A stretch of 64,000 nucleotides of DNA, taken from IMG/VR virus record IMGVR_UViG_3300030447_000318; one strand, 5' to 3'. Below are positions 1 to 64,000 of this stretch, piece by piece; position 1 is the first letter of the stretch; the number at the start of each line of letters is the position of its first letter. Made by a program: the position numbers and the translations under genes. Source of the stretch: a virus. The notes under the pieces are model-generated. The model was given only the letters and a program-made list of their open reading frames with translations. It did not search any database and was not told the origin of the DNA.

Positions 1-310
1 TTCAATTTCTCCATATTTTAATGTATTGTCACAAACCATTTTACAACCGTAAATAGATCCTAGATAAAGCATATCTTTTTCATAATCTTCTATACATACA
101 CCCATAACTCCCATAATTACATCTGCATTAATTTTAAAGGTTTTATTATTTAATTCTTTTAATCTTAATCGTTTTAATACGTTTAGGGTGTTTTTATTAG
201 CATATATATAAGGATTGCGGTTTCCATCTTCTCTATATTGTTTAATGGATTTATCCAAATTGTCTGTATTTGTTCCAATATTTATTTTCATATATTTCAC
301 CAATCTTTTA

Positions 311-670
311 CTATTCTTTTAGCCCAATAATATAATATTTTATTTTCCCATTATCATACTTTTTTGTTTCTAATATTCCGCTAACATATCCTCCAATTTT
401 ATCCGAATATTTATTATATGTATCTCTGTCAGAAAAACTATATTCTCTGCCTTTATATTCAACAGTAATCCTATAGGTTTCTGGATATGATTGAGGTAAA
501 ACTGTCTTTAGAATAGGATTGTACACCATTGTAGTAAAAGCTTCTTCATAATACTTATCAGTCACTTTTACTTGTACAGTTGAAGTTTCTGTACTAATAC
601 ATTTTGCACAGCCAGTTAATGTTAAAACAAATACCAATAACATTATTAAGGCGTATAAAAATTTCTTCAT
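311..670 (-). CDS. putative lipoprotein (signal peptide with lipobox LTLTGC)
   Basis: N-terminal hydrophobic segment followed by LTGC lipobox. Fits the minus-strand tiling. Confidence 0.5.
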   Translation of the reverse strand: MKKFLYALIMLLVFVLTLTGCAKCISTETSTVQVKVTDKYYEEAFTTMVYNPILKTVLPQSYPETYRITVEYKGREYSFSDRDTYNKYSDKIGGYVSGILETKKYDNGKIKYYIIGLKE

Positions 671-800
671 AATTCCTTTATTTATTCTCCTTATAACTAA
701 TCTCTTACATGCAATTCATTATGCCTTATTACTAAGTTCAAGAGTTATCTTGTAATTACTATTGCTATAAACCTGAACTCTCATATTGTAGAATTTATTT

Positions 801-1124
801 TTATTTATTCTTAGCAAATTTTGAAAGATTTTTATACACAGTTAAAGAACCATCCATCTTTCCAGAAAGGTATCCTACACTTTCTCTATCTACTTCTAAA
901 GCTGATCCTAAACGACTAAGTGCTTCTAAATATGCATCAGATAAGTCAAAGGAATCGTCAAAGTTATGTTTTCTATATAAGGAATCAACTTCACTTATAA
1001 TTTCAGTCGTTAATTTCATTAACACAATAGACTTATCTGAACTTTCTTCTATCTCATTATAAATATCCGTTAAATTTTTAAATTTGCTTTGGTATAATTT
1101 ATAATCATTTGTTAACTGTTCCAT
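801..1124 (-). CDS. hypothetical protein
   Basis: 107-aa ORF in the co-directional tiling. No recognisable motif. Confidence 0.4.
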   Translation of the reverse strand: MEQLTNDYKLYQSKFKNLTDIYNEIEESSDKSIVLMKLTTEIISEVDSLYRKHNFDDSFDLSDAYLEALSRLGSALEVDRESVGYLSGKMDGSLTVYKNLSKFAKNK

Positions 1125-1143
1125 TTTTTAATTCTCCTTTTGG

Positions 1144-1359
1144 TTATCTGTTTATAACAATTAAAATACCTTCCAAATATAAAGCATAAAAAATAAGATA
1201 TCCCGCACTAGCTAAATACAATGTTTTGAATATGAGTTCACATAGACCATCTGTTGACCATTTTACTCCAACAAATAAATTTAAAATTCCTATAATTATC
1301 AAAATAAAATTAAAAATATTCATAATTTCACCTCCAAAAAAATATAAGAGTACATTCAT
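1144..1359 (-). CDS. small membrane protein
   Basis: 71-aa ORF that is almost entirely hydrophobic, with two predicted TM helices. Confidence 0.4.
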   Translation of the reverse strand: MNVLLYFFGGEIMNIFNFILIIIGILNLFVGVKWSTDGLCELIFKTLYLASAGYLIFYALYLEGILIVINR

Positions 1360-1585
1360 TTTTGTACTCTATGAGAGCATCCTTATTCCTCATCATTACA
1401 TGTTAGGATTGAGGTTTGTTCCAAGGCATTATATTCTCAAATGAGTTTCAGCCTATACGCTCATCGGTTGACTGACTTGTTAATTTCAGCCTTCACCTTT
1501 ACCTTTTCACCATCTCAGGCTTTCAGTTCGTTTTACCTCATTTATATATTCTCTACTAGAACAAAGGAAATCTATGTTTACTGTG

Positions 1586-2371
1586 CTACTCAAACACCTT
1601 TACAAACTTCTCATAGTTACCATCTCTACCATTTGGAACAGCAAATACAACAGTATCGAAGCATTTATGAATAGTAGTTAAATATTCTTTAAATACATTC
1701 GCTACTTCTGTTGCATCTTGACCAAAAACCCCACAACCATAAGCTCCTAAAATAAGAGTGCTCACATTATTATCTTTTGCCATATCAAGAACAAATTTAA
1801 TTCGACTTCTTAATACTTTAGTATTCTCTTCGTCTGACACGTTCTGATATTTCTGCGCAACCGACTTATTTGGAGCAGCACAAGTAATAACGCTACACTC
1901 TATGTGGCTATTCTCTCTAAAGAACCAAACACCAGGAGAAAATAATCCTCTGTTCAAATATAAAGCCTTATTCTTGTGTCGATTATTCCAATCATAAAAC
2001 TCTAATACAAACTGACTCAACACATTGTACAAGAATGATTCGTGACATAAGCACTCTTCCTGTGCCTTACTACCATTTAGAAACATTCCACCTGGATTTT
2101 TATATGAAGAAAAATTAAGAACTGCTGTACTTGGATTGCCGTATTTCATTACAGCGCCTACACTATCAATATTCTCTACAATAATCTTGGTATCTTTGTC
2201 TTCGATATCCTCTTCAAAATCCCTATTAAATGAATCTGTATCATAAATTTTTGTTGCAGAAATAGCAGTCTGAATACAACGACCATATTTATTCTGCATC
2301 TCTTTTGTATGTTTGCGAGCAGTTTCTGCTCTCTGTTCTTTATTCTGCCAATATTCTTTTATATATGCCAT
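1586..2371 (-). CDS. macro-domain / bacterial-type PARG-like protein (TIGR02452/DUF2263-like)
   Basis: C-terminal signature ...TLILGAYGCGVFGQDATEVANVF... matches the LGAWGCGVFGNDP motif of TIGR02452 macro-like proteins. Confidence 0.55.
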   Translation of the reverse strand: MAYIKEYWQNKEQRAETARKHTKEMQNKYGRCIQTAISATKIYDTDSFNRDFEEDIEDKDTKIIVENIDSVGAVMKYGNPSTAVLNFSSYKNPGGMFLNGSKAQEECLCHESFLYNVLSQFVLEFYDWNNRHKNKALYLNRGLFSPGVWFFRENSHIECSVITCAAPNKSVAQKYQNVSDEENTKVLRSRIKFVLDMAKDNNVSTLILGAYGCGVFGQDATEVANVFKEYLTTIHKCFDTVVFAVPNGRDGNYEKFVKVFE

Positions 2372-2492
2372 TTACTTATCATTCCTTTCTATATACAACC
2401 TTAATAGCTCATTGTTTCTATCAATCAAATGATTTACTTCTTCCTTTAATTCTTTATTCTCTTTTTCAAGTGTAGTTATTCTATTTCTCAAC

Positions 2493-2675
2493 TCATCTTC
2501 CGTTGAAAATTTCTGAGTTCCAATCTGCTTCGCCTAAAATTTTCTTTCTTAATGAGTTCCAACCATCATCATAACCATCGCATTCAGAAGTTTCAATGCC
2601 CAAGTAATGTTCATTTGTTAATAGATCTACATATATTTGATTGTCAGGTGAGTTATAATCACAATGGTTACACAT
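2493..2675 (-). CDS. hypothetical small protein
   Basis: 60-aa ORF. A coiled-coil-like reading frame without a start codon continues downstream at 2372-2490 in another frame. Confidence 0.3.
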   Translation of the reverse strand: MCNHCDYNSPDNQIYVDLLTNEHYLGIETSECDGYDDGWNSLRKKILGEADWNSEIFNGR

Positions 2676-2677
2676 AT

Positions 2678-3604
2678 TTATTCTCCAAAAATAATCTTCT
2701 TAGCCCAATTCATAGTTGCAGAACCACACATCTTACCAAAGAATTCACCAGCTTCGATAACTAATTCATTCTCTTCTTTTACACAATCCTCAAAAATTCT
2801 CTTAGGTAGATTCTGTACAACAATTCTCATGTCCTGTGGCTCAATCTTTTGAGGTAAAACACCCTCATCAATCATTTTGTATAATTCTTTTTGAACACGA
2901 TTCTTTGTGACAATCTGCTCTACAATTTCAGAAGTCTTTGCTTTAGCTGCTAATTTCTGAGGATCTTCTACTTTCTGTCTGTGATTATCTTTCTTGATTT
3001 CACTAAGCTGTGAATTTACAATCTTTAATACAAATGGAGTTCTTGAGTTTAGGTTGTTAAGTTCTGTCTGATTCTTAACGACAATTCCTTCAGGTACATC
3101 AACCGCAATATCTGACTTGTGCATAAATGACATACAATGCTCCCAAGAGATAAACTCTCCATCATAAAATGTCTGAACATATCTCAGATTTAATTCATCA
3201 GCAAGTCTCTTAACCTCTGATTGAGGTAAATAACATTCATTCTTTTTGTCATATACATCGTAAAAATATGATTTACCATAAGCTTCTGGAATATATTTAA
3301 TAGTATGTTTTGTAAGCCACTCCATGAAAAATACATAATTTGGATATTTTTGAAATGGTTCAACTGCCAATGTCTGTACCCAATTCCAGAATCCATTTAA
3401 TGTGTTGTTATAATCAAGAGTCTGCCTTCTCGAAAATGCAACTAACTTATTTGTTTCTTTATCATAAGCAATAGCTGAATTGCTTCCATCTACCTTTTCC
3501 TGAATTACAATATGATCTCCTACATGGAAACCACCTGTATTCGCTACTGTTAATTCCGTATCTTCCTTAATACGTGAAATATCCATAAATTTCTTCTGTT
3601 CCAA
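2678..3604 (-). CDS. ATP-dependent RNA ligase (Rnl2-like nucleotidyltransferase)
   Basis: Motif I EKVDGSN (KxDG lysine adenylation site), motif IV-like EGIVVKN and motif V-like VLKIVN. Size 308 aa. Confidence 0.55.
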   Translation of the reverse strand: MEQKKFMDISRIKEDTELTVANTGGFHVGDHIVIQEKVDGSNSAIAYDKETNKLVAFSRRQTLDYNNTLNGFWNWVQTLAVEPFQKYPNYVFFMEWLTKHTIKYIPEAYGKSYFYDVYDKKNECYLPQSEVKRLADELNLRYVQTFYDGEFISWEHCMSFMHKSDIAVDVPEGIVVKNQTELNNLNSRTPFVLKIVNSQLSEIKKDNHRQKVEDPQKLAAKAKTSEIVEQIVTKNRVQKELYKMIDEGVLPQKIEPQDMRIVVQNLPKRIFEDCVKEENELVIEAGEFFGKMCGSATMNWAKKIIFGE

Positions 3605-3644
3605 GTTCAGTACCTCTTTTTCTATTTTTTATGTATATATTCTC

Positions 3645-3920
3645 TTATCTCAACTCAATCTCGCCGAATTTTAATGTATCATCTCTGAACATTTTATTTC
3701 CACGATACATACCAGCGAGACAACCCTTATATGAACTTACAAGTCCAATCCCCCAAGAATTTGCAAACATTTCAGCCTGTTCAATCGGTTTAACCAATGC
3801 TTCAAGCGTCTCTTTATTTGCAAAAATATATGGTCTATGCCCTTTTCTGTATATAAATTCTTCAACTTTCGTATTCAACTTATCAACATTTATCTTATCT
3901 ACTATTGAAAATGTCTCCAT
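3645..3920 (-). CDS. hypothetical protein
   Basis: 91-aa ORF in the tiling. Confidence 0.4.
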   Translation of the reverse strand: METFSIVDKINVDKLNTKVEEFIYRKGHRPYIFANKETLEALVKPIEQAEMFANSWGIGLVSSYKGCLAGMYRGNKMFRDDTLKFGEIELR

Positions 3921-4093
3921 TTATTGTTCTCCTTTCCGAACTTTAAATATAATTTTTTCCCACTATCCGTAAATACAGATATTATCTTCATTTAGGTAAA
4001 TATGAGAAAAACTATTTATTATATCGTCATTCATATCATGAATCAAAATTATTTCTCACCTCACTCCAAGAAATGCTTCTTTCTTATTTCTCA

Positions 4094-4310
4094 TATAAAG
4101 CTTTCTGAAACTGTTTTCTAAATTTTTTACAAGCTGATTCATTTTGGCTATCTGTTAATACTCCATGTATATAACAGTACTGACATGTATATAACAGTAC
4201 TGAATTGAATGTAATAATTCTTGTAACCTCCCAGCATCTTTACCGAGAGTACACCCTTGTTTATTCACATACTTTTCCAAATTATCAAATAACGGATCAA
4301 AATTACTCAT
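4094..4310 (-). pseudogene. small ORF disrupted by a 20-nt tandem duplication
   Basis: ATG at about 4310 opens an ORF that hits a stop straight after a perfect 2 x 20-nt tandem repeat (catgtatataacagtactga, 4163-4202). With one copy removed, the ORF runs on to about 4094 and encodes about 69 aa. Confidence 0.35.
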
Positions 4311-4562
4311 ATCTACAACTTTACCCATACTCTTATTCTCCTATCTGATCTACAATACTCTGTAACTTATCAATATATATCTGAGCGTCTTCCTTGTTGA
4401 AAATCTTAAAATCACATGGGACAATAGTAGCTGCGCAGCTTTACTCACATGTGAACATTTTCCTTTCCTTTGTTTTTGTATTTATATTGTTATATTCTCT
4501 TGTTTGTCCTAAATATTGTATAGTTTTCGTGACAAACCAAGAAACCAAAAATTCATCTTAAT

Positions 4563-4892
4563 TTACTCATATACTGTAATTGTCTTTGCTTCTTTCTGTC
4601 TAAAAGAATACGCACGAATTGGGTGAATCTCATATGGTGCAATATCTTCACATTTATGTATTTCTGGAAATTTTGTTCCATATATAGTAACCCATCTTCC
4701 ATGTTGCATGATCTTTTCCAATGAGATTGTACTTATATTATGCTCTTTGTATTCTTTCATATAAGATTCTTCGCAAAGAAGATATTTTCTATCATAAGAA
4801 CAACTTCCAACATTTTCGTTACTCTCTAAAGCTACAACAACCATTGGAATGTTATTATCTAAAACTACATCACCTATACTTGGTTTATACAT
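4563..4892 (-). CDS. hypothetical protein
   Basis: 109-aa ORF. Confidence 0.45.
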   Translation of the reverse strand: MYKPSIGDVVLDNNIPMVVVALESNENVGSCSYDRKYLLCEESYMKEYKEHNISTISLEKIMQHGRWVTIYGTKFPEIHKCEDIAPYEIHPIRAYSFRQKEAKTITVYE

Positions 4893-4909
4893 ATATATCT
4901 CCTTACATT

Positions 4910-5107
4910 TTATTTGAACTCTATCTTGTTCCTTTTTAATACCTTAACTGCTTTTTCATAATCAGTTTCAGCAACTTTAATATTTTTCATCTTGGACGGT
5001 TTTGGCTTAATCCAATGACGACATTCTGTAATATCTTCGTCAAACCACATTAGACCATCTTCACAATATTTGTGCCATTGGCAGTCACTGTTACCACATT
5101 GACTCAT
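4910..5107 (-). CDS. Cys-rich small protein (putative zinc-binding)
   Basis: 65 aa with the C..C......C...C pattern CGNSDCQWHKYCEDG...TECRHW. Confidence 0.4.
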   Translation of the reverse strand: MSQCGNSDCQWHKYCEDGLMWFDEDITECRHWIKPKPSKMKNIKVAETDYEKAVKVLKRNKIEFK

Positions 5108-5135
5108 TTACGTATTCTCTTATCGTCTTAACAAC

Positions 5136-5426
5136 CTATCTTTCTTCAATAAAACCATCAGGAATTATATCTTTATTTACAGTTATATATGGAACTTCAC
5201 TTCTATCAAAAAAGTTACATGTCAAATATAAATTAACAATATATTTTTCTTCTCCAAGGATTGTTTCAGCGTTATCTACTATATATTGCCCACAATATTT
5301 AATTCTCTGAATAAGTTCATTACGGATAGACTGTTTTTTGTCTTTTACATTTCTGGTTATTCCTTCCATATTCTCTCTCCTTTCGTAAAAAAATTCCGCT
5401 TTCTTTCGGTCTTGATTTTTATACAA
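5136..5426 (-). CDS. hypothetical protein
   Basis: 96-aa ORF. A long inverted repeat lies in its upstream region. Confidence 0.45.
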   Translation of the reverse strand: MYKNQDRKKAEFFYERRENMEGITRNVKDKKQSIRNELIQRIKYCGQYIVDNAETILGEEKYIVNLYLTCNFFDRSEVPYITVNKDIIPDGFIEER

Positions 5427-5817
5427 TATATAGTATATGTCGCAATCGTTTAATACTATATATTGTATATACTATTTTGTTTTCAACTACCTATTATATT
5501 ATTCTCTACTTGTATCTTCAAGAATTTTTAATCCACTTCGCTGACTTCTTAATGTCGGTGCATAACCATTATAAAATCTTATTACGTCAAAACCTTGTGT
5601 GTCATCAATGCAAACATTTGATATTTCAACAAGCTCTCATACCACCAGTAATTCTTCCCCAATACTATATTCCACCATAGTATTGTCTTTGTACTTTTGT
5701 TACCATTCCTCGATTTGTGGTAACAAGTACATTGATCACCTTTTCCCTTCGTATCTTTTATCATCTTCTAGCATTTGTCCTTCGATACATTTAGTCCATT
5801 CCAATTATTCTTTCACC

Positions 5818-6075
5818 TCACTCTATCATTTCAACTTTAATTCTAAATTTTGTTGTTTCTGTATGTTCATTTTCTTGATAAGAACGATTATAATCAAAGT
5901 GCTGATGTTTAACAGTCGCAATCAAGGGAGCATCGTTGCCAGAAACAAATTCCGTATCTGTCTCATAAGTATCTTCTGAACCATCACCAAGTTTAGAGTC
6001 TGTACAATATATCTGATTTGCGTCTAATGCATCTTGAATAATTCTGTAAATGTCTCCTGTATTATACATAGTCAC
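5818..6075 (-). CDS. hypothetical protein
   Basis: 85-aa ORF. Confidence 0.4.
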   Translation of the reverse strand: MTMYNTGDIYRIIQDALDANQIYCTDSKLGDGSEDTYETDTEFVSGNDAPLIATVKHQHFDYNRSYQENEHTETTKFRIKVEMIE

Positions 6076-6083
6076 TCTCCATT

Positions 6084-6299
6084 CTACTGTCCAAAGATTT
6101 CCTCAATAACTTTTGCTTCACATATGCTACAAATACAACCATTTTTCTCATCGTACTTTTCAAGTTCACTAATGAGATTACTACAACACCAACTTGATTC
6201 ATTAAGATGAAATTCAATCATATCGTCATCCCAATCTGAAGGAAAGTCCATAGGTAAATTTATTGCCCATTGTATTGTTTTAGTTTTTCTATCTGTCAT
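6084..6299 (-). CDS. Cys-rich small protein
   Basis: 71 aa with CCSNL...CICSICEAK. Confidence 0.4.
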   Translation of the reverse strand: MTDRKTKTIQWAINLPMDFPSDWDDDMIEFHLNESSWCCSNLISELEKYDEKNGCICSICEAKVIEEIFGQ

Positions 6300-6387
6300 A
6301 TAATCATTCTCCTGTTTTTATTCCTAATACTGCAAATGTTGATAATTCCTACGCTCCAATCTGTTCGGTTGAATCTGTCGATTCAAA

Positions 6388-6624
6388 TTATCTTAAATTC
6401 TTGTAATTCAAATTTATTTTTCTTCCGCATTTTGGACAAAAGTTTATTTCTAAAATATCATCTGAATAATAATCATCCTGACATTCATGCCAGATACTAT
6501 AGGTGTTATTTTCTTCATTGTAAGTAATACAATTTACAATATCTCTATCTGCCCAATAATCAGTTTTTAAAATCAACATCATTATAATCCACTTCCACTT
6601 CTTCATGGCAAAATGGACATTCAA
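6388..6624 (-). CDS. zinc-ribbon small protein
   Basis: 78 aa with a HECQ...CPKCGRKI motif. Confidence 0.4.
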   Translation of the reverse strand: MNVHFAMKKWKWIIMMLILKTDYWADRDIVNCITYNEENNTYSIWHECQDDYYSDDILEINFCPKCGRKINLNYKNLR

Positions 6625-6695
6625 AAGTTATATAAGAAGGCAGCACGCTGACGATTGTATAATTTACACCATTATTCATATTAATCACCTATTTA

Positions 6696-6935
6696 TTAAT
6701 TCTCTTTTCTTCTCATAACTAACTCAAACGCTGTATTAGGATATGTAATTGAGTATTCCTCTTTCTCACCTTCAGAGTCTTCCATGTTACCCATAAACCA
6801 TTCATATACAGCAGCTATCACATCATTTGTCACATCTATCTTATTACCGACCCACATGTGCTTTTCTGTGTCTTGAGTTCCATAATAAATTGTATTTGTA
6901 ATTGGACTTACGCCAAAACCTTTCTTCTTTGTCAA
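6696..6935 (-). CDS. hypothetical protein
   Basis: 79-aa ORF. Confidence 0.4.
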   Translation of the reverse strand: MTKKKGFGVSPITNTIYYGTQDTEKHMWVGNKIDVTNDVIAAVYEWFMGNMEDSEGEKEEYSITYPNTAFELVMRRKEN

Positions 6936-6956
6936 TTAATTATCCCACCTCTATTT

Positions 6957-7472
6957 CTAAATCAAGCCTTTTTCAATTAGTTCGCTTAAATACGAATATT
7001 TATCTAAGTCAAATAAATCAATAGAATCATCTTCACCAAGAACCCATTTATCACAATTCTCGGTGGCTTCCATTTCGTCAATCCAATTATCCCAATTATC
7101 TGCAATAAGCTGACAAAATTTTTCTCCACTTCCACGCAGGAAGCATCTGCCAACCCATTCGGCTTTCATCTTTCGACTAGGATAAACAAGTGTGAAATAA
7201 ATACCATTAGTAATCAAAGCATCTCTGACTTCCTTGTGGCTACTTACAAAAATATAATCAACCTTACCAATATTCTCTTTAATGGGCTGAATATAATTAT
7301 CAGGAAATTCAGGGTTACGATGTTTTTCAATATCCTCTAATTTTGTCGAATCATAACACCAGCTAAATTTACTACTATCACTATCGAGAATTTTATAACC
7401 TTCTTTACTTAATCTTTCAAACGCATATGTTTTCCCACAAGCAGGAAACGCACTAATAATTTTTGTATTCAT
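6957..7472 (-). CDS. P-loop nucleotide/nucleoside kinase-like protein
   Basis: Walker A motif AFPACGKTYA at the N-terminus. Size 171 aa, consistent with a dNMP or polynucleotide kinase. Confidence 0.5.
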   Translation of the reverse strand: MNTKIISAFPACGKTYAFERLSKEGYKILDSDSSKFSWCYDSTKLEDIEKHRNPEFPDNYIQPIKENIGKVDYIFVSSHKEVRDALITNGIYFTLVYPSRKMKAEWVGRCFLRGSGEKFCQLIADNWDNWIDEMEATENCDKWVLGEDDSIDLFDLDKYSYLSELIEKGLI

Positions 7473-7476
7473 TTTA

Positions 7477-7938
7477 TTATTCTCCTATATTAAATACATT
7501 AGCATCACCAATTGCCAAATCTTTTATATTTATAAAAGCCTTATAATTATCTTCCATAGTTGTAATCAATATCTCATCAAACAAATCTTCCATCATACAA
7601 AAAAATCTTACAGACGGATAAAATCCTGGATATTCTTTCGAACGGTATTTATTAACGTTGCCTCTTAATACAGGAAGTCCATGCCTTCTACGCTTGTTGT
7701 TATTCCAATGGATAGGATCGTCATAAAAAGCTTTCTTCTTTCGTCTGTACTCTTCTAATTCTTTTCTTGCAAGTTTATCAAATTCTTTTTCTCGTTCTGT
7801 TTTCGGAGGTTTGCCATGAATGATGTTGTCAAATTGTTTTCTGATATTATCGTTTGCTGTCTGCATTTCTAAATCACTCACCTTATCAAAGTTCTGAGCA
7901 GCATTTAATAGTATGCTCTCCAAATTGTCATTCTCCAT
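7477..7938 (-). CDS. hypothetical protein
   Basis: 153-aa ORF. Confidence 0.45.
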   Translation of the reverse strand: MENDNLESILLNAAQNFDKVSDLEMQTANDNIRKQFDNIIHGKPPKTEREKEFDKLARKELEEYRRKKKAFYDDPIHWNNNKRRRHGLPVLRGNVNKYRSKEYPGFYPSVRFFCMMEDLFDEILITTMEDNYKAFINIKDLAIGDANVFNIGE

Positions 7939-7940
7939 AA

Positions 7941-8363
7941 TTATTTTATAAACTCAACGCTTCCATCAATACATGTTTTTATCTTAAAACCTTTACCAGT
8001 AACTAATATTTTCTTATAACCATATCTCTTTATCCACTTCTTATTTATTCTCTTTCTTTTATGTCTTCTAACCTGAACAATTTTTGTATATTGAATATCA
8101 TAAGCATCTGGCTGCTTTGCCAAATCTAATCCCAATATTTTCATCAGTTCATCGGTATCAATTAACTCATTTGTGTTTAAAGACAATTCATATGTTGGAT
8201 GATGCAAAAATGGTACAATTTTTCTTTCGTTTGTATCATGTATGTAGTCAGTTTTAGAGTTATAATTCAATGAAATATTTATAGCGCCATTTAGGCTACC
8301 AATTTTGCTGTTTGTTTTTGCATCAAACATATCTAATTCACTATCTTTTTCTTCTATTTGCAA
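7941..8363 (-). CDS. hypothetical protein
   Basis: 140-aa ORF with a basic C-terminal patch. Confidence 0.45.
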   Translation of the reverse strand: MQIEEKDSELDMFDAKTNSKIGSLNGAINISLNYNSKTDYIHDTNERKIVPFLHHPTYELSLNTNELIDTDELMKILGLDLAKQPDAYDIQYTKIVQVRRHKRKRINKKWIKRYGYKKILVTGKGFKIKTCIDGSVEFIK

Positions 8364-8428
8364 ATTCTCACCTCAATTTTTATAGAAATATATAAAATTT
8401 TTCTTGAAACGAAAGTTTTATTAAAAAT

Positions 8429-8917
8429 TTATTTCACCGTAAACAACTCTATTATTTTCTCTGGTACATGACTTTCTCTTGCCCTATCAGGCGTCATAAC
8501 AAACACACACCAACCGCCTGACACTACATACTTACCTGGATAATTTTCATGTAAATATTCTTTAACTTTTTCGATGAATTTACCTTGTGCTTTACCAATA
8601 TCATTGTAAGAATATTCATCTTCGTATTCTGATTCATCAATATATTTGCCAAATATCATTGATCCGTCTTTTACATCTTGCAAAAATCGGCTATATTCAT
8701 TCTCTACAATTTCATACATTTCCTTCTCCTCAATTTTCAACAATGACTTCAATATAATTCTTTGATATGGCAGTAATTCAAATCTTATTAGTTCCATAAA
8801 CTTATCAGGATGTTTGTTCCAATAAGCTATTTGTTTATTCCATCTTTCATTGCGAATATTATTTTTTGAGTCACTAATAGATTTAATATACCTGCCATTT
8901 TTAAACTTTATTTTCAT
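8429..8917 (-). CDS. hypothetical protein
   Basis: 162-aa ORF. Confidence 0.45.
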   Translation of the reverse strand: MKIKFKNGRYIKSISDSKNNIRNERWNKQIAYWNKHPDKFMELIRFELLPYQRIILKSLLKIEEKEMYEIVENEYSRFLQDVKDGSMIFGKYIDESEYEDEYSYNDIGKAQGKFIEKVKEYLHENYPGKYVVSGGWCVFVMTPDRARESHVPEKIIELFTVK

Positions 8918-8950
8918 AATTTTATACCTTTATCTGTTCAAATCAATTTT

Positions 8951-9391
8951 TTACATTGACTTTGCAATTTCATTAACTTGATTATTAAGAAGCTTTACAA
9001 TTAAACGCTTCTTAGCAAGGTTCAAACCTTTATCAAAATCAAAAGTATCATCCTTACAACATGTAGCTTCTGCTTTAAATAAATCACATCTAACCTGAAC
9101 CTTTTTACCATTATCTCTTACGTAATATAGGAAACCTCTTTTCTTACCATTAATATCAATAAAATCGTTATTATACATTACATTCCACTTACTCCAAATT
9201 CTTTTTACAGGTGTCTCAACCTTTTCAAAATACTTTTCATACTCGTCATATGACATACAGCCAAGATGACAACCTCCAAACTTAAAACAGATTACTCCAC
9301 CTTCCTGAATATCAGTTACTTCACAAATCTCACCGATGTTGTCAAAAACACCCATCTTCTTAACTAATTTAATTCGATCGCCTTTAATCAT
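8951..9391 (-). CDS. hypothetical protein
   Basis: 146-aa ORF. Confidence 0.45.
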   Translation of the reverse strand: MIKGDRIKLVKKMGVFDNIGEICEVTDIQEGGVICFKFGGCHLGCMSYDEYEKYFEKVETPVKRIWSKWNVMYNNDFIDINGKKRGFLYYVRDNGKKVQVRCDLFKAEATCCKDDTFDFDKGLNLAKKRLIVKLLNNQVNEIAKSM

Positions 9392-10524
9392 GCCACTTTG
9401 TCCTCCTTATTCGTAAACTTTTTGTTAAATGCATCGATAGCCTTCTGATCTTCTGCCGTTACATCATCATTGAATCTTCGTCTAGCTTGTACAATTCTAT
9501 TGTTCCTTACTTCAATCGTTACCAAACTTTCTTCTGGTTTATTTTTCTTTCTCAAGAACAAAATATGACAATCGCCATTAATCACATCATCTATATATGA
9601 ACTGACACAATTTGACATTTGCACAGATTCATCTTTGATATCTTGTGTAGATTTTGGATAGATAAATACATAGTCGCCAAAAGAACACTCATACTGCTTA
9701 TTTATTCTCTTTCTAAATAACTCCTCTGAAAATTCTTTTTTCATTCTGCTATAATTTCTACAAGCAATTTTGTGTGTTGTAAGAAAATTTTTAGGATATT
9801 TATCATATTTAGGACTAAGCTCTCTCATTAAACTAGCATAATCGTATAGTTCACGAATTAAAAAATCCATATCTTCAATGGCTTCAAATGTTTTAATTCT
9901 ATCCAAATACAACCATAAGTCTTTTGCATTATATCCATATTCATTTACCAACTTGTTAAAAAATGAGTACCATTCTATTTCCCCATTATTATTATTCCAA
10001 CGAGAATCTTCTTTGCTCCAAATAACATAAATATCATTAAGGGTTAAGCTAAAATAATCAAGAGTATATGCTATATAATGCGCATCCTGATTTTCTTTAT
10101 AATATTTAACCATCTCATTTGATATTTTAATAGAATATTTTTTGCACAATTTAATTAGAGATTTCGGAATTTCATTTATAGAATATTGAAAATGACAACG
10201 ATCTGTAATGATATCCTCAAGTCCTGCCGAAAAGATCTGCTCAAAATGTGCGTATTTAGATACTCTATCAAGAATTGTTCCTATATTGTCTATTAAATAT
10301 GAATGGCTTTCTGCGTTCCTAATAAATCGTAGAAACTTCGCATATTGTTTATCATCACAACAATCGAATAATTGTTCTAAATAAAACCCTCTTAATTGAC
10401 TACACAAATTTTTTACTGGCTTGCCTTTTATTCCAATTGCAGTGTTTGTTGCAAAATCGTACTTTACAGTACGACCATCTTCATAGTCAAAGATGAGATA
10501 TTGTTTATCTTTATATACTCTCAT
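9388..10524 (-). CDS. hypothetical protein (378 aa)
   Basis: Long ORF that overlaps the next gene by 4 nt, suggesting translational coupling. Confidence 0.5.
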   Translation of the reverse strand: MRVYKDKQYLIFDYEDGRTVKYDFATNTAIGIKGKPVKNLCSQLRGFYLEQLFDCCDDKQYAKFLRFIRNAESHSYLIDNIGTILDRVSKYAHFEQIFSAGLEDIITDRCHFQYSINEIPKSLIKLCKKYSIKISNEMVKYYKENQDAHYIAYTLDYFSLTLNDIYVIWSKEDSRWNNNNGEIEWYSFFNKLVNEYGYNAKDLWLYLDRIKTFEAIEDMDFLIRELYDYASLMRELSPKYDKYPKNFLTTHKIACRNYSRMKKEFSEELFRKRINKQYECSFGDYVFIYPKSTQDIKDESVQMSNCVSSYIDDVINGDCHILFLRKKNKPEESLVTIEVRNNRIVQARRRFNDDVTAEDQKAIDAFNKKFTNKEDKVA

Positions 10525-10568
10525 TTATATCATCCTTATCCAAATTCACCATTTAAAACATTTCAGTC

Positions 10569-11130
10569 TTATAAAACTTCATCTACAATGCCATATTCAA
10601 CTGCTTTATCTGAATGAATATAAAAATCTTTCTTCTTTTCACGAATATCTTTTACTTTATCTCTTGTAAGTTTAGTTCTATCAATTACATATTCTTCATT
10701 CTTTTTATTTAACCAATCCATTTCTTCTCTGTCTTCTACTAAATCCTGATACTTTCCACTTCTCCAACAACTCATCTGATGATACATAAAAGTAGAGTGT
10801 TTATAACAGTATCTTTTGTGACCAGCTAAGAAAATCTTAAATGCTGCACTCATGGCATAACCAGTGCAATATGTATAGATTGGAGTTTTACTATTGAGGA
10901 TAATGTCAATTAATCCCCACATATCATAAACAGAACCACCATAAGAGTTGATATACAATTTAATTGGTTCACGCCTATAATCTTTCTCTTTTTTTATCCT
11001 TTTCATCATCAGATTTAATCAATCGTAAAATATTCCATGTTATACTTCCAACCGATTCATTATCTATGTCGTCAGATAAAAATAATATCCTCTCATCTGT
11101 GTTTGCATATATATTATCTTTTGAATTCAT
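10569..11130 (-). pseudogene. clpP: ClpP-family serine protease (S14), reading frame broken by +1 frameshift in an A7 run
   Basis: Downstream part (10569-11009) carries YINSYGG, the catalytic-Ser context GYAMSAAF, His MYHQM and a C-terminal YGIVDEV. An N-terminal ClpP-like segment (MNSKDNIYANTDERILFLSDDIDNESVGSITWNILRLIKSDDEKDKK) is encoded from ATG at about 11130 in another frame. The two frames meet at ggataaaaaaagagaaag, near 10990. Confidence 0.6.
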
Positions 11131-11145
11131 AAAACCTCCTAATTT

Positions 11146-11397
11146 TTATAAGCATTTATCAATTTCTTTACGCAACTGACATAATACCTCGTATGCTCTA
11201 TTGCCTATCTTAGATACACTATCTTTTGGGTTATTTCTGTATTTAGAATTATTTATTAAATCTTCAATACCATTTGTAAGTATCAGAATAATTTTCTCTT
11301 GATTTTTATATCTTATATCATCAATTTGTGGGGCTCCATATGGTTCGCTATATCCTACCAACATTTGTATAACTTCCAACAATGATTCATTCGCCAT
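11146..11397 (-). CDS. hypothetical protein
   Basis: 83-aa ORF. Confidence 0.4.
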   Translation of the reverse strand: MANESLLEVIQMLVGYSEPYGAPQIDDIRYKNQEKIILILTNGIEDLINNSKYRNNPKDSVSKIGNRAYEVLCQLRKEIDKCL

Positions 11398-11750
11398 TAA
11401 AATTCTCCTTCTGTATATGGCTTATCCCAACACTTTTTACAATCATTTTCGCACGAAACTTTCTTACTCAAATGGCTAACACAAAGAAAAGGGTGTCCTT
11501 TCCACATTGAAGCGTTCGGGAACATTTTTAGAAAATGCTCTTTTCTAGTTTCTACCTGATGTTCGTCGCTCCATTTCTGAACAATTTCTATCGCTTCATC
11601 GGGATATGTTCTTTCAAACACTTCACATGGCAAGTCGGTCTTGTTATTGTCATTACTAATCGGACAATCTTCACAAGCTATTTCGCAATTCTTAATCATT
11701 CTATTCTTTTCTTTAAAATAATTTTCTGTGTATCCGCAATCAACTTTCAT
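11397..11750 (-). CDS. Cys-rich hypothetical protein
   Basis: 117 aa with multiple Cys pairs (CEIACEDCP..., CENDCKKCWD). Confidence 0.45.
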   Translation of the reverse strand: MKVDCGYTENYFKEKNRMIKNCEIACEDCPISNDNNKTDLPCEVFERTYPDEAIEIVQKWSDEHQVETRKEHFLKMFPNASMWKGHPFLCVSHLSKKVSCENDCKKCWDKPYTEGEF

Positions 11751-11871
11751 TTTTCTATTCTCCTTTATTTAATATAATATTTTCTAAATGATTATGTGGG
11801 TAGGGATTTTCACCCTACATGATTCTGCTCACACTACTTACTTTCCTATACCAGATTAGCTAATTAATCAG

Positions 11872-12312
11872 CTAACACAGAATCCTACCCTGTGTGTCTA
11901 CATATTCCACCACCACATATTTTTTTAAAAATACTGCTTCAAATCCAATACAAATGTATTTTTGTAATGCTTTTTTATCGTTATTACTGAATAACTGTCT
12001 CTCATCGACCAAAATAAGAGAACCATGTTTTACTCTTTCTTCCAACTGTATTGGAGTTATAACTATAGGTTGAAACTTTCTATAACACTCGCAAGCCCAT
12101 TTAGCTGACATAATGTTTGATTCAATAAGAGGAATTTTGTATTTTCCACTAATCTTCATTAGATTATATGCTTTTCCAATTCCCCTACTGTTAAAATGAT
12201 ATAGCCTTTTTATATGTGTTTGCTTCTTCTTTACATAATACTTCAGCTCATGATATAATGCTTTTGATCTTAATAAATATGACCATGATTCTAATCGTTC
12301 ATAAAATTTCAT
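11872..12312 (-). CDS. hypothetical protein
   Basis: 146-aa ORF. Its 3' end is embedded in a long imperfect inverted repeat. Confidence 0.45.
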   Translation of the reverse strand: MKFYERLESWSYLLRSKALYHELKYYVKKKQTHIKRLYHFNSRGIGKAYNLMKISGKYKIPLIESNIMSAKWACECYRKFQPIVITPIQLEERVKHGSLILVDERQLFSNNDKKALQKYICIGFEAVFLKKYVVVEYVDTQGRILC

Positions 12313-12480
12313 ATATATGGCATCATCTCCTTTTCTGTATACTATATATAGTAGTTATGTATTTATCTAACCACTACATATTGTGATATAAACCGCATGA
12401 AATCCGTCTTTCATTGGTTTTTTGAGTCTCTGAAACGCCCTATTTATGGGCATTCCAAAAATCCTCTACTGTATTATTCT

Positions 12481-13236
12481 CTACAATTGAGCTAATAAAC
12501 TCTTAATTGGTTCTCTATTCATGTTTTCTTTAGCCCATGAGATATAATCAGGATCAATTTCTTTGATTTGTGGAAGTGTCTTTCCTGAATATTTTCCAAA
12601 TGTAATTACATAAGAATCAAGGTCTGGCAAATCTTCCTTTGGAATATCAACACCACCTAATGCAGAAACTACATCATCAGAATATGTCATATCAAGATTT
12701 GACCTACTTGCTAAATAATCGCACATATGTACAAAGAACTGCTCGTCATTTTCAGGCTTTGGCAATACTGTCTTACTTCTTTTTGTAGAAGTCCATTCAC
12801 CCGAATGACTCTCACATAATCTTGCAATATATACTTTTGTATCATCGTCTACATCATGCTCAACAGATGTATTTCTCACCCACTTACCTGCAAGTATTGG
12901 ATGTTCGTGTACCGTATATTGAGAACCATTTAGCCCACATTTAATTGCATCATGAAAAATTGGTGTGCAGCGCAAACAATCTCGCTGTCGCTCATTGGTC
13001 TTTTCTTTTACATACTCTAATCCAAGAACATAATTCATTACTTCTGCAAACATTAAAACGTGAAAAATCTGACCATGTGGCTGACACTGTGTTTTATTAT
13101 GATACTTAAAAGATGTACTACTTGGAATTGTGAAGATATAATCTGGAATTTCCTTAATCATATCAGCACAATAATCTCTAATCTCATCTGTCTCAAACTT
13201 GTTTAATAGTCCTTCAAAAACTTTTACTTTGTCCAT
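12481..13236 (-). CDS. HD-domain phosphohydrolase with C-terminal KYxGKT (ExoX-C-like) tail
   Basis: H...HD pattern (FHVLMF...IFHDAIKCG) and C-terminal ITFGKYSGKTLPQIKEIDPDYISWA motif. Confidence 0.45.
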   Translation of the reverse strand: MDKVKVFEGLLNKFETDEIRDYCADMIKEIPDYIFTIPSSTSFKYHNKTQCQPHGQIFHVLMFAEVMNYVLGLEYVKEKTNERQRDCLRCTPIFHDAIKCGLNGSQYTVHEHPILAGKWVRNTSVEHDVDDDTKVYIARLCESHSGEWTSTKRSKTVLPKPENDEQFFVHMCDYLASRSNLDMTYSDDVVSALGGVDIPKEDLPDLDSYVITFGKYSGKTLPQIKEIDPDYISWAKENMNREPIKSLLAQL

Positions 13237-13315
13237 ATTTTCTCCTTTACTTTAATATCTTTGAATCTAAACAATTTTTACATAATTCGTATATCATCCT
13301 ACCCATATATTCTCT

Positions 13316-13864
13316 CTATCGAAGATAATTCTTTAAGAAATATTCAAAATATTCTCTGATAAACAGTCCTGAATATTGATTATTTGGCATAAACATAACT
13401 GGAATATTATATTTAAACCAAAAGCTGTGTATTGATGCAATAAATGATTTTCGATTGTACTTCGTATCATAGTTCCCTATTGCTATATCTTCATAAGAAG
13501 CGTTTTCGATTAGCAATACTTTGGTCTTTGGTGCAAGACATAATTCTTTTTCAAATCTATCACGCTCTTTTGTCAGATTACCACTTATCTCTTCAAGACT
13601 TGCTTTTCTCTCAATGACACATGAATTTGTAAAATACAAATCACGAAGTATTCCAAGCTTTTCATTAGCTGGTATCATGAATGAATAATCACCATAGCTT
13701 AAAGCTTTCTTTTTATATTTAATTTCTTTTCTATCAAAATAATCTGTGATGTGGGAATTGACTTTTTCTCTTGTGTCAACAAGGATTACAATGGAAGATA
13801 TTAACTCTTCCATTTCCTTATCTGTGTACTTATATTTGTTAAATATCGTCTTCGTCCTCCTCAA
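13316..13864 (-). CDS. ERCC4/Mus81-type nuclease-like protein
   Basis: The motifs VDTREK...GDY...ERK lie in the order and spacing typical of ERCC4-domain nucleases. Confidence 0.45.
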   Translation of the reverse strand: MRRTKTIFNKYKYTDKEMEELISSIVILVDTREKVNSHITDYFDRKEIKYKKKALSYGDYSFMIPANEKLGILRDLYFTNSCVIERKASLEEISGNLTKERDRFEKELCLAPKTKVLLIENASYEDIAIGNYDTKYNRKSFIASIHSFWFKYNIPVMFMPNNQYSGLFIREYFEYFLKNYLR

Positions 13865-16800
13865 TATCGTTTTTTATTACAAATTTACTCAACCAAAATT
13901 CAAATTTATCGGGTACTTCTTTATAAATTTTCTTACCTGTAACTGGATTTATTTCACCAGTTGGCTCTTTTTTATTCTTCTTTTCAAGGGAAATAATATA
14001 TAAGATTAAACCTTTATTGAACGGGTTACGATTGTATGCACTTGTCCACATTTTGACTGTTCGTGTCTTACCACTATAAATCTCAAATAGAGTAATTGTT
14101 GTAAGATATTTCGTAGAATTAATGTCTGATACATAATATAGTCGTTTGTTAGCTGTTGGCTGAGTATAAGACACATATCCATATAATTCTTGCTGATAAT
14201 TAAAAATATCTAAAATAGAAGTCTCTTTATAATCCACATTCTTTACAATATCTTTTAACAACGATATTGAATCAAAATCCTTCCAGATTTTTTCTGTTTG
14301 TTTTTTACAGTGAGATTTAACAATATCTTTAGGTAATCCCAATTCTTCAAGTTTATCTATCTTGAATTGTTTTTTACCATACACCTTATCAAAATAATCT
14401 GTTTGAGCAAGTAGAGTATTTATTTCACCAAACTCAGAAAAGAAATTCAATTTAATCAATATCTCTAATTGTTTGGAATTAACAGAAGTATTTTTTATAT
14501 CAATAAGCAAATCTATAAAATCGTTGTACTTCTTATCTTTCAAAGTGTACAAATCATCTCCAACATTATCGCCGATATACTTAATAGACGACATTCCTTT
14601 GTATATGGTATTATTCTCTTTATTGTAAGAATATTTTGATGTTGAGTATCTAAATTTAATATCGCTCAATTTGATATTGAAATAATCCAGTTCCTTTTTA
14701 AGCTTATTTGTTCTTACTTGATCATCTGCGTAATTATTGAAACATACACTGTAATATTCAAGTGGATAATTAACCTTTAAATATGCACCATAACACATAT
14801 CAAGAGATGTGGCTGCCGCATGAGCACTACAGAATCCATAACTCATACAGCTCTGAATCATTTTCCAAGTTGTATCAAACCCACCCTCTGAACCAGTATT
14901 GATTATCCATTGTTTTCTGATTCTTTCTTCGAGATTAGCAAAGTCTTCTGGTTTTATTTTCTTTTTAGATATCTTTTTGATTAATCCAATAGACTCAGCA
15001 GGTGTTACACCAAGCCAATCAAAATATTGCATTAAAGACTCTTGGAATAATATATATCCATGTGTATCACTTAAAACTTCGTCCAATTGTTCTGAACCAG
15101 TTGTATAATCTTCTCGATTTAAAAATTGCTCTCTCCATGAGTCAAACGATGGTCTGATAGCTGCCGTTAAGTGAGCACCATCTTCAAATGAGGACACTTT
15201 ATATCTTTTTGCTTGTTGCGATCCATTGTCGCTATCCACCTGATTAAGAGTACAGGTTATTCCATTCTTAAATAAATCCCATATTCTCTTATCATCTTTG
15301 ATAGATTTTAACAACTCATTCGCTGTAATAATCGGTTTTCCAATCTCTTTAAACGTTTCATCAATTAATTTCCAAACCTTGACGATTAGATAGTCGTTTT
15401 TAAGCACTTTGTATTCATCAGCTTCAGATGATGTTATTAATACACAAAGATTTTCTCCTAACCTAGTTACACCATATTCGTATAATAAATTCTTATCGCT
15501 TAGAATGTGGGCGCAGGGATGTACTGAACCAGATACGATTGTTCCTACATATTTATTCGCTTCTTCTATGATTGGTTTCCATTTTTCATCATTTTCATAA
15601 GCTTCAAGATTTTTTGCTACATCATTAAATTCATCAAAATCCATACCTTTTGAACGACATACATTTCTAAATGCCTCTGAAATCTGCATAGTTCCAGGTG
15701 CATACATTGGATAACAACCATGCTCTCCCAATAATTCTCTTGAAGCTTTAACGAATGGCTCTTGACTTTTAACATTAAAATCAATATCTGGGAGGGAACG
15801 ATTTTCTAATAATCGAGCAGTGGAAGCAAATCTATCAGGGAAAAGTGGAAGATTAATTTTAAATCTATCAAGCTGAGTCATTCCCAATATTCTATTTATA
15901 TAAAAAGAACCACAGCTACCTCTTCCACCTCTTGTAAGTACTCCACCATATTTATTTACTGCTAAATCAACATTTTTCTCATTAAATAGGAAATAATCTG
16001 CCGTATGAACTTTATCATTTGTATCCTCTATGATTTTCATTTCATATCGAATACCATCTCGGTATCTTTTAAAATCATCATCAGATATATTTTCTTGTTC
16101 TCTAATGACTTTAAATCGCTTGTTGATTTCTTTTTTGAGGAGTTTTACACGCTGATTTGGCGTAAGATTTGGATAGATGGTTGGCATCTTGATAGAATAG
16201 TCAAGTTTGATTTCTTCACAATTATCAAATATCAGAGTATTATTAATCGCATCATCAATTTGTTTATCTGACAAAACATTTTGTTTTTTGAATCTCTCTA
16301 TCATTGTCTCAGCAGTTGGATAATCTAAAATAAAATCATCCTCACTACCATAATTAATATGTTTACCTTTTAATAATTCAAGACGTTCTTGTTTGCCTTC
16401 TTCGTTAATATAATGGGAATCATTGGCGGCAATCAATGATAACCCGTATTCATCCGAAAAATAAATAGCTTTTTTGTTTATCTCTATCTGAATGGGATCA
16501 AGATGAGTTTGGACTTCAAGCATTACATTATTGCCAAAATGTTTAAATAATGGCTTAAATATTTTTTCAATTGAATCCTCATCTCTCAAAAGACCTGCTA
16601 CGCAGGCAGTTGTAATATACACATCATCCCTATCCAAAGCAAGTAAATCCTTCATAAAAAATCTTGGTTTATAATAAAATCCATTGATATTCGCCATACT
16701 TGAAACATAATTCATCTTTTTTCTTGCTTCATCAGTTTTTGGAATTACAATAATATGGTAATTCCTTTTATCTTTCTCAGAAGCGTCTGGTACAATATAT

Positions 16801-17010
16801 CCTTCAATTCCTGCTATACACTTAATACCGTACTTATTACAAAGAGTCTTTGCCTCAAATATATCGCCAAACGAGCCGTGGTTTGTCGTATAATAACTTG
16901 TATGACCATATTCAAGTGCTTTCAAAATATATTCTTCTTGCTTGGTGTTTGTATCTGGCGAAAAAATATTAGAGACATGATCATGTTTATGATAATTGTT
17001 ATATCGCATA
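13839..17010 (-). CDS. dnaE: DNA polymerase III alpha-type (DnaE-like) replicative polymerase with N-terminal PHP domain
   Basis: N-terminal PHP motif (YHKHDHVSNIFSPDTN...HTSYYTTNHGSF). Pol III alpha palm motif GRGSCGSFYINRILGMT. Size about 1050 aa. Probable start is MRYNNYH (RBS aggagaatcaat), not the longest-ORF start. Acidic C-terminus EEDEDDI. Confidence 0.8.
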
Positions 17011-17673
17011 TTGATTCTCCTCTGATATAAATCCAAACTTCCATCCCTTGTGTGTCTTTTTTGAATGATTAGCAACTTGTCTTACGCAATTACCAAGTAA
17101 ATCATGTTTTTTAGCAAATTGATTAGCATTGTCAAAATTATAGATATTTCCATCTGGATCAATTCCATAATACGTTCCTTTATCAGCTTTTCTATGTTGA
17201 CAAGTTTTATTGGCTTTTGCTGTGTTTTCACTTTTAGTTATCCATTGGCAATTACTAGGTTCATAATTGCCATTCTCATCAATTCTATCTATAGTTAAAC
17301 CATCTTTATATTCATTATTAATTGCCCATAGATAAAAATTTTCATATCCATTTTCCCCAAGCCATTCTTCGCATAATACAACTCCTTTGCCACCGTAATT
17401 ATGGAATTCATGCATATTAGGGTTATAACATCTATATTTCATATTGGCATATACAGAATATAATTTTTCATTTTTATTTTCATATTTTCTTAATTGACAA
17501 ATACAAGATGTATGTTTTCCATGATGTATTTCATAGGCTTTACATGTTTTAATATTTCCACATATAATACATTCTGTCGTTGCCATTTCTACACCATCTT
17601 CATTTTTAAATACTTTAAGGAGTTTTCTGATTCCATATATTTTACCAATCTCATAAGTATATTTTTTATTCAT
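16999..17673 (-). CDS. HNH homing endonuclease
   Basis: Cys cluster CIICGN...HHGKHTSCIC plus the HNH_3-like GLTIDRIDENGNYEPSNCQWITKSEN. Inserted between the polymerase and exonuclease genes and overlaps the polymerase start. Confidence 0.6.
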   Translation of the reverse strand: MNKKYTYEIGKIYGIRKLLKVFKNEDGVEMATTECIICGNIKTCKAYEIHHGKHTSCICQLRKYENKNEKLYSVYANMKYRCYNPNMHEFHNYGGKGVVLCEEWLGENGYENFYLWAINNEYKDGLTIDRIDENGNYEPSNCQWITKSENTAKANKTCQHRKADKGTYYGIDPDGNIYNFDNANQFAKKHDLLGNCVRQVANHSKKTHKGWKFGFISEENQYAI

Positions 17674-17676
17674 ATA

Positions 17677-19293
17677 TCAATCCACCTCCTCAATCTCATC
17701 ACATATAACCTTTAGCGAAAACTTCTTACCAAGCCAGCCACTATTTAGCGTTCCAACAACCTGTAACTCATCATTCATTAAACTATGTTCATCCATCTCA
17801 TCAAACGAGCCATTAAAATTCCACTTGATAATTTGTAGATAATCATTTGGTTTTATTACAAGATGTTTATAGTCACTCATTTGACTGATTTCATATTCAT
17901 CAATACCATCAATAAATACTTTTACAGGCTTAAAATTTGTACCAGATATTTTATCTATCTTCTTTATATTCTCCACAAGCTTGCGAGTAACATCCGAAAT
18001 ATTAATCTGGATATCTACATCTATAGAGGTGTCAGATTCCAATTCTGGAAGAATTTCTTCTATATATAATACAAACTTATCAATGTCAGATTTTTTTATA
18101 GTAATACCACTTGCTAATTCATGCCCATCTGCTTTTGCAAAACCACTGTCGTTACAAATCTGGCGAAAATCATCTACCCCAATTGCTCGCATTGAACCAG
18201 AAAATGTATCCTTAGTGTCTTTTAGAACAAGAATAGGTTTTTGATACCTTTCCAATAACTTATTTCCAAGTAATCCACTAACCCCATAAGGTGTATCTAT
18301 ATATGTAATAATCATCTTCTTATCTGACTGAGCATTACATTGTTGTAATATATCTGGTAATAGTCTATCTACTTCCTTGTTTTGATCTTCCTTACATTTC
18401 TTTAGTTCTTTTACATAGGCTAAAACTTGTTTATTTTCATCTTCTAAAAATGCTTTCATAGCAATTTCATTTTTACCCATGCGATTACTTGCATTGACAA
18501 TTGGTGCAATGCTGAATGAAATAGCGGTACTATTAAACTCAAAGCCACCAACAATTTTCTTAACTGCTGGATTATATATCTTCTCTAATCCCTTAGATAC
18601 AATATATCTATTCTCCATAACAGTCATATCCATCATATCTCCAACAAGACCACATGCGGCTAAATCAACAAGTTCATCTGCATAATCTGTAAGATATTGT
18701 TCATCAAGATATTTACAAAACTTCCACACAACACCTGCACCTGATAGTTGAGTATTTTCATAATTCCTCTGGGAAGATACAAGAATTACATAATCATCAT
18801 ATGATTCTTTCTCTTTAATTGCATGATGATCGAGTACAATTACATCTACTCCCATTTCTTTTAATAACTTATATTGAGATATATCTTTATCCAAACTATC
18901 TACAATAATAAGTAAATCAATGTCTTCAAACTGAGATAAATTTTGCCCAATCAAACCATGCATTTTACCCTCGTCAATATAAGTTTTAATGTTATCAGTA
19001 GAATGTCTGAAATACCTAGTCATTATTGTTCCTGATGTAATTCCATCTAAATCTGTATCAAATAAAATTCCAATACACTCATTATTTACAATCGCTCTAT
19101 CTACTCTTTGATATGCTTCGTCAATACGAAGTAATGAATCTAGGGGAAGCAAATCATCTTCTGTAGGAGTCAAAAAATGTTCAACGTCATTAATTCCTCT
19201 TTGACTTAAAATCGTATCAAATACTTCATCCTCATACATCCCACGACAATCATTTAGTATTCTATAATTCGTCTTCGTCATCTTCATCTCCAA
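17677..19293 (-). CDS. RecJ-like DHH-family single-strand exonuclease
   Basis: DHH-family motifs DTDLDGITSG, VIVLDHH and GLVGDMMDM. Size 538 aa. Confidence 0.65.
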   Translation of the reverse strand: MEMKMTKTNYRILNDCRGMYEDEVFDTILSQRGINDVEHFLTPTEDDLLPLDSLLRIDEAYQRVDRAIVNNECIGILFDTDLDGITSGTIMTRYFRHSTDNIKTYIDEGKMHGLIGQNLSQFEDIDLLIIVDSLDKDISQYKLLKEMGVDVIVLDHHAIKEKESYDDYVILVSSQRNYENTQLSGAGVVWKFCKYLDEQYLTDYADELVDLAACGLVGDMMDMTVMENRYIVSKGLEKIYNPAVKKIVGGFEFNSTAISFSIAPIVNASNRMGKNEIAMKAFLEDENKQVLAYVKELKKCKEDQNKEVDRLLPDILQQCNAQSDKKMIITYIDTPYGVSGLLGNKLLERYQKPILVLKDTKDTFSGSMRAIGVDDFRQICNDSGFAKADGHELASGITIKKSDIDKFVLYIEEILPELESDTSIDVDIQINISDVTRKLVENIKKIDKISGTNFKPVKVFIDGIDEYEISQMSDYKHLVIKPNDYLQIIKWNFNGSFDEMDEHSLMNDELQVVGTLNSGWLGKKFSLKVICDEIEEVD

Positions 19294-20290
19294 TCATTGT
19301 TATTTCATTCATTAATATATTCTCTAAACATTCTTTCCCTAAATCAGACGGCGAAACTTTATCTTTATATCCTCGACCAAAATAACTCCAATAGCCAAGT
19401 TCTATCTCTGTAAACCTAGAATAATTCTTTACCATACCAATATTTCTCATAATATTTTCTAAGCCATATCCGACATCATGTAAGAAAATTATCTTTTTGG
19501 GATTTAATTCGAGTAACATTTTAACCTGTTGAATAGAAATAGATCCACTTCCAAGAGATACACAATTTCTTATTCCGTATGAATAACATTGCATACAACT
19601 CTTTTCAGCTTCAAAGATATAGATTGTATTATCTACTAAGAATTCATAATTTTGAGAATAACCAAATAATGTTTGACTCATACTGCAAGGTACAGCATAA
19701 AAATATTTCATCTCACCATCAGCAACATCATAATTAAATCGTTCTTTTACACCCATAAGCTGTCCAAACTGATTTCTTATAGGGATAACAATGCCTTGTG
19801 ATTTTACATCATATCTTATGCCAAAAAATTTTTGTGAAAGAAGTGATATATTATCAGCAAGAAACTTTGTATTCCCACAATGAACATAGCAATTTAAGAT
19901 GGAATCATCATATGTATTGACTTTATTCGTTCTTCGTTTTCTAATCTTCTCATAAAATCCTCCAAAAATTCCTCTATTATCAAAGAAATCATAGTAATCT
20001 GTAATACCTAGTACGTGTTTTACTTCATTAAGTACGTCTATAAATTCAACTTTTCTTTGGTCAATAATATACGAAAAAATATCTTTTCTTATATTTCTCG
20101 CATAATCTATAATGTACAGATATTCATTATTTTCAAGATTAATTACTATACTTTTCTTTGAAGATTTCTCATCTCGCCCAAATGAAATATATTTGGGACG
20201 AATTACTATGTTACAATAGCCAAAATGTTCAAGAACATCTTTTAGCTTATCTGGGTGATTTATCAGTTCTTTTTTAATATCAGCTAACAT
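19262..20290 (-). CDS. putative DNA primase (Toprim-domain protein)
   Basis: Toprim-like acidic motifs (IYIFEAEKS ... IIFLHDVGYG). Sits between the helicase and exonuclease genes. Acidic C-terminal tail GDEDDEDEL. Confidence 0.45.
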   Translation of the reverse strand: MLADIKKELINHPDKLKDVLEHFGYCNIVIRPKYISFGRDEKSSKKSIVINLENNEYLYIIDYARNIRKDIFSYIIDQRKVEFIDVLNEVKHVLGITDYYDFFDNRGIFGGFYEKIRKRRTNKVNTYDDSILNCYVHCGNTKFLADNISLLSQKFFGIRYDVKSQGIVIPIRNQFGQLMGVKERFNYDVADGEMKYFYAVPCSMSQTLFGYSQNYEFLVDNTIYIFEAEKSCMQCYSYGIRNCVSLGSGSISIQQVKMLLELNPKKIIFLHDVGYGLENIMRNIGMVKNYSRFTEIELGYWSYFGRGYKDKVSPSDLGKECLENILMNEITMIGDEDDEDEL

Positions 20291-20317
20291 ATATCACTCC
20301 ATCCATAATTTGTTATT

Positions 20318-21064
20318 TTATTTCACACCATATTGTTCATATAAATGTTTCTGCGGTGCAAACTCTCCATAATATTTATTCTCCGCTTTAAGCCTAGCAA
20401 CCACAGCTTCTTCAAACGAATTGCCTCTATATACGGTATATTGATGCTTGTCAATATTAATTCTAGCTTTCCAAACTCCTGATTGATTGTCGAAACTTAC
20501 ACCAATTACTCCGCTGGTATTGTTAGATTGCTTTGTCCTATTTTGTGAATTTTGAGAGTAGTTGGCGACACGCAAATTATTTCTTCTGTTATCAAATGTG
20601 TTTCTATTTATGTGATCCATACAACTTTTACCAGTCAATATCTTATGCATAGGAATCATTTTCCCGTCAGTTGTTGTTACTATTCTTCGATATGCTCTAT
20701 TACCATTTTGTATAACCCAATAATATCTTGAAACTAAATCAAAATCTTCTAAATCAAAAATAAATGTTTCGCCATTTTCAAAATATCCAACACCATATTC
20801 GTCTGATAAATCATATTTATTTTCTTTACGTTTTTTACATCGAATAGCTTTTCCCATATTTTGATTATGAACTATTGTTAGTTCCCTTCTTAAACAACCA
20901 CAAGAATTAGTTGTTCCTGCGCATAAATTTGCACTAGATACTATCGTCTCATTTCCACAATCACACTTGCACAGCCAATGAGGACGCTTATATTCTTTAT
21001 CTGTTGCCCTCTTAATAACTGTTAATCTGCCATATCTATTGCCCGTTAAATCAAGTAATTTCAT
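20318..21064 (-). CDS. HNH homing endonuclease with AP2-like DNA-binding domain
   Basis: Zn-knuckle CKCDCGN, HNH motif MDHINRNTFDNRRNNLRVA and an AP2-like segment GVSFDNQSGVWKARI...YRGNSFEEA. Confidence 0.6.
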   Translation of the reverse strand: MKLLDLTGNRYGRLTVIKRATDKEYKRPHWLCKCDCGNETIVSSANLCAGTTNSCGCLRRELTIVHNQNMGKAIRCKKRKENKYDLSDEYGVGYFENGETFIFDLEDFDLVSRYYWVIQNGNRAYRRIVTTTDGKMIPMHKILTGKSCMDHINRNTFDNRRNNLRVANYSQNSQNRTKQSNNTSGVIGVSFDNQSGVWKARINIDKHQYTVYRGNSFEEAVVARLKAENKYYGEFAPQKHLYEQYGVK

Positions 21065-21066
21065 AA

Positions 21067-22626
21067 TTATTTTATCTCTCCATGCTTAAATCTCGCTTGC
21101 GCAACTTCCCTAAAGATACAATGGTCGCCGTCGTAACGTAATAGATATCCAATTCCATTATCGCTTGAATTAGCACCACTACGACATTTCTCTATAAATA
21201 TTGCTCTCCAAACCGCATTCGGATCTGGTTTATATTCCTCTTCTATCCATTTATCATTAACCCTTTTAAGTCTAAATGGACGACAATAATATTTACTCTT
21301 CTCATCTAATTCTTCTGCATATACAGTCCTCATTAAGAATAAATTCTCTAATATCTCTTTGATCTGCTTAGAATTGCTCAATGCTGAAGCGTCTAAGAAT
21401 AACTTACCCTTCATGTATTCAGCTAACTGAACGGAGGCAAGCATTATAAGATTATATTTTTTTGCAAGTTTATCTAACTCACGACTATCTCTTACAAGTG
21501 CCATATCTTGTCTTGTTGTTGAAAAGTCACCTTCTTGGATTTTAAATGTGTCATATAATACCGTGTCATATCCATATCTTAAAACATTCTCACGAATTTT
21601 TTTCTTAATAACTCTCATATCAGCATCATTAATAGAAATAAATTTGACTCTTCCTTTATAATTATCTCTCCAAAATTTCTGAACATCAGATAATTGTTCT
21701 CTACTCTCAGTATTGATATCACCAGCAGCCATTTTTTTCTTAGTAAGTTTAAAATATCTATTACGCTTACCCAATAACCAAACCATGAATTTAATCTTAA
21801 ATTTCTTTATGCTCTCTTCATTGGATATAATAAGAATCTTTCTGTCATAATGCAGAAGTGCCATAAGAACTGTAATCCACCATGTAGATTTACCCGCACT
21901 AGAGAAACCACCCATCATAGTAAGTGTCCCTTCAAGTAACCCCATTATCTGTCGTGATAGAAAAGGAAAACAATTCATTTCCTCCCCATTTTTATCATAT
22001 CCTGCTATATCAAATGGAACACCATTCTCTTCACCATCTTTACAAGATTCAATAAATTCATCATCAAAATCTATTTCTTCCTCTTCAAGAATCTTGCTAC
22101 TATATCCTGTACCATAACTGGATATACGAGCTTCATACCAATCTGTGACTTCTTCAGCAGTCATTTTTCTAAATAGTTTTAATGGGATTACCTTTTTATC
22201 TCCTACAGTTATTTCTTGCAGAAGATTAAAACCATCTTTATACATGTTCATCATAATATTCTCTCTGTAAAGAATATCTATGTATGTGTCAAAATTCTGA
22301 GTATTGATAATATCAATTTGGTGCTGAATTGCTTCCCAACCACCTTTATCCTCAAATTTTTCAATAACTTCTTGATTCGTATTAGACAGAATGGTAATTT
22401 CATCAAGAGAGTAAAAGCCTTTCTTTCGTAAATTTTTCAATAACGAAAAATAAAAAAGACCATCTGCTGTAACAAAATCTTTCTGCTCAAATGTTGTATC
22501 ATCAAGTAGAAGCATATCTTTGAAAAAACAACTAATGACATTACCCTCTATTTCAATCCTACCTTTTAATAATTGAGCAGGATACTTTTCTTTCACGCCT
22601 GTAATAAATTCACTTATGTCAATCAC
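21067..22626 (-). CDS. dnaB: DnaB-family replicative DNA helicase
   Basis: Walker A GGFSSAGKSTW, a Walker B region and an N-terminal helical DnaB-like domain. Size 519 aa. Confidence 0.7.
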   Translation of the reverse strand: MIDISEFITGVKEKYPAQLLKGRIEIEGNVISCFFKDMLLLDDTTFEQKDFVTADGLFYFSLLKNLRKKGFYSLDEITILSNTNQEVIEKFEDKGGWEAIQHQIDIINTQNFDTYIDILYRENIMMNMYKDGFNLLQEITVGDKKVIPLKLFRKMTAEEVTDWYEARISSYGTGYSSKILEEEEIDFDDEFIESCKDGEENGVPFDIAGYDKNGEEMNCFPFLSRQIMGLLEGTLTMMGGFSSAGKSTWWITVLMALLHYDRKILIISNEESIKKFKIKFMVWLLGKRNRYFKLTKKKMAAGDINTESREQLSDVQKFWRDNYKGRVKFISINDADMRVIKKKIRENVLRYGYDTVLYDTFKIQEGDFSTTRQDMALVRDSRELDKLAKKYNLIMLASVQLAEYMKGKLFLDASALSNSKQIKEILENLFLMRTVYAEELDEKSKYYCRPFRLKRVNDKWIEEEYKPDPNAVWRAIFIEKCRSGANSSDNGIGYLLRYDGDHCIFREVAQARFKHGEIK

Positions 22627-23098
22627 CTACACTTTCTTCAATTTCAGATAAACTTCTACGTTTATTTCTTCTCTTATAATTCATAGTTGACATATCTACA
22701 CCCACCTCTTTAGGCTTTTTAGGTTCTTTCATTTTAAAATCAGCAATATTATTTTTTAGTATTGCACCGAAGTATCGAATCTTTGCATATTCACTTACAA
22801 AATCTTTTTCAAGAACCTTTGCTATATACTCTTTATTCTCTGTTAGATATGCCAAAATATGTTCATAAGAATACACATCTAATAAAAGATTTATCTCTTT
22901 GAACAAAGCGGAATTCAAAACTTTATATCCAAATATCTGATTAATGCACTCATATGTATTATCTTTTACTTCTCTCTCGTGCAATACTTTTTGATATTCA
23001 GCTTCGTTGCAATAGTAGGTGTTTTTACCACCTACTACTACCTTGAATGCTTCATTTCTATCTACCTTAGTACCGCACAGCCTGCATTTTACTAGCAT
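22619..23098 (-). CDS. zinc-finger hypothetical protein
   Basis: N-terminal CRLCGT...YYCNEAEY motif. Overlaps the helicase gene by 8 nt. Confidence 0.45.
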   Translation of the reverse strand: MLVKCRLCGTKVDRNEAFKVVVGGKNTYYCNEAEYQKVLHEREVKDNTYECINQIFGYKVLNSALFKEINLLLDVYSYEHILAYLTENKEYIAKVLEKDFVSEYAKIRYFGAILKNNIADFKMKEPKKPKEVGVDMSTMNYKRRNKRRSLSEIEESVGD

Positions 23099-23111
23099 GT
23101 GCTATACCTCA

Positions 23112-24257
23112 CTAATTCATCATATCGTAGATTCTTTTTAATCCATCCTCATCAACATCATTGAGTTTACCATACTCAGCAATTACATTCTTGACTGATG
23201 CCTTGAGTTCTGCATCATTGCATTCCTTATACATCTTACGAATAACAGCATCTAAATCGTCTGGATATGTAGGTATTTCAACCACTTCCTCTGTTGTCTC
23301 TTCGATTGGTGTATCAATGTCGTCAATATCATCCTCAATTAGATCTGGCTCTACTGGCTTTTCTTTCTTAATTGGGACTGTCTTCTTAGGAGTATTCCCA
23401 GCCTTCTTCTTAGAATTCTTAATAGCATCCTTTAATGCTCTAAGAAGTTCATCAGCATCAAGTGGAATCTCTGGCTCGATTGCTGCTAAACGAGACTTAC
23501 TATCAATGCTGTAGTTATCATCTCTAAATACAATTTTTCTTTTCTCTTCCTTAACCTTACTAACAGTAACATCTTTCTTTGTAACAATATTCTTTCTACC
23601 AGTTGACTCAATATCAATAGTTCTGTCGATACAAGCAATACCGATTACATGGAATTTTGTCTTAAATCCCTCGAAAATTCTCTGAGAAATATCTGTTGAG
23701 AGAACTGAATACTCTTCCTGTGTAAGTGGATCTACTTTATTTCTCATCTTAACATGTCCAGTAAACCATGTATTTACACCAACCTTCTTGAGCTCCCATA
23801 CTCTATTAAGTGCTAACTCAACAAGCTTATCATCAGCCTTACCAAAACCAGACCACGCAGCATTCATGGTTTTGGCTGGCTCAAAATTCTTTTTACCCAT
23901 ATTCTCTGTATTCCAAAGCTTAATGACATATGGTGTCATAATCTCTACAAACTGATCGAGAGTATCAATAACAATAACTTTTAAATCTGGATAATCAGCG
24001 TCTTTGTTTTTAATAATATCCTTAGTTACGTCATCAAATTTCTTCCAATCTTCGCAAGTCTCATATGAATAACCTTCAAGAGCTTCCATACCTTGTTCTT
24101 TACCCATATCAAGAATCATGTAACCGTCAGCACCAAACTCTTTTTCACAAGCCTCGGCAATTGTTGATGTTTTACCAATACCTGCCTCTCCAAGTAAACA
24201 AATTGTAAAATCATTTAACTTCTCACTAATCGAACTTCTTTTTCCGTATTTTGCCAT
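23112..24257 (-). CDS. phage AAA_24/Sak4-like ATPase
   Basis: Walker A GEAGIGKTS near the N-terminus and Walker B IVIDTLD. Long acidic C-terminal extension. Confidence 0.6.
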   Translation of the reverse strand: MAKYGKRSSISEKLNDFTICLLGEAGIGKTSTIAEACEKEFGADGYMILDMGKEQGMEALEGYSYETCEDWKKFDDVTKDIIKNKDADYPDLKVIVIDTLDQFVEIMTPYVIKLWNTENMGKKNFEPAKTMNAAWSGFGKADDKLVELALNRVWELKKVGVNTWFTGHVKMRNKVDPLTQEEYSVLSTDISQRIFEGFKTKFHVIGIACIDRTIDIESTGRKNIVTKKDVTVSKVKEEKRKIVFRDDNYSIDSKSRLAAIEPEIPLDADELLRALKDAIKNSKKKAGNTPKKTVPIKKEKPVEPDLIEDDIDDIDTPIEETTEEVVEIPTYPDDLDAVIRKMYKECNDAELKASVKNVIAEYGKLNDVDEDGLKRIYDMMN

Positions 24258-24315
24258 TTATAATTCCTCCATATTATTATTTAATTTTGAGAGAGGGCAA
24301 ATGCCCTCATCTCTT

Positions 24316-25527
24316 TTAAAGCTCGTCATCATCATCTTCAAATAAATCTTCTGTACCATCTGGAAGTTCCTCTTCGAGTGGGTTGATAATCATGTCATCT
24401 GCTGAATACACCGTATCAACACGCCCACGAGTAAATCCTCTTGCTGGTTTCAAGAACTGATACTCTCTAATTCTTTCACCATATACACTTTCACCAAGCT
24501 CTGCACGAATATCATCCATAGTAATTAATCCGCACTCTAAATCATCTCTCTGTTCGTCAGTGAGCATGTCCTCTGTAATCTCTGTTTTCTGTGCCCCATT
24601 CAACATATTAACAACAGCCCCATATTCCTTGAATGTGTCATCATCAACCATAAATTTATGCTTAATTGATTCTACTCTCTTCTTGGCTTTTTCATCTGTA
24701 TCATCTGAAGGAATTGGAATTGTAATTGTAACTGGTACAGGAATATTCTCCTTACGATTATTGTCATACTCCATCATGTAACCATTTACATAATTTTTCC
24801 CCTTCTCCTCAACACTCATATCATCTAAGCTCTCAGAATTAAATAAAATATTGATTGTTGCTGTAGATGACTCTTCTGAATCATCTGCCGCAAGATAAAT
24901 ACGATTAGGTACATAAGACTCATATACTCTCTCATTTTTATCTGAATACTGATATTCTCCATTTCCACGAATAAAGAATTTCTTATCCTTGTACTTGTCG
25001 CTATTGATAACCTTCTTGATCATATCAATAAAATCCCACTCAGAAATAAACTCGTGTCTTCTCTTATTACTCTTATCAAGTTCTGAATTTACATCAGCTT
25101 CATTCTCAACACCAATCTCTTTTAACTCTTCATCTGTAAGACTTGTACCTTCCTTAACCTTTTCAGCAGCTTTCTCAAGCTTATATCTACGACCAGGTTT
25201 CTCAAGGTCAACAATAAACTTCTTAAATTCTGCAATCTCTGCTAACTTTGGTGAAGTAAGTCTCTCCTTGAACGGAATCTTAATTGATTCACCCTTAACC
25301 TTGTTGCCATTTTCGTCTACACTACCCTTAGTGAAGCTGTAGATGTCACCATGACAATCCTTAAAAGCACCTGCTGTTACCGTGAGTATATGTCTGTTAT
25401 CACCACAAGCAACATTAAACATTAACTGCTTGCGAGTCCAACCTGAGTCATAAGTTTTCTCAGTATCAGGATGAAACTTCTCTGTCTCCTTTGGAATACT
25501 TAACTTTCCTGTCATTTCAAAATTCAT
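24316..25527 (-). CDS. putative single-strand DNA-binding / annealing protein with acidic C-terminal tail
   Basis: Position next to the AAA_24 ATPase and an acidic tail ending EDDDDEL (gp2.5-like arrangement). No strong motif. Confidence 0.35.
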   Translation of the reverse strand: MNFEMTGKLSIPKETEKFHPDTEKTYDSGWTRKQLMFNVACGDNRHILTVTAGAFKDCHGDIYSFTKGSVDENGNKVKGESIKIPFKERLTSPKLAEIAEFKKFIVDLEKPGRRYKLEKAAEKVKEGTSLTDEELKEIGVENEADVNSELDKSNKRRHEFISEWDFIDMIKKVINSDKYKDKKFFIRGNGEYQYSDKNERVYESYVPNRIYLAADDSEESSTATINILFNSESLDDMSVEEKGKNYVNGYMMEYDNNRKENIPVPVTITIPIPSDDTDEKAKKRVESIKHKFMVDDDTFKEYGAVVNMLNGAQKTEITEDMLTDEQRDDLECGLITMDDIRAELGESVYGERIREYQFLKPARGFTRGRVDTVYSADDMIINPLEEELPDGTEDLFEDDDDEL

Positions 25528-25742
25528 TAAATGAATCCTCCTTATATGTAATAATATTTTTTATAACTTATATATAAACGCCCAACTTGGACGGAACACA
25601 GAAAATAAATTTATATAAAACATCTATCTTCAACAGTGATTTTTGGGTATACAAACCCAAGGGTATGCTGTTCTTCCACCCATATTTATATTCTCTATTC
25701 AGCTTTGATTTCATTGGAATTTTCGACTCGAACAAGTCAAGA

Positions 25743-26081
25743 TTAATTGTTTAAGAAATTTCTAATATCATTCATCATCTGTTCTGATTCATTGATTAGA
25801 TATCTATAAGTATCTTCACCATCATAATATTCAAAATATGGTATTGGTTGTTCATTCTTATCATACATCCAACCTAATTCTGAATATGCATCAAAATATA
25901 CAGATACATATTTTCCATTATAGCTAATTACAAAACGGATAATTGCGCCCGCAAATGGTGGAACAATCAGTACATCCCATTCTTTATCAAAGTGAAAAGC
26001 AGGAAGTTTTCTCGCCCAACCTCTGTAATCACATATCTGCTCTATTTGAGCCAACATTAGCGACTTATTTACTTGTTTCAT
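25743..26081 (-). CDS. hypothetical protein
   Basis: 112-aa ORF. Confidence 0.45.
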   Translation of the reverse strand: MKQVNKSLMLAQIEQICDYRGWARKLPAFHFDKEWDVLIVPPFAGAIIRFVISYNGKYVSVYFDAYSELGWMYDKNEQPIPYFEYYDGEDTYRYLINESEQMMNDIRNFLNN

Positions 26082-26103
26082 AATGTCATTTTCCCCTCCA
26101 GTT

Positions 26104-26529
26104 TTATATTCTCTTTACTTTAACAAACCTGTATGGTTGATGAGTATTTGGATACGTCTTTTTATTTACTTTACTAGCAAACATATCATATGGTCTAATC
26201 CACACTTCTCGATCTTTTAAACTCTTATATACAACCATGTCCTCTTCTGTTTCTGTATTAGTTCCAATAGCAACAATCGTATACAAACCACCTTTAAAAT
26301 GCTTAACTACATCTCCTGGCTGAAAATTTCTATCATATGCGAAGAAATCATTAACTCCGTTTAATTCTACATGTCCTAAAAGTTCAACTTTCATGTTTTC
26401 ATCGGACTTACAATTTGGATTTCCAGTTATACTTTCTATACCTTCTTCATTGTCATAAATATCGCTTAATCTAATACTCTCTTTGTTTCGCAACCTACTT
26501 ATTAACTCTTTATCTTTTGACATTATCAT
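26104..26529 (-). CDS. DUF1653-like protein
   Basis: Motif VKHFKGGLYTIV...VVYKS, characteristic of DUF1653. Confidence 0.45.
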   Translation of the reverse strand: MIMSKDKELISRLRNKESIRLSDIYDNEEGIESITGNPNCKSDENMKVELLGHVELNGVNDFFAYDRNFQPGDVVKHFKGGLYTIVAIGTNTETEEDMVVYKSLKDREVWIRPYDMFASKVNKKTYPNTHQPYRFVKVKRI

Positions 26530-26571
26530 TTTTCCTCCTGTGTTTATTTAACATAAATAAACTTTTATAAA

Positions 26572-27000
26572 TTATTTGTCAAAGTCTTTAATATCATTAC
26601 TTTTAATTTCTACTATATGTATTCTCTGTTTAATATTGTCGTTATTATTAATTCCCAGTCCATCACAATTAAGTATAGGTTGAACATATCGTAATATAGA
26701 TTCATTAATTATTTTTCTATCAATTTCACTTTCAATTATTACACCGTTAAACCTAAGTCCTCTTATAGGAATAAAATCATTCGCACACCAAACCTGAATC
26801 ATACTTCCATTGTTCCAGCAAATATCTGCATAATATTGATATTGTCTAACTTGTATATCATTTAGAATATATGATAAATTTGCAATACACTGCATGACGA
26901 TACGTCCTTGTTTTGGACTTTTTACAAATATACCACACCTATATATATTTAATTCTTTGCACAAATGTATTTGTTCTTTAAGAGCCTGTACTAAATTCAT
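26572..27000 (-). CDS. hypothetical protein
   Basis: 142-aa ORF. Confidence 0.45.
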   Translation of the reverse strand: MNLVQALKEQIHLCKELNIYRCGIFVKSPKQGRIVMQCIANLSYILNDIQVRQYQYYADICWNNGSMIQVWCANDFIPIRGLRFNGVIIESEIDRKIINESILRYVQPILNCDGLGINNNDNIKQRIHIVEIKSNDIKDFDK

Positions 27001-27193
27001 TAACTTACTCCTATTCCTTTATATAATAAGACATTCTGATACTCCAACGGCTAAAGCACGTTGGGTTCTTATATACATTCACTTCCAAATATACTCGAAA
27101 GCATATAAGACTAATGAATTTCTATAAGACTTTCACTACCAATCATTCCTTTGAATGAATTAACGATAGTATAAGGCTCGTGTCAAAACCTAT

Positions 27194-27559
27194 TTATATA
27201 TTCTCTGTTTCAGATTCTTCTAAAACTGCAATACTTAAAGTTCCTGTATCGCAATTTCTACCCATTCTTGTCTTAAATCCAAGTTCATTCAATTCTTTAT
27301 CTAATTCATATAAGTCGTTTTCATCCGCACTGTAAATCTTACTACCTTTACAAATCTCGACAGCTCTTACATATTTTTTATCTTGTTGAGTTGAACTAAC
27401 ATATAACCATTGGTCTGTACCTACTTTAGATATTTTATTTCGTGGAACTACTGTGAATGGTTTAAGAACTTCTTCGATTTCATCTTTATGTTCTATGTAA
27501 TTATCTACTGGATCTCGTATCAAATTAAGACACACTCTACGACCTCTTTTATATTCCAT
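27194..27559 (-). CDS. hypothetical protein (probable start MEYKRGRR)
   Basis: The longest-ORF start would overlap the upstream membrane gene. The internal ATG avoids that. Confidence 0.4.
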   Translation of the reverse strand: MEYKRGRRVCLNLIRDPVDNYIEHKDEIEEVLKPFTVVPRNKISKVGTDQWLYVSSTQQDKKYVRAVEICKGSKIYSADENDLYELDKELNELGFKTRMGRNCDTGTLSIAVLEESETENI

Positions 27560-27606
27560 AATAATATTCTCCAATCTGCACCAAGAAATGTCAGTCTCCT
27601 TCGACT

Positions 27607-27828
27607 CTATTTCTTCACTGTTACATTGAAAACTGACCTTAAAATACAGATAATCAACCAAATACCAGTTGCAATAGACCACTTAAATGTTAATCCAAAA
27701 CACATTGTAATAAGCTTAATAATTCCACATGTAACAATCCAACTAAGTCCATAACAACATGCTAGAATAAAGATAGCTACAATTGCTATTACCCCTCCTC
27801 TTGTTAAATTTTCTTTTAAATTATTCAT
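27607..27828 (-). CDS. small membrane protein (2 TM)
   Basis: 73 aa and highly hydrophobic. Confidence 0.45.
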   Translation of the reverse strand: MNNLKENLTRGGVIAIVAIFILACCYGLSWIVTCGIIKLITMCFGLTFKWSIATGIWLIICILRSVFNVTVKK

Positions 27829-28230
27829 TTAATTATTCTCCTGTTCAATTTTAATTTTTTGTATATCAACAATGTTATAAGCATGTGGAGTTTCACCAAT
27901 TTCTTTTATGTAATCTTCTACAAGTTGCAAAAACTTTTCATTGTATTTTTTATAAATTGGTATTCTATAAGCATAATTGCCAAAAGTAGAAGAAATATCC
28001 CTTCCAGCTAACATTACAGCATCTTCTTCATCTATATATTGTTCCATCTTCATAAGAACATTTCTAAAATCAAAACCACAAAAACCCACATCTTGGCATT
28101 TCCCAATATAAATTACATCTTCAGAAACTACTTCATACATCGCTTTTGCATCTTCTATGCATTCTTCGATAGTATCTCTTGTCTCATTATTCCATCCTTT
28201 TTCCCTTACATCTGTCGTCCATGTATACAT
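27829..28230 (-). CDS. hypothetical protein
   Basis: 133-aa ORF. Confidence 0.45.
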   Translation of the reverse strand: MYTWTTDVREKGWNNETRDTIEECIEDAKAMYEVVSEDVIYIGKCQDVGFCGFDFRNVLMKMEQYIDEEDAVMLAGRDISSTFGNYAYRIPIYKKYNEKFLQLVEDYIKEIGETPHAYNIVDIQKIKIEQENN

Positions 28231-28278
28231 CTAATCTCTCCTTTAAATTCCAAATGAAAACCAAGTTTCATCGTCTTG

Positions 28279-28665
28279 CTACATACTTCTATATCTCTTT
28301 AACATCTTGGCATAAACTTCGTCCTTAGAAGCATAATATTCGTCATCCAATATCTTCTGAATTTCCTGTTTACGCTTGTTCATTTCTTTCTTTAACTTTT
28401 CTTTTTCTTTGCGTTGTTCAATTCGTTTTTCGAATGCTGAAATATCAATTTTACCTATAACTTCTGCTGTGATATTCTTTTTGCATCTTTCGGCTGCTTC
28501 TTCTACCCTAATAATCTCAGAAATCTTTTCTGGAATAGAACTACCACTCAATATAACATAATCTCCAACATTATAGTCATTACCATCTTCATAGATCGCA
28601 AAATGATATGAATTGCAACCATACTTAATAACAGCTACCTTTTTAAAACCTTCTAATTTTGCCAT
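28279..28665 (-). CDS. hypothetical protein (coiled-coil C-terminus)
   Basis: 128 aa with a K/E-rich helical C-terminus. Confidence 0.45.
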   Translation of the reverse strand: MAKLEGFKKVAVIKYGCNSYHFAIYEDGNDYNVGDYVILSGSSIPEKISEIIRVEEAAERCKKNITAEVIGKIDISAFEKRIEQRKEKEKLKKEMNKRKQEIQKILDDEYYASKDEVYAKMLKRYRSM

Positions 28666-28676
28666 AATAATCCTCC

Positions 28677-29126
28677 TTATTCTGCATCAACAACTAAATT
28701 TCCATCACCGTCTACAAAAATATTTGCTTTTGACAACTTCGTAGACACTGAACCATTATTTGTTTCAATAATAATTTCTCTATCTGGATATATATTTCCA
28801 ATTTCTGTCAACATATTTTCCACCATATCCATTGAAGACATTTTACCTTTGCTAACAACCCAATTTGTAAACTCCTTAAAATCTTTTTCGGTCATAACAA
28901 TATCAGAGTAATAAAAATCTTTATTTGCAATAATCGCCCAAATTTTCTGAAGCTTTTTAATAAATGAGCTACCTTGTTCTCTATAGAAGTTGCCATTAGT
29001 AAAAGTGATAAAAGCACGATCTGTTTCGTCTTCTTCTTTATTAATTTTTATATGTATACCATCATTACAACCACACTTGCAACTTACAATTAATTCATCG
29101 TTTTTAAAATTTTTTAATACTGCCAT
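28677..29126 (-). CDS. hypothetical protein
   Basis: 149-aa ORF. Confidence 0.45.
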   Translation of the reverse strand: MAVLKNFKNDELIVSCKCGCNDGIHIKINKEEDETDRAFITFTNGNFYREQGSSFIKKLQKIWAIIANKDFYYSDIVMTEKDFKEFTNWVVSKGKMSSMDMVENMLTEIGNIYPDREIIIETNNGSVSTKLSKANIFVDGDGNLVVDAE

Positions 29127-29152
29127 TTTAATTTCTCCTTTATATACATTAT

Positions 29153-29386
29153 TTATTGCATTACTTTAAATAACGTTTTAGCGCTTTCAACAATTATTCC
29201 AACAAATGTAACACTTAATCCAATAAGCATTCCATATATAATGGAACTGCCGATAATATGCTTTATATCAAATAATTTTAGACACATATTTCTCAATTCT
29301 TTAAATCCAAAAAGAACCAACAAATATCCTACTACGCCGACTACAAAACCAATCAAACCAGCTTTACATGCCATAATTCCAAACAT
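29153..29386 (-). CDS. small membrane protein
   Basis: 77 aa with two hydrophobic helices. Confidence 0.45.
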   Translation of the reverse strand: MFGIMACKAGLIGFVVGVVGYLLVLFGFKELRNMCLKLFDIKHIIGSSIIYGMLIGLSVTFVGIIVESAKTLFKVMQ

Positions 29387-30057
29387 TAGTTTTCACCGCC
29401 TAATAGTTCCAAAGCTACTTTATAATATTTGGTTCTCCCTTTATATTCAGAAGAACTAACTTTGCTTAACTCAAGTTTTATCTTACCAATGGTATATTGA
29501 TGAGTGATAGCATCTTCCATAACCTGAATGAATCTTATACACTGCTTTAATTTCTTATGCTTGTCTCTTATGTCATCGAGCAGGTAGCCGACTTTTGCCA
29601 TTCTATGAGCTTGTGGCTTTTTACCACCTCTATTTTCTCTGTAAGTTTGTAATGCGTGCTCAATGTCAGATTCAGCACTATCACATCTACTTAGTTCTGC
29701 TATAAGCAGATTCTTATATGTATTAAGCTGTTCCATATCCCAGCCTGCTAATCCTAGAAGATTATTTGTTTCGTTTATTATCTTATCAAGCATTGAATAA
29801 TCAAAATTACTTTCATCCATATAAACTCCATCATTACCCTTATAGTAAAGAGATAATTCTGATTCTTCGTTTTTATCTACATCAACAAGCTGATAGTTTC
29901 TTAGCCATGACAACCTTTTACCGCCTCTCTGGACTAATGACCTTGCTTGTTTATATGTAAATTGTTTTGCTTTTAATGGCGAAGTGGTTGCTAAATACTC
30001 ACCTATCTTCATAGGATTTTCCATTACATAATTTTTACCATTAGTTAAAATAAACAC
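29386..30057 (-). CDS. hypothetical protein
   Basis: 223-aa ORF. Confidence 0.45.
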   Translation of the reverse strand: MFILTNGKNYVMENPMKIGEYLATTSPLKAKQFTYKQARSLVQRGGKRLSWLRNYQLVDVDKNEESELSLYYKGNDGVYMDESNFDYSMLDKIINETNNLLGLAGWDMEQLNTYKNLLIAELSRCDSAESDIEHALQTYRENRGGKKPQAHRMAKVGYLLDDIRDKHKKLKQCIRFIQVMEDAITHQYTIGKIKLELSKVSSSEYKGRTKYYKVALELLGGEN

Positions 30058-30087
30058 TTTCTTATTCTCCTTTCTTACTGTAAATAA

Positions 30088-30160
30088 CAGGGCTAATCGG
30101 ATTCGAACCGATGAATGCAGAGATCAAAACCCTGTGCCTTACCACTTGGCGATAGCCCTA
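30088..30160 (-). tRNA. tRNA-Gln (anticodon UUG)
   Basis: Minus-strand sequence AGGGCTATCGCCAAGTGGTAAGGCACAGGGTTTTGATCTCTGCATTCATCGGTTCGAATCCGATTAGCCCTG folds as a cloverleaf. It has a 7-bp acceptor stem, U8, A14, GG in the D-loop, anticodon loop TTTTGAT (anticodon TTG) and a GGTTCGAATCC T-arm. No encoded CCA. Confidence 0.8.
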
Positions 30161-30195
30161 TATTTTGTGACAAGATTAACTCATCACAATTATTT

Positions 30196-30513
30196 TCACT
30201 TTTTGTTGCCTAATTTAATAAATCTTTCGACTAAATTAAAAGATATTGTTGCTAGAGCTGCTATAATAATACCTGGAATAGAACTAAAAAAATGAACTAA
30301 CTTTAGACAAATTCCAAATATATTCTTTTCAGTAAAATCAAGATATCTCTCAAAGATATTTCCAAAAATAACATATAAACAAAATTCGATTATTGTTGAT
30401 TCGCTATATCTATTATATGATTCACTCATCATCATCCCTAAAACTAAGAATTCCATCAAATTTACAAACATTAAATATATAACTAAAACAATTTCTAAAA
30501 AACCTATCAACAT
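30196..30513 (-). CDS. membrane protein (3 TM)
   Basis: 105 aa and hydrophobic. Confidence 0.4.
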   Translation of the reverse strand: MLIGFLEIVLVIYLMFVNLMEFLVLGMMMSESYNRYSESTIIEFCLYVIFGNIFERYLDFTEKNIFGICLKLVHFFSSIPGIIIAALATISFNLVERFIKLGNKK

Positions 30514-30531
30514 TCATATCACATCCAATCT

Positions 30532-30840
30532 TCAAAACATCAAATCTTCAAAGTCAACTATCTTTTTGAAACTTCGATTATTATATAGTTCACTCTTTTT
30601 TCTTCGTACTATTCTGTTTGCATGCTTCTTAGCATATTTAAATAAACTCCAATTAGAGCGAACATAAGATTTAGAGATTATATCAACTGGAGGTGGATAA
30701 TGACCAAAGCTATGTATTTTTTGCAAATGCTTCTTATATTTATATTCGCTTTTTCTTCTCTTGCGATGTTGTTTCTTTTTATAATCTGTTGCCGTAAGAG
30801 TAACATCATATTCTTTCACATTATCCACTCCCTTTAACAT
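30532..30840 (-). CDS. highly basic hypothetical protein
   Basis: 102 aa with K/R-rich tracts (KKQHRKRRKSEYKYKKH). Confidence 0.4.
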   Translation of the reverse strand: MLKGVDNVKEYDVTLTATDYKKKQHRKRRKSEYKYKKHLQKIHSFGHYPPPVDIISKSYVRSNWSLFKYAKKHANRIVRRKKSELYNNRSFKKIVDFEDLMF

Positions 30841-30843
30841 TAT

Positions 30844-31353
30844 TTATACAGTTTCATCATATACTCTAATAGACTTTACTGCTCCTTTTAGACCACCAGA
30901 CGAAACATAAGACATGTCTCCCATTTTCTTACAAGTCTTATCTAACGATTTAGTATCAACAATGAATTCTACGATACAACCATTTTTACCAAGTCTGTTA
31001 CTTGAATCGGTATGTTTATTATCTTTACCGTCTGCAAGAACACATTTAACTATTGTTCCATTCTCCATAATAATATCTAGTTTTGTACCAATTGTTGTAC
31101 AGTAATAGCTACCTACAGCAATACAGTATCTGCCATCAATAGTTCGAATACCATACTTGCCAGTAGTTGCTCTTTTCTGTAGTTTATATTGGTAAGAAGT
31201 TCTGTCCGTTATAGATTTATAACTCATATAAGTCTTCTTACTTGCTCCTACAGGAACTGCCTTTGTTGTATAACTAGCTCCATATGTATTTAAGCAACTA
31301 ACGACTATTGCCGTTATAGCTATCATGCTCTTAATAAATTTCTTTATACTCAT
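30844..31353 (-). CDS. secreted protein (signal peptide; possible 3D/DPBB-like cell-wall-binding fold)
   Basis: N-terminal signal peptide. C-terminal G..L.I....G....VLADGKD...NGCIVEFIVD pattern. Confidence 0.35.
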   Translation of the reverse strand: MSIKKFIKSMIAITAIVVSCLNTYGASYTTKAVPVGASKKTYMSYKSITDRTSYQYKLQKRATTGKYGIRTIDGRYCIAVGSYYCTTIGTKLDIIMENGTIVKCVLADGKDNKHTDSSNRLGKNGCIVEFIVDTKSLDKTCKKMGDMSYVSSGGLKGAVKSIRVYDETV

Positions 31354-31541
31354 ATATTCATCCTTTCGTACTCACTATCCAACCACGTTATACAGGCATT
31401 GATAGCATCTTCTTTTCTGATGAATGTTTCGCCATTGGGAATAGAAAATTTAAACCCGTCTAAATCGACTCTTGTCATACTAACTAACAATGGCGCAATC
31501 TCTTCCAATGACATATTCCTTAATCTATCAATCTGTCTCAT
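31350..31541 (-). CDS. hypothetical small protein
   Basis: 63-aa ORF that overlaps its neighbour by 4 nt. Confidence 0.4.
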   Translation of the reverse strand: MRQIDRLRNMSLEEIAPLLVSMTRVDLDGFKFSIPNGETFIRKEDAINACITWLDSEYERMNI

Positions 31542-31562
31542 ATGTATATTCCCTTTTTAATA

Positions 31563-32432
31563 TCACTTCTTATCTGTTACTACAGTTGATGTACCATTAA
31601 TTGTTACCCAACCATGCTTAACTCTAGCTTCAGCTTCTTTCATTCTGATAAGTTCATCGGTAATAGAAGAACTTAACTGTTTATTTGCTTCTGCTTGAGC
31701 CTTTGCTTCGATTAATTCGGCGTCTGCTTTAGCCTGTGCTTCTGTTCTTGTCTTTTCAGCATCGGCTTTTGCTTTTTTAATAGCAGTCTGATTATTAATT
31801 TCCTGTGTTTCTGCTGCCTGCTGTGCCGTAATCTTTGCGTTAATGGCTTCCTGAGTCTTTTCGTCAACAGTAATATTAATAAGTGAAACATTACTTATTG
31901 TTATGCCGTAAGGTTCAAACTTCTTATTAAGATAATTTGTGAGTGCAGTATTAACATTTGCTCTTTCTGAGCCAAGAATATCTGATACCTTATAATTTGC
32001 TACTACCTCTTTAGTCCAAGAGATAATGTTTGGCTTAATGAAACTATCTCTTACTTCTTTACCAGCCTGACCACGAAATCTTGTGAATAAGTCAGAAACC
32101 TTGTCAGCATTATATTGATATGTAAATGTAAGGTCTATCTGCAAAGCCTTGCCTTCTGATGAACTAGCCGAAAAACTATCATTCTCACTAGAATCACCAT
32201 TCTTACCAGCTGTCAAATAAGACTGCTCGAGACTTGTTGAATATAAAGTAGTCTTTACCATAGGTGATTTGAAATGCCAACCTTGAGTTAAAACCTTGTC
32301 TTTAATGCCACCATTCATGCTATACTGTATTGCCACATAACCAGCAGGTACTCTTACTGTTGATTTTACTAATAAAATTACTACTATAAGCAATACTATA
32401 CCTGATATAATTCCACCAATTGTCTTTTTCAT
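31563..32432 (-). CDS. SPFH/band-7 (prohibitin/HflK-like) membrane protein
   Basis: N-terminal TM, SPFH core (GYVAIQYSMNGG...QGWHFK) and an Ala/Glu/Lys-rich coiled-coil C-terminus. Confidence 0.65.
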   Translation of the reverse strand: MKKTIGGIISGIVLLIVVILLVKSTVRVPAGYVAIQYSMNGGIKDKVLTQGWHFKSPMVKTTLYSTSLEQSYLTAGKNGDSSENDSFSASSSEGKALQIDLTFTYQYNADKVSDLFTRFRGQAGKEVRDSFIKPNIISWTKEVVANYKVSDILGSERANVNTALTNYLNKKFEPYGITISNVSLINITVDEKTQEAINAKITAQQAAETQEINNQTAIKKAKADAEKTRTEAQAKADAELIEAKAQAEANKQLSSSITDELIRMKEAEARVKHGWVTINGTSTVVTDKK

Positions 32433-32435
32433 TTT

Positions 32436-32577
32436 TTAATTCTCCTTTTCTTCGTCTTCATTTATAAAACTATTCACCATATCCATTACCCACGAACCAA
32501 TCTTTGTGAACAATGGTGACATCAAAAGCCATAGGACTATTAATACAATGCATAATAGAATTGAAAATACCGACATA
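32436..32577 (-). CDS. small membrane protein upstream of SPFH gene (NfeD-like partner candidate)
   Basis: 46-aa hydrophobic ORF (MSVFSILLCIVLIVLWLL...) with strong RBS aaggaggg. Sits immediately 5' of the SPFH gene. Not in the supplied track because it is shorter than 60 aa. Confidence 0.4.
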
Positions 32578-32594
32578 TATAACTTCCCTCCTTT

Positions 32595-33098
32595 CTAACA
32601 AAATTCTCCTTCTATAAACACATAACCATCTTCATCCCTATAATAATTAGAAATATCATCAAAGGGATTTAATTTGACATATTCAATATGGTCATAAGGA
32701 ATGGTAATATCATAATCATCCTTCGTTCCTTCAATAAAATACTTAGTTCCACCAAACAATTCATCAGGAACGCCTTTTGGAACATATTTCATATATCTAA
32801 TTTCCTGATGTTCTTTCCAATCAATAAGTTCCTCTTGTAATTCCTTAATTGAAATCTCAGTACCATATTCATCATAAATACCTATAACATCGTGATATCT
32901 GGATAAAAATTCTATCATTTCTTTCACCGACTTATATGCTTTGTTATGTCTTTCAAATATAGGACACCAACCATAGCTTCTTTTACCTATATGTATTTCA
33001 TATCCCCAATATGGTTTATCCACAATTCGATATTCATCTGGAAAATACTTTTCTACAAGATTTTTATCTGTTATTATCATGTAATAATTTGTACTCAT
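32595..33098 (-). CDS. hypothetical protein
   Basis: 167-aa ORF. Confidence 0.45.
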   Translation of the reverse strand: MSTNYYMIITDKNLVEKYFPDEYRIVDKPYWGYEIHIGKRSYGWCPIFERHNKAYKSVKEMIEFLSRYHDVIGIYDEYGTEISIKELQEELIDWKEHQEIRYMKYVPKGVPDELFGGTKYFIEGTKDDYDITIPYDHIEYVKLNPFDDISNYYRDEDGYVFIEGEFC

Positions 33099-33100
33099 CT

Positions 33101-33358
33101 TTATTCTCCGTCATATAATTTAACTGTTCCGTCTGAATTATAGATAGGTGTGATACCATTTTGGCATTCATAATACATTACTTTGGTATTTTTATCATAT
33201 CTTATTGTCGCTCCAATATCACTTGAAGGTATTGCAACCAAATCCATATATTTAGGTCTTAAATCTGATGCTCCTATTGAAAAGACAGCTGCGTCTTTAC
33301 CTCCCACCACACAAAAAAACAACATTAAACCCAATATAATTAATAAAAATTTTCTCAT
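33101..33358 (-). CDS. small secreted protein
   Basis: 85 aa with an N-terminal signal peptide. Confidence 0.4.
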   Translation of the reverse strand: MRKFLLIILGLMLFFCVVGGKDAAVFSIGASDLRPKYMDLVAIPSSDIGATIRYDKNTKVMYYECQNGITPIYNSDGTVKLYDGE

Positions 33359-33362
33359 TGTT

Positions 33363-33701
33363 TTATTCTCCTACTAAAATCCATATTTTTCTCTTCTTGC
33401 TGATCTTCAATTCGTTGATGAAGTCTACTTTATCCAAATTGACAACAAGATTTGGCTTATTTCTTCGGATTTCGCTTATTGACGGATAAATACCTAACTC
33501 AACAAGAATTTTTGGCAAGTATCTTTCTTCTGTATAATAGGTTTTTTCCTGCTCAAAGTTTTTCCAGTCAGTTTCATCTAAAGCAAAAATATCTTTAGGA
33601 GAAACTAAAGGCTTTCCTATTACTATATTCTCTATGTATTTCAACCTAATCACCTGCTTTAAAATACCGATTTCATTAATTATCAGATTGCTCATCTTCA
33701 T
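33363..33701 (-). CDS. hypothetical protein
   Basis: 112-aa ORF. Confidence 0.4.
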   Translation of the reverse strand: MKMSNLIINEIGILKQVIRLKYIENIVIGKPLVSPKDIFALDETDWKNFEQEKTYYTEERYLPKILVELGIYPSISEIRRNKPNLVVNLDKVDFINELKISKKRKIWILVGE

Positions 33702-33918
33702 CGTTTACAAAGAGTTCATGTCCTCTACGCCAATAAGTACAACAACCCAAAACACAACTATTTGCTACTTGACGTGCTATCCTTGATGCCATTTTTAACG
33801 ACTCTCTAATAACTGTTCCACTCCTGCCGTTTCCTTTACCATTCTCAACCTTTTGTGCTTCGGCTTTTGCTATCTCAAGAGATTTAATAGCATAATCTAT
33901 CTTCTCTAATTGTGTCAT
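33676..33918 (-). CDS. hypothetical protein
   Basis: 80-aa ORF. Confidence 0.4.
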   Translation of the reverse strand: MTQLEKIDYAIKSLEIAKAEAQKVENGKGNGRSGTVIRESLKMASRIARQVANSCVLGCCTYWRRGHELFVNDEDEQSDN

Positions 33919-34463
33919 TTTATTTCCTCCAAGTCTCTGAGTTCACAAGAGATATAATTGTAACTATTCAATATATCTCTAAGCCTTTTAATCTGACTAT
34001 TTATATATTCTCTATTTGCCTTTTTATTTTTCCACGCATTCTGTTTCTGGCGCTCTAGTTTTCTAAGCTTGTCTAAAAGTCTTTCGTATTTAAAAGTGAT
34101 GTCTACTTCTTTAACAACTTCTACTTCTATTTTCTCTCCACAATAAGGGCAATAATGAATAGTAGAGTTATAATTTACTTTCTGTAAACTATCCCAATTC
34201 TGTAATAACTCTTGTTTACACAGTTTAAACTTAGGAAAATTATTGCTGTAATCAATCTTATCTAAACACTTACACTTCTTACACTCATCATCTGGGTAAG
34301 TATCTCTATTGTCACAGCCAGAGCAAAATAATTCAGGTGTTTCAATGTTATTTGTCAACTGAATCATAGGGTTGCGTTCTAATTTCTGACAGCAATAGTG
34401 AAACTGTCTATATTTATATGTAGTTCTATCACCAATAATATATTTAATTAACTCTACTTTCAC
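33915..34463 (-). CDS. Cys-rich (multi zinc-ribbon) protein
   Basis: 182 aa with several CxxC pairs. Confidence 0.45.
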   Translation of the reverse strand: MKVELIKYIIGDRTTYKYRQFHYCCQKLERNPMIQLTNNIETPELFCSGCDNRDTYPDDECKKCKCLDKIDYSNNFPKFKLCKQELLQNWDSLQKVNYNSTIHYCPYCGEKIEVEVVKEVDITFKYERLLDKLRKLERQKQNAWKNKKANREYINSQIKRLRDILNSYNYISCELRDLEEIK

Positions 34464-34801
34464 GCTGACACCCCATTAAGTTGATTTTTAATTCTAATAA
34501 CTTCATCTAAAGCACTTGTTAGAGAAGCTTCGTGCTTTTCTCTATACAACTCAACTGCTTTAACATAATTACCAACTCTGATACATTCTTCTACTGTTGG
34601 TTCAAGAATTTCTCTCTTTATACCTCTACAAGAAGCTGCGTATTGTCTTAGCGCAGCTAAATCATCACATGGAATACCCTTTTTATGGTTTACATTTGAA
34701 ATCAAACTTAACTCATAATTGGTAATAATGCCTCCATTTACCAGTTCAAAATACAAAATCTTATTCATAACTCTCATCCTTTCTATATATTTACATTGCA
34801 A
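34460..34801 (-). CDS. hypothetical protein
   Basis: 113-aa ORF. Confidence 0.4.
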   Translation of the reverse strand: MQCKYIERMRVMNKILYFELVNGGIITNYELSLISNVNHKKGIPCDDLAALRQYAASCRGIKREILEPTVEECIRVGNYVKAVELYREKHEASLTSALDEVIRIKNQLNGVSA

Positions 34802-36170
34802 TAAAGTTATCTACATCATTCTTCATCACTAAGTAATTCTCTTTTTGGTCTTTGATGTATGTATTGTTTTTATTAAAGTAATCGACGAACCAATCTTTTA
34901 ACTCAATTTCTTTTTCAAAACTGTAAGCTACAAGAGATAATAAAGATAGTCTATTTTCTTTTTCTAATAGTTTTGAGCTGTTGTCTACTTCGACAGTATA
35001 ATCGTCTAGCATTGAACTAAACAATTCCATTCTATCTTCATCTACTTCGACAGAAGTAACGTCTGTTACAAACTGTTCTATTTCTTCATTTGTATATTCT
35101 CTACTTGGTTTTGGAATTTCCTCTTGAAAGTATTCTTTCATTAACTTTTCAAGCATATCTAATTTTGCAAAGACAACCTTTTTATCTTTGCTATTCTTAT
35201 CCTTATCGTATGTATTAAAAGTTTTATCCTCATATTCTGAGAATGTTTTGTTATGTAAGTTATTCTTAAATTCTAAAAGGAAGTCATTAAATCTCGCAGC
35301 TTCTATTTTATAATCCAAGAATTTATGGAACAAACTAAAGAAAAGGAAACTATTCTTTACATTGAATAATTTACCTGTTTCTTCATCAACAATATTTGCC
35401 AACATGTCTAATTCGTTGTTCAATGTATCAAACTCTTCTTTACTTGCATTTTCATTTAAGTGTTTGAATAAAGATTTCCCTCTTGTATATTCTTCAGCAT
35501 GAAACATTATTGTTATAGCTTCATAGACAACTCTATTAAGCTTTCCGTTTTTCAATGCTGCTTCTCCATAATCTCCACAGTTTTTAAAGAAATTATTATT
35601 AATTGTATCTTTTATATATGTAGCAATATTTGACATTGGAAGAATACTCTTTTCTTCTGCGTTCATACTTGTTTGTCTATTGTATCTTGCCATATGATAT
35701 GCTATTTCTTCGTCTGTACAATCTAAATGTTTAACTACATTGATTGGATAACTGTCGAAAGCATCCTGCAATTCTTCGGGTAAATCTTTAAACCATTTAC
35801 CTCTTAAATCGTATTCAACTACTTTCATTTCTCCGTTTATACACTGTTGATAATACACAAATGGCATTTCTAAGCTCTTACTTATTCTAAAAGCACCATT
35901 TCTGTACTCTTCAAGTGCAGTCAATCTCTGCAGTCCATCAATTAGCCACAAAATAAAATCTGTTTTATTTAAGATTTGCTCACAAATTTTAAGTGAATCT
36001 AAATCTTCTCCCTTTATAATAGTAGAGACTAGACCACTTTTTGCAGTATTTTGCCAACGGTCAGCATGTCTCTGTAAAGGATGATTTTTATTTAACTGTC
36101 CTCTCTTAAACATTTTTAATAAAACTTTAACCATGTACGTATCTGTTTTTGTCTTGTCTCTACCAAGCAT
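34791..36170 (-). CDS. DUF262 (ParB/Srx-fold, GmrS-like N-terminal domain) protein
   Basis: Hallmark DGQQR-type motif present as IDGLQRLTAL. Size 459 aa. Confidence 0.5.
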   Translation of the reverse strand: MLGRDKTKTDTYMVKVLLKMFKRGQLNKNHPLQRHADRWQNTAKSGLVSTIIKGEDLDSLKICEQILNKTDFILWLIDGLQRLTALEEYRNGAFRISKSLEMPFVYYQQCINGEMKVVEYDLRGKWFKDLPEELQDAFDSYPINVVKHLDCTDEEIAYHMARYNRQTSMNAEEKSILPMSNIATYIKDTINNNFFKNCGDYGEAALKNGKLNRVVYEAITIMFHAEEYTRGKSLFKHLNENASKEEFDTLNNELDMLANIVDEETGKLFNVKNSFLFFSLFHKFLDYKIEAARFNDFLLEFKNNLHNKTFSEYEDKTFNTYDKDKNSKDKKVVFAKLDMLEKLMKEYFQEEIPKPSREYTNEEIEQFVTDVTSVEVDEDRMELFSSMLDDYTVEVDNSSKLLEKENRLSLLSLVAYSFEKEIELKDWFVDYFNKNNTYIKDQKENYLVMKNDVDNFIAM

Positions 36171-36224
36171 TTTTCATTTCTCCTTTTATCTTTATTTAAT
36201 ATTTTAACTTTAACAAAATTTTGT

Positions 36225-36884
36225 TTATGTAAATAAAATAGAAATATTTCTATAAGCTTTTAATCCTTCAATTGAATCTAAAAGTTCTTTTCTATCTATC
36301 TTTAATATTCTCTCAATTTCACTGTATGTATAACCTCGTAACAGCAATACTGCCACCTTCTTTTGTTTGTCAGACAAATGTTCTAAATATTCATCCAGCT
36401 TTTCGCTTGCTTTTCCAAAGCACTGTTTGTGGACATCGAAGTCAGATTTAAGTCCACTGAGATAATTCTGAACCTTCTTAGTAGGATTCTCCAAAGATAT
36501 GTTCTTAACAAAAACATCATTGCCTTCATCATCTTTCATAACTACACTTCTCTTTTTTCTGTTTCTATCTCTTATGTATGTAGAATATAATCTCTTCTTT
36601 AATGAAGAAACTAGGAATGGATGAAACTGACATATCTTTTCGTTATAATTTAAAAGACTATCTAAGAATACAACTTGTGCCAAGCTATACAAGTCATCAT
36701 AATCCTTTTGGCTTATTCCACCAATCTTAATGATGATTGGATAACAAGTTTGTTTTAGCTTCTGCATATTATTGTCACAATACTGGTGCACAATTTTCAT
36801 TTGCTCACCAGTTAAGTTAGAATATTTTTTACTTTCCATTAAATCAAAACCTCCTTTACTTATCACTATTCGCTTTTTGTTCAC
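36225..36884 (-). CDS. sigma-factor-like transcription regulator (region-4 HTH)
   Basis: C-terminal LLLRGYTYSEIERILKIDRKELLDSIEGLK resembles sigma-70 region 4 or LuxR-type HTH. Confidence 0.45.
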   Translation of the reverse strand: MNKKRIVISKGGFDLMESKKYSNLTGEQMKIVHQYCDNNMQKLKQTCYPIIIKIGGISQKDYDDLYSLAQVVFLDSLLNYNEKICQFHPFLVSSLKKRLYSTYIRDRNRKKRSVVMKDDEGNDVFVKNISLENPTKKVQNYLSGLKSDFDVHKQCFGKASEKLDEYLEHLSDKQKKVAVLLLRGYTYSEIERILKIDRKELLDSIEGLKAYRNISILFT

Positions 36885-37128
36885 TCAACATTATTGTTCT
36901 TTATCCATTCCCAAAGAATTTGAGAGACTAAAGCATTTCGTGTATTTTTCATCTACAACTTAACCATATTTTAATAAAATATCCTCTTTTATGAACAATA
37001 TATCCTCAATACTCTATATAATATATCATTTTCTATATTATATGTCAATATGTTTTATATATATTTCTATATATTTTGTGTTGACTAATATATTTTATAT
37101 GTTACAATATAAATATGGAGGTGACATT

Positions 37129-37326
37129 ATGTTTTCATACAAACCATTGTTAAAATTACTCATAGAAAGGGATATGACCAAAACTCAACTTCGTGAAGCC
37201 ACTGGAATGAGTATGAATACCCTTGCTAAAATAAGCAAAAACGAATATATTTCAATGGCTACCCTTGATAACATCTGTTCTTATTTACATTGTAATATTG
37301 AAGATGTAATTGAATTTATTGAATAA
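37129..37326 (+). CDS. XRE-family HTH transcriptional regulator
   Basis: HTH TKTQLREATGMSMNTLAKISKNE. The RBS ggaggtgacatt overlaps a GTGACAT operator half-site. Confidence 0.55.
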   Translation: MFSYKPLLKLLIERDMTKTQLREATGMSMNTLAKISKNEYISMATLDNICSYLHCNIEDVIEFIE

Positions 37327-37334
37327 TTTGTATC

Positions 37335-37352
37335 ATGTCACATAAGTGACAT
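37335..37352. promoter_or_regulatory. perfect palindromic operator ATGTCAC-ATAA-GTGACAT
   Basis: A 7-4-7 inverted repeat. The half-site GTGACAT recurs at 37121 and 37368, overlapping both RBSs. Confidence 0.5.
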
Positions 37353-37375
37353 TCACTATCAAAAGAGGTGACATT

Positions 37376-37561
37376 ATGGCAACAAATAAACGAGCTTTTA
37401 CAATGAGAATGCAAGCAGAGAACTTTGAAAAAATAAAAATCATCGCCGAATGTAACAAGTGCTCAATTGCAATGCAAATAGAATATTTAATTGAGAATTG
37501 CATTGAGCAATATGAAAAAGAGCATGGTGAAATTAAATTTTTCCAAGACCTTTCTGAGTAA
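37376..37561 (+). CDS. ribbon-helix-helix (CopG/Arc-like) regulator
   Basis: N-terminal beta-strand then helix pattern (KRAFTMRMQAENFEKIKIIAE). Preceded by a perfect palindrome. Confidence 0.45.
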   Translation: MATNKRAFTMRMQAENFEKIKIIAECNKCSIAMQIEYLIENCIEQYEKEHGEIKFFQDLSE

Positions 37562-37602
37562 CCCATATTAACATTGCGTTAAAACTAATTCCACTTTTAT
37601 CT

Positions 37603-37648
37603 GCCTACCTGTTGTATCTGATTCTTTAATTCAACAGGTAGGCGAATT
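37603..37648. terminator. bidirectional rho-independent terminator
   Basis: 12-bp perfect stem gcctacctgttg / caacaggtaggc between convergent genes. Confidence 0.55.
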
Positions 37649-37672
37649 GTTAATTGTTGTTTCTCCATTTAA

Positions 37673-37858
37673 TCACATCCTTGCCCAATCTTGTTTGTCA
37701 TTTACATTCTGAAAATGTGCAGCAGAAATACATCTCTGTTTCCAGTCCAAATAACCAGCACATCCATCATGACAACCAACATATCTGATAAGACATTTAT
37801 AACATGGTGAAATTTCTTTTAAAGGATTAATTTTAATACTCTTTCCTTTATTGTTCAT
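37673..37858 (-). CDS. Cys-rich small protein
   Basis: 61 aa with CYKCLIRYVGCHDGCAGY. Confidence 0.4.
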   Translation of the reverse strand: MNNKGKSIKINPLKEISPCYKCLIRYVGCHDGCAGYLDWKQRCISAAHFQNVNDKQDWARM

Positions 37859-37965
37859 AATATATTCTCCTTTTTACCTAACAAAATGACATTTCTTTTA
37901 TATATTCTCCAAAATTTGTGTATTATATAAGGAATACCCCATACAGGCATTCCTTATACAGTGAA

Positions 37966-38283
37966 TTATTCTATTTTCTCTTCTTCATTGTTCCGTGGTA
38001 CAAGTAGAAAAGTGCTAACCTTCCCTTCTCTTTGTATCTTTTTAATATTTTGTTTAGTAGAGTAAGCATCGATTGTTTGAACCAATTCGTCACATCGTCT
38101 TGCCACTGTCTCTGCCTGTTTAATCATATCTATACAAGTCTCTTTGAATATGGGTAAGAAACTTTCTACACAGTTTTCTTCTAAGTTGCAAATAGAAACA
38201 GGAATTTTATTACCCTTAGATTCTTTTATTAACTTTGTAGCTTCTTCTTCTGTTATTTCGATTATTGCAGCTTTAAAGCACAT
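37966..38283 (-). CDS. hypothetical protein translationally coupled to MazF-like toxin
   Basis: 105-aa ORF. Its ATG overlaps the mazF-like stop. Confidence 0.45.
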   Translation of the reverse strand: MCFKAAIIEITEEEATKLIKESKGNKIPVSICNLEENCVESFLPIFKETCIDMIKQAETVARRCDELVQTIDAYSTKQNIKKIQREGKVSTFLLVPRNNEEEKIE

Positions 38284-38682
38284 TTATTCACTCACTCCTT
38301 CTATGTTGCATATATAAGCATTATAAATTTGTTGCTTATATTTTTTATCTGTTATTTTTCCTCTATAATCTAAAATTCTACTCTTATCTACTTGACGAAC
38401 AGCTTCGCCTAAAACAATACTATCTTCTGTTAAAGCAGATATAAATTCGCTTTTAAGGAGGACATGTGTTGGTTGTTTTAAACTTTTCTTTTGAGAAGTC
38501 AATGGCAATACGATTGTTGTCGGACTATAATAATTTCCAATATTATTCTGAATAACCACAGCAGGTCGAATGCCTCCTTGTTCACTTCCAATTGGGACAT
38601 CGCCAAAATCAACAGTAACAATATCATATGCCTTAATTTTTATTTCTCGTTTACATTTATGTTCTTTTTTACTCTCAACCAT
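38284..38682 (-). CDS. mazF: MazF/PemK-family endoribonuclease toxin
   Basis: VDFGDVPIGSEQGGIRPAVVIQNNIGNYYSPTTIVLPLTSQ...QPTHV aligns closely with MazF/EndoA. Confidence 0.75.
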   Translation of the reverse strand: MVESKKEHKCKREIKIKAYDIVTVDFGDVPIGSEQGGIRPAVVIQNNIGNYYSPTTIVLPLTSQKKSLKQPTHVLLKSEFISALTEDSIVLGEAVRQVDKSRILDYRGKITDKKYKQQIYNAYICNIEGVSE

Positions 38683-38700
38683 TTATTATTCGTCCTCCTT

Positions 38701-38811
38701 TCTTTAGTTTTTTATGTACTATTTTGTGTCTTTCTTACTCTCTAACAATATATTAATAATATTACCAACAACTTCTCTTTGAGAATAAGACAATAGGTAT
38801 AACTTATGAGT
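38701..38811 (-). CDS. candidate micro-antitoxin ORF upstream of mazF-like gene
   Basis: 36-aa ORF (MTEEEITHKLYLLSYSQREVVGNIINILLESKKDTK) with SD-like gaaggtga. Its stop lies about 15 nt before the mazF RBS. Confidence 0.25.
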
Positions 38812-39029
38812 AATTTCTTCTTCCGTCATAGCGTCACCTTCTTCTATATTTTTATTAAATGTATTTTTAACTACATTCATTTGTATTTGTAGCTACATAA
38901 TAACACATAATTGTTGTAGTGTCAAGTACATTTTTAGCAAAAAATGACTATATTTTGTATTTTTAACTACATTGGTTTGACATCAATAATAAACGATGAT
39001 ATAATCAAAAAACATAAGGAGGCGAATTT

Positions 39030-39815
39030 ATGCTGATTAGCGAAAAATTTGAGCTTATTAGAAAAGCGAACAATTTAACAAAAATGAAGTTCTGTGACAA
39101 AGTAGGAATGTCTCGATCTCATTACGACAGTTTACTTGCTGAAAAAAACAGCGATAAAATTATCAATAAGACTACCAATATATCTATAATCAATAGCATA
39201 TGTTATTTATTTAATGTGGATAAACAATGGTTGACTAATGATGAAAGCAATATTGATTTTTTTGATAAAAAATTTAATCAACAAATTGTTGATAATTATA
39301 TGTTGCTGTCAGAAGCAAGCAAAAATATTGTTGATAATCTTATTGATGGTTTATTGGAATTAAATAACAATCAACCGTCAACTACTCAACAGCCAGTAAT
39401 CAGATTAGCTGTATATGACCAACCAGTATGTGCTGGTAATGGTAACTTCATTACGGACGCAACAAAAACATTTAAGGATTTCCCTAATGCCCCGTCTGAT
39501 GCTGATTTCGCAGTTAGAGTTCAAGGCGATTCCATGACACCTGCTTACAACGATGGTGATTTAGTGTTTGTTAAATCTACCGACACATTGAATAACGGAG
39601 ATGACGGTATTTTTATCGTAGATGGCGATATAACGCTAAAAAGATTTATGGGTAATGAATTAATCCCATTAAATCCAAAATACTCTAAAATAAGCCAAAA
39701 AGCTATAATTCAAGGCAAAGTGGTTGGCATCGCAGAACATCACTCTGATTTAGAGGCTGAAGTTTTAGATATTGTAAACCAAGACAAGCCGCAAAACTTA
39801 AAAAAATCTATTTAA
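39030..39815 (+). CDS. cI/LexA-like repressor (N-terminal HTH plus C-terminal S24 peptidase)
   Basis: N-terminal HTH. C-terminal VRVQGDSMTPAYNDGDLVFV...LKRF (Ser/Lys dyad). Confidence 0.7.
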   Translation: MLISEKFELIRKANNLTKMKFCDKVGMSRSHYDSLLAEKNSDKIINKTTNISIINSICYLFNVDKQWLTNDESNIDFFDKKFNQQIVDNYMLLSEASKNIVDNLIDGLLELNNNQPSTTQQPVIRLAVYDQPVCAGNGNFITDATKTFKDFPNAPSDADFAVRVQGDSMTPAYNDGDLVFVKSTDTLNNGDDGIFIVDGDITLKRFMGNELIPLNPKYSKISQKAIIQGKVVGIAEHHSDLEAEVLDIVNQDKPQNLKKSI

Positions 39816-39820
39816 CAAAA

Positions 39821-39858
39821 AAGGCAAGAAAAGAACTTTAAGCTCTCTCTTGCCTTTT
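39821..39858 (+). terminator. rho-independent terminator after repressor gene
   Basis: Hairpin ggcaaga...tcttgcc followed by a T-run. Confidence 0.45.
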
Positions 39859-40187
39859 CTCTTACTTAACCGAAGTATAAGTAATAAATATTGCTTGATC
39901 TATCAGCTTGTAAGTTTATCAATAACAATTGTTCTTTGCACTTGTAAACTCCCTTAATATGCTTTCCAATCAAGCTTTTAACATAATGTACCTGCATACC
40001 GCTTGCCTCCCTTTCCATCATATTCCCTAAGACAATGGACTGTTTAGCACCAGAAAAGAGGTACGGAAAAATATTAACATAAAATGACATAGTTCAACAA
40101 GAAGCAACATTTTCCATTTTTTGTCCTATACATGTTATAGGATTTATGTTATAATACAAACAAAAATATTAAATTAGGAGCGATAAG

Positions 40188-40286
40188 ATGACACAGATGC
40201 AAAAAGATATTATTAGGTTATATTTACAGCTAGATGCCAAAGACGAGAAAGAGTTTCTCATGTGGCTATTTAGTTTAAGTAAATAA
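40188..40286 (+). CDS. 32-aa small peptide gene with own promoter and terminator
   Basis: Promoter-like ttgtcc..N17..gttataat. RBS ttaggagcgataag. ATG ORF MTQMQKDIIRLYLQLDAKDEKEFLMWLFSLSK. Downstream hairpin atagcctt/aaggctat plus T-run. Confidence 0.35.
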   Translation: MTQMQKDIIRLYLQLDAKDEKEFLMWLFSLSK

Positions 40287-40336
40287 TAACCAATATTCTG
40301 TATATAATAGCCTTATGTATTTTACAAAGGCTATTT

Positions 40337-40600
40337 TTATTTTATTGATTCTCTTAACTCATTCGCTTTCTCTTTGTCAATAACACTATAGTTCAACAAA
40401 GTGTTTATTGCCAAATTCGCTTGTCTAGTGATTTTCGCTTTTATGTCATATTTTGCTCCAGTAAGCAATGTGTCCTGAATAATTTCCACATCAGTTGGCT
40501 TTTCTTCTCTGAGAGCTTCTGTATATACTCGCTTTATAATCTCTAATTCTTTTTCAAGTTCTTTTTCACCAACCAAATATTCAACTGTAACTTTAATCAT
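40337..40600 (-). CDS. hypothetical protein
   Basis: 87-aa ORF. Confidence 0.45.
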   Translation of the reverse strand: MIKVTVEYLVGEKELEKELEIIKRVYTEALREEKPTDVEIIQDTLLTGAKYDIKAKITRQANLAINTLLNYSVIDKEKANELRESIK

Positions 40601-40624
40601 ATAATCATCCTTTCCTTGTCTTTA

Positions 40625-41737
40625 TTACTTTCGCCCATACATATCTGCATTTACTTCAGCTTGCCAATAGTTATGGCTAGTAGTATAAGAATTAAACAAC
40701 ATAGCAATCAAATAGGCTTTAATGTTTTGAATTCTAGTTGGATTTTCCTTTAACGCCACTATCACATACTCTATATGGTCGTATTTCAACTTCCAGAATC
40801 TTTGTTGCACAATTGTACTTGGATATTTCACTCCAGAAATCATATAAGTTGTGCTATCAACAGTTACAACTTCTGTCATGAGTTCAACTATCTCATCAAT
40901 GATTTCTTTGTCGTTAGGGTAAGAGATTATTAAATCGCTATAACCTATATTTTGTTTTATGATTTGACATAAACGAATATAATCTTGTGCCGCATACTTT
41001 GGTTGTCTTTCTCTATCTATCAATCCACCTCTTATGTTATTAATATTATTATAGTTAGGTTGATAGATTGATTGTTTAATACTTAATTGTTTAGTATTTA
41101 ATTCTTTAGTATTTAATTGTATGCGGTTTTCCATATCAGGAAATCCCCTATCTTGGTTATCCATATCTGGGAAATCAGGATATGGATGAGATACCAGTAA
41201 ATCTGCACCTTTCAAAGGACAACTTTCTTTTTCGCTTATGTAATCTTCAATCGAAATATTGTCAGCCACATTTAAATTTTTAGTATCATCATAATGTATA
41301 TCATTTGTATTAAAATCACCATCTTTTTCTTCGATTTGTTTAACATTAGTATTATTATTTTTAACACTATTATTAACATTATCTTCATTAGTATTTTCGG
41401 AATTAGTCTTATTATCATTACAATTAGTAGCCTTTTGAGGTTCGTCATAAAGTGTATAATCCACATCTAAAATTTTGCCTTTATCATCTCTAATTGTAGT
41501 TCTAATTAAATAACCCAATTCTTCTAATTTTTTTAATCCACTTGTAATGGTTGTTCTACCATCTGGTAAAATTTGATTTAATCCATTAATAGAAAAATCC
41601 CACTCAGATGGCAAACTTAACATTGTTATAAGCAAACCTCTTGATTTAATATCTAAATTCATATCTCTTAATATTGAGTTGTTAACAATTGTGAAATTAT
41701 TTTTTAGTTCTTTCTTTAGTATGCCCATAACAAACAT
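40625..41737 (-). CDS. RepA_N-like replication initiator / replisome organiser with low-complexity N-rich linker
   Basis: N-terminal winged-helix pattern (NNSILRDMNLDIKSRGLLITMLSLPSEWDF...LKKLEELGYLIRT). Asn-rich linker. C-terminal helical domain. Confidence 0.45.
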   Translation of the reverse strand: MFVMGILKKELKNNFTIVNNSILRDMNLDIKSRGLLITMLSLPSEWDFSINGLNQILPDGRTTITSGLKKLEELGYLIRTTIRDDKGKILDVDYTLYDEPQKATNCNDNKTNSENTNEDNVNNSVKNNNTNVKQIEEKDGDFNTNDIHYDDTKNLNVADNISIEDYISEKESCPLKGADLLVSHPYPDFPDMDNQDRGFPDMENRIQLNTKELNTKQLSIKQSIYQPNYNNINNIRGGLIDRERQPKYAAQDYIRLCQIIKQNIGYSDLIISYPNDKEIIDEIVELMTEVVTVDSTTYMISGVKYPSTIVQQRFWKLKYDHIEYVIVALKENPTRIQNIKAYLIAMLFNSYTTSHNYWQAEVNADMYGRK

Positions 41738-41759
41738 TTCCTTTCATATTTTATAATTT

Positions 41760-42719
41760 TTATACTATCCTGAGTTTATTCGCCATATTTATAGCTGTTT
41801 GATACTTATCTACATCATCAGTAAGATACCTAATAATTTTTCCTAAATCATCAGATTTTAAGGAGATAACAGGCATATTCTTGACTATTTCATCACCTTT
41901 ACCAGCCAATACATTGTGGATAAACTCACCATGGTCATCAATCAACTGTCTATTTTTCTCTTCTGTTAAACCGATGTAATTCATAGTGATTTGCAAATCT
42001 GTATGATTAAACAGTTTCTGCAATGATAACAAACAATCGGGGTCAAATGGATGTGTCTTATGAATCCAGTAACCAAAACTCTTACGAAGAGAGTGAGTGC
42101 TTACAGCGTATTGTATATTCGCTGCTTTAACTGCTTTGTTTAACTTCTTTCTGTAAACCTCTGTCTGCTGTTTTACAACATCGTTATATTCGACTACATA
42201 ATAAAGATAATCTCCAAGAGATAAGTATCTTTGCTGTTTATTAAAGTCTTTGATTATTTTCTCTTTTCTATCTTCTGATATAGTCTTATTTAACGCTTTA
42301 CACCAAAGTTCTATATCGTTTTTACTGTATATATCCAAGCCTTTTCTCTTTATCCAGTTCGTTTTAGGAATATACTCGAAGATATATTCGTTGTAATGTT
42401 TCTTTATATCAACATCTACATTCTCCAAGTATTTATCTAAGGCTTCAAATACAGTATTACTTATAGGGAGATTAGTAACTTTTCCTGTTTTTTGTTCTTC
42501 AATTGTATTTATTTCTCTTTTTCTGCTTCCGTTTTCGTAGTATATATCAGACCATTTCATCATTACTGTATCTCCAATTCTTCTACCAAGCAGGAGTTCT
42601 AACATTGTAATGAGATAACCATCCCATTCATGGTTATTTTCAAACCATTCAACTACATTTCTAATGTCTTCCATTTTCCAAAACGGATATACTTCAGTTT
42701 TCTCTTTTCTTTTTGTCAT
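41760..42719 (-). CDS. int: tyrosine site-specific integrase
   Basis: Catalytic-region motifs HSLRKSFG and ...ITMNYI (Tyr). Size 319 aa. Confidence 0.7.
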   Translation of the reverse strand: MTKRKEKTEVYPFWKMEDIRNVVEWFENNHEWDGYLITMLELLLGRRIGDTVMMKWSDIYYENGSRKREINTIEEQKTGKVTNLPISNTVFEALDKYLENVDVDIKKHYNEYIFEYIPKTNWIKRKGLDIYSKNDIELWCKALNKTISEDRKEKIIKDFNKQQRYLSLGDYLYYVVEYNDVVKQQTEVYRKKLNKAVKAANIQYAVSTHSLRKSFGYWIHKTHPFDPDCLLSLQKLFNHTDLQITMNYIGLTEEKNRQLIDDHGEFIHNVLAGKGDEIVKNMPVISLKSDDLGKIIRYLTDDVDKYQTAINMANKLRIV

Positions 42720-42817
42720 ATTTATTAACCTTCTTTCGAAATTTTTTGCAATAAAAAAGAAGTAGAAATTAATCTACTTCTTTTACAATTCTCTCTTTTA
42801 ATATTAAATTAACACAA

Positions 42818-43438
42818 TTATCTTTCCCATAATTTATCTAAAACATCAAAATCACTAGGTAAATTAGAATAAGTTGCACCCACAATATCCAATTTTTTAT
42901 ATTCTTCTTCGGTTATAATAATTCCTTCATCTCCTGTTGCAGTTTTATTATAATCCAAACTACTTGGATTTGGATTATTAAAATAAAATTTTCTATACTC
43001 TGTTGTTCCATCGTTTAATATAGTTTTAAACAAACAAGCTATAACTTTTCCCGTACTTATTTCTGTTGTTACAAGGTTGTCAAATCTTGGGTCATATTTG
43101 TTATAAGCAAGTTTCCCACGTTTTAATGCCGTCTCTCTATTTCCTCCTTCAAGTTTACGCATTTCTGCAACTCTTCTGTCAAATGAATCTACATAAATCT
43201 TTTTACTATTTACTCCTATAGTATATGTATGTCTATTTCCATATCTATCATATCTTGTATGCTGATAAGTTTTTTCACCATCATAAAGTTCATTTCCAAC
43301 TCTATCATAGCAAACTCTATTACCATTCTCGTCTATTCTCATAGTTTCATTTTTTGACTGTTCATTCTCAATCGCACACTTTGTACCACTAATACCTAAA
43401 GCTCCTAAAAAACCTAAAAAACCTAATAATCCTAACAT
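42818..43438 (-). CDS. lipoprotein
   Basis: Signal peptide with lipobox ISGTKC. The N-terminal LGFLGF repeats are encoded by a 9-nt tandem repeat. Confidence 0.5.
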   Translation of the reverse strand: MLGLLGFLGFLGALGISGTKCAIENEQSKNETMRIDENGNRVCYDRVGNELYDGEKTYQHTRYDRYGNRHTYTIGVNSKKIYVDSFDRRVAEMRKLEGGNRETALKRGKLAYNKYDPRFDNLVTTEISTGKVIACLFKTILNDGTTEYRKFYFNNPNPSSLDYNKTATGDEGIIITEEEYKKLDIVGATYSNLPSDFDVLDKLWER

Positions 43439-43500
43439 AATATTACATCCTTTCTTAAATATATTCTCTGATTATATTTTATTGTAAATTCATTATTTTT

Positions 43501-43779
43501 TCAATATAAATTTTCTATTCTCACATTATCATCATACAATTCATTATGTTTCTCTACTGCCATTTCCATAATATCAGGAAAATAATCATTTTCTCGAACT
43601 TCCATTGTCTTTACATCACCGCACTTTATACAAACAGAATCTTTAATATGACCATATTCTCTTTGGGAAGAACCTCTTTGAATTCCATTTATTGCTACCG
43701 TATCTGTATGTAAGCAACTCAAGCAAATAAATCTACTTAACTGCATATAGTTATTTTTTCTATTTCTATGTCTACACAT
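43501..43779 (-). CDS. zinc-finger protein
   Basis: CLSC...CIKCGD pattern. Size 92 aa. Confidence 0.4.
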   Translation of the reverse strand: MCRHRNRKNNYMQLSRFICLSCLHTDTVAINGIQRGSSQREYGHIKDSVCIKCGDVKTMEVRENDYFPDIMEMAVEKHNELYDDNVRIENLY

Positions 43780-43886
43780 TTTACCACCTCGTTTTTTGTA
43801 TTAAAAAAGAAGCAGGAATTCCCGCTTCTCACATTAGTTTATTTCCGTTGAAATGATTATTTCTTTGTCTTAAAAATAACCTCTTA

Positions 43887-44069
43887 TTAATCCACAACTT
43901 TACTTAATTCTTCCCAGTCTTCTCGATTTCCTGTTCTGCTCAAATGGTAATGCCCACCGTCAATTGCTACAGCTCCACATTTACAAATTACAAATTGATG
44001 TTGAGTCTTACTTTCGATAACATCTCCGCATCTCTTACATCTAATCTTATTTACTAAAATCTTTTTCAA
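43887..44069 (-). CDS. zinc-ribbon small protein
   Basis: CKRCGD...CKCGAV. Size 60 aa. Confidence 0.4.
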   Translation of the reverse strand: MKKILVNKIRCKRCGDVIESKTQHQFVICKCGAVAIDGGHYHLSRTGNREDWEELSKVVD

Positions 44070-44154
44070 TACTAATCACCTCCATTTGTCAAACACCCAT
44101 ATAATCACTTTATAAACTCAGATTGTATCTTGTAGTTTTCCTTTCGTTTAATAC

Positions 44155-44460
44155 TTAATAATTATTGAGCAAATAATCTCTTGCATACTCATCGCCAAAC
44201 TTTCTATACATCCATTTCCTATAATCTAATGTACAATACCCCGAATGTTGATAAACTTTTACATTATAATCCGTAATTGTATAATCATCAGAAACAGTAA
44301 GAGTTTCATTTGAGTCTTCTTCAAGAATTTCTATGTAGCCTTCAAGGTCGATAGAATGTTCATTTCTTATGATATTTAATTCATTAACTTTATCCGAATC
44401 GGCAAGTAAACTATAAATTTCTCTTAATTCTTCATCTGTTAATCTATTTGCATATTTCAC
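44155..44460 (-). CDS. hypothetical early protein
   Basis: 101-aa ORF in the tiling. Confidence 0.4.
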   Translation of the reverse strand: MKYANRLTDEELREIYSLLADSDKVNELNIIRNEHSIDLEGYIEILEEDSNETLTVSDDYTITDYNVKVYQHSGYCTLDYRKWMYRKFGDEYARDYLLNNY

Positions 44461-44472
44461 AGTATCACCTCT

Positions 44473-44739
44473 TTAATAAATTGAATAACACATTGCCATC
44501 TTGTCACCCATTGGGGTAATCACAACATAAAAAATATTTCTATTATTCCACGTGTATTTAAAAACATCCTTCGTGTTTGATGGTTGACCTACTGTACATA
44601 CTGTGTCACCAATATTAACCTTCTTAGTTTCAGGAATGCCTAAAGCTTCTCTTATATCTTTCCCAAGTCTACTACCTTTTGCAATTTTATTGTATTGATC
44701 ATCACTTAATGTTGTCACTTTATCCATTATTATTTCCAT
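44473..44739 (-). CDS. hypothetical early protein
   Basis: 88-aa ORF. Confidence 0.4.
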   Translation of the reverse strand: MEIIMDKVTTLSDDQYNKIAKGSRLGKDIREALGIPETKKVNIGDTVCTVGQPSNTKDVFKYTWNNRNIFYVVITPMGDKMAMCYSIY

Positions 44740-44782
44740 AATTATATTCTCCTTTCGCTTCCGTTTGAAAACTTGGTTTCAT

Positions 44783-45001
44783 TTATTTATATTTAGTCTC
44801 TTTTGTTCTTACATCTATTCCTATGACTTCTTTCTCTCTCTCGTTAAATATAAATTTTAAAACAGGTGTGCCGAATTCCGGATCAATAGTAGCCCATCCT
44901 CTAGCTCTTTCATCATCAACTAATTCTACAGACTTGTATCCCTCTTTCTTTTTCTCTTTAAGAAAGGTTATTACACTATCAATATCTGAACTAATTCGCA
45001 A
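44783..45001 (-). CDS. hypothetical early protein
   Basis: 72-aa ORF. Confidence 0.4.
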   Translation of the reverse strand: MRISSDIDSVITFLKEKKKEGYKSVELVDDERARGWATIDPEFGTPVLKFIFNEREKEVIGIDVRTKETKYK

Positions 45002-45003
45002 TA

Positions 45004-45534
45004 TTATACACCTCTTTCAATAAATTCTTTGTCAAATTCTCTATCAGTATCAACAAATTCACCTACTGAACCAATAATAGCCGATTCAATATCATCATCT
45101 TCTTCAATGTATTCGTCTTCTTCATCATCCCAATTTTCTTCAAATTTAAAAAAACCATCGCATTCATAAATACTACCAGCCTTTTTAATTTCGTTCTGCT
45201 GTAATAAATATTCTTCATCAAGAAGGGTATCTGCAATTTCTTTTAATAAATCTTCATAATCACTACCACATTCGCAATTTGAAATTCTATGTAAAATTTC
45301 ACTTCCTTTATCTGTATTTTGATCTAACCAATTTGCATAACTTGATATATCATTACGCCAACCGTCAACATAATGTTTGTTGTCAAATACATCACCATCG
45401 TTGTACCATTTATATATTAACTTACAAACTGCTGTTACAATCTGTGTTGCTTTTGTATTCCCTTCTCCCCAAACGGTTAAATATAAATCGTTTACATTTT
45501 TAAATTTTTTAAAATAAATTCCTTTTACTGACAT
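45004..45534 (-). CDS. acidic hypothetical protein
   Basis: 176 aa with a strongly acidic C-terminal half (DDEEDEYIEEDDDIES). Confidence 0.45.
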   Translation of the reverse strand: MSVKGIYFKKFKNVNDLYLTVWGEGNTKATQIVTAVCKLIYKWYNDGDVFDNKHYVDGWRNDISSYANWLDQNTDKGSEILHRISNCECGSDYEDLLKEIADTLLDEEYLLQQNEIKKAGSIYECDGFFKFEENWDDEEDEYIEEDDDIESAIIGSVGEFVDTDREFDKEFIERGV

Positions 45535-45718
45535 AAAAATTACCTCGCTTTTTTCATATTTTATATTATCTTATTATAACACAACATCATTTTTTGATAC
45601 AGTATGCCAATCATCAAAATAGTATACATATACCAACAGTATATCTGGATGTATAGCATATTCAACATACTTATTTACTTTTAGCATACCAAATCTTTTA
45701 AGCAAGTATTTAGTCATA

Positions 45719-46309
45719 TCAACTCTTTTCTTCAATACCTAAAACTCGATTGATTTGAGTAATTCTAGCAAGTAGCTTTTCTTTTTCTGCTATTAATTCT
45801 GATATTTCTTCCATATCTTCTCTAATTTCTAAAATCTCAATTTTATATGGAAGATTATCTTTCTCTTTTTCAAATATATTTTTATTAACTTTTGATAAAT
45901 AAAAAACAGACCCAGCAGATACTTCTGAACGCCAATATTTTGCACTGCCTCCACTTTTAATCTTACCAGAAATAAGGACTACGTCCCTACCGACTCTTGC
46001 ACCACTATCTCTATTATAAGCACTAGAAATATCTTTTCCAAACACTCTTATAGACTCTTTGCAAGCAAAAGAATCTTCTAAAAATTTTATTTTAACATCA
46101 ATTGTTTCATTTCTATCTATGTCAGAATAACCAAAAACATCTACCATAATATTTCTTACATTATCAATATATTCTTTTGGAACTGTCCAACATTTATTTG
46201 ATGAATTCCATCTTGCAGAACCTATGTTTTTAATTTTAATAACAAATTCCTTATTGTACGGTGTATAAATATTTATTGAACTACTTCCTAGTACGATCTT
46301 AATGTCCAT
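45719..46309 (-). CDS. hypothetical protein
   Basis: 196-aa ORF. Confidence 0.45.
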   Translation of the reverse strand: MDIKIVLGSSSINIYTPYNKEFVIKIKNIGSARWNSSNKCWTVPKEYIDNVRNIMVDVFGYSDIDRNETIDVKIKFLEDSFACKESIRVFGKDISSAYNRDSGARVGRDVVLISGKIKSGGSAKYWRSEVSAGSVFYLSKVNKNIFEKEKDNLPYKIEILEIREDMEEISELIAEKEKLLARITQINRVLGIEEKS

Positions 46310-46356
46310 ATCTTTATCCTCCTTGTATAATTTCTCTAATTTGTTTATATAAATAT

Positions 46357-46381
46357 AACCTCAAAAATAATTTTTGAGGTT
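46357..46381. terminator. rho-independent terminator hairpin
   Basis: Perfect palindrome aacctcaaaaat-aat-ttttgaggtt. Confidence 0.5.
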
Positions 46382-46388
46382 ATATTTC

Positions 46389-46859
46389 TTACATTAATGC
46401 CATTGTAAATGTTTGTAGAACACAGTAAAAAGTCCCATTTTTAGGATAATCTTTATCTTTTTCATCCCAATCAAGAAGTAAAATATCAAGGAACTCTGAA
46501 CTAATATCTGTCAATAAGTTTAATTGAAGAATGGTATTAAAACAGCCATCTCTATCATGATATTCCATGTAATATACTAATTGTGTCCTTAGTCCTTTTA
46601 GTTTATCACCAGCCACTTTTTTCATTTCTTTTCCAGAATTATATGCTTTTTGTACATAGTTATCTCTAACTATATGATTAAGTTTTTCAGTTATTAACTG
46701 TTCTGCATAATCAGTTGGTTTCTTATCTGCACTTATCCAATTTTCTAATGTTTCAATTTTAACTTTTAATGCTTCTGCTAATTCAGGAACTGTCTTAACT
46801 CCTAAATAATCCTTATATTTTTCCCAATTTTTAATAGTTATTTCTAACATAACATTCAC
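46389..46859 (-). CDS. hypothetical protein
   Basis: 156-aa ORF. Upstream TTGACA-17-TAAACT promoter on the minus strand near 46930. Confidence 0.45.
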   Translation of the reverse strand: MNVMLEITIKNWEKYKDYLGVKTVPELAEALKVKIETLENWISADKKPTDYAEQLITEKLNHIVRDNYVQKAYNSGKEMKKVAGDKLKGLRTQLVYYMEYHDRDGCFNTILQLNLLTDISSEFLDILLLDWDEKDKDYPKNGTFYCVLQTFTMALM

Positions 46860-47021
46860 TCCTTTTTTAATTATGTTTTATTTTTTTAATTTAGCTCTTG
46901 ACATATAATTAGTTTATTACACATTGTGTAGTATGTCAAGTGCTTAGTATGCTTTATCTAATTCTCCTAAGATTTCCAATACATCTCTTTCGTCAACCTT
47001 CATATGCTTATTGTCTCGAGT

Positions 47022-47498
47022 CTAAAAAGGAACATAATCTTCATATTTTTCATACAACTTCTCTAAGTAAGTATCACAGTCTTCTACTATTTTATCTATT
47101 ACATCACAAAATTCAGAAAACGATTCTTCTTCATATTCCCACATATCTCTACCTGTACATCTAAATACGTAATGTTTCCCTAGTTCATCGTCATTTTTAT
47201 TTTCTTCTTCTGCTTTTCTTTCCCACTCTTCTTTTTCCTCGTCTGGTAAATAATCATAATCAATCGCTAAAGGAATCCAACGACTCTCAATCAAGAACTC
47301 TGGAACTGGAAGATTTTCTTTTCCGCAGAAATCTCTGAAATTATAGTCTGAATCGCTCAAGAAAAAATCTAACGATTCAGCATGGCTACTATCGGGGAAA
47401 TATATATCATGACGATATTTAGACAGTATTCTTTTGTGACGTTTTAAAGTATCAATTAAACTTGTTTGACTTTCTGTTAACATTGTTTTGTTTTCCAT
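47022..47498 (-). CDS. acidic hypothetical protein
   Basis: 158-aa ORF, Glu/Asp-rich. Confidence 0.45.
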   Translation of the reverse strand: MENKTMLTESQTSLIDTLKRHKRILSKYRHDIYFPDSSHAESLDFFLSDSDYNFRDFCGKENLPVPEFLIESRWIPLAIDYDYLPDEEKEEWERKAEEENKNDDELGKHYVFRCTGRDMWEYEEESFSEFCDVIDKIVEDCDTYLEKLYEKYEDYVPF

Positions 47499-47549
47499 AT
47501 TTATTACCTCCTTAAAACAAACAATTTTATTAATTTTTTAAAAATGCCC

Positions 47550-47645
47550 TTGACAAAATGAAAAGTGATTTCTACTATCGTAGATGAAGAGTAGGAAAAT
47601 CCTACAATATTGCAAGACGAGGTTTATACCTCGTCTTTTTTTATT
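47550..47645 (+). CRISPR. solitary Cas12a-type repeat unit 1 (promoter -35, repeat hairpin, 28-nt segment with second hairpin, terminator)
   Basis: CTTGACAAA at 47549-47557 (ttgaca core 47550-47555). Repeat ATTTCTACTATCGTAGAT at 47568-47585 (stem TCTAC/GTAGA). Terminator gacgagg-tttata-cctcgtc followed by T7 at 47615-47643. The -10 position is ambiguous for this copy. Confidence 0.5.
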
Positions 47646-47691
47646 CATAATCATAACAAAATTTTGTCAGGGTGTGAACCACACCCTATTA

Positions 47692-48033
47692 TCAAGCTAA
47701 GCAATTAACTATTGAATAATATTCTTTTCTTTCTACCATCATTATTACAACTTTTGCATTTTTATCATCATACCATTCCTCAAAATCGGCAAACCCATCA
47801 TTAGCCATTATAGAGAAGGAATAATCTTTTTCATCCATAATTTGATAATTTGCGACTTCTAAATTATTAAATAATTGTTTTGGGATGTCATCTTCGGTTA
47901 TTTCTTTAATTTTGTCTTGATGTATGTCATACACAGAATAATGTTCATCTTTTGGTATATATATCTTAAAATCAACAATGGTTTCATTTTTATTTTTCTC
48001 TAATATTTTATTATAAAGTTCTAAAATTTTCAT
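47692..48033 (-). CDS. hypothetical protein
   Basis: 113-aa ORF. Confidence 0.45.
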   Translation of the reverse strand: MKILELYNKILEKNKNETIVDFKIYIPKDEHYSVYDIHQDKIKEITEDDIPKQLFNNLEVANYQIMDEKDYSFSIMANDGFADFEEWYDDKNAKVVIMMVERKEYYSIVNCLA

Positions 48034-48070
48034 ATTTCTACCTCCGCCCTCATTAACAAAAATAATATTC

Positions 48071-48493
48071 CTAAAAACTTAAATAAACTTCTGAGTCATC
48101 TTCATCGTATTGGTTCATAGCGTCTACAGCATCAGCCATATTATCGTAAGTTCCTAAAGTCTTATAAGACGGTGTTTCTATAAGACTAATATAAATCTTT
48201 GAATAATCAGAGATTTCTCCTCCAGAAACCCACTCACCATCTTCATCATATTCATTTTCTTCCAGATAATATTCATCTACGAGATAATATGTTCCTTTTG
48301 CACCAGATAATTCAGATATACTCGTTTTGTGTTCATTTAATCTTTTTTTAGCTCTATCTTCCTCATTTTCATTGAAACTTTCAATTAATTCTGAAACTTG
48401 ATCATCATTTAAAAGAGTGACACCCTCTTTTATTTCTTTTCTATCTCTATATGGGATTTCTATACTTGCTTTTCTAAGTTCTATTTTTTTCAT
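48071..48493 (-). CDS. acidic hypothetical protein (start MKKIELRK with RBS gaggagg)
   Basis: The longest-ORF start is a TTG. The ATG at about 48493 has a perfect SD. Confidence 0.45.
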   Translation of the reverse strand: MKKIELRKASIEIPYRDRKEIKEGVTLLNDDQVSELIESFNENEEDRAKKRLNEHKTSISELSGAKGTYYLVDEYYLEENEYDEDGEWVSGGEISDYSKIYISLIETPSYKTLGTYDNMADAVDAMNQYDEDDSEVYLSF

Positions 48494-48525
48494 ATCACTT
48501 ACCTCCTCAAAAATAAAAAACTTTC

Positions 48526-48643
48526 TTGACAAATTAAATATTATGTAATATAATATGCAATGTAATTTCTACTATAGTAGATAAAAAACATATTACAACA
48601 GGTTAGAGAGACGGGATTTTGCATCCGTCTCTCTTTTATTTGC
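48526..48643 (+). CRISPR. solitary Cas12a-type repeat unit 2 (TTGACA-17-TATAAT promoter, repeat TAATTTCTACTATAGTAGAT, 23-nt spacer-like segment, terminator)
   Basis: -35 at 48526-48531. -10 at 48549-48554. Repeat at 48563-48582. 23-nt segment aaaaaacatattacaacaggtta at 48583-48605. Terminator gagagacgg...ccgtctctc plus T-run at 48606-48640. Confidence 0.6.
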
Positions 48644-48650
48644 TCTAATT

Positions 48651-48923
48651 TTAAGCCCAAACATCAGTTACTTTATACCCAATTAAAAATCCATTGTTGT
48701 TATATAATTTTTCGACCTGTACAGATATTACTGTAGCATCCTTACTATTTACATAGCATTGCCACACCTGTCCATCTTCACCAATAATTACTTCTCCGTT
48801 AGAGGATGAGTCGGTTTCGAAGTCTTCAAAACCACAAATAATCTCCTCTGCAAGCTCTTGTTCCTCGTATTCCTTACCTACTAACTTTCTCAAATTTTCC
48901 ATAACTTGTTCTAAAGTAGTCAT
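48651..48923 (-). CDS. hypothetical protein
   Basis: 90-aa ORF. Confidence 0.45.
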   Translation of the reverse strand: MTTLEQVMENLRKLVGKEYEEQELAEEIICGFEDFETDSSSNGEVIIGEDGQVWQCYVNSKDATVISVQVEKLYNNNGFLIGYKVTDVWA

Positions 48924-48989
48924 ATTACTTGCCTCCTCAAATCTAATAATTTTTCTCTCTTTCTAAGTATATTTTGAAAAATTTTATAC

Positions 48990-49145
48990 TTGACAAACTA
49001 AATATATTATGTATAATAAATATTGTAACACAACTTGTGTTGCTGATTTCTACTTAGCGTAGATGAAATGCCCACATAGTGTATTGGTAGTAAATGTTGG
49101 GCGACAGAGGGCGTAGTATCCAGATTGGCTACGCCCATTTTTATT
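48990..49145 (+). CRISPR. solitary Cas12a-type repeat unit 3 (TTGACA-16-TATAAT promoter, repeat ATTTCTACTTAGCGTAGAT with Lb-like 5-nt loop, ~44-nt segment, terminator)
   Basis: -35 at 48990-48995. -10 at 49012-49017. Repeat at 49046-49064. Terminator gggcgtag...ctacgccc plus ATTTTTATT at 49109-49145. Confidence 0.55.
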
Positions 49146-49148
49146 GTT

Positions 49149-49568
49149 TTACTCTATTGCGTCTCTAAGAATTTGAATAAAATTCTCGATGTTTTTTACA
49201 TTTTCTTTATCCATTTTTTTACCCCATTCTTCGACCTTTGGAAGACGTATCCAGTCTTCATAATCATAGTCATCAGGAGAAACTGGGCAATCGAAAATTT
49301 CGCATAAATATTTTCCATCATACCCAAGGTTGTGTTCCATATTAGAATATATATGAGGATAAATGTCTATAACGTCTACTGAGTTTGGAACTATAAAATC
49401 ATAGTCTCCTACACAATATTCATCTAAGATACTGCCTATTTCTTCATATATCTCATTCTCATAATGTGTTGACAAAAAATCTATATAGCTAACAGATGAA
49501 CTTAATTCTATAATGTCTTTTTCGATTTTATCAATTTGTGTTAAACTTAAATTATATTTATTTTTCAT
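49149..49568 (-). CDS. hypothetical protein
   Basis: 139-aa ORF. Confidence 0.45.
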   Translation of the reverse strand: MKNKYNLSLTQIDKIEKDIIELSSSVSYIDFLSTHYENEIYEEIGSILDEYCVGDYDFIVPNSVDVIDIYPHIYSNMEHNLGYDGKYLCEIFDCPVSPDDYDYEDWIRLPKVEEWGKKMDKENVKNIENFIQILRDAIE

Positions 49569-49587
49569 AATTTTACCTCCGATTAAT

Positions 49588-50052
49588 CTATAATTTTATT
49601 TGTGATAACTTCATAAAACTCATTACCCTTCGCCATAGTAATCCAATTACCTTTTTTAGCCCTGACAATGCTTTTTCACCGTAGCAAGAAATCATTGAAC
49701 CAACACCATAACATTCTATAGCAGCAACCTCTCCTTGAGAACATACTCTTGTGTTATTAGCATATATATTCACTTTTATATTACGACAGTTTCCACTACT
49801 ATTAATGTTTACTTTACTGTTATTTCCGAATATATTAATTGTCGCACCATCTGAGTCTATGTTCACTACAGTGTTACCGTAAATATTAATTGTGTCATTA
49901 AGACCGTTAAATATAATTAATAATTTTCTCTTTTCCTGAATTCTTCTTCTAAATCCCTACTTCTTTGTTCAGATGCTTTTCTATCTAACAATGATGGAAT
50001 ACCAAATACTACAAACAAAGCGATAGCACAACTAATTAAATCTACGAACATA
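49588..50052 (-). CDS. membrane-anchored beta-repeat protein, apparently split by a -1 frame change (44-aa TM ORF plus NI..G.N..V repeat ORF)
   Basis: TM ORF MFVDLISCAIALFVVFGIPSLL... ends at about 49919. An overlapping frame continues KLLIIFNGLNDTINIYGNTVVNIDSDGATINIFGNNSKVNINSSGN... with no ATG. The junction is at caggaaaagagaaaatt. Confidence 0.3.
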
Positions 50053-50109
50053 ATAATCTCTCCTTTTTATTTTTATAATAACATAATTAACGATTAAAAA
50101 CAATACTCT

Positions 50110-50259
50110 TAGTAAAAACATTTTTTAAACAATTCATCTTCTAATAATTTCTTTGCGTAATCATTAGTCGATAAATGTTCACATTTGTCTTTTTCTTTAT
50201 ACCTCAATAATCTATCTGCGTCCACAGAAGACAAAGTGAAATTTAAGTTTATTACCATA
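50110..50259 (-). CDS. small hypothetical protein (49 aa)
   Basis: ATG ORF shorter than 60 aa, so not in the supplied track. Confidence 0.3.
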
Positions 50260-50368
50260 TATCTCTTCCTTTCTTGTATAATATCATTTGTGTAGTACCA
50301 TAATTGGTACTAAAAAAGAGATTAGAAAATTTTCTAATCTCTTTATGAAATATGAGTTTCATTAAACA

Positions 50369-50539
50369 TATTATCCCTCTAAATATTTATCAATTTTCTC
50401 ATATAACTGGTCACACAAATTCAAAATACCACCAGTTCCGTTTTCTTTGCTGTCATCGTAAATTTCTTCAGAAGATTGATAACATAAGTCTGAAATTCTT
50501 TTTAATAAATCCTTTTCTTTATTATCCATAACCATCACC
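50369..50539 (-). CDS. small hypothetical protein (56 aa)
   Basis: ATG ORF MVMDNKEKDLLKRISDLCYQSSEEIYDD... followed by a minus-strand terminator hairpin at 50318-50345. Confidence 0.35.
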
Positions 50540-50580
50540 ATTTTAACCTTTCGTTTTAGATTTTTATATACAACTCTGTT

Positions 50581-50814
50581 TTATTCAAACTCCTTATTAA
50601 CCCAATGACCAAATCCTGAAGAACCGATTGTATATTCTTCAACTAAATTTACCTTTTCTAACCATGCACACTCACCATTTTCACACTTGATTGGCAACCA
50701 TGCAAATACAGTAGAACGCCTTAACTCTCCGTAATAAGGCTCAATTTTTATTTGCTTTTTCCATCTCATAATTTCCCTCTTTTTCAAAATAAAATTATTC
50801 AAGTTTTCTTGCAA
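50581..50814 (-). CDS. hypothetical protein
   Basis: 77-aa ORF. Confidence 0.4.
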   Translation of the reverse strand: MQENLNNFILKKREIMRWKKQIKIEPYYGELRRSTVFAWLPIKCENGECAWLEKVNLVEEYTIGSSGFGHWVNKEFE

Positions 50815-51173
50815 TCGCTTTTATTCCTTTGATTATTACTTCATATTTCCCTTCCTCATTAAATGACACTATATAAGGAAACGGAAATGTTTTACAATAA
50901 CCACGTACAGATTCACGTTTTGTGTGTCCATTCCCTAATTCGCAATCAATCCTAATATTTTTATTATTATCTTCAAAAGAAGTATCTTTTTCTCTTTTAA
51001 TATAAGCTAATATCCCTGATTGTCCAGGGAATTCTTCTATACACCATATTACTTTATCAACTATATAACTCTTTCCTTTAACATGAATTGTATCTCCAAT
51101 TGTAGGCTTTACGCCTACTTCTAAATTAACAACCAAATTATCTTCTTCACATTTGAGCTGTACTAACAACATA
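50795..51173 (-). CDS. hypothetical protein (start MLLVQLK with RBS aaggagg)
   Basis: A strong RBS precedes the internal ATG. The upstream part of the longest ORF is low complexity. Confidence 0.45.
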
Positions 51174-51445
51174 TTTATTCCTCCTTTGTATACATTATTT
51201 CTTATTGCATTTATGATCCAAATGTGGTTTATAAAATAATCCACATTTATCACATTTACATACTGTGGTCTGAGAATTAATATTATTTCTAAACCACTTT
51301 TTTGTATTTTTATCATATATGTTTGACACGACTACTCCTCTTTTCTAAAACAGATAAAACTTTAATTGTTTTTAAATTTAATTTCCCTATCTTCTAACCA
51401 ATCAATTAATGGAGCAAAATATGCTTGTGGCATTTTTATTTTTAA

Positions 51446-51703
51446 TTAATAAAAAATTTTTCCAATATCTTCAATTAAATTCCCTGTATCTTTTGCCAAC
51501 TTGTATAAATATAAACCATCTTCTTCGGGAACATATTCTTCTAAGAAATTTTCAATATTATCTTCCTTACTATAATTAGGACATTCTTTCCAATGTAATA
51601 ATAAGAATTCTTCAGTAATAACAAAGTTTGTTTCTCCAACATTTTCTCCAATATCATCTGTAACCCACTTTCTATTGAGTTCATATTCTTTTCGTATAGT
51701 CAT
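51446..51703 (-). CDS. hypothetical protein
   Basis: 85-aa ORF. Confidence 0.4.
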   Translation of the reverse strand: MTIRKEYELNRKWVTDDIGENVGETNFVITEEFLLLHWKECPNYSKEDNIENFLEEYVPEEDGLYLYKLAKDTGNLIEDIGKIFY

Positions 51704-51733
51704 ATAATCAACCTTTCTATTTAAAACACTAAT

Positions 51734-52156
51734 TTATTCTGTTATTTCAACCTTAATTTCTGTATTTCTCCAATTTCCTTGTAAATATTTTTTAGATACG
51801 GACGTTCCAGATTTGTAACTATCAATAAATTCTGTTAAGGACTCCATAACTTTATAAAATATTTCAAGCAACCAATAATGAGTATATGATATATGTATAC
51901 CATCGCATAAAAACTCCCACAGAAAATCTTTTGCATCATCTTTACAAATCCAGTCTTCTTTGTCTATAAATTCTACTGAACCGATATAATCATAATAACT
52001 ACGGCTAGGTATTGCTATTCCCTTATCAAAATCAATAAAATCATAATATTCATCATCATCTATTATTACTTCTTTATCCGTACAGCCAAATTTATCAGCA
52101 TTTCGCAACCAGTAATCGCCATCAGTATATAATTTATAAGTAATAGTTATTTTCAT
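51734..52156 (-). CDS. hypothetical protein
   Basis: 140-aa ORF. Confidence 0.45.
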   Translation of the reverse strand: MKITITYKLYTDGDYWLRNADKFGCTDKEVIIDDDEYYDFIDFDKGIAIPSRSYYDYIGSVEFIDKEDWICKDDAKDFLWEFLCDGIHISYTHYWLLEIFYKVMESLTEFIDSYKSGTSVSKKYLQGNWRNTEIKVEITE

Positions 52157-52206
52157 TTACTTCACCTCTTTAAATAAAAAGTTATCTAAATCATCGTTTC
52201 ATCGGA

Positions 52207-52428
52207 TTATACACACCAATATTCTTCTCCATCCATTGCTCTTTTAACTTCATCAATAGACAAATCATATAAATCAGCAACAAAATCTATTGCACTATCA
52301 ATAGATTGCAACGAAGCAAATTTTCTTCTGTCTCTAAGACAACTAATAGCTTGCCGCAAATTTCTCTCCTTGTGTAATAATTCCTGCTGTTTAACTACTG
52401 CGTATTTTTCATAATTGCTTTGACTCAT
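52207..52428 (-). CDS. hypothetical protein
   Basis: 73-aa ORF. Confidence 0.4.
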   Translation of the reverse strand: MSQSNYEKYAVVKQQELLHKERNLRQAISCLRDRRKFASLQSIDSAIDFVADLYDLSIDEVKRAMDGEEYWCV

Positions 52429-52457
52429 AATTTCACCTTCCTTTTGAAATCCTCATT

Positions 52458-52703
52458 TCAAAGTAATTTATTTAACTTTTCCATAATTTCATTTTTGAAA
52501 CCAATCACATTAAGAGCTTGAATAATACCCTCTGCGTATCCTCTGTGATTCTGTGCCTTTGTTTCCAAAATATGTCGTTCTGTTGTATCATAACATCGTG
52601 CCGCTTCTTCAAATTCTTTTTTAGAATTATTTGCATTTTGTATAGCTTCTTCCGCTAATTTTTCACACTTAATAATTTCTAATCGTGTCATAAAACCCTC
52701 CAT
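52458..52703 (-). CDS. hypothetical protein
   Basis: 81-aa ORF. Confidence 0.4.
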   Translation of the reverse strand: MEGFMTRLEIIKCEKLAEEAIQNANNSKKEFEEAARCYDTTERHILETKAQNHRGYAEGIIQALNVIGFKNEIMEKLNKLL

Positions 52704-52729
52704 TCTTCCAAAGAAACTCTTGATTCAAT

Positions 52730-52957
52730 CTAATAATCCAATACTTCCAACACATCTGGATGATCTTCAAACCATGAATTTTCATCCAATTTCCATATTT
52801 CAATCCAATCTGTTTTAGCATTAAATTCATTAGAATGTGCATTGTATGCAGTTTTTACTTTTTCTCTTGCTTCTTCCACACTATCAGCAATAACAATTCC
52901 TGTTGCTAAATCCTTTACGGAATAACCATATAATCTTTTAACATTCATAATTACCAC
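52730..52957 (-). CDS. hypothetical protein
   Basis: 75-aa ORF. Confidence 0.4.
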   Translation of the reverse strand: MVIMNVKRLYGYSVKDLATGIVIADSVEEAREKVKTAYNAHSNEFNAKTDWIEIWKLDENSWFEDHPDVLEVLDY

Positions 52958-53355
52958 TCCCTTAACTCTTCATTTGCCTTATCAATCAAACTAACTGGAA
53001 TTGCTTTAAAGTCTGTCACATAATCTTCCATTGCATTGATATGTTCTTCAATATATTCTTCCAGTTCCTTTTTGAAATCATCATCAGATACATTTGTTAA
53101 GTCGTCATTCCATGAAAAACTTGCGACATCACAATAATCATACGGATATTTATCAGCCCCATATCCATATCCTGTATCAACACCACCAACGTACAAGTCA
53201 AACCATAAGTGATTTCCCCAATCAATAATATCAAAGCAAAGATTCCCAACTCTTACGTTCCCAATATACTCTCCACTTCCTTCTTCATTTATATATACAT
53301 GTTGTTCTGCCTTATATCTCTGAAACTCTGGCTGCAAATTCCATTTAAACTTCAT
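52951..53355 (-). CDS. hypothetical protein
   Basis: 134-aa ORF. Confidence 0.45.
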   Translation of the reverse strand: MKFKWNLQPEFQRYKAEQHVYINEEGSGEYIGNVRVGNLCFDIIDWGNHLWFDLYVGGVDTGYGYGADKYPYDYCDVASFSWNDDLTNVSDDDFKKELEEYIEEHINAMEDYVTDFKAIPVSLIDKANEELREW

Positions 53356-53361
53356 ATCTCA

Positions 53362-54195
53362 TCACTCCTTCCACAATTCTTTATATGCTTTTTTAGCAGC
53401 TTCTTTTAGTTTGACTGTCCAATATTCATCCGAAAAGTCTATCTCATATGGGTAACAATCTTTCAATTTATCGTGTTCCCAAAGACCTTTTTCGTTTTTA
53501 AATATTCGATAGAAAGCACTATTGTACTCTGTGTTTTCTGCACTATTGTCAATGCAGAGATTGTAGTCAACAGCTTTCTCTTCATTTCCATACTCAGCGT
53601 CTCCCCAACTATCATAGTTTTCGTGTTTTTCAATACAGTTTAAAATTTCAAACTTACATATGCGAAGAGAAAATATATTCGGCGAAGCTATTTCTTCTAT
53701 TTTATCGAAGAATAAAAGAATTTCGTCTGCCCTATCCTCACCAAAACGATTCTCAGCATCTTCAGAAGGTACTTTATAGTATTTTTTATCAGATTTATCA
53801 GATGTAACTATAATTACAAAATTATCCTCATAGTCAGCAATTTCTGCATCAAATAATTCAAGAAATTCATACAAATCTTCGTCATCATAAACAATGTTAT
53901 CCTCGCATTCTACAGGGATTTCAAATTGATATAAGTCATTGTATTTATTTACAACATCTTGAAATGTCATTGTTTTAAGGTCGTTTAAAATTTGTTCAAA
54001 ATTTCCCTTTTCTAACTCAAACCCCTCATGACAAAATCCAACTTTATCAGACAACCAATCTGAAATTTCTTCTTGATATGGGTCATCTGGGTTGTAATTA
54101 ACTTCTAAATCGTAAGGGATTACCATTTCCTTTGGTAAATCCTGTAATGTTTCCTTATTATCTGTGTCCCATTTAATATTTATTGCTTTTAACAT
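53362..54195 (-). CDS. acidic hypothetical protein (277 aa)
   Basis: Long acidic ORF. Confidence 0.45.
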   Translation of the reverse strand: MLKAINIKWDTDNKETLQDLPKEMVIPYDLEVNYNPDDPYQEEISDWLSDKVGFCHEGFELEKGNFEQILNDLKTMTFQDVVNKYNDLYQFEIPVECEDNIVYDDEDLYEFLELFDAEIADYEDNFVIIVTSDKSDKKYYKVPSEDAENRFGEDRADEILLFFDKIEEIASPNIFSLRICKFEILNCIEKHENYDSWGDAEYGNEEKAVDYNLCIDNSAENTEYNSAFYRIFKNEKGLWEHDKLKDCYPYEIDFSDEYWTVKLKEAAKKAYKELWKE

Positions 54196-54201
54196 AATTC
54201 A

Positions 54202-54423
54202 TCACTCCATTTCTGTAAATCCATTTCTCTTTAAATACTCTATGTAATCTTCAATATCCGATTTCTTTTTAACCTCAATATCTTCTGGATGATAATATCC
54301 ATAAAAAGCATTCGTATATACCTTATATGTTTTATTTTCCATATCAACAATGAGATGATAATTATTTGCACAATCACCACGTTTCTTCCAATTCTTATCA
54401 AGCCAAAATAGATGCAATCTCAT
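54202..54423 (-). CDS. hypothetical protein
   Basis: 73-aa ORF. Confidence 0.4.
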   Translation of the reverse strand: MRLHLFWLDKNWKKRGDCANNYHLIVDMENKTYKVYTNAFYGYYHPEDIEVKKKSDIEDYIEYLKRNGFTEME

Positions 54424-54440
54424 ATAATCAACTATCCTTT

Positions 54441-54743
54441 CTATAATTCAAATTCCACGATTCTTCCAGAACTTAACACTACATATTCATCTCCGTTTTC
54501 TGCAATATGATTTCCAAGTTCTGTATAATCAAGAACCGCTTCAATATGATGATCTAATTCTCCAATCACGTTATCAATATAATTACTTGCCAAGTCATAA
54601 GCGGAATCGAATATTGCTATAATATGTAAATCATCTTCTGTTACATTGTCGTTAAAATTTCCAAGAAGTTCATCAATTTCCCTTTCCCATATATCCTGAT
54701 CTAATAAGTATGCTCTTAATTCTTCCATTGTTTTATCCTCCAA
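54441..54743 (-). CDS. acidic hypothetical protein
   Basis: 100-aa ORF. Confidence 0.4.
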   Translation of the reverse strand: MEDKTMEELRAYLLDQDIWEREIDELLGNFNDNVTEDDLHIIAIFDSAYDLASNYIDNVIGELDHHIEAVLDYTELGNHIAENGDEYVVLSSGRIVEFEL

Positions 54744-54773
54744 TCTTAAAATGAAATTGCTATTTCTTATGTT

Positions 54774-55070
54774 TTAAGGTTCTTCGTCATTTGCGTTTAA
54801 CCAGTCCATATATAATGCGGTTGCATCATATTCGTCCTCTGTTAAATAACTGTAACTTTCCAAAAATTCTTCTTTTGTAAGGATTTTAAAATCTGCCATT
54901 TTAGGAATATCTGTTATAAATGTCTTGTTCATATCAAAATCAATGTCAAAACTAGCTCGACATTCAGAATGATATGTATAAAATCCTTCGAGGTTATTTT
55001 CATCATGTTTTAATGTATATAAATCAAATTCTTTTCCGCAATTAGGACACTTTATTTTCATTCCAATCAC
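54774..55070 (-). CDS. zinc-ribbon hypothetical protein
   Basis: CPNCGKEF near the N-terminus. Confidence 0.4.
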   Translation of the reverse strand: MIGMKIKCPNCGKEFDLYTLKHDENNLEGFYTYHSECRASFDIDFDMNKTFITDIPKMADFKILTKEEFLESYSYLTEDEYDATALYMDWLNANDEEP

Positions 55071-55076
55071 TCCAAT

Positions 55077-55382
55077 CTATATTTCATAATCAAATTCGCT
55101 TAATCCACCACTTGCAAATATATATTCTGCTACATCTGGAACAAATATCATAAGATTATCAGGATATTTTTCATCCTTAATTGTAAAATATCCTCTTTCT
55201 CTTACATCATCATCTTCAAAGTAATAACCAAAAATCATTTCTATTAAATTTCTTATTGATGTTTTTGGCTCGTATTTCTGTTCTCTGATCCATACAGCCA
55301 TGTAGTCGTAATCACACCATTTTTCCCTTGGGTATTTACTATAATCTTTTTCCTCTGTCCATTGATTTACCATATTAATCAC
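55077..55382 (-). CDS. hypothetical protein
   Basis: 101-aa ORF. Confidence 0.4.
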   Translation of the reverse strand: MINMVNQWTEEKDYSKYPREKWCDYDYMAVWIREQKYEPKTSIRNLIEMIFGYYFEDDDVRERGYFTIKDEKYPDNLMIFVPDVAEYIFASGGLSEFDYEI

Positions 55383-55674
55383 TCCAATCTTCTAATAACT
55401 CATACACTTCATCTCTATGGTCATATACATATTGAGCAAATGCTTCATAATCTCCATCCTTTTCAGGAAAATCTTCAATAAAGCTTGCATACATTGCATC
55501 AGAGACAATATGTTCATTGAATATTTTTCCGTTGTATTCGAGGTCTGAATCAGCCCACGAATTATAATAAATAAATCCAATATCTGGTATTCCACACCAG
55601 TTAGGATATTCTTTCATAGGGAAAGTTGCTAAACCATTTTTTACTATAAAATCTCTTTCTATTGTGCTTGTCAT
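55375..55674 (-). CDS. hypothetical protein (start MTSTIERD)
   Basis: The longest-ORF start is a GTG. The ATG with SD gggagagtga is preferred. Confidence 0.4.
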   Translation of the reverse strand: MTSTIERDFIVKNGLATFPMKEYPNWCGIPDIGFIYYNSWADSDLEYNGKIFNEHIVSDAMYASFIEDFPEKDGDYEAFAQYVYDHRDEVYELLEDWSD

Positions 55675-55679
55675 CTTAA

Positions 55680-55853
55680 TCACTCTCCCTTCAAATTAGG
55701 ACACAAGCCAAGACCACCATCAATCTCAGGTAATCTTCTATATGCTCCTCTGTGTGGACATTCTTCTTTTTTACATTTAGTACAATCGCATTTTTGATAT
55801 TCCTCATAACTCATTTTCCAGTTTGTCTCTGAAAATCTTTCTCTTGTCATCAT
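55680..55853 (-). CDS. Cys-rich small protein (57 aa)
   Basis: ATG ORF MMTRERFSETNWKMSYEEYQKCDCTKCKKEECPHRGAYRRLPEIDGGLGLCPNLKGE with RBS gaggt. Shorter than 60 aa, so absent from the supplied track. Confidence 0.35.
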   Translation of the reverse strand: MMTRERFSETNWKMSYEEYQKCDCTKCKKEECPHRGAYRRLPEIDGGLGLCPNLKGE

Positions 55854-55906
55854 AATTTTTTACCTCGCTTTCTTTCCAAGAAACAGTTCTTTCAACTGGT
55901 TTTATT

Positions 55907-56287
55907 TTATAAAAATATACATTCAATCACTTCTGTTCCATTTTCTTTAGCCTGATCGTATAATCTTTCTTGTTCTTCTGCCTTTTGCTTTTCAAAATCT
56001 GTAATGTATCCATATTTTTCATTAAATAATTTTGATTTAATATTTCGAAAAATATACATTGTGCCATCTGAAACAATACAATCTCTTATACTAATTTTTC
56101 CGTGTAATCCCATATCACGGATTTTTCTATAATAATCCATTTGTTTATTTGCCTGTAAATCATAAAGGCTCACAATGTTTCGTACTACTCCACAAGTTTT
56201 TCCTTCATCGTTTTTGATTGTAATACTTCCTTTACTTATTTTTACCTTTTTGTTTATGCAATCTTTAATTTCTGCCATATTAACCAA
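55907..56287 (-). CDS. hypothetical protein
   Basis: 126-aa ORF. Confidence 0.45.
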   Translation of the reverse strand: MVNMAEIKDCINKKVKISKGSITIKNDEGKTCGVVRNIVSLYDLQANKQMDYYRKIRDMGLHGKISIRDCIVSDGTMYIFRNIKSKLFNEKYGYITDFEKQKAEEQERLYDQAKENGTEVIECIFL

Positions 56288-56295
56288 CCTCTCTT

Positions 56296-56781
56296 TTATA
56301 AGCCATAAGCACTAATGTCAATTCTATTCAACTTAAAATTCAAATTCCTACTCCAATTTAACTCTCCTGATTTTACTGGCAAATCATTATCGTCATAATA
56401 TCCGTAGATATTTGCCTTATATACATTCCATCTTGCACCATCTACATGCAATACTGAATAAATCAATTTGTCGTTTTTGTAGAAGTCATAGCAGCTACAA
56501 TCAATATCAAGATAATATTTATATCCGTTTTCATCCTCTGCATTGATTATAAAATCTTCTCTGTTCATTCTTGATATTCTTGATTTACCTATTAGTTCTG
56601 CTTTGATTGTGTTTGGAATATCTTCAATATTGTCTAACAAGCTTGAATCAATGAACACAGGTTTCTTTTCTTTCCGTTCATACAAATTCGAAAACTTCTT
56701 TCTAAACTGTGCTGCTGTTCCACAAATATATTCATATTTGTTCATTTCACATTCTCCTTCCAATAAATAAGACAGATACAT
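56296..56781 (-). CDS. hypothetical protein
   Basis: 161-aa ORF. Confidence 0.45.
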   Translation of the reverse strand: MYLSYLLEGECEMNKYEYICGTAAQFRKKFSNLYERKEKKPVFIDSSLLDNIEDIPNTIKAELIGKSRISRMNREDFIINAEDENGYKYYLDIDCSCYDFYKNDKLIYSVLHVDGARWNVYKANIYGYYDDNDLPVKSGELNWSRNLNFKLNRIDISAYGL

Positions 56782-56957
56782 TCCTGCATCTGCCTTATTA
56801 TTCTCTGTATTAAACTTCCTTAACTTCTAACATTTCATACTCAACATCACCATTATCAAGTCCGTAAATTCGCTTACATTCTTCAATAGATGATACTATA
56901 CAGCTTTGTGTTCTCCATTCCCAATTACTCATTACATCTTTATATTTGAATGTTATA

Positions 56958-57479
56958 TTAAGCATCTGCATTTTCCTCCTTTGGTGTAATAAGCTTTGTG
57001 ATATTCTCTCTGAAAAATTCACAATATCCGTTAATACTTCCGTCATTGTAAACCCAGAACCAATCCTCGTCATAATTCCAAAAAATCATTACTTCATGAC
57101 CTGCTGTAACACCGTCAAATACGTACTTGTCTCTCTTTCCATCTTTTGAAGTAAAACATTCCTTTACACTATCTTCACTTGCTCCATTTTTACTCATTTT
57201 TAGATATAAATATCTTCTAAGATTTTCTAAATCCCTTTCTGTCTGTACATCAAAGATTTCAACCATATCATCATATGACAAATCATCGTTAATATCGTTC
57301 TGAGAAACACAATCTTTTTCTGTTAATCTCTTTAGCTCTTTACTAATTGCAAACAGTGCTGATTCTTCATATTTTTTACATTCTTCTTCGTTACTAAATA
57401 CAGTTCCATCCTCTGCAATATACTCTGTTCTTACAAGTTTCTCAATTGTTTCTGTTTTTCTTACTTCATTTACTTTCAT
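56958..57479 (-). CDS. hypothetical protein
   Basis: 173-aa ORF. Confidence 0.45.
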   Translation of the reverse strand: MKVNEVRKTETIEKLVRTEYIAEDGTVFSNEEECKKYEESALFAISKELKRLTEKDCVSQNDINDDLSYDDMVEIFDVQTERDLENLRRYLYLKMSKNGASEDSVKECFTSKDGKRDKYVFDGVTAGHEVMIFWNYDEDWFWVYNDGSINGYCEFFRENITKLITPKEENADA

Positions 57480-57564
57480 ATTTTTAATCTCCTTTTTCTT
57501 ATACTATATATTGTAGTTATTCGTTTTATGTACCACTATATCTTGTAATTATTTTACCAAGAAT

Positions 57565-57849
57565 TTACAAATATATTACTACTTCTTCATTTATCCAACT
57601 AACTTCATACCCATCTGCTTCTAATTGTTTTTGTGCAGCGTTTAGGCATCCATTACTATCCCATTCACTTTCATTTTCATTTTTATAATTGTTAATTGCA
57701 TTTTTTACTCTACTAACAATTCCAGCTGTAATAGTATAACCATAAACTTTTGCAGTAATGTTTATGTCAGTTCCACAACCTGACATATCTTTATCAATAA
57801 ATGTAATAAATTGTTCTTTCATATAGCCACCTCTTTTACATTTCTTCAT
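57565..57849 (-). CDS. hypothetical protein
   Basis: 94-aa ORF. Confidence 0.4.
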   Translation of the reverse strand: MKKCKRGGYMKEQFITFIDKDMSGCGTDINITAKVYGYTITAGIVSRVKNAINNYKNENESEWDSNGCLNAAQKQLEADGYEVSWINEEVVIYL

Positions 57850-58033
57850 TATTAGGTGTAAAATAATATCCTTTATGTCCTTCTTCTGGCGAATCTTCTG
57901 TAGTGTCTTTCCATTTTGTGATAATCACCATCTCATATTTCTTATTTCCATCATATTTTACACCAACTAATTCTGCTGTGTATAATTTGTATTTGCTCAT
58001 AGTATTTATTCCTCCGTTTCTGTTTCGTGCCAC
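57836..58033 (-). CDS. hypothetical protein
   Basis: 65-aa ORF. Confidence 0.35.
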   Translation of the reverse strand: MARNRNGGINTMSKYKLYTAELVGVKYDGNKKYEMVIITKWKDTTEDSPEEGHKGYYFTPNNEEM

Positions 58034-58527
58034 TCTAAACCTCTTGCCTTATACAATGGAATCCAATGTTCAGCATAGAAATCATAACCAGCTCCATCAA
58101 TTCCGAAGAAGTAACCAAACTCTTCGTTTTCATAAATTCTGAATCCGCACTGAGACATCAATTCAATTCCGTTATCTTCTTCTAACCACCAATCATCACA
58201 ACTATCTCCGAAACTCCACATTGTTCCCCACATTGGAAGATAATCATCGTAATCAACTTCAAAATCGCCATTTTCACATTTGATTTCTTCTCCATTGTCA
58301 AGTGAGATAATATATTCTTCCGTTTCTTCGTCAATGTCTGTGATTTCTCCATAGTCTCCATTATCGAATACATATACTCTGCCATATTTACTTGGCTTTG
58401 TAACTTCTGTCCAATCATCTGGATGATCCTGAAATAACTGTGAAATCATTCCCTGTGGAATTGCATTCATTTCATGTACCCATGCTTCAGTTGCTTCTTT
58501 AATTGTTTTAAATCTACTCATAATCAT
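58006..58527 (-). CDS. acidic hypothetical protein
   Basis: 173 aa, Asp/Glu/Trp-rich. Confidence 0.45.
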   Translation of the reverse strand: MIMSRFKTIKEATEAWVHEMNAIPQGMISQLFQDHPDDWTEVTKPSKYGRVYVFDNGDYGEITDIDEETEEYIISLDNGEEIKCENGDFEVDYDDYLPMWGTMWSFGDSCDDWWLEEDNGIELMSQCGFRIYENEEFGYFFGIDGAGYDFYAEHWIPLYKARGLEWHETETEE

Positions 58528-58638
58528 TTCCTCGCTTTCTTGTAATAAAATAGGCAGCTAGATATTTATTCTCCTAACTGCCTTTGGGTTTTACATTATT
58601 TTGTTTAGTTACTAAGCTTTGAAATCTTAGTTTCTTTG

Positions 58639-59397
58639 TTAAAATAAATCATTCTTTTTTATTTCTTTAAGAACAACATCTCTGTTCTTCAAAGTAATTG
58701 TATATGGTATGCCTCCTCTATATCCAAATATTTTACCAGATTCACGCATTTTTCTGTTGTCTTCTGCTGTAAACCTCCTTCCACTACTAACAACAGATCC
58801 AATTTTGAATAATTCAGAATTAAGTTTCTCCTTTGCATTTGCTTCATTATCAGCTTCTATATTCCTTGTATATGTTTTAATCTCTTCTTCCTTAGTTGAG
58901 CTATCAACATAAGTTTCTGAAATTTCAAATACATATACATTATCATAGGCAGGAATACCTAGTTCCCAACATACAATTTCTTTTGCTTCTGCTTCTGAAA
59001 TTCCTTGTAGGGCTACTCGAAAAGAAATTCTTTCATCCTTTGAAAGCTGTTCATACTTTTCCATTCTTTCTATTTCAAATGGAAATTCATAATCAACCAC
59101 TCTGCCACTATCATAAAGAGCATCAACAGTTGCGTCATCACAAGTAAAAAATGAACCATCAGAGCAAACAAACCAATTTATCTTTCCCTTTCCCTCTACA
59201 TCTTTTACAGTTGCGAAATCTTGATACATTTCTGTTGGACAATCAATCTCTCCAATGTATCTATACTGCAAATCTTCTTTCAGATTTGCAACCCGTCTCT
59301 GTGAATCTTCCTCTATAGCAGAAAATAAATTCTGCCAATCTTTATTACTTAACGCCTCTAACTGTGCCATAATATTTGCCATAATATCATCCTCCAT
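58639..59397 (-). CDS. hypothetical protein
   Basis: 252-aa ORF. A conserved double-hairpin element lies in its upstream region. Confidence 0.45.
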   Translation of the reverse strand: MEDDIMANIMAQLEALSNKDWQNLFSAIEEDSQRRVANLKEDLQYRYIGEIDCPTEMYQDFATVKDVEGKGKINWFVCSDGSFFTCDDATVDALYDSGRVVDYEFPFEIERMEKYEQLSKDERISFRVALQGISEAEAKEIVCWELGIPAYDNVYVFEISETYVDSSTKEEEIKTYTRNIEADNEANAKEKLNSELFKIGSVVSSGRRFTAEDNRKMRESGKIFGYRGGIPYTITLKNRDVVLKEIKKNDLF

Positions 59398-59505
59398 TCA
59401 AATTTAGTTTGTCATCATCAGTATGCAAGTTACTATCTTGCATAGACCGCCTGTAATAAGGCGGTTTCGACTTAATTCTTTGTAATGAAATGCGAATTTA
59501 GTCTG

Positions 59506-59793
59506 CTATAAATATTCAACCAAATCTCTTGCAAGTTCCATATCATTTTTACCTTGTGTGATTCCGACACATGCAGCTTTAAACATATTTAAACTTGCCT
59601 GTTCACTTTCTCTATATCTGTCTATAATAGATTGATGATACTCCTTTTCAACCTCCCTCAATCTGGTATTCTCCTGCCTTAAATATCTATTTTCCATCAC
59701 AATATCAGCAAGTCCCAACACCAATTCTTCTATATCATATCTTTCCATATTTGCCTTCCTTTCTTCTAAATGAAACACGTATTTAATCTGCAT
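59506..59793 (-). CDS. hypothetical protein
   Basis: 95-aa ORF. Confidence 0.4.
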   Translation of the reverse strand: MQIKYVFHLEERKANMERYDIEELVLGLADIVMENRYLRQENTRLREVEKEYHQSIIDRYRESEQASLNMFKAACVGITQGKNDMELARDLVEYL

Positions 59794-60058
59794 AATACAA
59801 CCCCCATTTTACTTCGACAACTTCCCAAGTCCATTCATATTCTCCATCGTAGGATGAAAGATATGCTGTACCGTCATCACTAATTGTTAAATCAATTAAA
59901 TCTTTATCTCCGTCATCTGCATTATTCACTTCTTCTTCATAAGTGTTTTGTGCATCCTTTTCGAGAAATGCATAAGCATCATCCTCATTATCGAATATAT
60001 CATGGCTTGCAATTTCCTTTTCGTGAACCGCATAACAGATTACTAAATATTTTTTCAT
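59783..60058 (-). CDS. acidic hypothetical protein
   Basis: 91-aa ORF. Confidence 0.4.
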   Translation of the reverse strand: MKKYLVICYAVHEKEIASHDIFDNEDDAYAFLEKDAQNTYEEEVNNADDGDKDLIDLTISDDGTAYLSSYDGEYEWTWEVVEVKWGLYYAD

Positions 60059-60096
60059 ATTATCACCTTTGCCTTTCTAAATACTCATACAATTCT

Positions 60097-60381
60097 TTAT
60101 TGTTCGGGTAAACATTCAAATTTAACAACTTCTTCAACAGGTTCTCCCAATCTAAGAAGTTCATTAATACAAGATACAATTTCTCCTGCTTGTACCTGTA
60201 TTGTTCTACAATCTGAGAACATTATTTCCCAAGTTGATGGTGCTGTTACATACGATGTGTCTTTAATTACATCTAATGCAAAATTTAAACCATTTAAATA
60301 TGCCTTATATTCAGCATCGGTTTTATATAATTTTATTTCTTTCTGCATTTCCTGTTTAATTTTGTTTATTATTATTTCCAT
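60097..60381 (-). CDS. hypothetical protein (start MEIIINKIKQ)
   Basis: An internal ATG with RBS aaggaag avoids overlap with the upstream gene. Confidence 0.4.
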   Translation of the reverse strand: MEIIINKIKQEMQKEIKLYKTDAEYKAYLNGLNFALDVIKDTSYVTAPSTWEIMFSDCRTIQVQAGEIVSCINELLRLGEPVEEVVKFECLPEQ

Positions 60382-60415
60382 ATTCAAACTTCCTTTCTTT
60401 GAAATGTTGTTTTCA

Positions 60416-60688
60416 TCAGGCTGTAACATCTTCAAACATATGAAAAATGTAACCAGCTCCAATTCCAATCTCACCATTTTGTTCATCTACAATTTCACTT
60501 AACAAGTCAATCATTTCATTTTGACTTTTAGTTGCATACAAGATATTTTTTACAACTACCCACACAATGAAATATTTACAGTCCCAATAACTATCGTCAC
60601 CATTGTCAAATACAGGTGGGTCTGTAGTAAAATATACTTCATCGTTTAGATTGTTAATTAGTTGCTTTAATTCTCTTTTTATTTTCAT
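60416..60688 (-). CDS. hypothetical protein
   Basis: 90-aa ORF. Confidence 0.4.
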   Translation of the reverse strand: MKIKRELKQLINNLNDEVYFTTDPPVFDNGDDSYWDCKYFIVWVVVKNILYATKSQNEMIDLLSEIVDEQNGEIGIGAGYIFHMFEDVTA

Positions 60689-60711
60689 ATTATTACCTCC
60701 AGATTTTATTT

Positions 60712-60978
60712 TTATAAGTTATTGTATATGTAATTACACATTTCAATAATCTTTTCTCTGTTTGCAGCTTCTCTTTTGCGTTGCATCGCTTCAAAGTGTT
60801 TTTGACTGTGTACAATAGATTTATATACATCTATTGCAATCTTTACAGCACTTAATATTAATAGTGCTATTATCATAAATGTTATTCTTGTGCCAACGCC
60901 ATAAGGCAATAAAAAAGCAACCATAAAAATGATTGCTAAAATTAATTTCTCTTTTTTATTTATGTATAAATGTTTCAT
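60712..60978 (-). CDS. membrane protein (2 TM)
   Basis: 88 aa and hydrophobic. Confidence 0.45.
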   Translation of the reverse strand: MKHLYINKKEKLILAIIFMVAFLLPYGVGTRITFMIIALLILSAVKIAIDVYKSIVHSQKHFEAMQRKREAANREKIIEMCNYIYNNL

Positions 60979-60992
60979 TGTCGTTACCTCCT

Positions 60993-61274
60993 CTATTCTT
61001 CTACACCAAATTCGTTGTTATAAGCATCTACTTCGTCCATTTCTGCTAAAAGTTCCTTTACCTGCTGTACTTCTAATGGAATAATTTTTTCTTCCCAAGT
61101 ATAACCACAAGCATAAACAAAACCATATTCATACAAGAAGTATTCGCCAGTTCTCTTTTTGTATACTTCTTTACAATAATAGCCAAAGTCTGAATGGTTT
61201 GTTGTTGTTTCATTTTTAGCTATTAATTTAGCTGTTTCTGTATTATACATTTTTCCATTAATTATTCTTTTCAT
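60993..61274 (-). CDS. hypothetical protein (start MKRIINGK)
   Basis: RBS taaggagg before the internal ATG. Confidence 0.4.
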   Translation of the reverse strand: MKRIINGKMYNTETAKLIAKNETTTNHSDFGYYCKEVYKKRTGEYFLYEYGFVYACGYTWEEKIIPLEVQQVKELLAEMDEVDAYNNEFGVEE

Positions 61275-61306
61275 AGTATTTTCCTCCTTAATTTTAATTT
61301 CGTTTT

Positions 61307-61612
61307 TTAGTTCCAATAGTACCAATCAATAATATTATTGTTATTGTCTAATACAAGTTCTACAATTACTTCATCCCAGTTATCAGCTGTAAGGTAGAAT
61401 GAGTCGTTGTAAATATACTCATTTCCCTTGCTATCTACAAAATGAATAGCTGGTTTATTGTTTATACACGCAATTGATTTAATTTTTGCGTGTTCGTAAT
61501 GAATAGCTGTTTCCGTTGTAATTGTAGGCGTTGCGTCTGTAGGTGTTAATGATACACCTAGTACAGTTGTTAATGTTAAAATTGCAGTTGTTAAAAGTTT
61601 TTTCGCTTTCAT
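61307..61612 (-). CDS. secreted small protein
   Basis: Signal peptide MKAKKLLTTAILTLTTVLGVSLTPTDA. Confidence 0.45.
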   Translation of the reverse strand: MKAKKLLTTAILTLTTVLGVSLTPTDATPTITTETAIHYEHAKIKSIACINNKPAIHFVDSKGNEYIYNDSFYLTADNWDEVIVELVLDNNNNIIDWYYWN

Positions 61613-61690
61613 AAAGCATACCTCCGTTTCGCTTTTTTTGCATAAAAATAACAGCCACCGTTTGATGACTGTTATTAGTTACTGTTTCTC

Positions 61691-62170
61691 TTATTTATGA
61701 TAAGCTTTATAAATTTCTTCAGCTGTAGCCTTATTTTCCAATAGCTTTTTAATATTTTCCATTTGTTCTGGATTGTTCCAATTCAGGTATATTATTTCCA
61801 CAACATCAGATAAATCATAACCAGTACCTATCCATTCGCATTCAGAATGGCAGGCGTAATTTGGGTGATATTCTTTCGCCCATACATAAGAGCAATATTT
61901 GTAAATGAAATTTAATTCTTCTATGGATATCATTCTATCAAATTTGCTTTCATCTTCATCTAATATCCAATCGGATATAAAAGTCCCGATTGCCATTTTC
62001 TGAGACAAATTTAACGATGAATTGCCTATTGATAATAATATATTATCTGGAATAATGTTAATTGTTTCATCTTCCTCCATATAAAAATAAAGATCAAATA
62101 AAAAACAATAAAGTCCAGGATTATCATCCTTATATTTAGCTATTAATTCTTTTGGGGTTGTAGATAACAT
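61691..62170 (-). CDS. hypothetical protein (start MLSTTPKE)
   Basis: RBS ataggaggagg before the internal ATG. The longest-ORF start would overlap the upstream gene. Confidence 0.4.
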   Translation of the reverse strand: MLSTTPKELIAKYKDDNPGLYCFLFDLYFYMEEDETINIIPDNILLSIGNSSLNLSQKMAIGTFISDWILDEDESKFDRMISIEELNFIYKYCSYVWAKEYHPNYACHSECEWIGTGYDLSDVVEIIYLNWNNPEQMENIKKLLENKATAEEIYKAYHK

Positions 62171-62186
62171 ATAATCCCTCCTCCTA

Positions 62187-62585
62187 TTATTTTTGTAAGT
62201 ATTTTTGAACAAACTTTGGAAGTTCATAATAATAGTAATCATATTCATCCTCAATCTGTTCAGCCTGAATTTCTCCATAGCTAGACCATTCATCTATGGT
62301 AATTCCATATTCTTCGTCTAACCATTCAGCAAATGATAGTTTGCCTTCCTTATTAGGAGTTGGAATGTTTTCAATATCAAAGTTCGTCTCTTCAATATTG
62401 TACCAATCCATTTCCCATTTTCCGTCTTGAAGTTCATAGATACTGACGCATCCATTGCACTCCCAAGTGCTTGTGGCGATGGGATTACCTGTTTCAGTAT
62501 TGACACCGTACCAAAAGCCCTCTTTGAGGGTAAAACCGTAATATTTGGCAGTTTCAAAGTCTGTCATTTCCTTTAATTTAAGCAT
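62187..62585 (-). CDS. hypothetical protein
   Basis: 132-aa ORF with RBS aaggagg. A conserved 5'-UTR hairpin lies upstream. Confidence 0.45.
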   Translation of the reverse strand: MLKLKEMTDFETAKYYGFTLKEGFWYGVNTETGNPIATSTWECNGCVSIYELQDGKWEMDWYNIEETNFDIENIPTPNKEGKLSFAEWLDEEYGITIDEWSSYGEIQAEQIEDEYDYYYYELPKFVQKYLQK

Positions 62586-62738
62586 AATTGCCTCCTTATG
62601 TGAGAGTCCTCACCCCAAATATTTTTATACGCATTTGGGTTGCGTTTATTATGTATGGATATTAGTTTCCCTTTATGTAAAGGTACTTACGGCGAGAACC
62701 ACGAGAAGGTTTCCAACACTCCCACCATAAGGCAAAAA

Positions 62739-62951
62739 TTAATTTGCCTTTTCATCATCTTCATCTTCTGTGTGACGGCGTAATGATACGCCTTTTTTGT
62801 TGATGATTACATCGTATTCACCATCACAAAAGTCCTTCATTAGACCTTCTGTAATGATAGATAGAGGTAAACCATAACTGTTTTTACAACAGTCTTTGAA
62901 TTCTTCAAAAAGCGTTTCTTCTAGGCTTATGTTTACATTTTTTGTTGCCAA
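62739..62951 (-). CDS. hypothetical protein
   Basis: 70-aa ORF. Confidence 0.4.
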   Translation of the reverse strand: MATKNVNISLEETLFEEFKDCCKNSYGLPLSIITEGLMKDFCDGEYDVIINKKGVSLRRHTEDEDDEKAN

Positions 62952-63021
62952 TTAGACCACATCCTTTCAATATGTTTTTCTATTATTTTAACACAGTTTT
63001 AAAATAGTGTCAAAATGTAAA

Positions 63022-63366
63022 TTAAAAGTCTGTAATCCAATCTCCTGTTTCCCAGGCTTCCCAAACTTTCAACAGTTCTTTTCTGTTCGACTCTTTTATT
63101 TGTTGAATAAAGTTGTTAAAATATTCTATTGGTAGTCTAGGAATAATTGGGTGTTTTTCGTGTTCTGTTGGAATCCATTCTTCATCATCTACAGAACGCA
63201 AAGCTATATCTATCCTCCCTTCGCCCACTATTAACTGGTCGGCAAAAATAGATACAGTGCAATTTTTGCATTGATATTTTAAATTTATACCATCACCTTT
63301 AGAAGCTCTCTGAAGTATTATTGTTATTCCTTCAGCATTTAAATCGTTTAAAGATATTTTATTCAT
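63022..63366 (-). CDS. hypothetical protein (start MNKISLND)
   Basis: RBS ctaggagg before the internal ATG. Confidence 0.4.
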   Translation of the reverse strand: MNKISLNDLNAEGITIILQRASKGDGINLKYQCKNCTVSIFADQLIVGEGRIDIALRSVDDEEWIPTEHEKHPIIPRLPIEYFNNFIQQIKESNRKELLKVWEAWETGDWITDF

Positions 63367-63408
63367 TGGTATCCTCCTAGTATTCGTTTTTTTATGACGC
63401 AAACCCTC

Positions 63409-63609
63409 TTACATTATTACACCTTTTTCTTCTAAGCATAACAATAAAAAAGAAAGTGTATTCAAGTTATGGTTTTTCATAGTTGTATACACTTCATAAA
63501 TGGCATCATAATCAGCCTTAAAAGCTTTTTTGATACCATTTAAAAGCATTTCATCTATATTGTTGTTATCAATGTCACAATAAATTATGACAAATTTTTT
63601 AATTGACAT
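63409..63609 (-). CDS. hypothetical protein
   Basis: 66-aa ORF with RBS aaggagg. Preceded by conserved hairpin elements. Confidence 0.4.
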   Translation of the reverse strand: MSIKKFVIIYCDIDNNNIDEMLLNGIKKAFKADYDAIYEVYTTMKNHNLNTLSFLLLCLEEKGVIM

Positions 63610-63741
63610 AATAGCCTCCTTATAGGTAATTCTACCCCTTGCATATTTTTATACGCTTGCAAGTAGCGTTATTTTTTGGCTTGTCATCATCAGTAAACAA
63701 GTAGCCAACTTGTATAGACTAGGCTTTATGCCTAGTTTCGA

Positions 63742-63960
63742 CTATTCGTCATCTTCTAACGGTGTTTCTTTATCAGGTACAATCATACCATCACTATTGA
63801 TTTTTGCTGTACCTACTTCTAGCACAAGATTATTTTTCGCGTATTCAAGTGCTAGTTCGTGCGTTTCAAAAATAATGATGTGCTTTTCAGCTGGCATCAT
63901 ATCTAATACGCACTTTTCAATCTTTATATAGCCGTACACTTCTAGCCCACCTCCTTTCAT
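63742..63960 (-). CDS. hypothetical protein
   Basis: 72-aa ORF. Confidence 0.35.
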   Translation of the reverse strand: MKGGGLEVYGYIKIEKCVLDMMPAEKHIIIFETHELALEYAKNNLVLEVGTAKINSDGMIVPDKETPLEDDE

Positions 63961-64000
63961 TGGACTTTATATAAAAATGTGCACTATAGTTGTATAAATA

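Follow-up and report, generated by a model that had tools for sequence, protein, structure and literature searches.

A bacterial-type PARG-like gene in the mosaic accessory region of a large phage and its candidate role against NAD+-dependent immunity

Introduction

Bacterial-type PARGs are widespread, and their physiological role is largely obscure outside Deinococcus. The closest described members are DRB0099 of D. radiodurans (PDB 5ZDA-5ZDG), the PARG of T. curvata (3SIG-3SIJ), and SCO0909 of S. coelicolor, and hydrolase activity in the family has been reported only for these three (PMC11833690, PMC9967889). Among the bacterial hydrolases tested, only DRB0099 and SCO0909 removed the ADP-ribose that RhsP2 installs on the 2'-OH of RNA (PMC11833690). 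DRB0099 sits in a ligase-PARG-PNK/HD operon, and the products of DRB0100 (ligase), DRB0099 (PARG), and DRB0098 (HD phosphatase and polynucleotide kinase) were proposed to repair nucleic-acid ends blocked by ADP-ribose (PMC11833690). RNA de-ADP-ribosylation and a protective "immunity" role for bacterial-type PARGs were first shown in 2025. Here, we describe a gene of the same HMM family in a 64-kb stretch of DNA (the window) that looks like part of a large temperate gut phage of clostridial type.

Results

The open reading frame at 1586..2371 on the minus strand starts with ATG, encodes 261 amino acids, and is a full-length member of TIGR02452/PF10021 (formerly DUF2263). An earlier note on this DNA had placed a macro/PARG-like, TIGR02452-type gene at exactly this position. 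The TIGR02452 match (1e-56, 192.5 bits; cutoff, 50) covered model positions 27-256 of 266, and the Pfam search that the note had suggested gave PF10021 (PARG_cat_microb) well above cutoff (2.5e-27, 96.5 bits; cutoff, 23.5). In the PDB, the sequence matched the PARGs of D. radiodurans (6e-25) and T. curvata (2e-22). The AF2 model (pLDDT 85.7, pTM 0.86) had as its best Foldseek matches T. curvata PARG 3sih (E 5e-17, TM 0.81) and D. radiodurans PARG 5zdb (TM 0.75), followed by MacroD and viral or generic macrodomains as the next fold class (TM ≤0.48); Poa1p entries were absent from the top 50 matches. Homologues numbered 2975 in a 90% database and 7395 representatives at 50% clustering, and residues M1 and W8 of the N terminus were unvaried across close homologues. 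The dN/dS ratio against ten close viral copies was 0.06-0.15, in a set excluding L042-44 and L074/75, which were of equal length but misaligned and gave meaningless values. The gene is therefore under strong purifying selection. Because of the HMM scores, the homologue counts, the invariant N terminus, and the low dN/dS, 1586..2371 is not a chance reading frame. The HMMs, the PDB sequence matches, the predicted fold, and the motif conservation described below bear out the family assignment, and the gene adds one more member to an already known enzyme family.

Both active-site loops were intact. The catalytic loop GGM-x7-QEE, located by alignment to 5zdf, comprises residues 94-106 (GGMFLNGSKAQEE; 2054..2092, minus strand), and Q104, E105, and E106 aligned with QEE in D. 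radiodurans PARG. In an alignment of 41 sequences at 39-64% identity, G94, G95, G100, A103, Q104, E105, and E106 were unvaried, as were G209, A210, G212, G214, and F216 of the diphosphate-binding loop. That loop, the LGAYGCGVFG signature on which the earlier note had based its assignment, was confirmed at residues 208-217 (1721..1750, minus strand) and aligned with LGAWGCGVF of D. radiodurans; the fold and the glycine-rich loop on which the note had made its reading depend were thus both found. The PARG catalytic signature is reportedly GGG-X6-8-QEE (Slade et al., 2011). GGx-x7-QEE was present in 336 of 341 family sequences, with a spacing of 7 residues in all, and its third position was Met in 227/341 (GGM) and Gly in 46/341 (GGG), so that most of the gut/phage subfamily has GGM. 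Since the family does not conserve the third Gly, the protein carries the PARG signature in its conserved core and deviates at position 3. The ribose-cap position of D. radiodurans PARG, T267, governs exo versus endo activity, and it falls outside the region aligned with the window protein.

The claim that the gene is phage encoded was well supported. The window holds a phage-type replication and lysogeny module, its nearest polymerase relatives belong to large clostridial phages, and the same or nearly the same PARG-like copies occur on viral contigs of IMG/VR, many of which measure 130-157 kb. No nucleotide-level relatives were found among GenBank phages. The PARG-type subfamily was present in at least 263 IMG/VR stretches compared with 20 of 50,697 GenBank phage records, and it has no PHROG family. 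Homologues on long contigs had raised the possibility of a mainly chromosomal family, which was rejected: L087 (508 kb), L088 (206 kb), and L091 (131 kb) carry phage-like gene arrays, and only P0109 (and P0063) were clearly chromosomal. The gene lies in a mosaic accessory region with DNA methyltransferases, NAD+ reconstitution cassettes, and RNA repair genes, a location that fits the counter-defense role suggested in the earlier note, although the role itself is inferred.

An RNA ligase gene with a KVDG motif I (2678..3604, minus strand; PF09414, 1.1e-21; phrog_548, 6.9e-45) lies 306 nt upstream of the PARG-like gene on the same strand. No convincing terminator was found between the two genes, which are probably cotranscribed. 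The interval contains a remnant of 39 codons from the 3' end of a gene termed F15 (2372..2491, minus strand), recognized by translation and tblastn, and a 60-amino-acid reading frame without a family match (2493..2675, minus strand) that spans a mosaic junction. The remnant showed 70-81% identity to F15 proteins across their last 52-56 residues or so (tblastn), and its TAA stop directly adjoins the ATG of the PARG-like gene, which F15 precedes in relatives. DNA homology of the window to its relatives stops at 2530. A ligase of the window type occurred within 10 kb of the PARG-like gene in 3 of 78 loci, and most relatives above 90% identity lack it; near a PARG-like gene it was seen only in L009 and L010 of the window's own lineage and, at 40% identity, in L072. 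The adjacency in the window is a recent lineage-specific mosaic insertion, and the idea that close relatives share a conserved RNA ligase-PARG pair was rejected. The proximity to an RNA ligase pointed out in the earlier note is thus real as to the gene and the distance, but it reflects this junction and the pair is not conserved. Sequence relatives of the window ligase and of a second, unrelated RNA ligase lineage found near PARG-like genes were absent from the PDB, and end-healing genes such as PNK or HD were not found by homologue and Pfam searches of the 64-kb window. Downstream, a terminator-like hairpin with an 8-bp stem and a T-run (1337..1370, minus strand), 216 nt past the PARG-like stop, likely marks the end of the transcription unit. 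The conserved 215-nt region before it (1371-1585) had no Rfam match at E≤1 and a fold z-score of -1.15, and a structured RNA there was rejected.

Across PARG-like lineages, RNA-repair genes of several types recurred nearby: the two unrelated RNA ligase lineages, PNK/HD, Thg1, RlaP, and CCA-adding enzyme. Of 25 lineages, 5 had such a gene within 1 kb, 7 within 3 kb, and 10 within 10 kb; in 5 of these 10, the nearest was less than 1 kb away, and none was detected within 10 kb in the other 15. The proximity statistic, calculated with no genome-wide background control, became weaker when more than one repair gene per locus was considered (p 0.002 to 0.1), and large phages cluster many accessory genes. 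The tightest array was seen in L049-L053 and L085 (52% identity), a phage clade independent of the window's, where the PARG-like gene is followed after 27 nt by a PF09414 RNA ligase unrelated to that of the window, then by a kinase+HD gene and an NAD-dependent DNA ligase gene. In other lineages, the PARG-like gene was accompanied by an RNA ligase (L104, +0.9 kb), a Thg1-like gene (L055-L062, +0.5 kb), RlaP (L087, +0.4 kb), or RlaP and a CCA-adding enzyme upstream (L088). Elsewhere the gene was placed after terminase or, in one lineage, between primase and RecJ.

Discussion

We tentatively favor, at somewhat below an even chance, an active hydrolase that clears ADP-ribose from the 2'-OH or terminal phosphates of RNA, both of them reactions reported for DRB0099 and SCO0909, and so undoes a host defense. 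The macrodomain cleft would bind the ADP-ribose moiety, with the diphosphate held by the GAYGCGVFG loop, and Glu105/Glu106 of GGM-x7-QEE would catalyze hydrolysis at the distal ribose C1'', freeing ADP-ribose and an unmodified acceptor. The likeliest acceptor would be nucleic acid that carries ADP-ribose, mostly RNA to which it has been added on the backbone 2'-OH or a terminal phosphate by NAD+-dependent toxins or defense ADP-ribosyltransferases of the host. We know of no RNA-targeting ADP-ribosyltransferase in the presumed hosts. The enzyme would remove the block, and the cotranscribed RNA ligase, in other phages together with end-healing enzymes, would restore the RNA. In this reading, the gene sits in the accessory, putatively counter-defense, island of a large temperate clostridial phage. 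Activity, RNA substrate, and counter-defense role are read here from homology and gene context.

The main rival, possible but rather unlikely in our estimate, is that the enzyme acts on an ADPR derivative made by the host and turns it into plain ADPR, thereby silencing signaling and/or feeding phage NAD+ reconstitution (NARP1). [quoted passage not shown] The PARG-like stop is followed after 25-185 nt in close relatives by a nicotinamidase-like gene and then by NAPRT-NMNAT-NadE or by Adps-like and Namat-like genes, and the Namat-like protein matched 9W5W/9W5X, crystal structures of Namat, at 9e-117. The same salvage cassette lies 0.8-5 kb downstream of the PARG-like gene in L088, and Adps-like and Namat-like genes lie 0.5-1.5 kb downstream of it in L024 and L031. 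In addition, an 80%-identical homologue is three genes away from an Acb2/Tad1-hairpin gene, and in P0243 the PARG-like domain is fused to a YAcAr SLOG domain. The abutting NAD+ cassettes and the SLOG fusion point to soluble ADPR derivatives rather than RNA. Precedents exist in NARP1 operons, which contain the ADPR-making macrodomain Adpp (bioRxiv 10.64898/2026.01.28.702374) and the ADPR-making RyR-domain glycosidase RyDEP (PMC13232231), but Adpp is Poa1p-like and thus unlike the product of the PARG-like gene (bioRxiv 10.64898/2026.01.28.702374). Moreover, NAD+ genes were within 10 kb of the PARG-like gene in just 3 of 25 lineages and 9 of 78 loci, most relatives keep the gene without them, and none, including Adps and Namat, was found within the 64-kb window, which ends downstream at coordinate 1. 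An obligate coupling to NAD+ reconstitution was rejected on these counts. A bolder version, in which the enzyme belongs to a new class of anti-signaling and NAD+-recycling factors that disarm the signal and supply the NARP1/salvage cassettes abutting the gene in related phages, is distinctly unlikely; if true, the enzyme would parallel RyDEP and Adpp as a macrodomain counterpart that is widespread in large gut phages.

Removal of MAR or PAR from proteins, whether marks that a host ART places on phage proteins or products of a phage ART/PARP that the enzyme would temper in a classical writer/eraser pair, is also unlikely. Poly(ADP-ribose) hydrolysis is the founding activity of the family, whose T. 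curvata and D. radiodurans PARG structures were the top matches, ARTs and PARP-like proteins occur in large phages (PMC7824862), and SIR2 homologues lie 1.6-2.5 kb from the PARG-like gene in a few lineages. Nevertheless, no ART, PARP, or SIR2 Pfam family was found among the minus-strand reading frames of at least 60 amino acids in the window, where an ART/PARP writer was accordingly rejected, and no ART was seen among the conserved neighbors examined in related loci; writers could lie elsewhere in the genome of about 150 kb. The DarT-type example given in the earlier note is not favored. An orphan antitoxin clearing thymidine- or guanosine-linked ADP-ribose from phage DNA would have a parallel in the orphan ADP-ribosylglycohydrolases that phages use against DarT, but these known anti-DarT enzymes are NADAR or DarG2-like (PMC11825919; PMC13309987). 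Human PARG cannot remove DarT adducts (PMC9967889), and in one study guanosine-linked ADPr was reversed only by NADARs and by no macrodomain hydrolase (PMC11833690). The fold and HMMs of the window protein are of the PARG class, not the TARG1/ALC1/DarG class, and PADLOC, DarG models included, matched neither the protein nor its neighbors at E≤0.001, so that a DarG-like or Thoeris-macro-like defense or antitoxin component was rejected. A DarT role therefore appears highly improbable, even though one lineage has the gene between primase and RecJ, inside its replication module. We give just as little credence to a noncatalytic ADP-ribose binder (a sponge or sensor) or a gene without a role in infection, such as a lysogenic-conversion passenger. 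Some macrodomains bind ADPR only (PMC9503650), and Met replaces the third Gly of the canonical GGG, but QEE and both Gly loops are unvaried, GGM is the subfamily majority, and purifying selection is strong.

Abundance in gut phages, purifying selection, and the RNA-repair and NAD+ islands make the gene a concrete candidate for counter-defense against NAD+-dependent immunity, and PARG-like phage genes offer a natural setting for learning the family's physiological substrate. The result would be incremental rather than surprising because macrodomains are already known to be frequent in phages of medium and jumbo size and because reports from 2026 describe two other phage enzymes that liberate ADPR.

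Compared with the bacterial-type PARGs, the window protein has the same fold (TM 0.75-0.81), aligned QEE and GAxGCGVF loops, a similar size (about 250-280 amino acids), and a single-domain layout; it differs in its identity of only about 26-30%, in GGM for GGG, in being phage borne, and in having no PARP nearby. As in the DRB0100-0098 operon, a ligase gene adjoins the PARG-like gene on the same strand, but the window has the ligase only, recently inserted, with no PNK/HD found. The gene set of that operon (PARG-like, RNA ligase, and kinase+HD, with LigA) recurs as a tight array in the L049-L053/L085 clade, and the ligases of the different systems are not orthologous. Adpp, the ADPR-1''-phosphate phosphatase of NARP1-AP (Osterman et al.; bioRxiv 10.64898/2026.01.28.702374), is likewise a phage macrodomain enzyme whose product is free ADPR, and relatives of the window gene directly abut NARP1/NAD+ salvage cassettes; Adpp is of the Poa1p-like rather than the PARG class, no NARP1 was found in the window, and the association is optional (3/25 lineages). 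RyDEP targets the bond type that PARGs hydrolyze in poly(ADP-ribose) and adjoins NARP1 genes (PMC13232231), but it has an RyR/PF02026 rather than a macro fold. Finally, AdfN (NADAR) and a chimallivirus DarG2-like macrodomain are phage-borne ADP-ribosylglycohydrolases that erase a host defense mark (PMC11825919; PMC13309987), as is proposed here, whereas they have a NADAR fold or belong to the DarG/TARG1-like macro class and act on base-linked ADPr on DNA.

The PARG-like gene and its protein family

The minus-strand ORF at 1586..2371, which starts with ATG and encodes 261 aa, lay exactly where the earlier note had placed it. In HMM searches, its product scored 192.5 bits against TIGR02452 (cutoff, 50) and 96.5 bits against PF10021, the "microbial-type PARG catalytic domain" (cutoff, 23.5). 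The protein had 2975 homologues at E ≤ 1e-5 in a 90%-clustered database, 7395 50%-cluster representatives matched it at E ≤ 1e-3, and its N terminus was conserved among homologues. Comparison of the gene with ten cleanly alignable viral copies gave a dN/dS of 0.06 to 0.15. The scores, homologue numbers, conserved N terminus, and dN/dS confirmed that the ORF is a genuine gene.

The only sequence relatives with solved structures were the PARGs of D. radiodurans (5ZDA-5ZDG, 6e-25) and T. curvata (3SIG-3SIJ, 2e-22). An AlphaFold2 model built from 42 homologues (pLDDT 85.7, pTM 0.86) also matched the T. curvata and D. radiodurans PARGs best (TM 0.81 and 0.75; E 5e-17 to 1e-13), whereas generic macrodomains (MacroD2, viral nsP3, and macroH2A) fell far below them, at TM ≤0.48. 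The motif LGAYGCGVFG, from which a macro/PARG-like, TIGR02452-type enzyme had been proposed, is the diphosphate loop (residues 208-217; nt 1750..1721, minus strand). N-terminal to it lies the catalytic loop NPGGMFLNGSKAQEE, of the form GGM-x7-QEE (residues 94-106, minus strand). The QEE and GAxGCGVF loops aligned residue for residue with the solved PARGs, and N86, G94, G95, G100, A103, Q104, E105, E106, G209, A210, G212, G214, and F216 were invariant in an alignment of 41 sequences with 39 to 64% identity to the window protein. Methionine replaces the third glycine of the textbook GGG, as in the majority of the subfamily (GGM in 227/341 sequences, GGG in 46/341), and the seven-residue spacing to QEE was constant wherever the motif was present (336/341). 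Because both a macro-fold match and the Gly-rich loop were found, the proposed family assignment stands, supported by the two HMMs, the PARG structures, and the loops; every testable feature of sequence and predicted structure places the protein among the bacterial-type PARGs.

The element carrying the gene and the distribution of the family

The window has a G+C content of 30%, with almost all genes on the minus strand and one tRNA (tRNA-Gln). Its DnaE-type polymerase most resembled the enzymes of large clostridial phages (phiCD211, c-st, and Clostridioides phages; 42-43% identity), and its replication genes encode a RecJ-like exonuclease, a primase, a DnaB helicase, a Sak4-like protein, and a replication initiator. 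The lysogeny region consists of a PemK/MazF-like toxin (38284-38682, minus strand; PF02452, 3.7e-24), an adjoining 105-aa ORF (37966-38283, minus), a plus-strand S24 CI/LexA-like repressor (39030-39815), and an integrase (41760-42719, minus). The occurrence of a MazF endoribonuclease and an RNA ligase in one phage genome is a pairing of possible interest. Accessory genes on the minus strand encode a PcfJ-like protein (9388-10524), a short ClpP-like protease (146 aa; 10569-11009), an ERCC4-type nuclease (13316-13864), and a Band_7/SPFH protein (31563-32432). A 459-aa protein (34791-36170, minus) matched the PADLOC model NsnA (8.2e-12) and phrog_2598 (function not assigned) and may be a prophage-encoded defence component. 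From 44700 to 64000 (minus), about 45 successive small ORFs, mostly acidic and matching no Pfam family, form an uncharacterised early-type block.

No structural genes were found in the 64-kb window, so its description as phage, also made in the earlier note, rests on the replication and lysogeny genes, the polymerase relatives, and the IMG/VR contigs, and is well supported. A 100%-identical PARG-like protein was encoded on two IMG/VR contigs (L009 and L010), and about 40 further IMG/VR copies had 86-97% identity, many on contigs of 130-157 kb. GenBank phages yielded no nucleotide-level match to the window.

At least 263 IMG/VR stretches encode PARG-like relatives. Among GenBank phages, homologues were rare (20/50,697 records), and almost every carrier had a genome near 0.5 Mb in size (Lak megaphages, Bacillus phage G, and LR7565xx); no PHROG family was found for the window protein. 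The phage G homologue, gp114 (locus L093, phage G 59400-73924; gene at 6755-7585), carries no GenBank annotation, and gp122 (L093 10951-11430), a classical "Appr-1-p processing" macrodomain, lies 3.4 kb from it, 3' of a tRNA cluster. A chromosomal location of homologues on contigs of 131, 206, and 508 kb was rejected, as the gene arrays were phage-like. Two homologues were clearly chromosomal: P0063, next to an integrase fragment, and P0109, immediately 3' of a MoxR-type AAA+ gene. On a bacterial chromosome (L089/L090, 5041-6813), a 63%-identical gene of the same subfamily begins 4 nt past a MoxR-type AAA+ gene (PF20030 bpMoxR) in a cellular context, adjoined by PP2C, PASTA kinase, and RsgA housekeeping genes. 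Another homologue, P0122 (512 aa), has the PARG-like domain in tandem duplication.

The RNA ligase neighbour and the mosaic junction

An RNA ligase had been placed about 300 nt from the PARG-like gene, and this was borne out: the distance is 306 nt from the end of the upstream ligase gene (2678..3604, minus; PF09414, 1.1e-21; phrog_548, 6.9e-45) to the PARG-like start. The two genes are probably co-transcribed, because no convincing terminator was found between them and a terminator-like hairpin with a T-run (1370..1337, minus) follows the PARG-like gene. The 215-nt non-coding stretch at 1371-1585 was about 92-94% conserved in some relatives (L011 and L016), had no Rfam match, and showed ordinary folding energy (z = -1.15); the terminal hairpin alone appears functional.

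DNA homology to relatives was limited to 1592-2530 (about 93%). The 39 codons directly abutting the PARG-like ATG (2372-2491, minus) are the leftover 3' end of F15, the gene that precedes the PARG-like gene in relatives, and a 55-nt piece (2528-2582, minus) matches the 5' part of F15. These remnants imply an internal F15 deletion of about 350 bp, with a ligase cassette replacing the region upstream. The cassette occurred in 3/78 loci, two of them one phage, and was absent from all other close relatives. Given this absence, the F15 remnant, and the homology boundary at 2530, the alignments date the ligase-PARG pairing in the window as young.

Neighbourhoods in relatives

The flanks of copies with >90% identity were mosaic, usually with a C5 DNA methyltransferase upstream and variable small ORFs downstream. 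RNA-repair-type genes recurred in more distantly related lineages. In L049-L053/L085, the PARG-like gene is followed by an unrelated PF09414 RNA ligase (27-nt gap), a kinase+HD gene, and an NAD-dependent DNA ligase; the same ligase type lies at +0.9 kb in L104, and a window-type ligase at -4.4 kb in L072. A Thg1-like enzyme lies at +0.5 kb in L055-L062, with a DUF2828 protein upstream. RlaP lies at +0.4 kb in L087, with SIR2 at -1.6 kb, and L088 has RlaP and a CCA-adding enzyme upstream and an NAD+ salvage cassette downstream (7605-11998). Elsewhere, the gene is flanked by primase and RecJ (L076-L082) or comes after terminase (L074/75/83).

In six loci (L018, L022, L024, L031, L035, and L046), a nicotinamidase-like gene begins 25-185 nt past the PARG stop. 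NAD+ cassettes occupy the same spot 3' of the gene (about 10810-14500 in each) and are of two types, PncA-like + NAPRT + NMNAT + NadE or PncA-like + Adps-like + Namat-like, the isochorismatase/nicotinamidase-like gene being first in either. The Namat-like protein matched crystal structures of Namat (9W5W/9W5X, 9e-117). A nicotinamidase beside the nicotinamide-consuming Namat is an odd combination.

After dereplication at 80% PARG-like identity, RNA-repair-type genes occurred within 1, 3, and 10 kb in 5/25, 7/25, and 10/25 lineages and NAD+ genes in 2/25, 2/25, and 3/25, all lower bounds because detection was limited to homologues of the query set, and computed at PARG-like loci without a genome-wide background. 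The nearest repair gene was below 1 kb in 5/10 lineages (p 0.002 for one gene placed at random; p 0.03-0.1 allowing several per locus). In the window, the adjacent ligase was the only RNA-repair-type gene, and no ART, PARP, SIR2, or NAD+ genes were recognised among minus-strand ORFs of ≥60 aa.

Proposed function

The PARGs of D. radiodurans (DRB0099) and S. coelicolor (SCO0909) remove ADP-ribose from the 2'-OH of the RNA backbone, the RhsP2 product, whose 1''-2' ribose-ribose bond is that of poly(ADP-ribose); they also hydrolyse adducts on 5'-phosphate ends of RNA and DNA, require the catalytic glutamate, and shield cells from the RNA-targeting toxin (PMC11833690). The DRB0099 operon, ligase-PARG-PNK/HD, was proposed to repair ADP-ribose-blocked ends (PMC11833690). 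By analogy, we tentatively favor, at somewhat less than even confidence, a nucleic-acid, chiefly RNA, de-ADP-ribosylase: host NAD+-dependent toxins or defences would modify RNA with ADP-ribose, the PARG-like enzyme would strip it off, and RNA healing and sealing enzymes would act alongside. The conserved catalytic elements, all present, the probable co-transcription with the ligase, and the Deinococcus-type gene sets in independent phage lineages point to this reading. What the analysis establishes directly is family, fold, motifs, selection, and gene contexts; activity, substrate, and a part in counter-defence are inferred.

Processing of soluble ADPR derivatives is rather unlikely. It would fit the NARP1 (phage NAD+ reconstitution, Adps + Namat) or salvage cassettes directly abutting the gene in relatives, an Acb2/Tad1-hairpin gene of a signal-sponge anti-defence family (PF24729; L004:128-325) three genes upstream of an 80%-identical copy, and the fusion of a PARG-like and a YAcAr SLOG domain in P0243 (396 aa). 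Precedents from 2026 for ADPR-liberating enzymes within NARP1 operons are Adpp, a Poa1p-like macrodomain ADPR-1''P phosphatase (bioRxiv 10.64898/2026.01.28.702374), and RyDEP, an RyR-domain glycosidase acting on 2'/3'cADPR (PMC13232231); the two papers make no mention of PARG or TIGR02452 proteins. However, the NAD+ association is optional and was seen in a small number of lineages, and PARG-type enzymes are not known to act on such substrates. More doubtful still is that the enzyme acts as a macrodomain glycosidase on cADPR-type immune signals and feeds phage NAD+ reconstitution. Protein de-ADP-ribosylation, possibly with a phage ART partner, is improbable. It is the activity on which the PARG family was founded, but searches near the gene turned up no writer enzyme. 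The earlier note's example of a target, DarT, is disfavoured, and its reversal by this enzyme seems very unlikely: the protein had no DarG-model match, DarT adducts are resistant to human PARG (PMC9967889), guanosine-linked ADPr was reversed in one study by NADARs only and by none of the macrodomain hydrolases (PMC11833690), and the known phage anti-DarT enzymes are NADAR (AdfN) or DarG2-like (PMC11825919; PMC13309987). A non-catalytic binder or passenger is hardly credible given the invariant catalytic residues and purifying selection.

Comparison with known systems

According to comparative surveys, macrodomains are carried by about 40% of medium phages and 56% of jumbo phages and were proposed to degrade ADPr signals and to take part in NAD+-dependent repair of RNA; the surveys did not single out the PARG-type clade (PMC7824862, PMC9503650). 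We found no paper characterising a phage PARG-like enzyme. The gene is a good, testable counter-defence candidate, although a specialist would not be surprised by it. Its product is neither a DarG-type nor an Adpp-type macrodomain, and no PARP-PARG pair was recognisable in the window. Of the Deinococcus-type repair operon, the window has the "ligase" half only, whereas independent phage lineages have rebuilt the Deinococcus-type gene set around the PARG-like gene.

Follow-up and report, generated by a model that had tools for sequence, protein, structure and literature searches.

A predicted toxin-first, repressor-gated MazF module with a candidate globular antitoxin in a large clostridial-type phage

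The DNA considered here is a 64-kb stretch of viral sequence, hereafter the window, in which nearly all genes lie on the minus strand and the GC content is ~30%. It encodes a DnaE-like polymerase, a DnaB-like helicase and a sigma-like factor, and its source is a large clostridial-type phage. Within it, a cI/LexA-like repressor gene (39030..39815, plus strand; 261 aa) is separated by a divergent promoter/operator region (38858..39005) from four minus-strand ORFs: a 36-aa micro-ORF (38719..38829; MTEEEITHKLYLLSYSQREVVGNIINILLESKKDTK), a predicted MazF/PemK endoribonuclease toxin (38284..38682; 132 aa), a 105-aa protein referred to below as the partner (37966..38283) and a lineage-specific 61-aa Cys-rich ORF (37673..37858), which is the last gene of the MazF transcription unit. 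An HTH_36+DUF6017 Rep-like protein and a tyrosine recombinase are encoded just upstream of the repressor; a Pfam search of ten further upstream ORFs for partition genes gave no match. Contigs carrying the same cassette are 78-138 kb in length, and many other family members reside on viral contigs of 107-159 kb. The neighboring slots in relatives are occupied by cassettes of the TIR/SEFIR and DUF4747 types, every such cassette having a divergent HTH gene of its own, and in one relative (L022) a canonical RelB-like+PemK pair adjoins the reverse MazF-partner pair; the region behaves as an accessory-gene hotspot.

The presence of a MazF gene at 38284..38682, which an earlier note on this DNA had claimed, was borne out by the 132-aa ORF and its match to PF02452 (E=1.7e-25; score 89.7 bits, cutoff 23.1), and a further match was obtained to PHROG 1936, the 'MazF-like growth inhibitor' family (E=6.4e-22). 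Its closest solved structures are those of S. aureus and B. subtilis MazF (4mzm, 1ne8 and 4mdx; E ~5e-19), and it shares ~45% identity with these proteins over the core. A GSEQGG(I/V)RP loop, which reads GSEQGGIRP in the window protein, and a PLTSQ strand are in register with the solved MazF proteins, while Arg39 and Thr62 align to the catalytic Arg25 and Thr48 of B. subtilis MazF. A lack of catalytic residues, which the earlier note had named as grounds for giving up this claim, was checked for, and both residues are there; the Arg is kept in all 11 of the MazF clade members compared, as is Thr or Ser at the second position (11/11). The pN/pS of the gene (0-0.17) indicates purifying selection. 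Judged from its sequence, the product is a bona fide member of the PemK/MazF toxins that is intact and retains the two catalytic residues.

The 105-aa ORF was confirmed at the position given earlier, and its relationship to the toxin gene was refined. Rather than overlapping the start of this ORF, as had been thought, the MazF stop codon (TAA, 38286-38284) is followed directly and in the same frame by the partner ATG (38283-38281), such that the two ORFs abut; the partner ORF has its own strong Shine-Dalgarno (SD) sequence, GAAGGAG, and is under purifying selection (pN/pS 0.11-0.28). The partner belongs to an unnamed family of 90-105-aa proteins. A word-indexed search recovered near-identical copies only, an exhaustive HMMER scan of 1.84 billion representative proteins recovered 19 relatives, and a profile search yielded a family of 53 clusters at 90% identity, none of which is named or has a Pfam domain. 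Searches of Pfam, PHROG, NCBIfam, PADLOC and PDB sequences with the single sequence and with a profile returned no match, no homologues were found in GenBank phages or PLSDB plasmids, and no close relatives of the window partner were found by sequence patterns in 185,579 species genomes; more distant family members do occur on Mb-size contigs. The downstream neighbors of other phage MazF genes, from Heliusvirales and Enterocloster phages, were considered as possible family members and rejected (hhalign probability <1%).

An AF2 model of the partner, built on a 21-sequence alignment, predicts a compact beta-alpha-beta-beta-alpha-beta-beta-beta domain (pLDDT 84.5, pTM 0.73). The model is only moderately robust, two of five models being confident (pLDDT 84.5, 81.9, 64.6, 61.0 and 59.8). 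The predicted alpha/beta fold matched none of the solved antitoxins and is not of the AbrB, RHH, Phd/YefM or HTH type; neither a DNA-binding domain nor a long disordered tail was detected or predicted. Similarity to MazE or PemI, which the earlier note had proposed to look for in both the 105-aa protein and the micro-ORF, was found in neither of them, whether in sequence or in fold. No canonical MazE/PemI-like gene was found at the locus, in agreement with the earlier remark that the toxin has no obvious antitoxin.

Genomic contexts were read for ~35 loci from at least nine lineages (labeled L001-L041), which were reached either through MazF homologues of 50-67% identity (L003, L004, L005, L006/7, L018/19 and L020) or through partner homologues of 30-90% identity (L001, L002, L008-11, L012, L013/14, L015, L021-23 and L024-41). 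In every locus read, the partner ORF lies downstream of MazF, starting -1 to +23 nt past the MazF stop with its own SD sequence, and the canonical order with the antitoxin upstream was not encountered. No MazF of this clade without a partner was seen among the ~35 loci. Intact MazF precedes the partner in 17 of 18 additional IMG/VR loci; in the eighteenth (L041) the partner ORF is intact, but only a frameshifted piece of the MazF C terminus is left next to it. The upstream regulator differs by lineage, being a 70-143-aa XRE HTH protein, an HTH-S24 protein (as in the window), an RHH_5 protein (L021-23) or absent, and two loci (L015 and L020) have an integrase gene whose end is 36 nt from the start of MazF, with neither a micro-ORF nor a divergent regulator. 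The linkage of MazF and partner is strict and tight, and no neighbor other than the partner is constant beside this MazF clade. Two other candidate antitoxins were rejected. The convergent RHH gene (37346-37561) was considered as a MazE-like antitoxin, but its slot varies even in close relatives and no RHH gene is conserved downstream of the pair in other lineages. An RNA antitoxin (type III) was also considered; neither tandem repeats nor an Rfam match was found in 37400-39100.

The pairwise distances of MazF are correlated with those of the partner (r=0.845; Mantel p=4e-4), which diverges the faster of the two (mean identity 42% versus 55% for MazF), a pattern typical of antitoxins. [quoted passage not shown]

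The repressor consists of an N-terminal HTH, a helix at residues 84-110 and an S24 peptidase domain, and it matches PF00717 (E=1.4e-18), PHROG 4 (E=9.5e-29) and TIGR00498 lexA (E=1.1e-11). Its S24 motifs include Cys-Ala-Gly at residues 134-136 (Ala-Gly at 135-136), the Ser of GDSM at 166 and the Lys of LKRF at 203. Two back-to-back sigma-70-like promoters, which are the two best matches of this kind within 36800-40400, lie in the divergent region. That of the repressor gene, P(+), has TTGACA at 38977-82 and TATAAT at 39000-05 (12/12 match), and that of the MazF operon, P(-), has TTGACA at 38925-20, a 17-nt spacer and an extended TG-TATTAT at 38902-38897 (11/12 match) and precedes the micro-ORF, MazF, the partner and the 61-aa Cys-rich ORF. 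Four of the five TGTA-N8-TACAT dyads in the 64-kb window are found in the 180-bp gap between repressor and operon (starts at 38860, 38882, 38915 and 38956), and three of these four operator dyads overlap the -35, -10 and +20 region of the MazF promoter. The predicted protein and its promoter region thus combine everything expected of a cI/LexA-like S24 repressor: the HTH, the Ala-Gly site, the Ser/Lys dyad and operators in its own divergent promoter region.

A relative from IMG/VR (L008, on a 132-kb contig) provides a natural comparison. From the SD sequence of the micro-ORF onward it is 93-100% identical to the window, but it differs in the promoter, in the operators, which are of the TGTTAT-N4-ATAACA type, and in the first ~95 residues of the repressor (the HTH), the rest of the repressor being ~95% identical. 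By its pattern of identity, this is a classic hetero-immunity swap. Because the repressor HTH and the operators were exchanged together, the comparison shows the cI-like protein to be the factor that binds the operators and controls the MazF promoter. The operators also differ from one lineage to another, and these differences follow the identity of the repressor rather than that of MazF or the partner. Since the MazF promoter is covered by the repressor's operators, the MazF operon would be expected to be held down in the lysogen and turned on upon inactivation of the repressor, and the S24 hallmarks lead to the further expectation that de-repression would follow DNA damage.

The first gene of the repressed operon is the micro-ORF, for which a 36-58-aa product at 38701-38880 had been proposed. 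The ORF is real, whereas its bounds were not correctly placed: the full open frame is 38719..38880, and an internal ATG at 38829 gives a 36-aa product (MTEEEITH...). As L008 is homologous to the window only from the SD sequence before that ATG, 38829 is taken as the true start. The micro-ORF is under purifying selection (pN/pS 0.24), and L003 and L004 have an analogous ORF of 43-44 aa in the equivalent position, as does L005 in partial form. No analogue is present in L006, L012, L015, L018, L020 or most IMG/VR loci; in three of these lineages (L006, L012 and L018), and in most IMG/VR loci, MazF is immediately preceded by the promoter and operators. Being absent from most lineages, the micro-ORF cannot be the general antitoxin, a role for which it had been put forward as a candidate. 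Searches with it of Pfam, PHROG, NCBIfam, PADLOC and PDB sequences returned no match. A 36-nt spacer, or leader, between micro-ORF and MazF (38683..38718), as read from the sequence, contains UACAU (38718-38714) and the MazF SD sequence, GGAGG (38698-38694). UACAU 5-25 nt upstream of the MazF SD sequence recurs in L003/4/5, L006, L018 and L020, and not in L012 or L015. At the other end of the operon, the Cys-rich ORF is kept in L001, L002 and L008-10 (pN/pS 0.00-0.07) and is absent from other lineages.

Taken together, these observations modestly favor a toxin-first, repressor-gated MazF module in which the 105-aa partner is a new globular protein antitoxin. The repressor would bind the TGTA-N8-TACAT dyads over the strong minus-strand promoter (38925-38897) and would be inactivated, most likely by RecA-stimulated self-cleavage at the Ala-Gly site. 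Its inactivation would release a single transcript for the micro-ORF, MazF, the partner and the Cys-rich protein. MazF would act as a sequence-specific single-strand RNA endoribonuclease, and the partner, made from the ORF that adjoins it, would attach to MazF so as to obstruct its RNA groove. The partner would thereby be a compact alpha/beta antitoxin without a DNA-binding domain, and transcription would be governed by a repressor encoded apart from it, an arrangement known from three-component TA systems. Binding and neutralization of MazF by the partner, SOS responsiveness and the biological role are what we infer. The suggestion in the earlier note that the 105-aa protein might be a reverse-order antitoxin fits its standing as the conserved protein downstream of MazF throughout this clade.

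Type II TA systems are known to exchange partners and to place the toxin gene first; antitoxins from several unrelated families are paired with MazF, and a third protein can take over DNA binding (PMC2701414, PMC3141249, PMC10440598). A toxin-first MazF module fits these known patterns of partner swapping, variable gene order and split-off DNA binding. The charges of the two proteins point mostly in the same direction: MazF is basic in 11 of 11 MazF-partner pairs (pI 7.7-9.8), while 8 of the 11 partners are acidic or neutral and the median pI of the partner family is 5.6, and this was counted in favor of an antitoxin. The basic partner of the L003/4/5 lineage (pI 9.0) was counted against it, as were the limited robustness of its AF2 model and the absence from the partner of a toxin-wrapping disordered tail, a DNA-binding domain and a known antitoxin fold.

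The toxin is homologous to that of the MazEF (EndoAI-EndoA) systems of B. subtilis and S. aureus (4ME7, 4MZM), with the same GSEQGG(V/I)RP loop and catalytic Arg and Thr, whereas the window has no upstream RHH or AbrB-type MazE and its candidate antitoxin is downstream, globular, devoid of a DNA-binding domain and unlike MazE in sequence and fold. In higBA, mqsRA and hicAB, the toxin gene likewise precedes a folded antitoxin gene in one tightly coupled operon; however, those antitoxins carry an HTH or zinc-HTH and autoregulate, while the window partner has no detectable DNA-binding domain, and the toxin is MazF instead of a RelE-like protein or HicA. The proposed division of DNA binding and neutralization between two polypeptides has precedents in omega-epsilon-zeta and paaR-paaA-parE (PMC3141249), although the regulator here is divergent and exchangeable (XRE HTH, HTH-S24, RHH_5 or none), that of the window being cI/LexA-like and predicted to cleave itself. 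Several toxin modules of E. coli, among them yafNO, dinJ-yafQ and tisB, are SOS (LexA)-regulated. They share with the window a toxin operon under a self-cleaving S24 repressor, so that a rise after DNA damage would be expected; the repressor here, in contrast, is phage-encoded and adjacent, has hetero-immune variants and governs a different toxin-antitoxin pair.

An alternative assignment of the neutralizing function, which we regard as unlikely, is to a short amphipathic helix, supplied by the micro-ORF (36-44 aa; window and L003/4/5) or by the C-terminal tail of the divergent HTH regulator, with the ~100-aa protein as a third component (sensor, adaptor or stabilizer). It draws on a segment of the micro-ORF, EEITHKLYLLSYSQREVVGNIINILLE, that resembles residues 84-110 of the adjacent repressor, QQIVDNYMLLSEASKNIVDNLIDGLLE, this being its best local match in the whole window proteome (score 46 versus a next-best of 37; z=6.5; reached in 0 of 2000 shuffles). 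The micro-ORFs of L003 and L004 similarly resemble a conserved tail, ..DDPxxKRLLSYAKKLN, at the C terminus of short L018-type HTH regulators from other lineages (z 3.5-4.7); the corresponding tail motif in L006/L018-type cassettes is SDDPxxxRLLxYxxKL, and between L006 and L027 the tail is identical at 26 of 26 positions while the HTH domains are different. A helix common to micro-ORFs and repressors could be the true MazF-binding element, which was counted against the partner as antitoxin. Such a role is not without precedent: phi3T and SPbeta encode small peptides, AimX and YosL, that bind and inactivate MazF via a MazE-like C-terminal region (PMC10769878).

Several findings weigh against a helical neutralizer. 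L015 and L020, in which only 36 nt separate the integrase end from MazF, encode neither a micro-ORF nor a divergent regulator, and L021-23 carry the RHH_5 regulator instead. The micro-ORFs and regulator tails show no resemblance to B. subtilis MazE (p>0.3; reference sequence checked against 4ME7_E), and an antitoxin transcribed divergently would lose stoichiometric coupling to its toxin. Furthermore, an anti-repressor role explains the helix similarity equally well. AimX-type peptides, from 29 aa upward, prevent the AimC repressor from oligomerizing by sitting where its second subunit would otherwise bind (bioRxiv 10.1101/2025.11.23.689978), and the size (<60 aa) and position of the micro-ORF beside the repressor fit anti-repressors of the AimX or SinI type, the likeness to a repressor helix being significant in one lineage and weaker in L003/4. 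The micro-ORF is possibly such a small anti-repressor or, alternatively, a MazF-binding helix. By analogy, the AimX/YosL and AimX-AimC systems and the window would share a very small helical phage protein together with a repressor and MazF, whereas the window has no arbitrium genes nearby, its micro-ORF is unlike MazE, and its MazF is encoded by the phage, not the host.

Quite unlikely, in our assessment, is that MazF serves the phage as a weapon or life-cycle regulator, produced immediate-early upon induction or infection and reshaping host (and phage) RNA, with the partner tuning its timing or specificity and not simply shutting it off; MazF would then not be one half of a selfish TA pair. 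The operon does occupy a cro-like place, immediately behind the promoter that cI controls; gut Firmicute phages often carry MazF genes, inside replication modules without recognizable antitoxins, and the activity of host MazF steers the lysis-lysogeny decision of phi3T (PMC10769878). The MazF-partner pair, however, is also found beside prophage-end integrases and under unrelated small repressors, which gives it the look of a portable cassette more than of a core life-cycle gene. UACAU is the site cut by the closest characterized MazFs, and its avoidance by the phage was considered as a sign of an unrestrained MazF; the sense strand of the phage shows no shortage of UACAU (109 observed versus 100 expected; rank 856/1024), which is weak evidence against an unrestrained phage RNase, as the cleavage site of the window MazF may differ.

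It is very doubtful that the locus serves for classical addiction or abortive infection in a plasmid-like prophage, with low-level expression in the lysogen and death of episome-losing or superinfected cells. In favor of such a role, the DnaE-like polymerase of the phage has its nearest counterparts (42-43% identity) in the phages C. botulinum c-st and C. difficile phiCD211/phiCDIF1296T, the related large C. difficile phages are described as extrachromosomal, or 'plasmidial', and as carrying addiction genes (PMC5786514), and the Rep-like protein, the recombinase and the TIR/SEFIR and DUF4747 cassettes with their own repressors would suit it. Against it, the overlap of three of the four dyads with the MazF promoter predicts strong repression in the lysogen (leaky expression is possible), PADLOC matches none of the cassette proteins, and only distant relatives point to a plasmid lifestyle. 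Tight cI repression is an uneasy fit with a classical addiction role. This proposal is about what the module does for the phage, and the mechanism outlined for the toxin-first module with a globular antitoxin could hold alongside it.

A more specific role for the toxin-first module, to which only a low probability is attached, is that of a phage-internalized MazF decision circuit that combines an anti-repressor peptide mimicking a repressor helix, the RNase MazF and a new globular protein that inhibits it. MazF activity would have a share in how this large, plasmid-like phage commits to lysis or goes back to lysogeny, and the locus would be a self-contained counterpart of phi3T AimX/YosL-MazEF, not a selfish addiction cassette.

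The practical impact of the toxin-first reading is moderate, as it is already well documented that TA systems exchange partners. Wired as it is to a cI-like repressor predicted to cleave itself, the operon offers a testable case of an RNase toxin linked to an induction switch, and the small ORF that resembles a repressor helix offers a further testable case of that link. If the ~100-aa protein neutralizes MazF, a new antitoxin fold and a toxin-first architecture would be added to a well-studied toxin family. As the partner family has no Pfam or NCBIfam model, such loci are annotated as a lone toxin and a hypothetical protein, and the proposed pairing, if true, would explain why many MazF genes of phages and prophages seem orphan to annotation pipelines.

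The repressor/operator region differs en bloc between the window and L008, an IMG/VR relative. The exchanged block (window 38846-39320; L008 1970-2420) comprises the N-terminal HTH of the repressor (~95 aa), two divergent promoters and the operator dyads, which read TGTA-N8-TACAT in the window and TGTTAT-N4-ATAACA in L008, and it is flanked by sequence of 93-100% identity. Judged from this pattern of sequence exchange, the two are hetero-immune variants of one large phage. Related contigs span 78-159 kb, and the window encodes a DnaE-like Pol III alpha, a DnaB-like helicase, an HTH_36+DUF6017 Rep-like protein and a tyrosine recombinase (13839-17075, 21067-22626 and 40625-42719). The closest matches to its polymerase (42-43%) are from C. 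botulinum c-st and C. difficile phiCD211-type large plasmid-like prophages. The phage gene array also contains a gene for tRNA-Gln (UUG) (30087-30160, minus strand).

The right-hand breakpoint of the swapped block falls exactly at the Shine-Dalgarno sequence of the 36-aa ORF that begins the MazF operon (38719-38829, minus strand). The encoded peptide resembles residues 84-110 of the neighbouring repressor, encoded at 39279-39359 on the plus strand (z=6.5), and looks like a free-standing copy of this segment. Micro-ORFs of two related loci, L003 and L004, are likewise similar to a tail that is conserved at the C-terminus of HTH regulators of the L018 type. These likenesses to regulator segments suggest that the micro-ORFs are candidate anti-repressors of the SinI/AimX kind or, alternatively, that they share a protein-binding helix with the regulators.

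The pentamer UACAU, at which the closest characterised MazFs cut, is located 5-25 nt 5' of the MazF Shine-Dalgarno sequence in five of seven independent lineages (L003, L004 and L005 form one lineage): at 38714-38718 (minus strand) in the window and near 3965 in L003, 3967 in L004, 95 in L005, 3000 in L006, 1480 in L018 and 1975 in L020. It could be a candidate site of self-cleavage or autoregulation, or just conserved leader sequence. Within the MazF coding region, a promoter-like site in antisense orientation (ATGGCA-18-TATAAT, 10/12; 38502-38531, plus strand), also found in L008, makes a predicted antisense transcript over the MazF start conceivable, and the promoter match may be due to chance.

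The last gene of the operon (37673-37858, minus strand) encodes a 61-aa Cys-rich protein (CxxC...C...C...C) without any family match. Its conservation in close relatives is extreme (pN/pS 0.00-0.07), and the other lineages lack it. XRE and RHH genes run convergently toward this end of the operon, and no terminator was detected in between. A second back-to-back promoter pair (within 36885-37130; minus promoter 37048-37020, 11/12; plus promoter 37081-37108, 10/12) separates the XRE gene from that of a sigma-like factor (36225-36884; TIGR02937, E=1.5e-8). The XRE ORF, listed as 111 aa (36991), probably starts nearer 37126 and encodes ~65 aa, as called in the related locus L002.

Only one locus, L041 (2290-2776), is without an intact MazF; a frameshifted C-terminal remnant precedes an intact partner ORF, and the promoter and regulator are likewise lost. 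In the window, a 459-aa protein (34791-36170, minus strand) with weak GmrSD_N/DUF262 similarity matches PHROG 2598 (E=4.5e-15) and PADLOC NsnA (E=8e-12). In L003, L005, L006/7 and L041, proteins of the DUF262/GmrSD_N type recur a short way downstream of the MazF cassette. In L022 (4325-6291) a canonical RelB-like+PemK pair adjoins the RHH_5/MazF/partner cassette, and in L004 (1-3673) the stretch upstream of the MazF cassette holds SEFIR/TIR and DUF4747 cassettes, each of which has a divergent HTH to itself. The region around the MazF cassette, as seen in these last two loci, behaves as a hotspot for accessory cassettes.

Follow-up and report, generated by a model that had tools for sequence, protein, structure and literature searches.

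The window analysed here, a 64-kb stretch of DNA, is part of a temperate prophage of approximately 135 kb of gut Lachnospiraceae, whose nearest named relative resides in Butyribacter intestini. An earlier, sequence-only reading of this DNA had rightly recognised a mobile element, but had described it simply as a phage. At the DNA level, the window showed no similarity to known phages. The host lineage is Butyribacter-like, and assemblies that bear the prophage include GCA_027680745.1 and GCA_046885585.1. The prophage is widespread in the human gut, and a marker protein encoded beside the elements described below is listed in 312 blocks of an assembly collection.

Three RNA units, all on the plus strand, were distinguished in the window: U1 (47550-47644), U2 (48526-48641) and U3 (48990-49142). 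This is also the strand of a CI-like repressor, i.e. the lysogeny orientation. In each unit a handle is followed by a spacer-like segment (psiS) of 22-44 nt and then by an intrinsic terminator, which is the order originally proposed. The features of the locus are as follows.

47097-49916, hypervariable accessory island, in which the three RNA units are interspersed among small, acidic orphan ORFs of the minus strand
47550-47555, plus strand, -35 box of U1 (TTGACA); a matching -10 box is absent; alignment shows TATAAT kept in the relatives L194 and L001
47567-47585, plus strand, Cas12a-type 5' handle of U1, GATTTCTACTATCGTAGAT, i.e. GATTTCTAC-TATC-GTAGAT; agrees with the 51-array V-A consensus
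47586-47613, plus strand, psiS1, 28 nt, with the conserved hairpin GTAGG-AAAAT-CCTAC (47591-47605); from folding and invariant stems
47614-47644, plus strand, intrinsic terminator of U1, AAGACGAGG-TTTATA-CCTCGTCTT (hairpin 47614-47637) plus T-run; from folding and a terminator scan
48526-48554, plus strand, promoter of U2, TTGACA-17-TATAAT (12/12); predicted start 48560-48562, 1-4 nt before the handle
48563-48582, plus strand, Cas12a-type 5' handle of U2, TAATTTCTACTATAGTAGAT, i.e. TAATTTCTAC-TATA-GTAGAT; from motif, folding and the 51-array consensus
48583-48604, plus strand, psiS2, 22 nt, AAAAAACATATTACAACAGGTT, unstructured and guide-like; the same in every allele seen
48605-48641, plus strand, intrinsic terminator of U2 (hairpin 48605-48634); two alleles, the sole stem change staying paired as G.U
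48990-49017, plus strand, promoter of U3, TTGACA-16-TATAAT (12/12); predicted start approximately 49025
49025-49043, plus strand, 5'-terminal leader hairpin of U3, GTAACACAA-CTT-GTGTTGC; from folding
49045-49064, plus strand, Cas12a-type 5' handle of U3, GATTTCTACTTAGCGTAGAT, i.e. GATTTCTAC-TTAGC-GTAGAT, with a 5-nt loop; from motif, folding and the 51-array consensus
49065-49108, plus strand, psiS3 (44 nt), in which CCCACAT and ATGTTGGG form a weak long-range stem; from folding and alleles
49109-49142, plus strand, intrinsic terminator of U3, GGGCGTAG...CTACGCCC (hairpin 49109-49136) plus T-run; from folding and a terminator scan

The handles share the form (A/G)ATTTCTAC-loop-GTAGAT, and CTTGACAAA is common to U1, U2 and U3. 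All three plus-strand motifs are present exactly as first quoted; the pattern TCTACT-N3-6-GTAGA has three distinct sites, against 0.09 expected from shuffled sequence, and this count was reached in none of 100 shuffles. A search for diverged handle copies elsewhere in the window returned chance-level matches only. One of the sites considered, at 29693, shows compensatory stem changes, but it was rejected, being coding DNA with neither a promoter nor a terminator.

As a reference for the handle we used the consensus of 51 genuine type V-A arrays. The handles of U1-U3 agree with all of its invariant positions, which bears out their identification as the 5' handle of a Cas12a crRNA: an unforced A at position -3 and a T following GTAGA each occur in 51/51 arrays, position -4 is A in 46 and G in 5, and the 5-bp stem-forming 3'-terminal handle, (A/G)AUUUCUAC-U-loop-GUAGAU, is present in all three units. 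Both loop sizes that had been reported are indeed represented, 4 nt in U1 (TATC) and U2 (TATA) and 5 nt in U3 (TTAGC), the corresponding lengths among the arrays being found in 50/51 and 1/51 cases. The three loops all begin with U in the RNA, as is usual for Cas12a handles. None of these loop sequences occurs in the 51 arrays; TATT, a loop allele of U2 in relatives, is found in 14 of them.

The units keep only the 3' 19-20 nt of the V-A repeat, and a full direct repeat of approximately 36 nt, with spacers in an array, is absent. Their upstream halves consist of promoter or leader sequences unrelated among the units. With one handle each, no array, and no cas12a-sized ORF in the 64-kb window (which covers part of the prophage, and whose largest ORF encodes a 1078-aa DnaE), they are solitary elements, as had been stated. 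Cas12a arrays with the same handle occur in gut Clostridia, including Lachnospiraceae. An identical 18-nt motif was found in solitary units followed by a terminator in unrelated viral contigs, as well as at the 3' end of repeats in genuine arrays. Many unrelated viral contigs contain units of the same stand-alone type, in every case solitary, and a large viral family carries psiS hairpins that covary, as read directly from the sequences without a formal score. Exact 24-25 nt unit sequences found no match in viral contigs, and Rfam returned nothing relevant to the units, either at the gathering threshold or at E<=10.

A sigma-70-like promoter had been claimed for each unit. This holds for U2 and U3, both matching the consensus at 12/12 positions, but not for U1, in which no -10 box lies upstream of the handle. 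The sole well-spaced -10-like hexamer of U1 (TACTAT, 47573-47578, 10/12) is placed inside the handle, and the transcript of this promoter would probably start at approximately 47585, at or past the handle 3' end. In L194/L208 and L001/L002 the U1 unit has an intact TTGACA-17-TATAAT promoter, and the allele of the window is approximately 19 nt shorter than that of L194. Since these relatives keep the promoter intact, U1 of the window is a deletion derivative that has lost its -10 box; it is probably promoter-crippled, and its handle-bearing RNA is probably not expressed. The U1 allele of L001 has, in addition, a leader hairpin analogous to that of U3, a structure which in U3 may protect the 5' end and be removed by Cas12a processing.

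Only six terminator-like sites are present on the plus strand of the whole 64 kb, and three of the six belong to U1-U3. A promoter paired with a terminator occurs on the plus strand only in U2 and U3, the genes of this DNA being otherwise on the minus strand. The folding check proposed in the sequence-only reading revealed a handle hairpin and a terminator hairpin in each unit, with z-scores of -2.7 to -4.4.

Comparison of related prophages demonstrated the modular variability of this region. The island is partly or wholly missing in relatives of 96-99% identity, which have 0, 1, 2 or 3 units, and one handle-to-handle chimera occurs. The alleles also reveal a pattern of selection. In U1, none of the 38 stem columns is variable, compared with 13 of the 37 non-stem columns (p=3e-5, for few, related sequences); in psiS1, the loop and linker vary between invariant stems, and a 3-nt indel adjoins the handle. 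The invariance of the stems, set against the variable non-stem columns, identifies psiS1 as a structural hairpin. A different pattern is seen in psiS2, where 0/22 columns vary, against 7/19 at other non-stem positions (p=0.002, again for few, related sequences). Being both unstructured and invariant, this segment is guide-like. In psiS3 the first 10 nt are invariant, and positions 11-12 are changed from CA to TG in one allele. Neither Pfam nor PHROG families were found for the neighbouring ORFs of the island, and a search for Acr-like genes gave none. In its variable number of units and its chimera, the island has the behaviour of an accessory anti-defence locus.

Solitary CRISPR-repeat mimics encoded by viruses and prophages are known as Racrs; their small RNAs bind Cas proteins and inhibit immunity, they often sit in accessory or anti-defence regions, and three of them, RacrVA1-3, inhibit MbCas12a (Camara-Wilpert et al., Nature 2023; PMC10651486). 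The units described here are likewise solitary repeat-like elements of a prophage, located outside any CRISPR-cas locus in the window. They differ in comprising only the 3' 19-20 nt of the repeat, whereas nearly complete repeats of 33-36 nt, 91-100% identical to array repeats, make up the published V-A SRUs (PMC10651486). Moreover, Racrs are defined as lacking a functional spacer, while the spacer-like segments of U2 and U3 are conserved in sequence, and the ORFs beside our units are not recognisable as acr genes. Among the entries of the Racr supplement that were covered, the metagenome IDs of the relatives do not appear.

A closer counterpart is CracrVA1 (Liu et al.), in which one psiR is followed by a psiS and a rho-independent terminator, and whose RNA matures to 19+21 nt (bioRxiv 10.1101/2024.10.29.618823). 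It blocks Cas12a immunity and represses the cas12a promoter; its psiS resembles the host CreR and matches, over 10 consecutive PAM-proximal nt, the promoter of cas12a in Ruminococcus sp. C020_28 (bioRxiv 10.1101/2024.10.29.618823). Compared by description only, the likeness is extensive: a phage-borne, single repeat-like element with a handle of approximately 19-20 nt and its own promoter, followed by a spacer-like segment of approximately 21-22 nt and a rho-independent terminator, CracrVA1 being 40 nt when mature and U2 predicted to reach approximately 41 nt. The combination of psiR handle, psiS and terminator with an own promoter is found in U2 and U3, and for U1 only in the relatives with an intact promoter. 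The differences are that psiS1-3 had neither a cas12a-promoter match nor a CreR counterpart in the searches run, that the host is a member of the Lachnospiraceae, and that the prophage has three distinct units, including one with a hairpin psiS. Elements of this kind have been published before, and one of the same architecture has been characterised by experiment.

Two further systems share part of this design. Host CreR are stand-alone repeat-like sequences upstream of cas12a that autoregulate this gene from inside the V-A locus (bioRxiv 10.1101/2023.03.10.532045; 10.1101/2023.03.03.530964). They have the same handle and psiS design; in R. bromii, for example, such an element, TAATTTCTACTTTGGTAGAT, is found 60 nt before cas12a, and its own promoter region contains a 9-nt match to the psiS seed, flanked by TTTA. 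The units of the prophage, in contrast, are situated in an island far from cas genes, with no target found. Viral and prophage mini-CRISPR arrays are similar as Cas-less CRISPR-like elements of viruses relying on host Cas proteins. Such arrays, however, contain at least 2 repeats and spacers matching other viruses, whereas each transcript here would contain one handle, and protospacers were not detectable.

The spacer-like segments, with seeds beginning AAAAAACATATT..., GAAATGCCCA... and GAAGAGTAGG..., were used in several target searches. The check for TTTV-flanked matches proposed in the sequence-only reading gave none for any psiS in the collections searched. There were no self-targets of psiS1-3 in the window, no protospacers of psiS2 (19 nt) or psiS3 (17 nt) in IMG/VR, none in INPHARED and PLSDB (all matches E>=3), and, across 2.1 Mb of loci, no match of <=4 mismatches beside a PAM. 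Neither the 185k species genomes nor the metagenome collection contained a host CreR or array spacer with even a 9-10 nt psiS seed: scans combining the handle with the merged seeds gave 47 hits in genome_contigs and 49 in metagenome_contigs, all of which were chance-level matches or further copies of the phage. A gut array spacer (L227) was rejected as a counterpart of psiS3. Its similarity (16/20) is within chance, because 9 of the first 10 positions were matched by design (8 forced and one a 1-in-3 pattern position) and approximately 150 comparisons were made. A TTTV motif joined to a seed was not enriched in 96 V-A loci, all from other hosts; the promoter-seed method worked on R. bromii as a positive control. 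Conversely, none of 1498 sampled V-A spacers genuinely targets the phage, the best matches (20/21 and 21/22) having been discarded because no TTTV PAM accompanies them and their alignments do not start at position 1. No Butyribacter-named Cas12a appeared among the named matches from the literature, cluster names and a Cas12a homology search, the query of which was an abundant gut Cas12a, the R. bromii protein.

Taking into account these results, we consider it probable, with a fair measure of doubt, that the three units are monocistronic genes for V-A crRNA-like small RNAs of a temperate phage, which load Cas12a and act as anti-CRISPRs by competition. A role as RNA anti-CRISPR or hijacking crRNA, as proposed at the outset, is the best available explanation and matches the published precedents, the V-A Racrs and CracrVA1; no psiS gained a target or a PAM-flanked match in the searches run. 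According to this model, the host sigma-70 RNA polymerase would transcribe U2 (approximately 80 nt) and U3 (approximately 120 nt) up to their intrinsic terminators. The presumed host Cas12a would recognise the pseudoknot handle, (A/G)AUUUCUAC-loop-GUAGAU, trim off the 5' leader, which is short in U2 and a hairpin in U3, and thereby carry a phage-supplied pseudo-guide in place of an immune crRNA. The primary effect would be Racr-like, i.e. anti-CRISPR activity via competition for Cas12a. In addition, psiS2 (perhaps also psiS3) would probably direct Cas12a to bind, but not cut, a host site of partial complementarity, as in CracrVA1, and units of the U1 type, with their conserved hairpin psiS, would be pure decoys.

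Cas12a requires only the upstream repeat, so a single handle with a spacer is a complete guide. The units might be bona fide orphan guides rather than inhibitors, with which the prophage arms the Cas12a of the lysogen against competing phages or plasmids (superinfection exclusion) or against a host locus. The natural guide length of psiS2 (22 nt), its lack of structure and its invariance amid varying flanks, the placement of the units on the strand of the CI-like repressor, and the existence of virus-targeting viral mini-arrays are all in keeping with this idea. We nevertheless regard it as unlikely, given the absence of protospacers from IMG/VR, INPHARED, PLSDB, the window and the 2.1 Mb of loci, and given that psiS1 is a structural hairpin whose register is shifted by an indel.

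Little weight is likewise given to a related proposal, "guide-only parasitism", in which psiS2, and possibly psiS3, would, given the constraint on its sequence, be a true guide by which the prophage reprograms Cas12a or Cas12a2 to another target, while the U1-like hairpin-spacer units and the covarying viral family would form a class of structured-spacer decoys. The transcripts would in that case be lysogeny-oriented, monocistronic and nearly pre-processed. Their target would lie outside the cas12a promoter and the known CreR sites, e.g. in a host gene or another defence system.

It is quite improbable that the units are decaying, now functionless remnants, either of a V-A mini-array that a phage once carried or of repeats captured from a host. 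Such decay could account for the lost -10 box of U1, the frequent absence of units from close relatives and the retention of the 3' half of the repeat alone, but not for the perfect consensus promoters and strong terminators of U2 and U3, the invariant stems between varying loops and linkers (p=3e-5), the sole terminator stem change that stays paired, or an architecture that arose in many unrelated viral lineages.

Least credible of all is a role of the palindrome TCTAC-N4-5-GTAGA as a DNA operator of a phage regulator, or as a generic sRNA or attenuator hairpin with no link to Cas12a: the inverted-repeat core does lie at or just 3' of strong promoters, and the 14-bp core of U2 is perfectly palindromic, but the stem has conserved, asymmetric flanks (ATT on its 5' side, T on its 3' side) that make up an exact Cas12a handle, the position relative to the promoter differs (overlapping the -10 region, +4 and +21), the same 18-nt motif is shared with unrelated viral units and real-array repeats, and no Rfam family matches.

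If the anti-CRISPR reading is true, a very prevalent prophage of the human gut disarms or redirects Cas12a at a cost of 80-120 nt of DNA per unit. An example from Lachnospiraceae would thus join the Racr/Cracr class, otherwise documented mainly in Moraxella and Ruminococcus, and an RNA anti-CRISPR strategy first described in 2023-2024. The units also demonstrate that minimal, handle-only forms exist, which repeat-BLAST pipelines tuned to full-length repeats would probably miss. With its intact and promoter-deleted alleles, its chimera, and its structural and guide-like spacers, the locus offers material with which inhibition by crRNA mimics could be dissected. Finally, the nearly pre-processed cassettes of promoter, handle, guide and terminator represent compact designs for Cas12a guide expression, and are relevant to the design of CRISPR-resistant phages.

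Three stand-alone units (U1-U3), each built around the 5' handle of a Cas12a crRNA, lie on the plus strand of the window, nearly all of whose genes occupy the minus strand. The motifs quoted for them in the sequence-only reading are present letter for letter, and a scan of all 64 kb for TCTACT-N3-6-GTAGA finds three separate plus-strand sites (0.09 expected; 0/100 shuffles reach three). A search of the window for further handle copies at ≤3 mismatches gave nothing above chance. The handle-like sequence AGTTCTGCTATAAGCAGAT (29693-29711, plus strand), which shows a compensatory stem change (TCTGC/GCAGA), lies in coding DNA without promoter or terminator and was rejected as a chance match.

Units and lysogeny genes in the window
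47550-47644, plus strand: U1
48526-48641, plus strand: U2; promoter TTGACA-17-TATAAT at 48526-48554, score 12/12
48990-49142, plus strand: U3; promoter TTGACA-16-TATAAT at 48990-49017, score 12/12
39030-39815, plus strand: CI/LexA-like S24 repressor; no other protein gene lies on this strand
41760-42719, minus strand: tyrosine integrase

All three units share the -35 box CTTGACAAA, as had been claimed, and are closed by intrinsic plus-strand terminators, which make up three of the six terminator-like sites on this strand; U2 and U3 are the sole plus-strand promoter-to-terminator pairs in the window. The predicted U2 start (48560-48562) lies 1-4 nt 5' of the handle TAATTTCTACTATAGTAGAT, so that the primary transcript would be almost pre-processed. 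The predicted U3 start is at ~49025, with a 19-nt leader hairpin immediately 5' of the handle. The promoter proposed for U1 stands in part: the -35 box is present, and a -10 box upstream of the handle is absent. The sole correctly spaced -10-like hexamer (TACTAT, 10/12) lies within the handle, and transcription would thus begin at or after the handle 3' end. Related loci carry U1 homologs with TTGACA-17-TATAAT (L194 and L208; 27/28 of the spacer-like segment psiS1 identical) or with a promoter and leader hairpin (L001/L002), which indicates that the state in the window is derived; its allele, a ~19-nt deletion relative to L194, is the common one in the window's lineage. Elsewhere (62586-62800), a ~150-nt non-coding gap precedes a plus-strand terminator-like hairpin, GGCGTAATGATACGCC, with a T-run (62777-62800); this region contains no handle and has no Rfam match.

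The identification of the motifs as Cas12a handles was upheld by a consensus built from 51 genuine V-A arrays collected by the searches. In these arrays position -3 of TCTAC, which the search pattern does not force, is A in 51/51, position -4 is A in 46 and G in 5, 50/51 have a 4-nt loop, and all 51 have a T directly after GTAGA; U1 (GATT...), U2 (AATT...) and U3 (GATT...) match at every position. Only the 3' 19-20 nt of the V-A repeat are retained, with promoter or leader in place of the 5' half, and the handle is differently positioned relative to the promoter in each unit. Rfam contained no family matching the units.

Among the few, mutually related alleles of U1, the stem columns (handle, psiS1 hairpin and terminator) vary at 0/38 positions versus 13/37 in loops and linkers (p=3e-5). 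The variation includes a 3-nt indel, located between handle and psiS1 hairpin, that would shift any guide register. The behaviour of the 28-nt psiS1 is accordingly that of a structural hairpin rather than a guide. In U2, again among few related alleles, the unstructured 22-nt psiS2 varies at 0/22 positions versus 7/19 other non-stem columns (p=0.002), a sequence-level constraint as expected for a guide; the single stem change, A>G, yields G.U. The first 10 nt of psiS3 (44 nt) are conserved, and a single CA>TG substitution (positions 11-12) keeps a weak internal stem through wobble pairing. We infer that U1-U3 probably encode small RNAs that mimic crRNAs and, once loaded into host Cas12a, blunt or redirect the enzyme. 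The main rival, in which the RNAs are true orphan guides serving the lysogen, agrees with the constraint on psiS2 and not with the behaviour of psiS1, and we regard it as unlikely.

The spacer-like segments were compared with other genomes, as proposed in the sequence-only reading, with attention to 5' TTTV PAMs: no protospacer turned up in INPHARED or PLSDB (every match E≥3) or, for psiS2 (19 nt) and psiS3 (17 nt), in IMG/VR. There was no self-target in the window, and no PAM-flanked match at ≤4 mismatches in 2.1 Mb of loci. TTTV plus psiS seed showed no enrichment in 96 V-A loci, a set without the true host's V-A locus, and a sample of 1498 V-A spacers contains none that genuinely targets the phage. 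When 185k species genomes and a metagenome collection were searched for array spacers or CreR elements (host stand-alone repeat-like elements upstream of cas12a) with a 9-10 nt psiS seed behind a handle, only more copies of this phage were recovered. A spacer of a genuine human-gut V-A array, GAAATGCCTACCTATTGTAA... (L227, minus strand, ~2367), is identical to the psiS3 start at 16/20 positions, which is within chance because, of the first 10 positions, the search pattern forces 8 and one further 1-in-3 position agrees as well. Given the host locus, the method does succeed: in the R. bromii V-A locus (L224:814-895), used as positive control, a stand-alone handle, TAATTTCTACTTTGGTAGAT, precedes the start codon of cas12a by 60 nt. 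The seed of its psiS, TATTAGTTT..., finds a 9-nt match flanked by TTTA within its own promoter region, ~50 nt upstream and on the opposite strand. Judged by sequence, this is the textbook layout of CreR-type autoregulation; hosts commonly have CreR elements upstream of cas12a, and the R. bromii Cas12a cluster has 4863 member sequences. A simple palindromic operator reading of the motif is argued against by its asymmetric flanks.

The carrier of these putative crRNA mimics encodes DnaE, RecJ, DnaB, a Sak4-like protein, a replication initiator, a tyrosine integrase and a CI/LexA-like repressor, and among cultured phages the large clostridial phiCD211 and c-st are closest to it (DnaE ~43% identity). 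Exact copies of its proteins occur on 0.25-1.0 Mb contigs and in NCBI assemblies GCA_027680745.1 and GCA_046885585.1, its DnaB clusters at ≥90% identity with RefSeq WP_270466989.1 from Butyribacter intestini (Lachnospiraceae), and 'Siphoviridae sp. ctXZx16' is a GenBank MAG of this phage; we therefore consider it a widespread integrated prophage. The literature, a Cas12a homology search and cluster names yielded no Cas12a from Butyribacter. Repressor and integrase form a lysogeny module, so the element is temperate, and since the repressor is the sole plus-strand protein gene, U1-U3 stand in lysogeny orientation. The prophage also carries a tRNA-Gln (anticodon TTG; 30087-30160, minus strand) and a 459-aa ORF (34791-36170, minus strand) whose close homologs are annotated DUF262. 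This domain occurs in GmrSD-type type IV restriction enzymes, and the ORF may be a prophage-borne defence gene.

The island bearing the units is hypervariable and modular.

Units in related loci
L001/L002, 96-98% identity to the window: U1 homolog only
L010, 99% identity to the window: no units; 47097-49262 absent
Ten contigs with an identical 140-aa neighbour protein: U1 and U2 in 10/10, U3 in 6/10
L138, 2940-3090: chimera of U1 upstream region, handle, psiS2 and U2 terminator

The composition of the chimera (-35 mutated to TTAACA, handle loop TATT, psiS2 22/22 identical) indicates handle-to-handle recombination among the units. The ORFs interleaved with them are small, acidic orphans without a Pfam or PHROG family. 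In the variants L250 (8154-8423) and L247 (7187-8119) they are replaced by an IS605-type TnpB (OrfB_IS605 / Cas12f1-like_TNB) or HTH_26-Fic gene, which underlines the accessory, fast-changing character of the region.

A scan of viral contigs with 15 specified bases of the motif gave at least 120 loci; among the matches listed, each is solitary, and about one in four shows the order handle, psiS, terminator. In a large subfamily of composite transcripts, found in viral (L179-L193, L068, L074, L097, L098, L113, L125, L127, L159, L169, L177 and others) and metagenome contigs (L200, L206, L207, L221, L234, L239, L241), a type I-C-like repeat (e.g. GTCAACCCTATCAAGGGTTGTGGATTGAAAC) and a mini-hairpin (GCTC-loop-GAGC) precede the V-A handle, a hairpin psiS with covarying inner pairs (A-T/T-A, C-G/C-G, T-A/T-A) and a GC-rich terminator. 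Such RNAs look like dual I-C and V-A decoys made from one transcript. The combination of handle, hairpin and terminator thus recurs among viruses, as would fit decoys, and the U1-type unit likewise looks like one. Two other viral units (L059:6283-6400; L105, minus strand, ~1387) have a promoter, handle, psiS starting TAGTTTTT and terminator; the last loop base of the handle is G (TGTG or TATG), as in the R. bromii CreR (loop TTTG), and their seed differs from that of R. bromii CreR. Both are possibly Cracr-type units directed at Ruminococcus.

RNA anti-CRISPR activity has been shown for viral solitary repeat units, including three V-A Racrs active against MbCas12a, and the published V-A units are near full-length repeats (Camara-Wilpert et al. 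2023, PMC10651486), whereas those of U1-U3 are handle-only. U2 and U3 share the architecture of CracrVA1 from an uncultured phage, i.e. a single repeat-like psiR, a psiS and a rho-independent terminator; CracrVA1 is processed by Cas12a to 19+21 nt, acts as a competitor of crRNAs and, via 10 PAM-proximal nt, represses the promoter of cas12a (Liu et al., bioRxiv 10.1101/2024.10.29.618823). Unlike CracrVA1 with its promoter seed match, psiS1-3 have no identifiable CreR or cas12a-promoter match in the loci searched, so that membership of the Cracr family proper is not established; three monocistronic units in one island and a Lachnospiraceae host further distinguish them from CracrVA1 and the Racrs. 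The feature itself is real and its first reading was essentially correct. Phage-borne Cas12a crRNA mimics are a kind already published, and the placement of U1-U3 in this broader viral class is well supported.

Follow-up and report, generated by a model that had tools for sequence, protein, structure and literature searches.

Unit 1, an intergenic element of the 64,000-nucleotide viral sequence IMGVR_UViG_3300030447_000318 (the whole of which is called the window here), appears to be a phage or prophage gene for a Cas12a-handle RNA of the Racr/Cracr class that acts as a decoy, a reading of class and mechanism to which we assign a probability of about 60%. This reading is suggested by the identity of its repeat with the Cas12a handle and by the presence of three such units, all equipped with a promoter and a terminator of their own, where 0.15 would be expected. 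Moreover, the RNA part of the unit is kept better than the promoter part between two alleles, the hairpin that follows the repeat is unusually stable for a spacer while no full protospacer was found in the collections scanned, and RacrVA1-3 and CracrVA1 provide published precedent. Several points count against it: the best sigma-70 match in the allele of the window starts after the handle; in one related locus (L002) the combined -35/TG element is mutated to TTAACA; the hairpin is seen to be kept in two alleles that differ by one loop substitution; genomic solitary repeats do not as a group show such structure; and within its lineage unit 1 varies at the rate of its flanks.

How could such an RNA interfere with Cas12a? 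We infer from the sequence that unit 1 is expressed, that its RNA binds Cas12a and that it acts as a decoy. The intact allele would yield a transcript of ~75 nt that begins at the mature 5' end of the handle (+/- 1-2 nt), runs through the 28-nt post-repeat segment and ends at the intrinsic terminator. The handle would load this RNA into the host Cas12a in competition with immune crRNAs and, since only 5 nt are single-stranded before a 6-bp hairpin, a productive R-loop should not form, so that the RNA would be a non-targeting decoy.

Anatomy of unit 1 and identity of its repeat

From position 47549 onward unit 1 reads cTTGACAaaatgaaaagtg-ATTTCTACTATCGTAGAT-gaaga-GTAGGA-aaa-TCCTAC-aatattgc-AAGACGAGGtttataCCTCGTCTT-TTTTTTT (Table 1). 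The preliminary description of this DNA had placed a box at 47549-47557 and a repeat at 47568-47585, and CTTGACAAA and the 18-nt ATTTCTACTATCGTAGAT, respectively, are found there, the box also heading units 2 and 3; the other features named in that description were confirmed as well. Exact copies of the box occur only three times in the window, each about 20-55 nt 5' of one Cas12a-type repeat. The 18-nt repeat has a copy with one mismatch at 48565-48582 (two matches in the window versus 0.10 expected), and the Cas12a stem-loop pattern TCTAC-N3-7-GTAGA is present three times (47571, 48568 and 49049), always on the + strand, with 0.15 occurrences expected. The nearest other repeats lie ~1.0 and ~1.5 kb from unit 1, each in its own transcription unit, and unit 1 is therefore solitary. 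It is also intergenic, as no ORF of at least 40 aa spans the region 47499-47691 on either strand. A terminator scan detected intrinsic terminators 3' of units 1 and 2; in unit 1 the segment 47614-47637 plus the seven T folds in the way claimed earlier. The 86-nt RNA of unit 1 folds into three hairpins, formed by the handle, the post-repeat segment and the terminator (z = -4.4 versus shuffled sequences).

Table 1. Positions of unit 1, its parts and its two sibling units in the window; L001 is the allele of a related phage
Feature	Position	Strand	Description
Unit-1 module, AT-rich upstream part	47513..47549	+	homology with the related-phage allele begins at 47513; 32/37 positions identical to L001
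-35 box TTGACA	47550..47555	+	inside the CTTGACAAA box common to units 1, 2 and 3
Candidate extended -10, TGaCAAAAT	47551..47559	+	product of the deletion, 7-8 nt 5' of the handle; inferred from sequence and alignment
Junction of the 20-bp deletion	47559/47560		from alignment with the L001 allele
TACTAT	47573..47578	+	sole -10-like hexamer 17 nt from the -35 box; inside the repeat
Repeat-like element (psiR), Cas12a 5' handle (G)ATTTCTACTATCGTAGAT	47567..47585	+	stem TCTAC/GTAGA, loop TATC
Spacer-like segment (psiS)	47586..47613	+	single-stranded GAAGA (5 nt), hairpin GTAGGA-AAA-TCCTAC at 47591-47605, linker AATATTGC
Intrinsic terminator	47614..47644	+	10-bp stem AAGACGAGGT / ACCTCGTCTT, 4-nt loop, seven T at 47638-47644
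Unit 2	48526..48640	+	12/12 promoter, handle AATTTCTACTATAGTAGAT, unstructured post-repeat segment AAAAAACATATTACAACAGGTT, terminator
Unit 3	48990..49142	+	12/12 promoter, 5' leader hairpin, handle GATTTCTACTTAGCGTAGAT, post-repeat hairpin from position 6, terminator (seen in the fold)

Its match to genomic repeats identifies the 18-nt element as the 3' portion, the handle, of a type V-A (Cas12a) CRISPR repeat. Except for its first base, a G instead of the A of genomic repeats, the 19-mer at 47567-47585 matches the 3' end of V-A repeats perfectly, and of the 36-nt V-A repeat only this handle part is present in unit 1. In a scan of one genome per species the handle AATTTCTACTATNGTAGAT was found at at least 120 loci, many of them arrays with a spacing of ~63-66 nt, and several of the arrays and solitary repeats listed adjoin large ORFs with a Cas12a N-terminal motif. 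Homologues of one such ORF contain the Cas12a Pfam domains PF18501, PF18516 and PF18510 and are encoded beside cas4, cas1 or cas2 and arrays. The low-GC Ruminococcus/Eubacterium-type Cas12a loci agree in GC content with the phage (~30%). The best overlapping matches in Rfam were noise (ctRNA_pT181, 27.4 versus a threshold of 56 bits, E = 1.4; HrrF, 19.3 versus 77). Unit 1 has the make-up of an RNA gene built on a solitary Cas12a repeat and belonging with the RNA anti-CRISPRs, as had been proposed in the preliminary description, whose further suggestion of a spacer-less decoy is plausible.

The three units in their phage

The window covers the replication and early region of a large phage, encoding DnaE, a RecJ-like exonuclease, a DnaB-like helicase, a Sak4-like annealing protein and a replication initiator, with nearly all genes on the - strand and a GC content of ~30%. 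Its DnaE is closest to the DnaE proteins of the Clostridium phages c-st and phiCD211 (43% identity); the source is a Clostridia-type phage or prophage. There is no Cas-like large ORF in the window, the ORFs of at least 350 aa encoding replication proteins or proteins of unknown function, and sequence searches of the neighbouring small ORFs against PHROGs, Pfam and the PDB revealed no Acr and no other known family. Between small - strand ORFs lie the three solitary + strand RNA units, each running from promoter to terminator, at 47.5, 48.5 and 49.0 kb; their post-repeat segments are all different. Since the units are transcribed against the phage genes as autonomous cassettes, their expression may not depend on the lytic programme and may also take place from a prophage. 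On the - strand a promoter-like site is found at 47678-47650 and a gene for a 158-aa protein starts at 47498, unit 1 being fully antisense to the leader.

A 20-bp deletion in the promoter

Among 50,697 GenBank phages a nucleotide search revealed no match to the locus; relatives of the phage are present in IMG/VR and in metagenomes. One of these, IMGVR_UViG_3300045988_137558 (L001 and L004), is 99.9% identical to the window over 45611-47512 and then diverges, the sequence left of 47513 being a different mosaic block, and homology of the module between the window and L001 is limited to the stretch from 47513 through the end of the T-run. The unit of L001 consists of TTGACA-aattgaaaaaagcaata-TATAAT-gtaaaagt-AATTTCTACTATCGTAGAT-gaagagtaggaaGatcctac followed by the terminator as in the window, and a further sequence (L128) carries the same allele with its perfect TTGACA-17-TATAAT promoter. 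In an alignment with this allele, the allele of the window lacks the 20 nt AAAAAAGCAATATATAATGT, the whole -10 box included, and it is this deletion that gives the promoter the compressed appearance remarked on earlier. In addition to the indel, 7 of 55 positions differ between the promoter parts of the two alleles, as compared to 1 of 70 in the RNA part, that is handle, post-repeat segment and terminator stem (Fisher p = 0.02). The terminator stem-loop is identical, and the post-repeat segment matches at 27 of 28 positions, the single change, A47598G, affecting the middle base of the loop.

In intact units, namely L001 (with 8 nt), unit 2 and the host CreRs of L060, L131 and L134, the -10 box precedes AATTTC by 8-9 nt, a spacing with which transcription would begin at or close to the handle's mature 5' end. 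Where, then, does transcription of the window allele start? A sigma-70 scan returned TTGACA-17-TACTAT (47550-47578, 10/12) as the only properly spaced match, in agreement with the earlier observation that the only suitable -10-like hexamer lies inside the repeat, and use of this pair would set the start at ~47585-47586 and yield an RNA without the handle. TGaCAAAAT, which was created by the deletion, could possibly serve as an extended -10: it has an AT-rich tract on its 5' side, and its distance of 7-8 nt to the handle is about that of the intact units. The start site is uncertain, as had been stated before. The chances appear about even that the truncated allele still makes a handle-bearing RNA from the weaker extended -10 or, about equally likely, that it makes only the handle-less RNA from TTGACA/TACTAT, or none.

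Variation across the lineage

Exact-protein look-ups of two flanking ORFs listed them in 236 and 393 index blocks, the element thus being common. Contigs carrying it reach 633 kb, a length that points to an integrated prophage in gut bacteria, and one variant has an integrase nearby. The truncated allele was present in 20/20 loci examined (15 distinct contigs), without a single difference from 5' of the -35 box to the end of the post-repeat segment. Variants of unit 1 are limited to a C>A exchange in the 3' arm of the terminator (L157) and a T>C exchange just past the T-run (L163, L166 and L127). For the window and 16 metagenomic sequences, 2 of 133 sites of unit 1 are variable and the flanks vary at ~1.2-1.3%; unit 1 varies at the rate of its flanks, with no sign of either faster decay or special constraint, and this variation is uninformative on selection acting on unit 1. 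The idea of a decaying copy, raised in the preliminary description, is half right: the -10 box was lost by the deletion, but the allele is near-invariant in this set and varies no faster than its surroundings.

The presence of the units varies. L127 contains units 1 and 2 without unit 3, several contigs lack unit 3, and in L005 all three units are absent through a clean deletion of 47097-49262 that fuses two ORFs in frame. L002 and L006 contain a single hybrid in which the truncated upstream region of unit 1 is joined within the repeat to the post-repeat segment and terminator of unit 2, and in the L002 hybrid the -35 box is mutated to TTAACA. The position of this junction suggests that post-repeat segments are reshuffled by recombination at the shared handle. 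The module also moves independently of its neighbours, having different adjacent genes in L001 and being recombinant in L002. A variably deleted or degenerate copy in related genomes had been put forward earlier as an argument against function. Such variability is indeed seen in L005 and L002, but function is not thereby refuted, because it is normal for accessory anti-defence loci.

The post-repeat hairpin

Over its first 24 nt, the post-repeat segment of unit 1 folds with -6.9 kcal/mol. Among 796 genuine spacers from Cas12a arrays 1.8% are as stable as this, and among shuffled sequences 0.1%, in support of the earlier view that the segment is a hairpin and not an ordinary spacer. The comparison of the -10 region and of the hairpin with related phages, recommended in the preliminary description, had a divided outcome: the hairpin is kept in both alleles (window and L001/L128), but the -10 region differs. 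Covariation of the stem was not found in this comparison of two alleles with one loop substitution. In unit 3, too, a post-repeat hairpin starts at position 6 (GAAAU|GCCCA...UGGGC), and the alleles of this unit differ by a CA to TG change at positions 11-12, both exchanges turning Watson-Crick into G-U pairs in the extended stem. Hairpins directly after a short single-stranded stretch were also observed in individual cases, namely Segatella L081/L124, L071, L074 and the CreR in L145; for 41 genomic solitary repeats as a group, no significant excess of structure over array spacers was seen in the post-repeat segments (p = 0.26). The hairpin, which in unit 1 takes up guide positions 6-20, is therefore real, unusual and common to units 1 and 3, but units of this kind do not in general possess one. 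It could be imagined, although this is speculative and rather improbable in its entirety, that units 1 and 3 are dedicated "hairpin-locked" Cas12a decoys, in which a promoter-fused mature handle is followed by exactly 5 single-stranded seed nt (GAAGA / GAAAU), by a hairpin from position 6 that would block R-loop extension and 3' trimming, and by a terminator, that they are autonomous cassettes of a widespread human-gut prophage, and that in unit 1 the deletion turned the -35 box into an extended -10 without killing the gene.

Searches for targets

The logic of host CreRs is reproduced in the host loci analysed: the seed adjoins a TTTA PAM, overlapping or just 3' of the -10 box, and lies a short distance 5' of the cas12a start codon. 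The seeds are CGGTTATTAT (10 nt) in L131, L132, L142 and L143 with Ruminococcus Cas12a, TAGTGATTT (9 nt) in L134, CGAAGTGAT (9 nt) in L082 from Eubacterium and CGGTTGT (7 nt) in L060. For the seeds GAAGAGTAGG, AAAAAACATA and GAAATGCCCA of units 1-3 no TTTV-flanked match of 9 nt or more was found in ~140 host-derived loci, which include a small sample of Cas12a loci, namely 16 loci around eight Cas12a proteins (Ruminococcus-type and related), most with upstream sequence. Host solitary repeats with a post-repeat segment like those of units 1-3 were not found among the loci listed, and a genome scan for the handle plus the seed of unit 1 returned no match.

An exact 20-nt scan of metagenome contigs for the protospacer of unit 1 (19 specified bases and one N) retrieved only copies of the unit and two chance matches, an exact 20-nt scan of IMG/VR for the protospacers of units 2 and 3 retrieved only the units themselves, and no self-target or protospacer for units 1-3 was found in the window and related phages. 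Conversely, none of the array spacers of the sampled Cas12a loci targets the phage. The two chance matches (L129 and L130) lack a PAM and occur at chance frequency, and they were rejected as protospacers of unit 1. Discarded as well were L003, a chance match inside a coding sequence, and an 18/19 PAM-distal match between a spacer of L131 and L004, which has the wrong PAM and a mismatched seed.

Alternative explanations

The strongest competitor of the decoy reading, possible though not probable, is that unit 1 is an inactive relic: the 20-bp deletion would have killed the gene, leaving no transcript or a handle-less RNA of ~57 nt from 47585-47586, and the locus would persist through linkage only. 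The consensus -10 is lost, while promoters matching at 12/12 positions are found in the orthologue and in both siblings, TTGACA-17-TACTAT sets the start 3' of the handle, a further -35 mutation has arisen in L002, L005 does without any unit, and the flanks are no more variable than unit 1 itself. However, handle, post-repeat segment and terminator are without disabling change in 17 sequences except for the terminator-stem variant in L157, and TGaCAAAAT, with the AT-rich stretch 5' of it, lies at about the usual -10-to-handle distance; the lineage is moreover too young for decay to show either way. An unlikely explanation is that unit 1 encodes a regulatory guide of the Cracr type, whose post-repeat segment would send Cas12a by a short seed to the promoter of host cas12a or of a toxin and repress it without cleavage, mimicking CreR. 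Its architecture is that of CracrVA1 (one repeat-like element, a spacer-like segment, a rho-independent terminator and its own promoter), and host CreR seeds of 7-10 nt beside a TTTA PAM were confirmed in L131/L132/L142, L134, L082 and L060. Furthermore, the alleles of unit 3 differ only at post-repeat positions 11-12 with the first 10 nt kept, and three different post-repeat segments would be expected if each aimed at a different Cas12a variant. Against such a guide speak the missing TTTV-flanked seed match of at least 9 nt in the ~140 host-derived loci, a weak negative given the small sample of Cas12a loci, the missing host counterpart among the loci listed, and the hairpin of unit 1 itself, which sequesters positions 6-11 and would weaken a 10-nt seed.

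Cas12a requires just a 5' handle and a spacer, so that one repeat followed by a terminator could yield an active crRNA. Unit 1 might on this ground be a virus-borne mini-CRISPR, its functional single-spacer crRNA hijacking the host's Cas12a for cleavage of a rival mobile element or of a gene of the host, and the scaffold of CracrVA1 does cleave DNA once full complementarity to a target has been built into its spacer-like segment (bioRxiv 10.1101/2024.10.29.618823). This is nevertheless very improbable, as the exact 20-nt searches (metagenomes for unit 1, IMG/VR for units 2 and 3, the window and related phages) disclosed no protospacer and an internal hairpin is atypical of spacers. Still more remote is a cis-antisense or transcription-punctuation element unrelated to CRISPR, which would pair with the 5' UTR of the 158-aa gene or whose hairpins would punctuate the - strand operon. 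Unit 1 does lie between the - strand promoter-like site and the start of that gene. Yet three units whose downstream sequences are unrelated all contain the exact Cas12a handle, the neighbouring genes do not move along with the module (L001, L002), the T-run lies 3' of the terminator hairpin on the + strand only, and the Rfam match to a ctRNA is far below threshold (27 versus 56 bits, E = 1.4).

Relation to known systems

A total of 2,103 viral solitary repeat units have been described, and RacrVA1-3 inhibit MbCas12a (Camara-Wilpert et al., Nature 2023; PMC10651486). CracrVA1, from an uncultured phage, consists of a single repeat-like element, a spacer-like segment and a terminator; its 10-nt seed matches a Ruminococcus cas12a promoter, and a version with a mutated spacer still competes for Cas12a, if weakly (Liu et al., bioRxiv 10.1101/2024.10.29.618823, 2026 version). 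The Cracr arrays in the same preprint are all of type I-C, I-E or I-F. As a decoy, unit 1 is a new example of this known anti-CRISPR RNA trick and not a new kind of system, and the current conceptual picture is unchanged.

Unit 1 resembles Racr units in being a solitary, intergenic repeat in a phage without cas genes, situated among small ORFs of unknown function, and sequestration of Cas is what has been proposed for Racrs. The location directly downstream of a promoter, a Racr trait, is intact in L001/L128, whereas unit 1 of the window is without a -10 box. The one V-A entry of the Racr table considered here is a full 36-nt repeat, GATTAATAATCCCTAATAATTTCTACTGTTGTAGAT, in contrast to unit 1, in which the 19-nt mature handle alone is joined to the promoter; handle-only units may thus escape repeat-based finders. 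In the part of the table considered (PMC10651486), just a type I-B unit is given for a related phage, IMGVR_UViG_3300029215_000002, and this type I-B solitary repeat is absent from the window. With CracrVA1 unit 1 shares one Cas12a handle, the spacer-like segment, the rho-independent terminator, a promoter of its own, the origin from an uncultured phage and likely low-GC Ruminococcus-type hosts. It differs in that 10 PAM-proximal nt of CracrVA1 match a cas12a promoter, whereas no such match to unit 1 was found among the ~140 loci, and in its post-repeat hairpin from position 6, its promoter without a -10 and the presence of three separate transcription units in the window. Virus-borne mini-CRISPR arrays in inter-virus conflicts have genuine spacers that match related viruses and are flanked by two repeats. 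Like these, unit 1 brings a CRISPR repeat into a virus without cas genes; unlike them, it has one repeat, and no protospacer was found in the metagenome contigs scanned.

RNA anti-CRISPRs (Racr, Cracr) are recent, and few type V-A examples have been dissected. The locus offers a natural allelic series of one Cas12a-mimic RNA, with intact promoter, -10-deleted, recombinant and completely lost forms, in a prophage lineage common in human-gut metagenomes. It also supplies a structural idea, namely that a hairpin right after a 5-nt seed would make a crRNA a safe decoy. Of practical interest are compact natural Cas12a inhibitors or scaffolds and the prediction of phage resistance to Cas12a.

Host CreRs adjoin cas12a and have seeds that match the adjacent promoter, whereas unit 1 resides in a phage and no target was found for it in the loci scanned. 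The likeness to CreRs extends to the handle, the 8-9 nt from -10 box to handle and the terminator after the post-repeat segment (L060, L082, L131 and L134), and the CreR in L145 also forms a 6-bp hairpin, which begins at post-repeat position 7.

Recombination and loss of the RNA units

The three solitary RNA genes with a Cas12a repeat handle do not behave as fixed entities among related phages. A hybrid unit is found in the related phage IMGVR_UViG_3300029215_000002 (L002, 2944-3075), in which the truncated upstream region of unit 1 is followed by the post-repeat segment and terminator of unit 2. The -35 box of this hybrid is mutated to TTAACA, and the two genes located between units 1 and 2 are deleted. 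Since the junction lies within the repeat, the sequence of the hybrid indicates that the units recombined with one another at their common handle. Another relative (L005, 7554-7838) contains none of the three units, and the segment corresponding to 47097-49262 of the window is absent. This clean deletion results in an in-frame fusion of the 139-aa ORF (49149-49568) with the C-terminus of the 158-aa ORF (47022-47498).

Features of the window other than unit 1
Feature	Position	Strand	Remarks
Unit 2, Cas12a-handle RNA gene	48526-48640	+	perfect 12/12 sigma-70 promoter; terminator
Unit 3, Cas12a-handle RNA gene	48990-49142	+	perfect 12/12 sigma-70 promoter; terminator
Small ORFs between RNA units	47022-49568	-	158, 113, 140, 90 and 139 aa
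Sole tRNA-Gln	30087-30160	-	anticodon TTG

Post-repeat segments of the units

The post-repeat segment of unit 2 is devoid of structure, and that of unit 3 is long and structured. Unit 3 has in addition a 5' leader hairpin (49025-49043) and a handle loop of 5 nt. When the unit 3 alleles of two related loci (L157, L162) are compared with the window, the first 10 nucleotides of the post-repeat segment are identical in all three, and the sole difference is a change of CA to TG at positions 11-12 (window 49075-49076), both substitutions retaining pairing as G-U within the predicted hairpin. In unit 1, 7 of the 9 bases at post-repeat positions 12-20 (AAATCCTAC, 47597-47605) agree with the handle's 5' half (AATTTCTAC), a likeness with an estimated chance probability of roughly 0.03-0.05. 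This segment may be the remnant of a degenerate second repeat, left over from a collapsed mini-array.

A solitary repeat of type I-B, GTTATAATTAGTTCATACTGAAATGTAAAT, is listed for the phage carrying the hybrid unit (positions 52805-52834) in the supplementary data of the Racr study (Camara-Wilpert et al., 2023; PMC10651486); a search of the window for this repeat yielded no copy.

Neighboring genes and prophage distribution

Searches of Pfam and PHROGs with the five small ORFs, and of PDB sequences with the four closest to unit 1 (158, 113, 140 and 90 aa), gave no significant and no convincing match, respectively. Judged by their position, interleaved with the RNA units, these ORFs are candidate anti-defence proteins. 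An inverted repeat, cTTGACAta...taTGTCAAg (46897-46940), with a promoter-like site on the - strand, precedes an ORF (46389-46859) that weakly resembles a CI repressor; about 46860-47013 is swapped for other sequence in two related loci (L163, L127).

Proteins identical to those of the two ORFs flanking unit 1 recur in hundreds of index blocks, and on chromosome-sized contigs of human-gut metagenome assemblies (L147-L166; up to 633 kb), which implies that the phage element is a widespread integrated prophage. The adjoining cassettes differ among these contigs and include genes for Fic, integrase, resolvase and IS605 TnpB.

Host CreR elements

Host CreR elements are present upstream of cas12a in L131/L132/L142 (about 300 nt upstream), L134, L082 and L060. 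In all these loci seeds of 7-10 nt match a TTTA-flanked site that overlaps the -10 box or follows just downstream of it, and that lies shortly before the start codon of cas12a. The published layout of cas12a autoregulation is thus independently reproduced.

The Cas12a gene P0005 on Logan ERR11472863 contig L135 lacks accompanying cas1, cas2 and cas4 and may be borne by a mobile element. A CreR-like solitary repeat precedes it; three closely spaced handle-like repeats with the loops TGGT, TAGT and TACT (4330-4460) and a SUKH_5 gene lie downstream.
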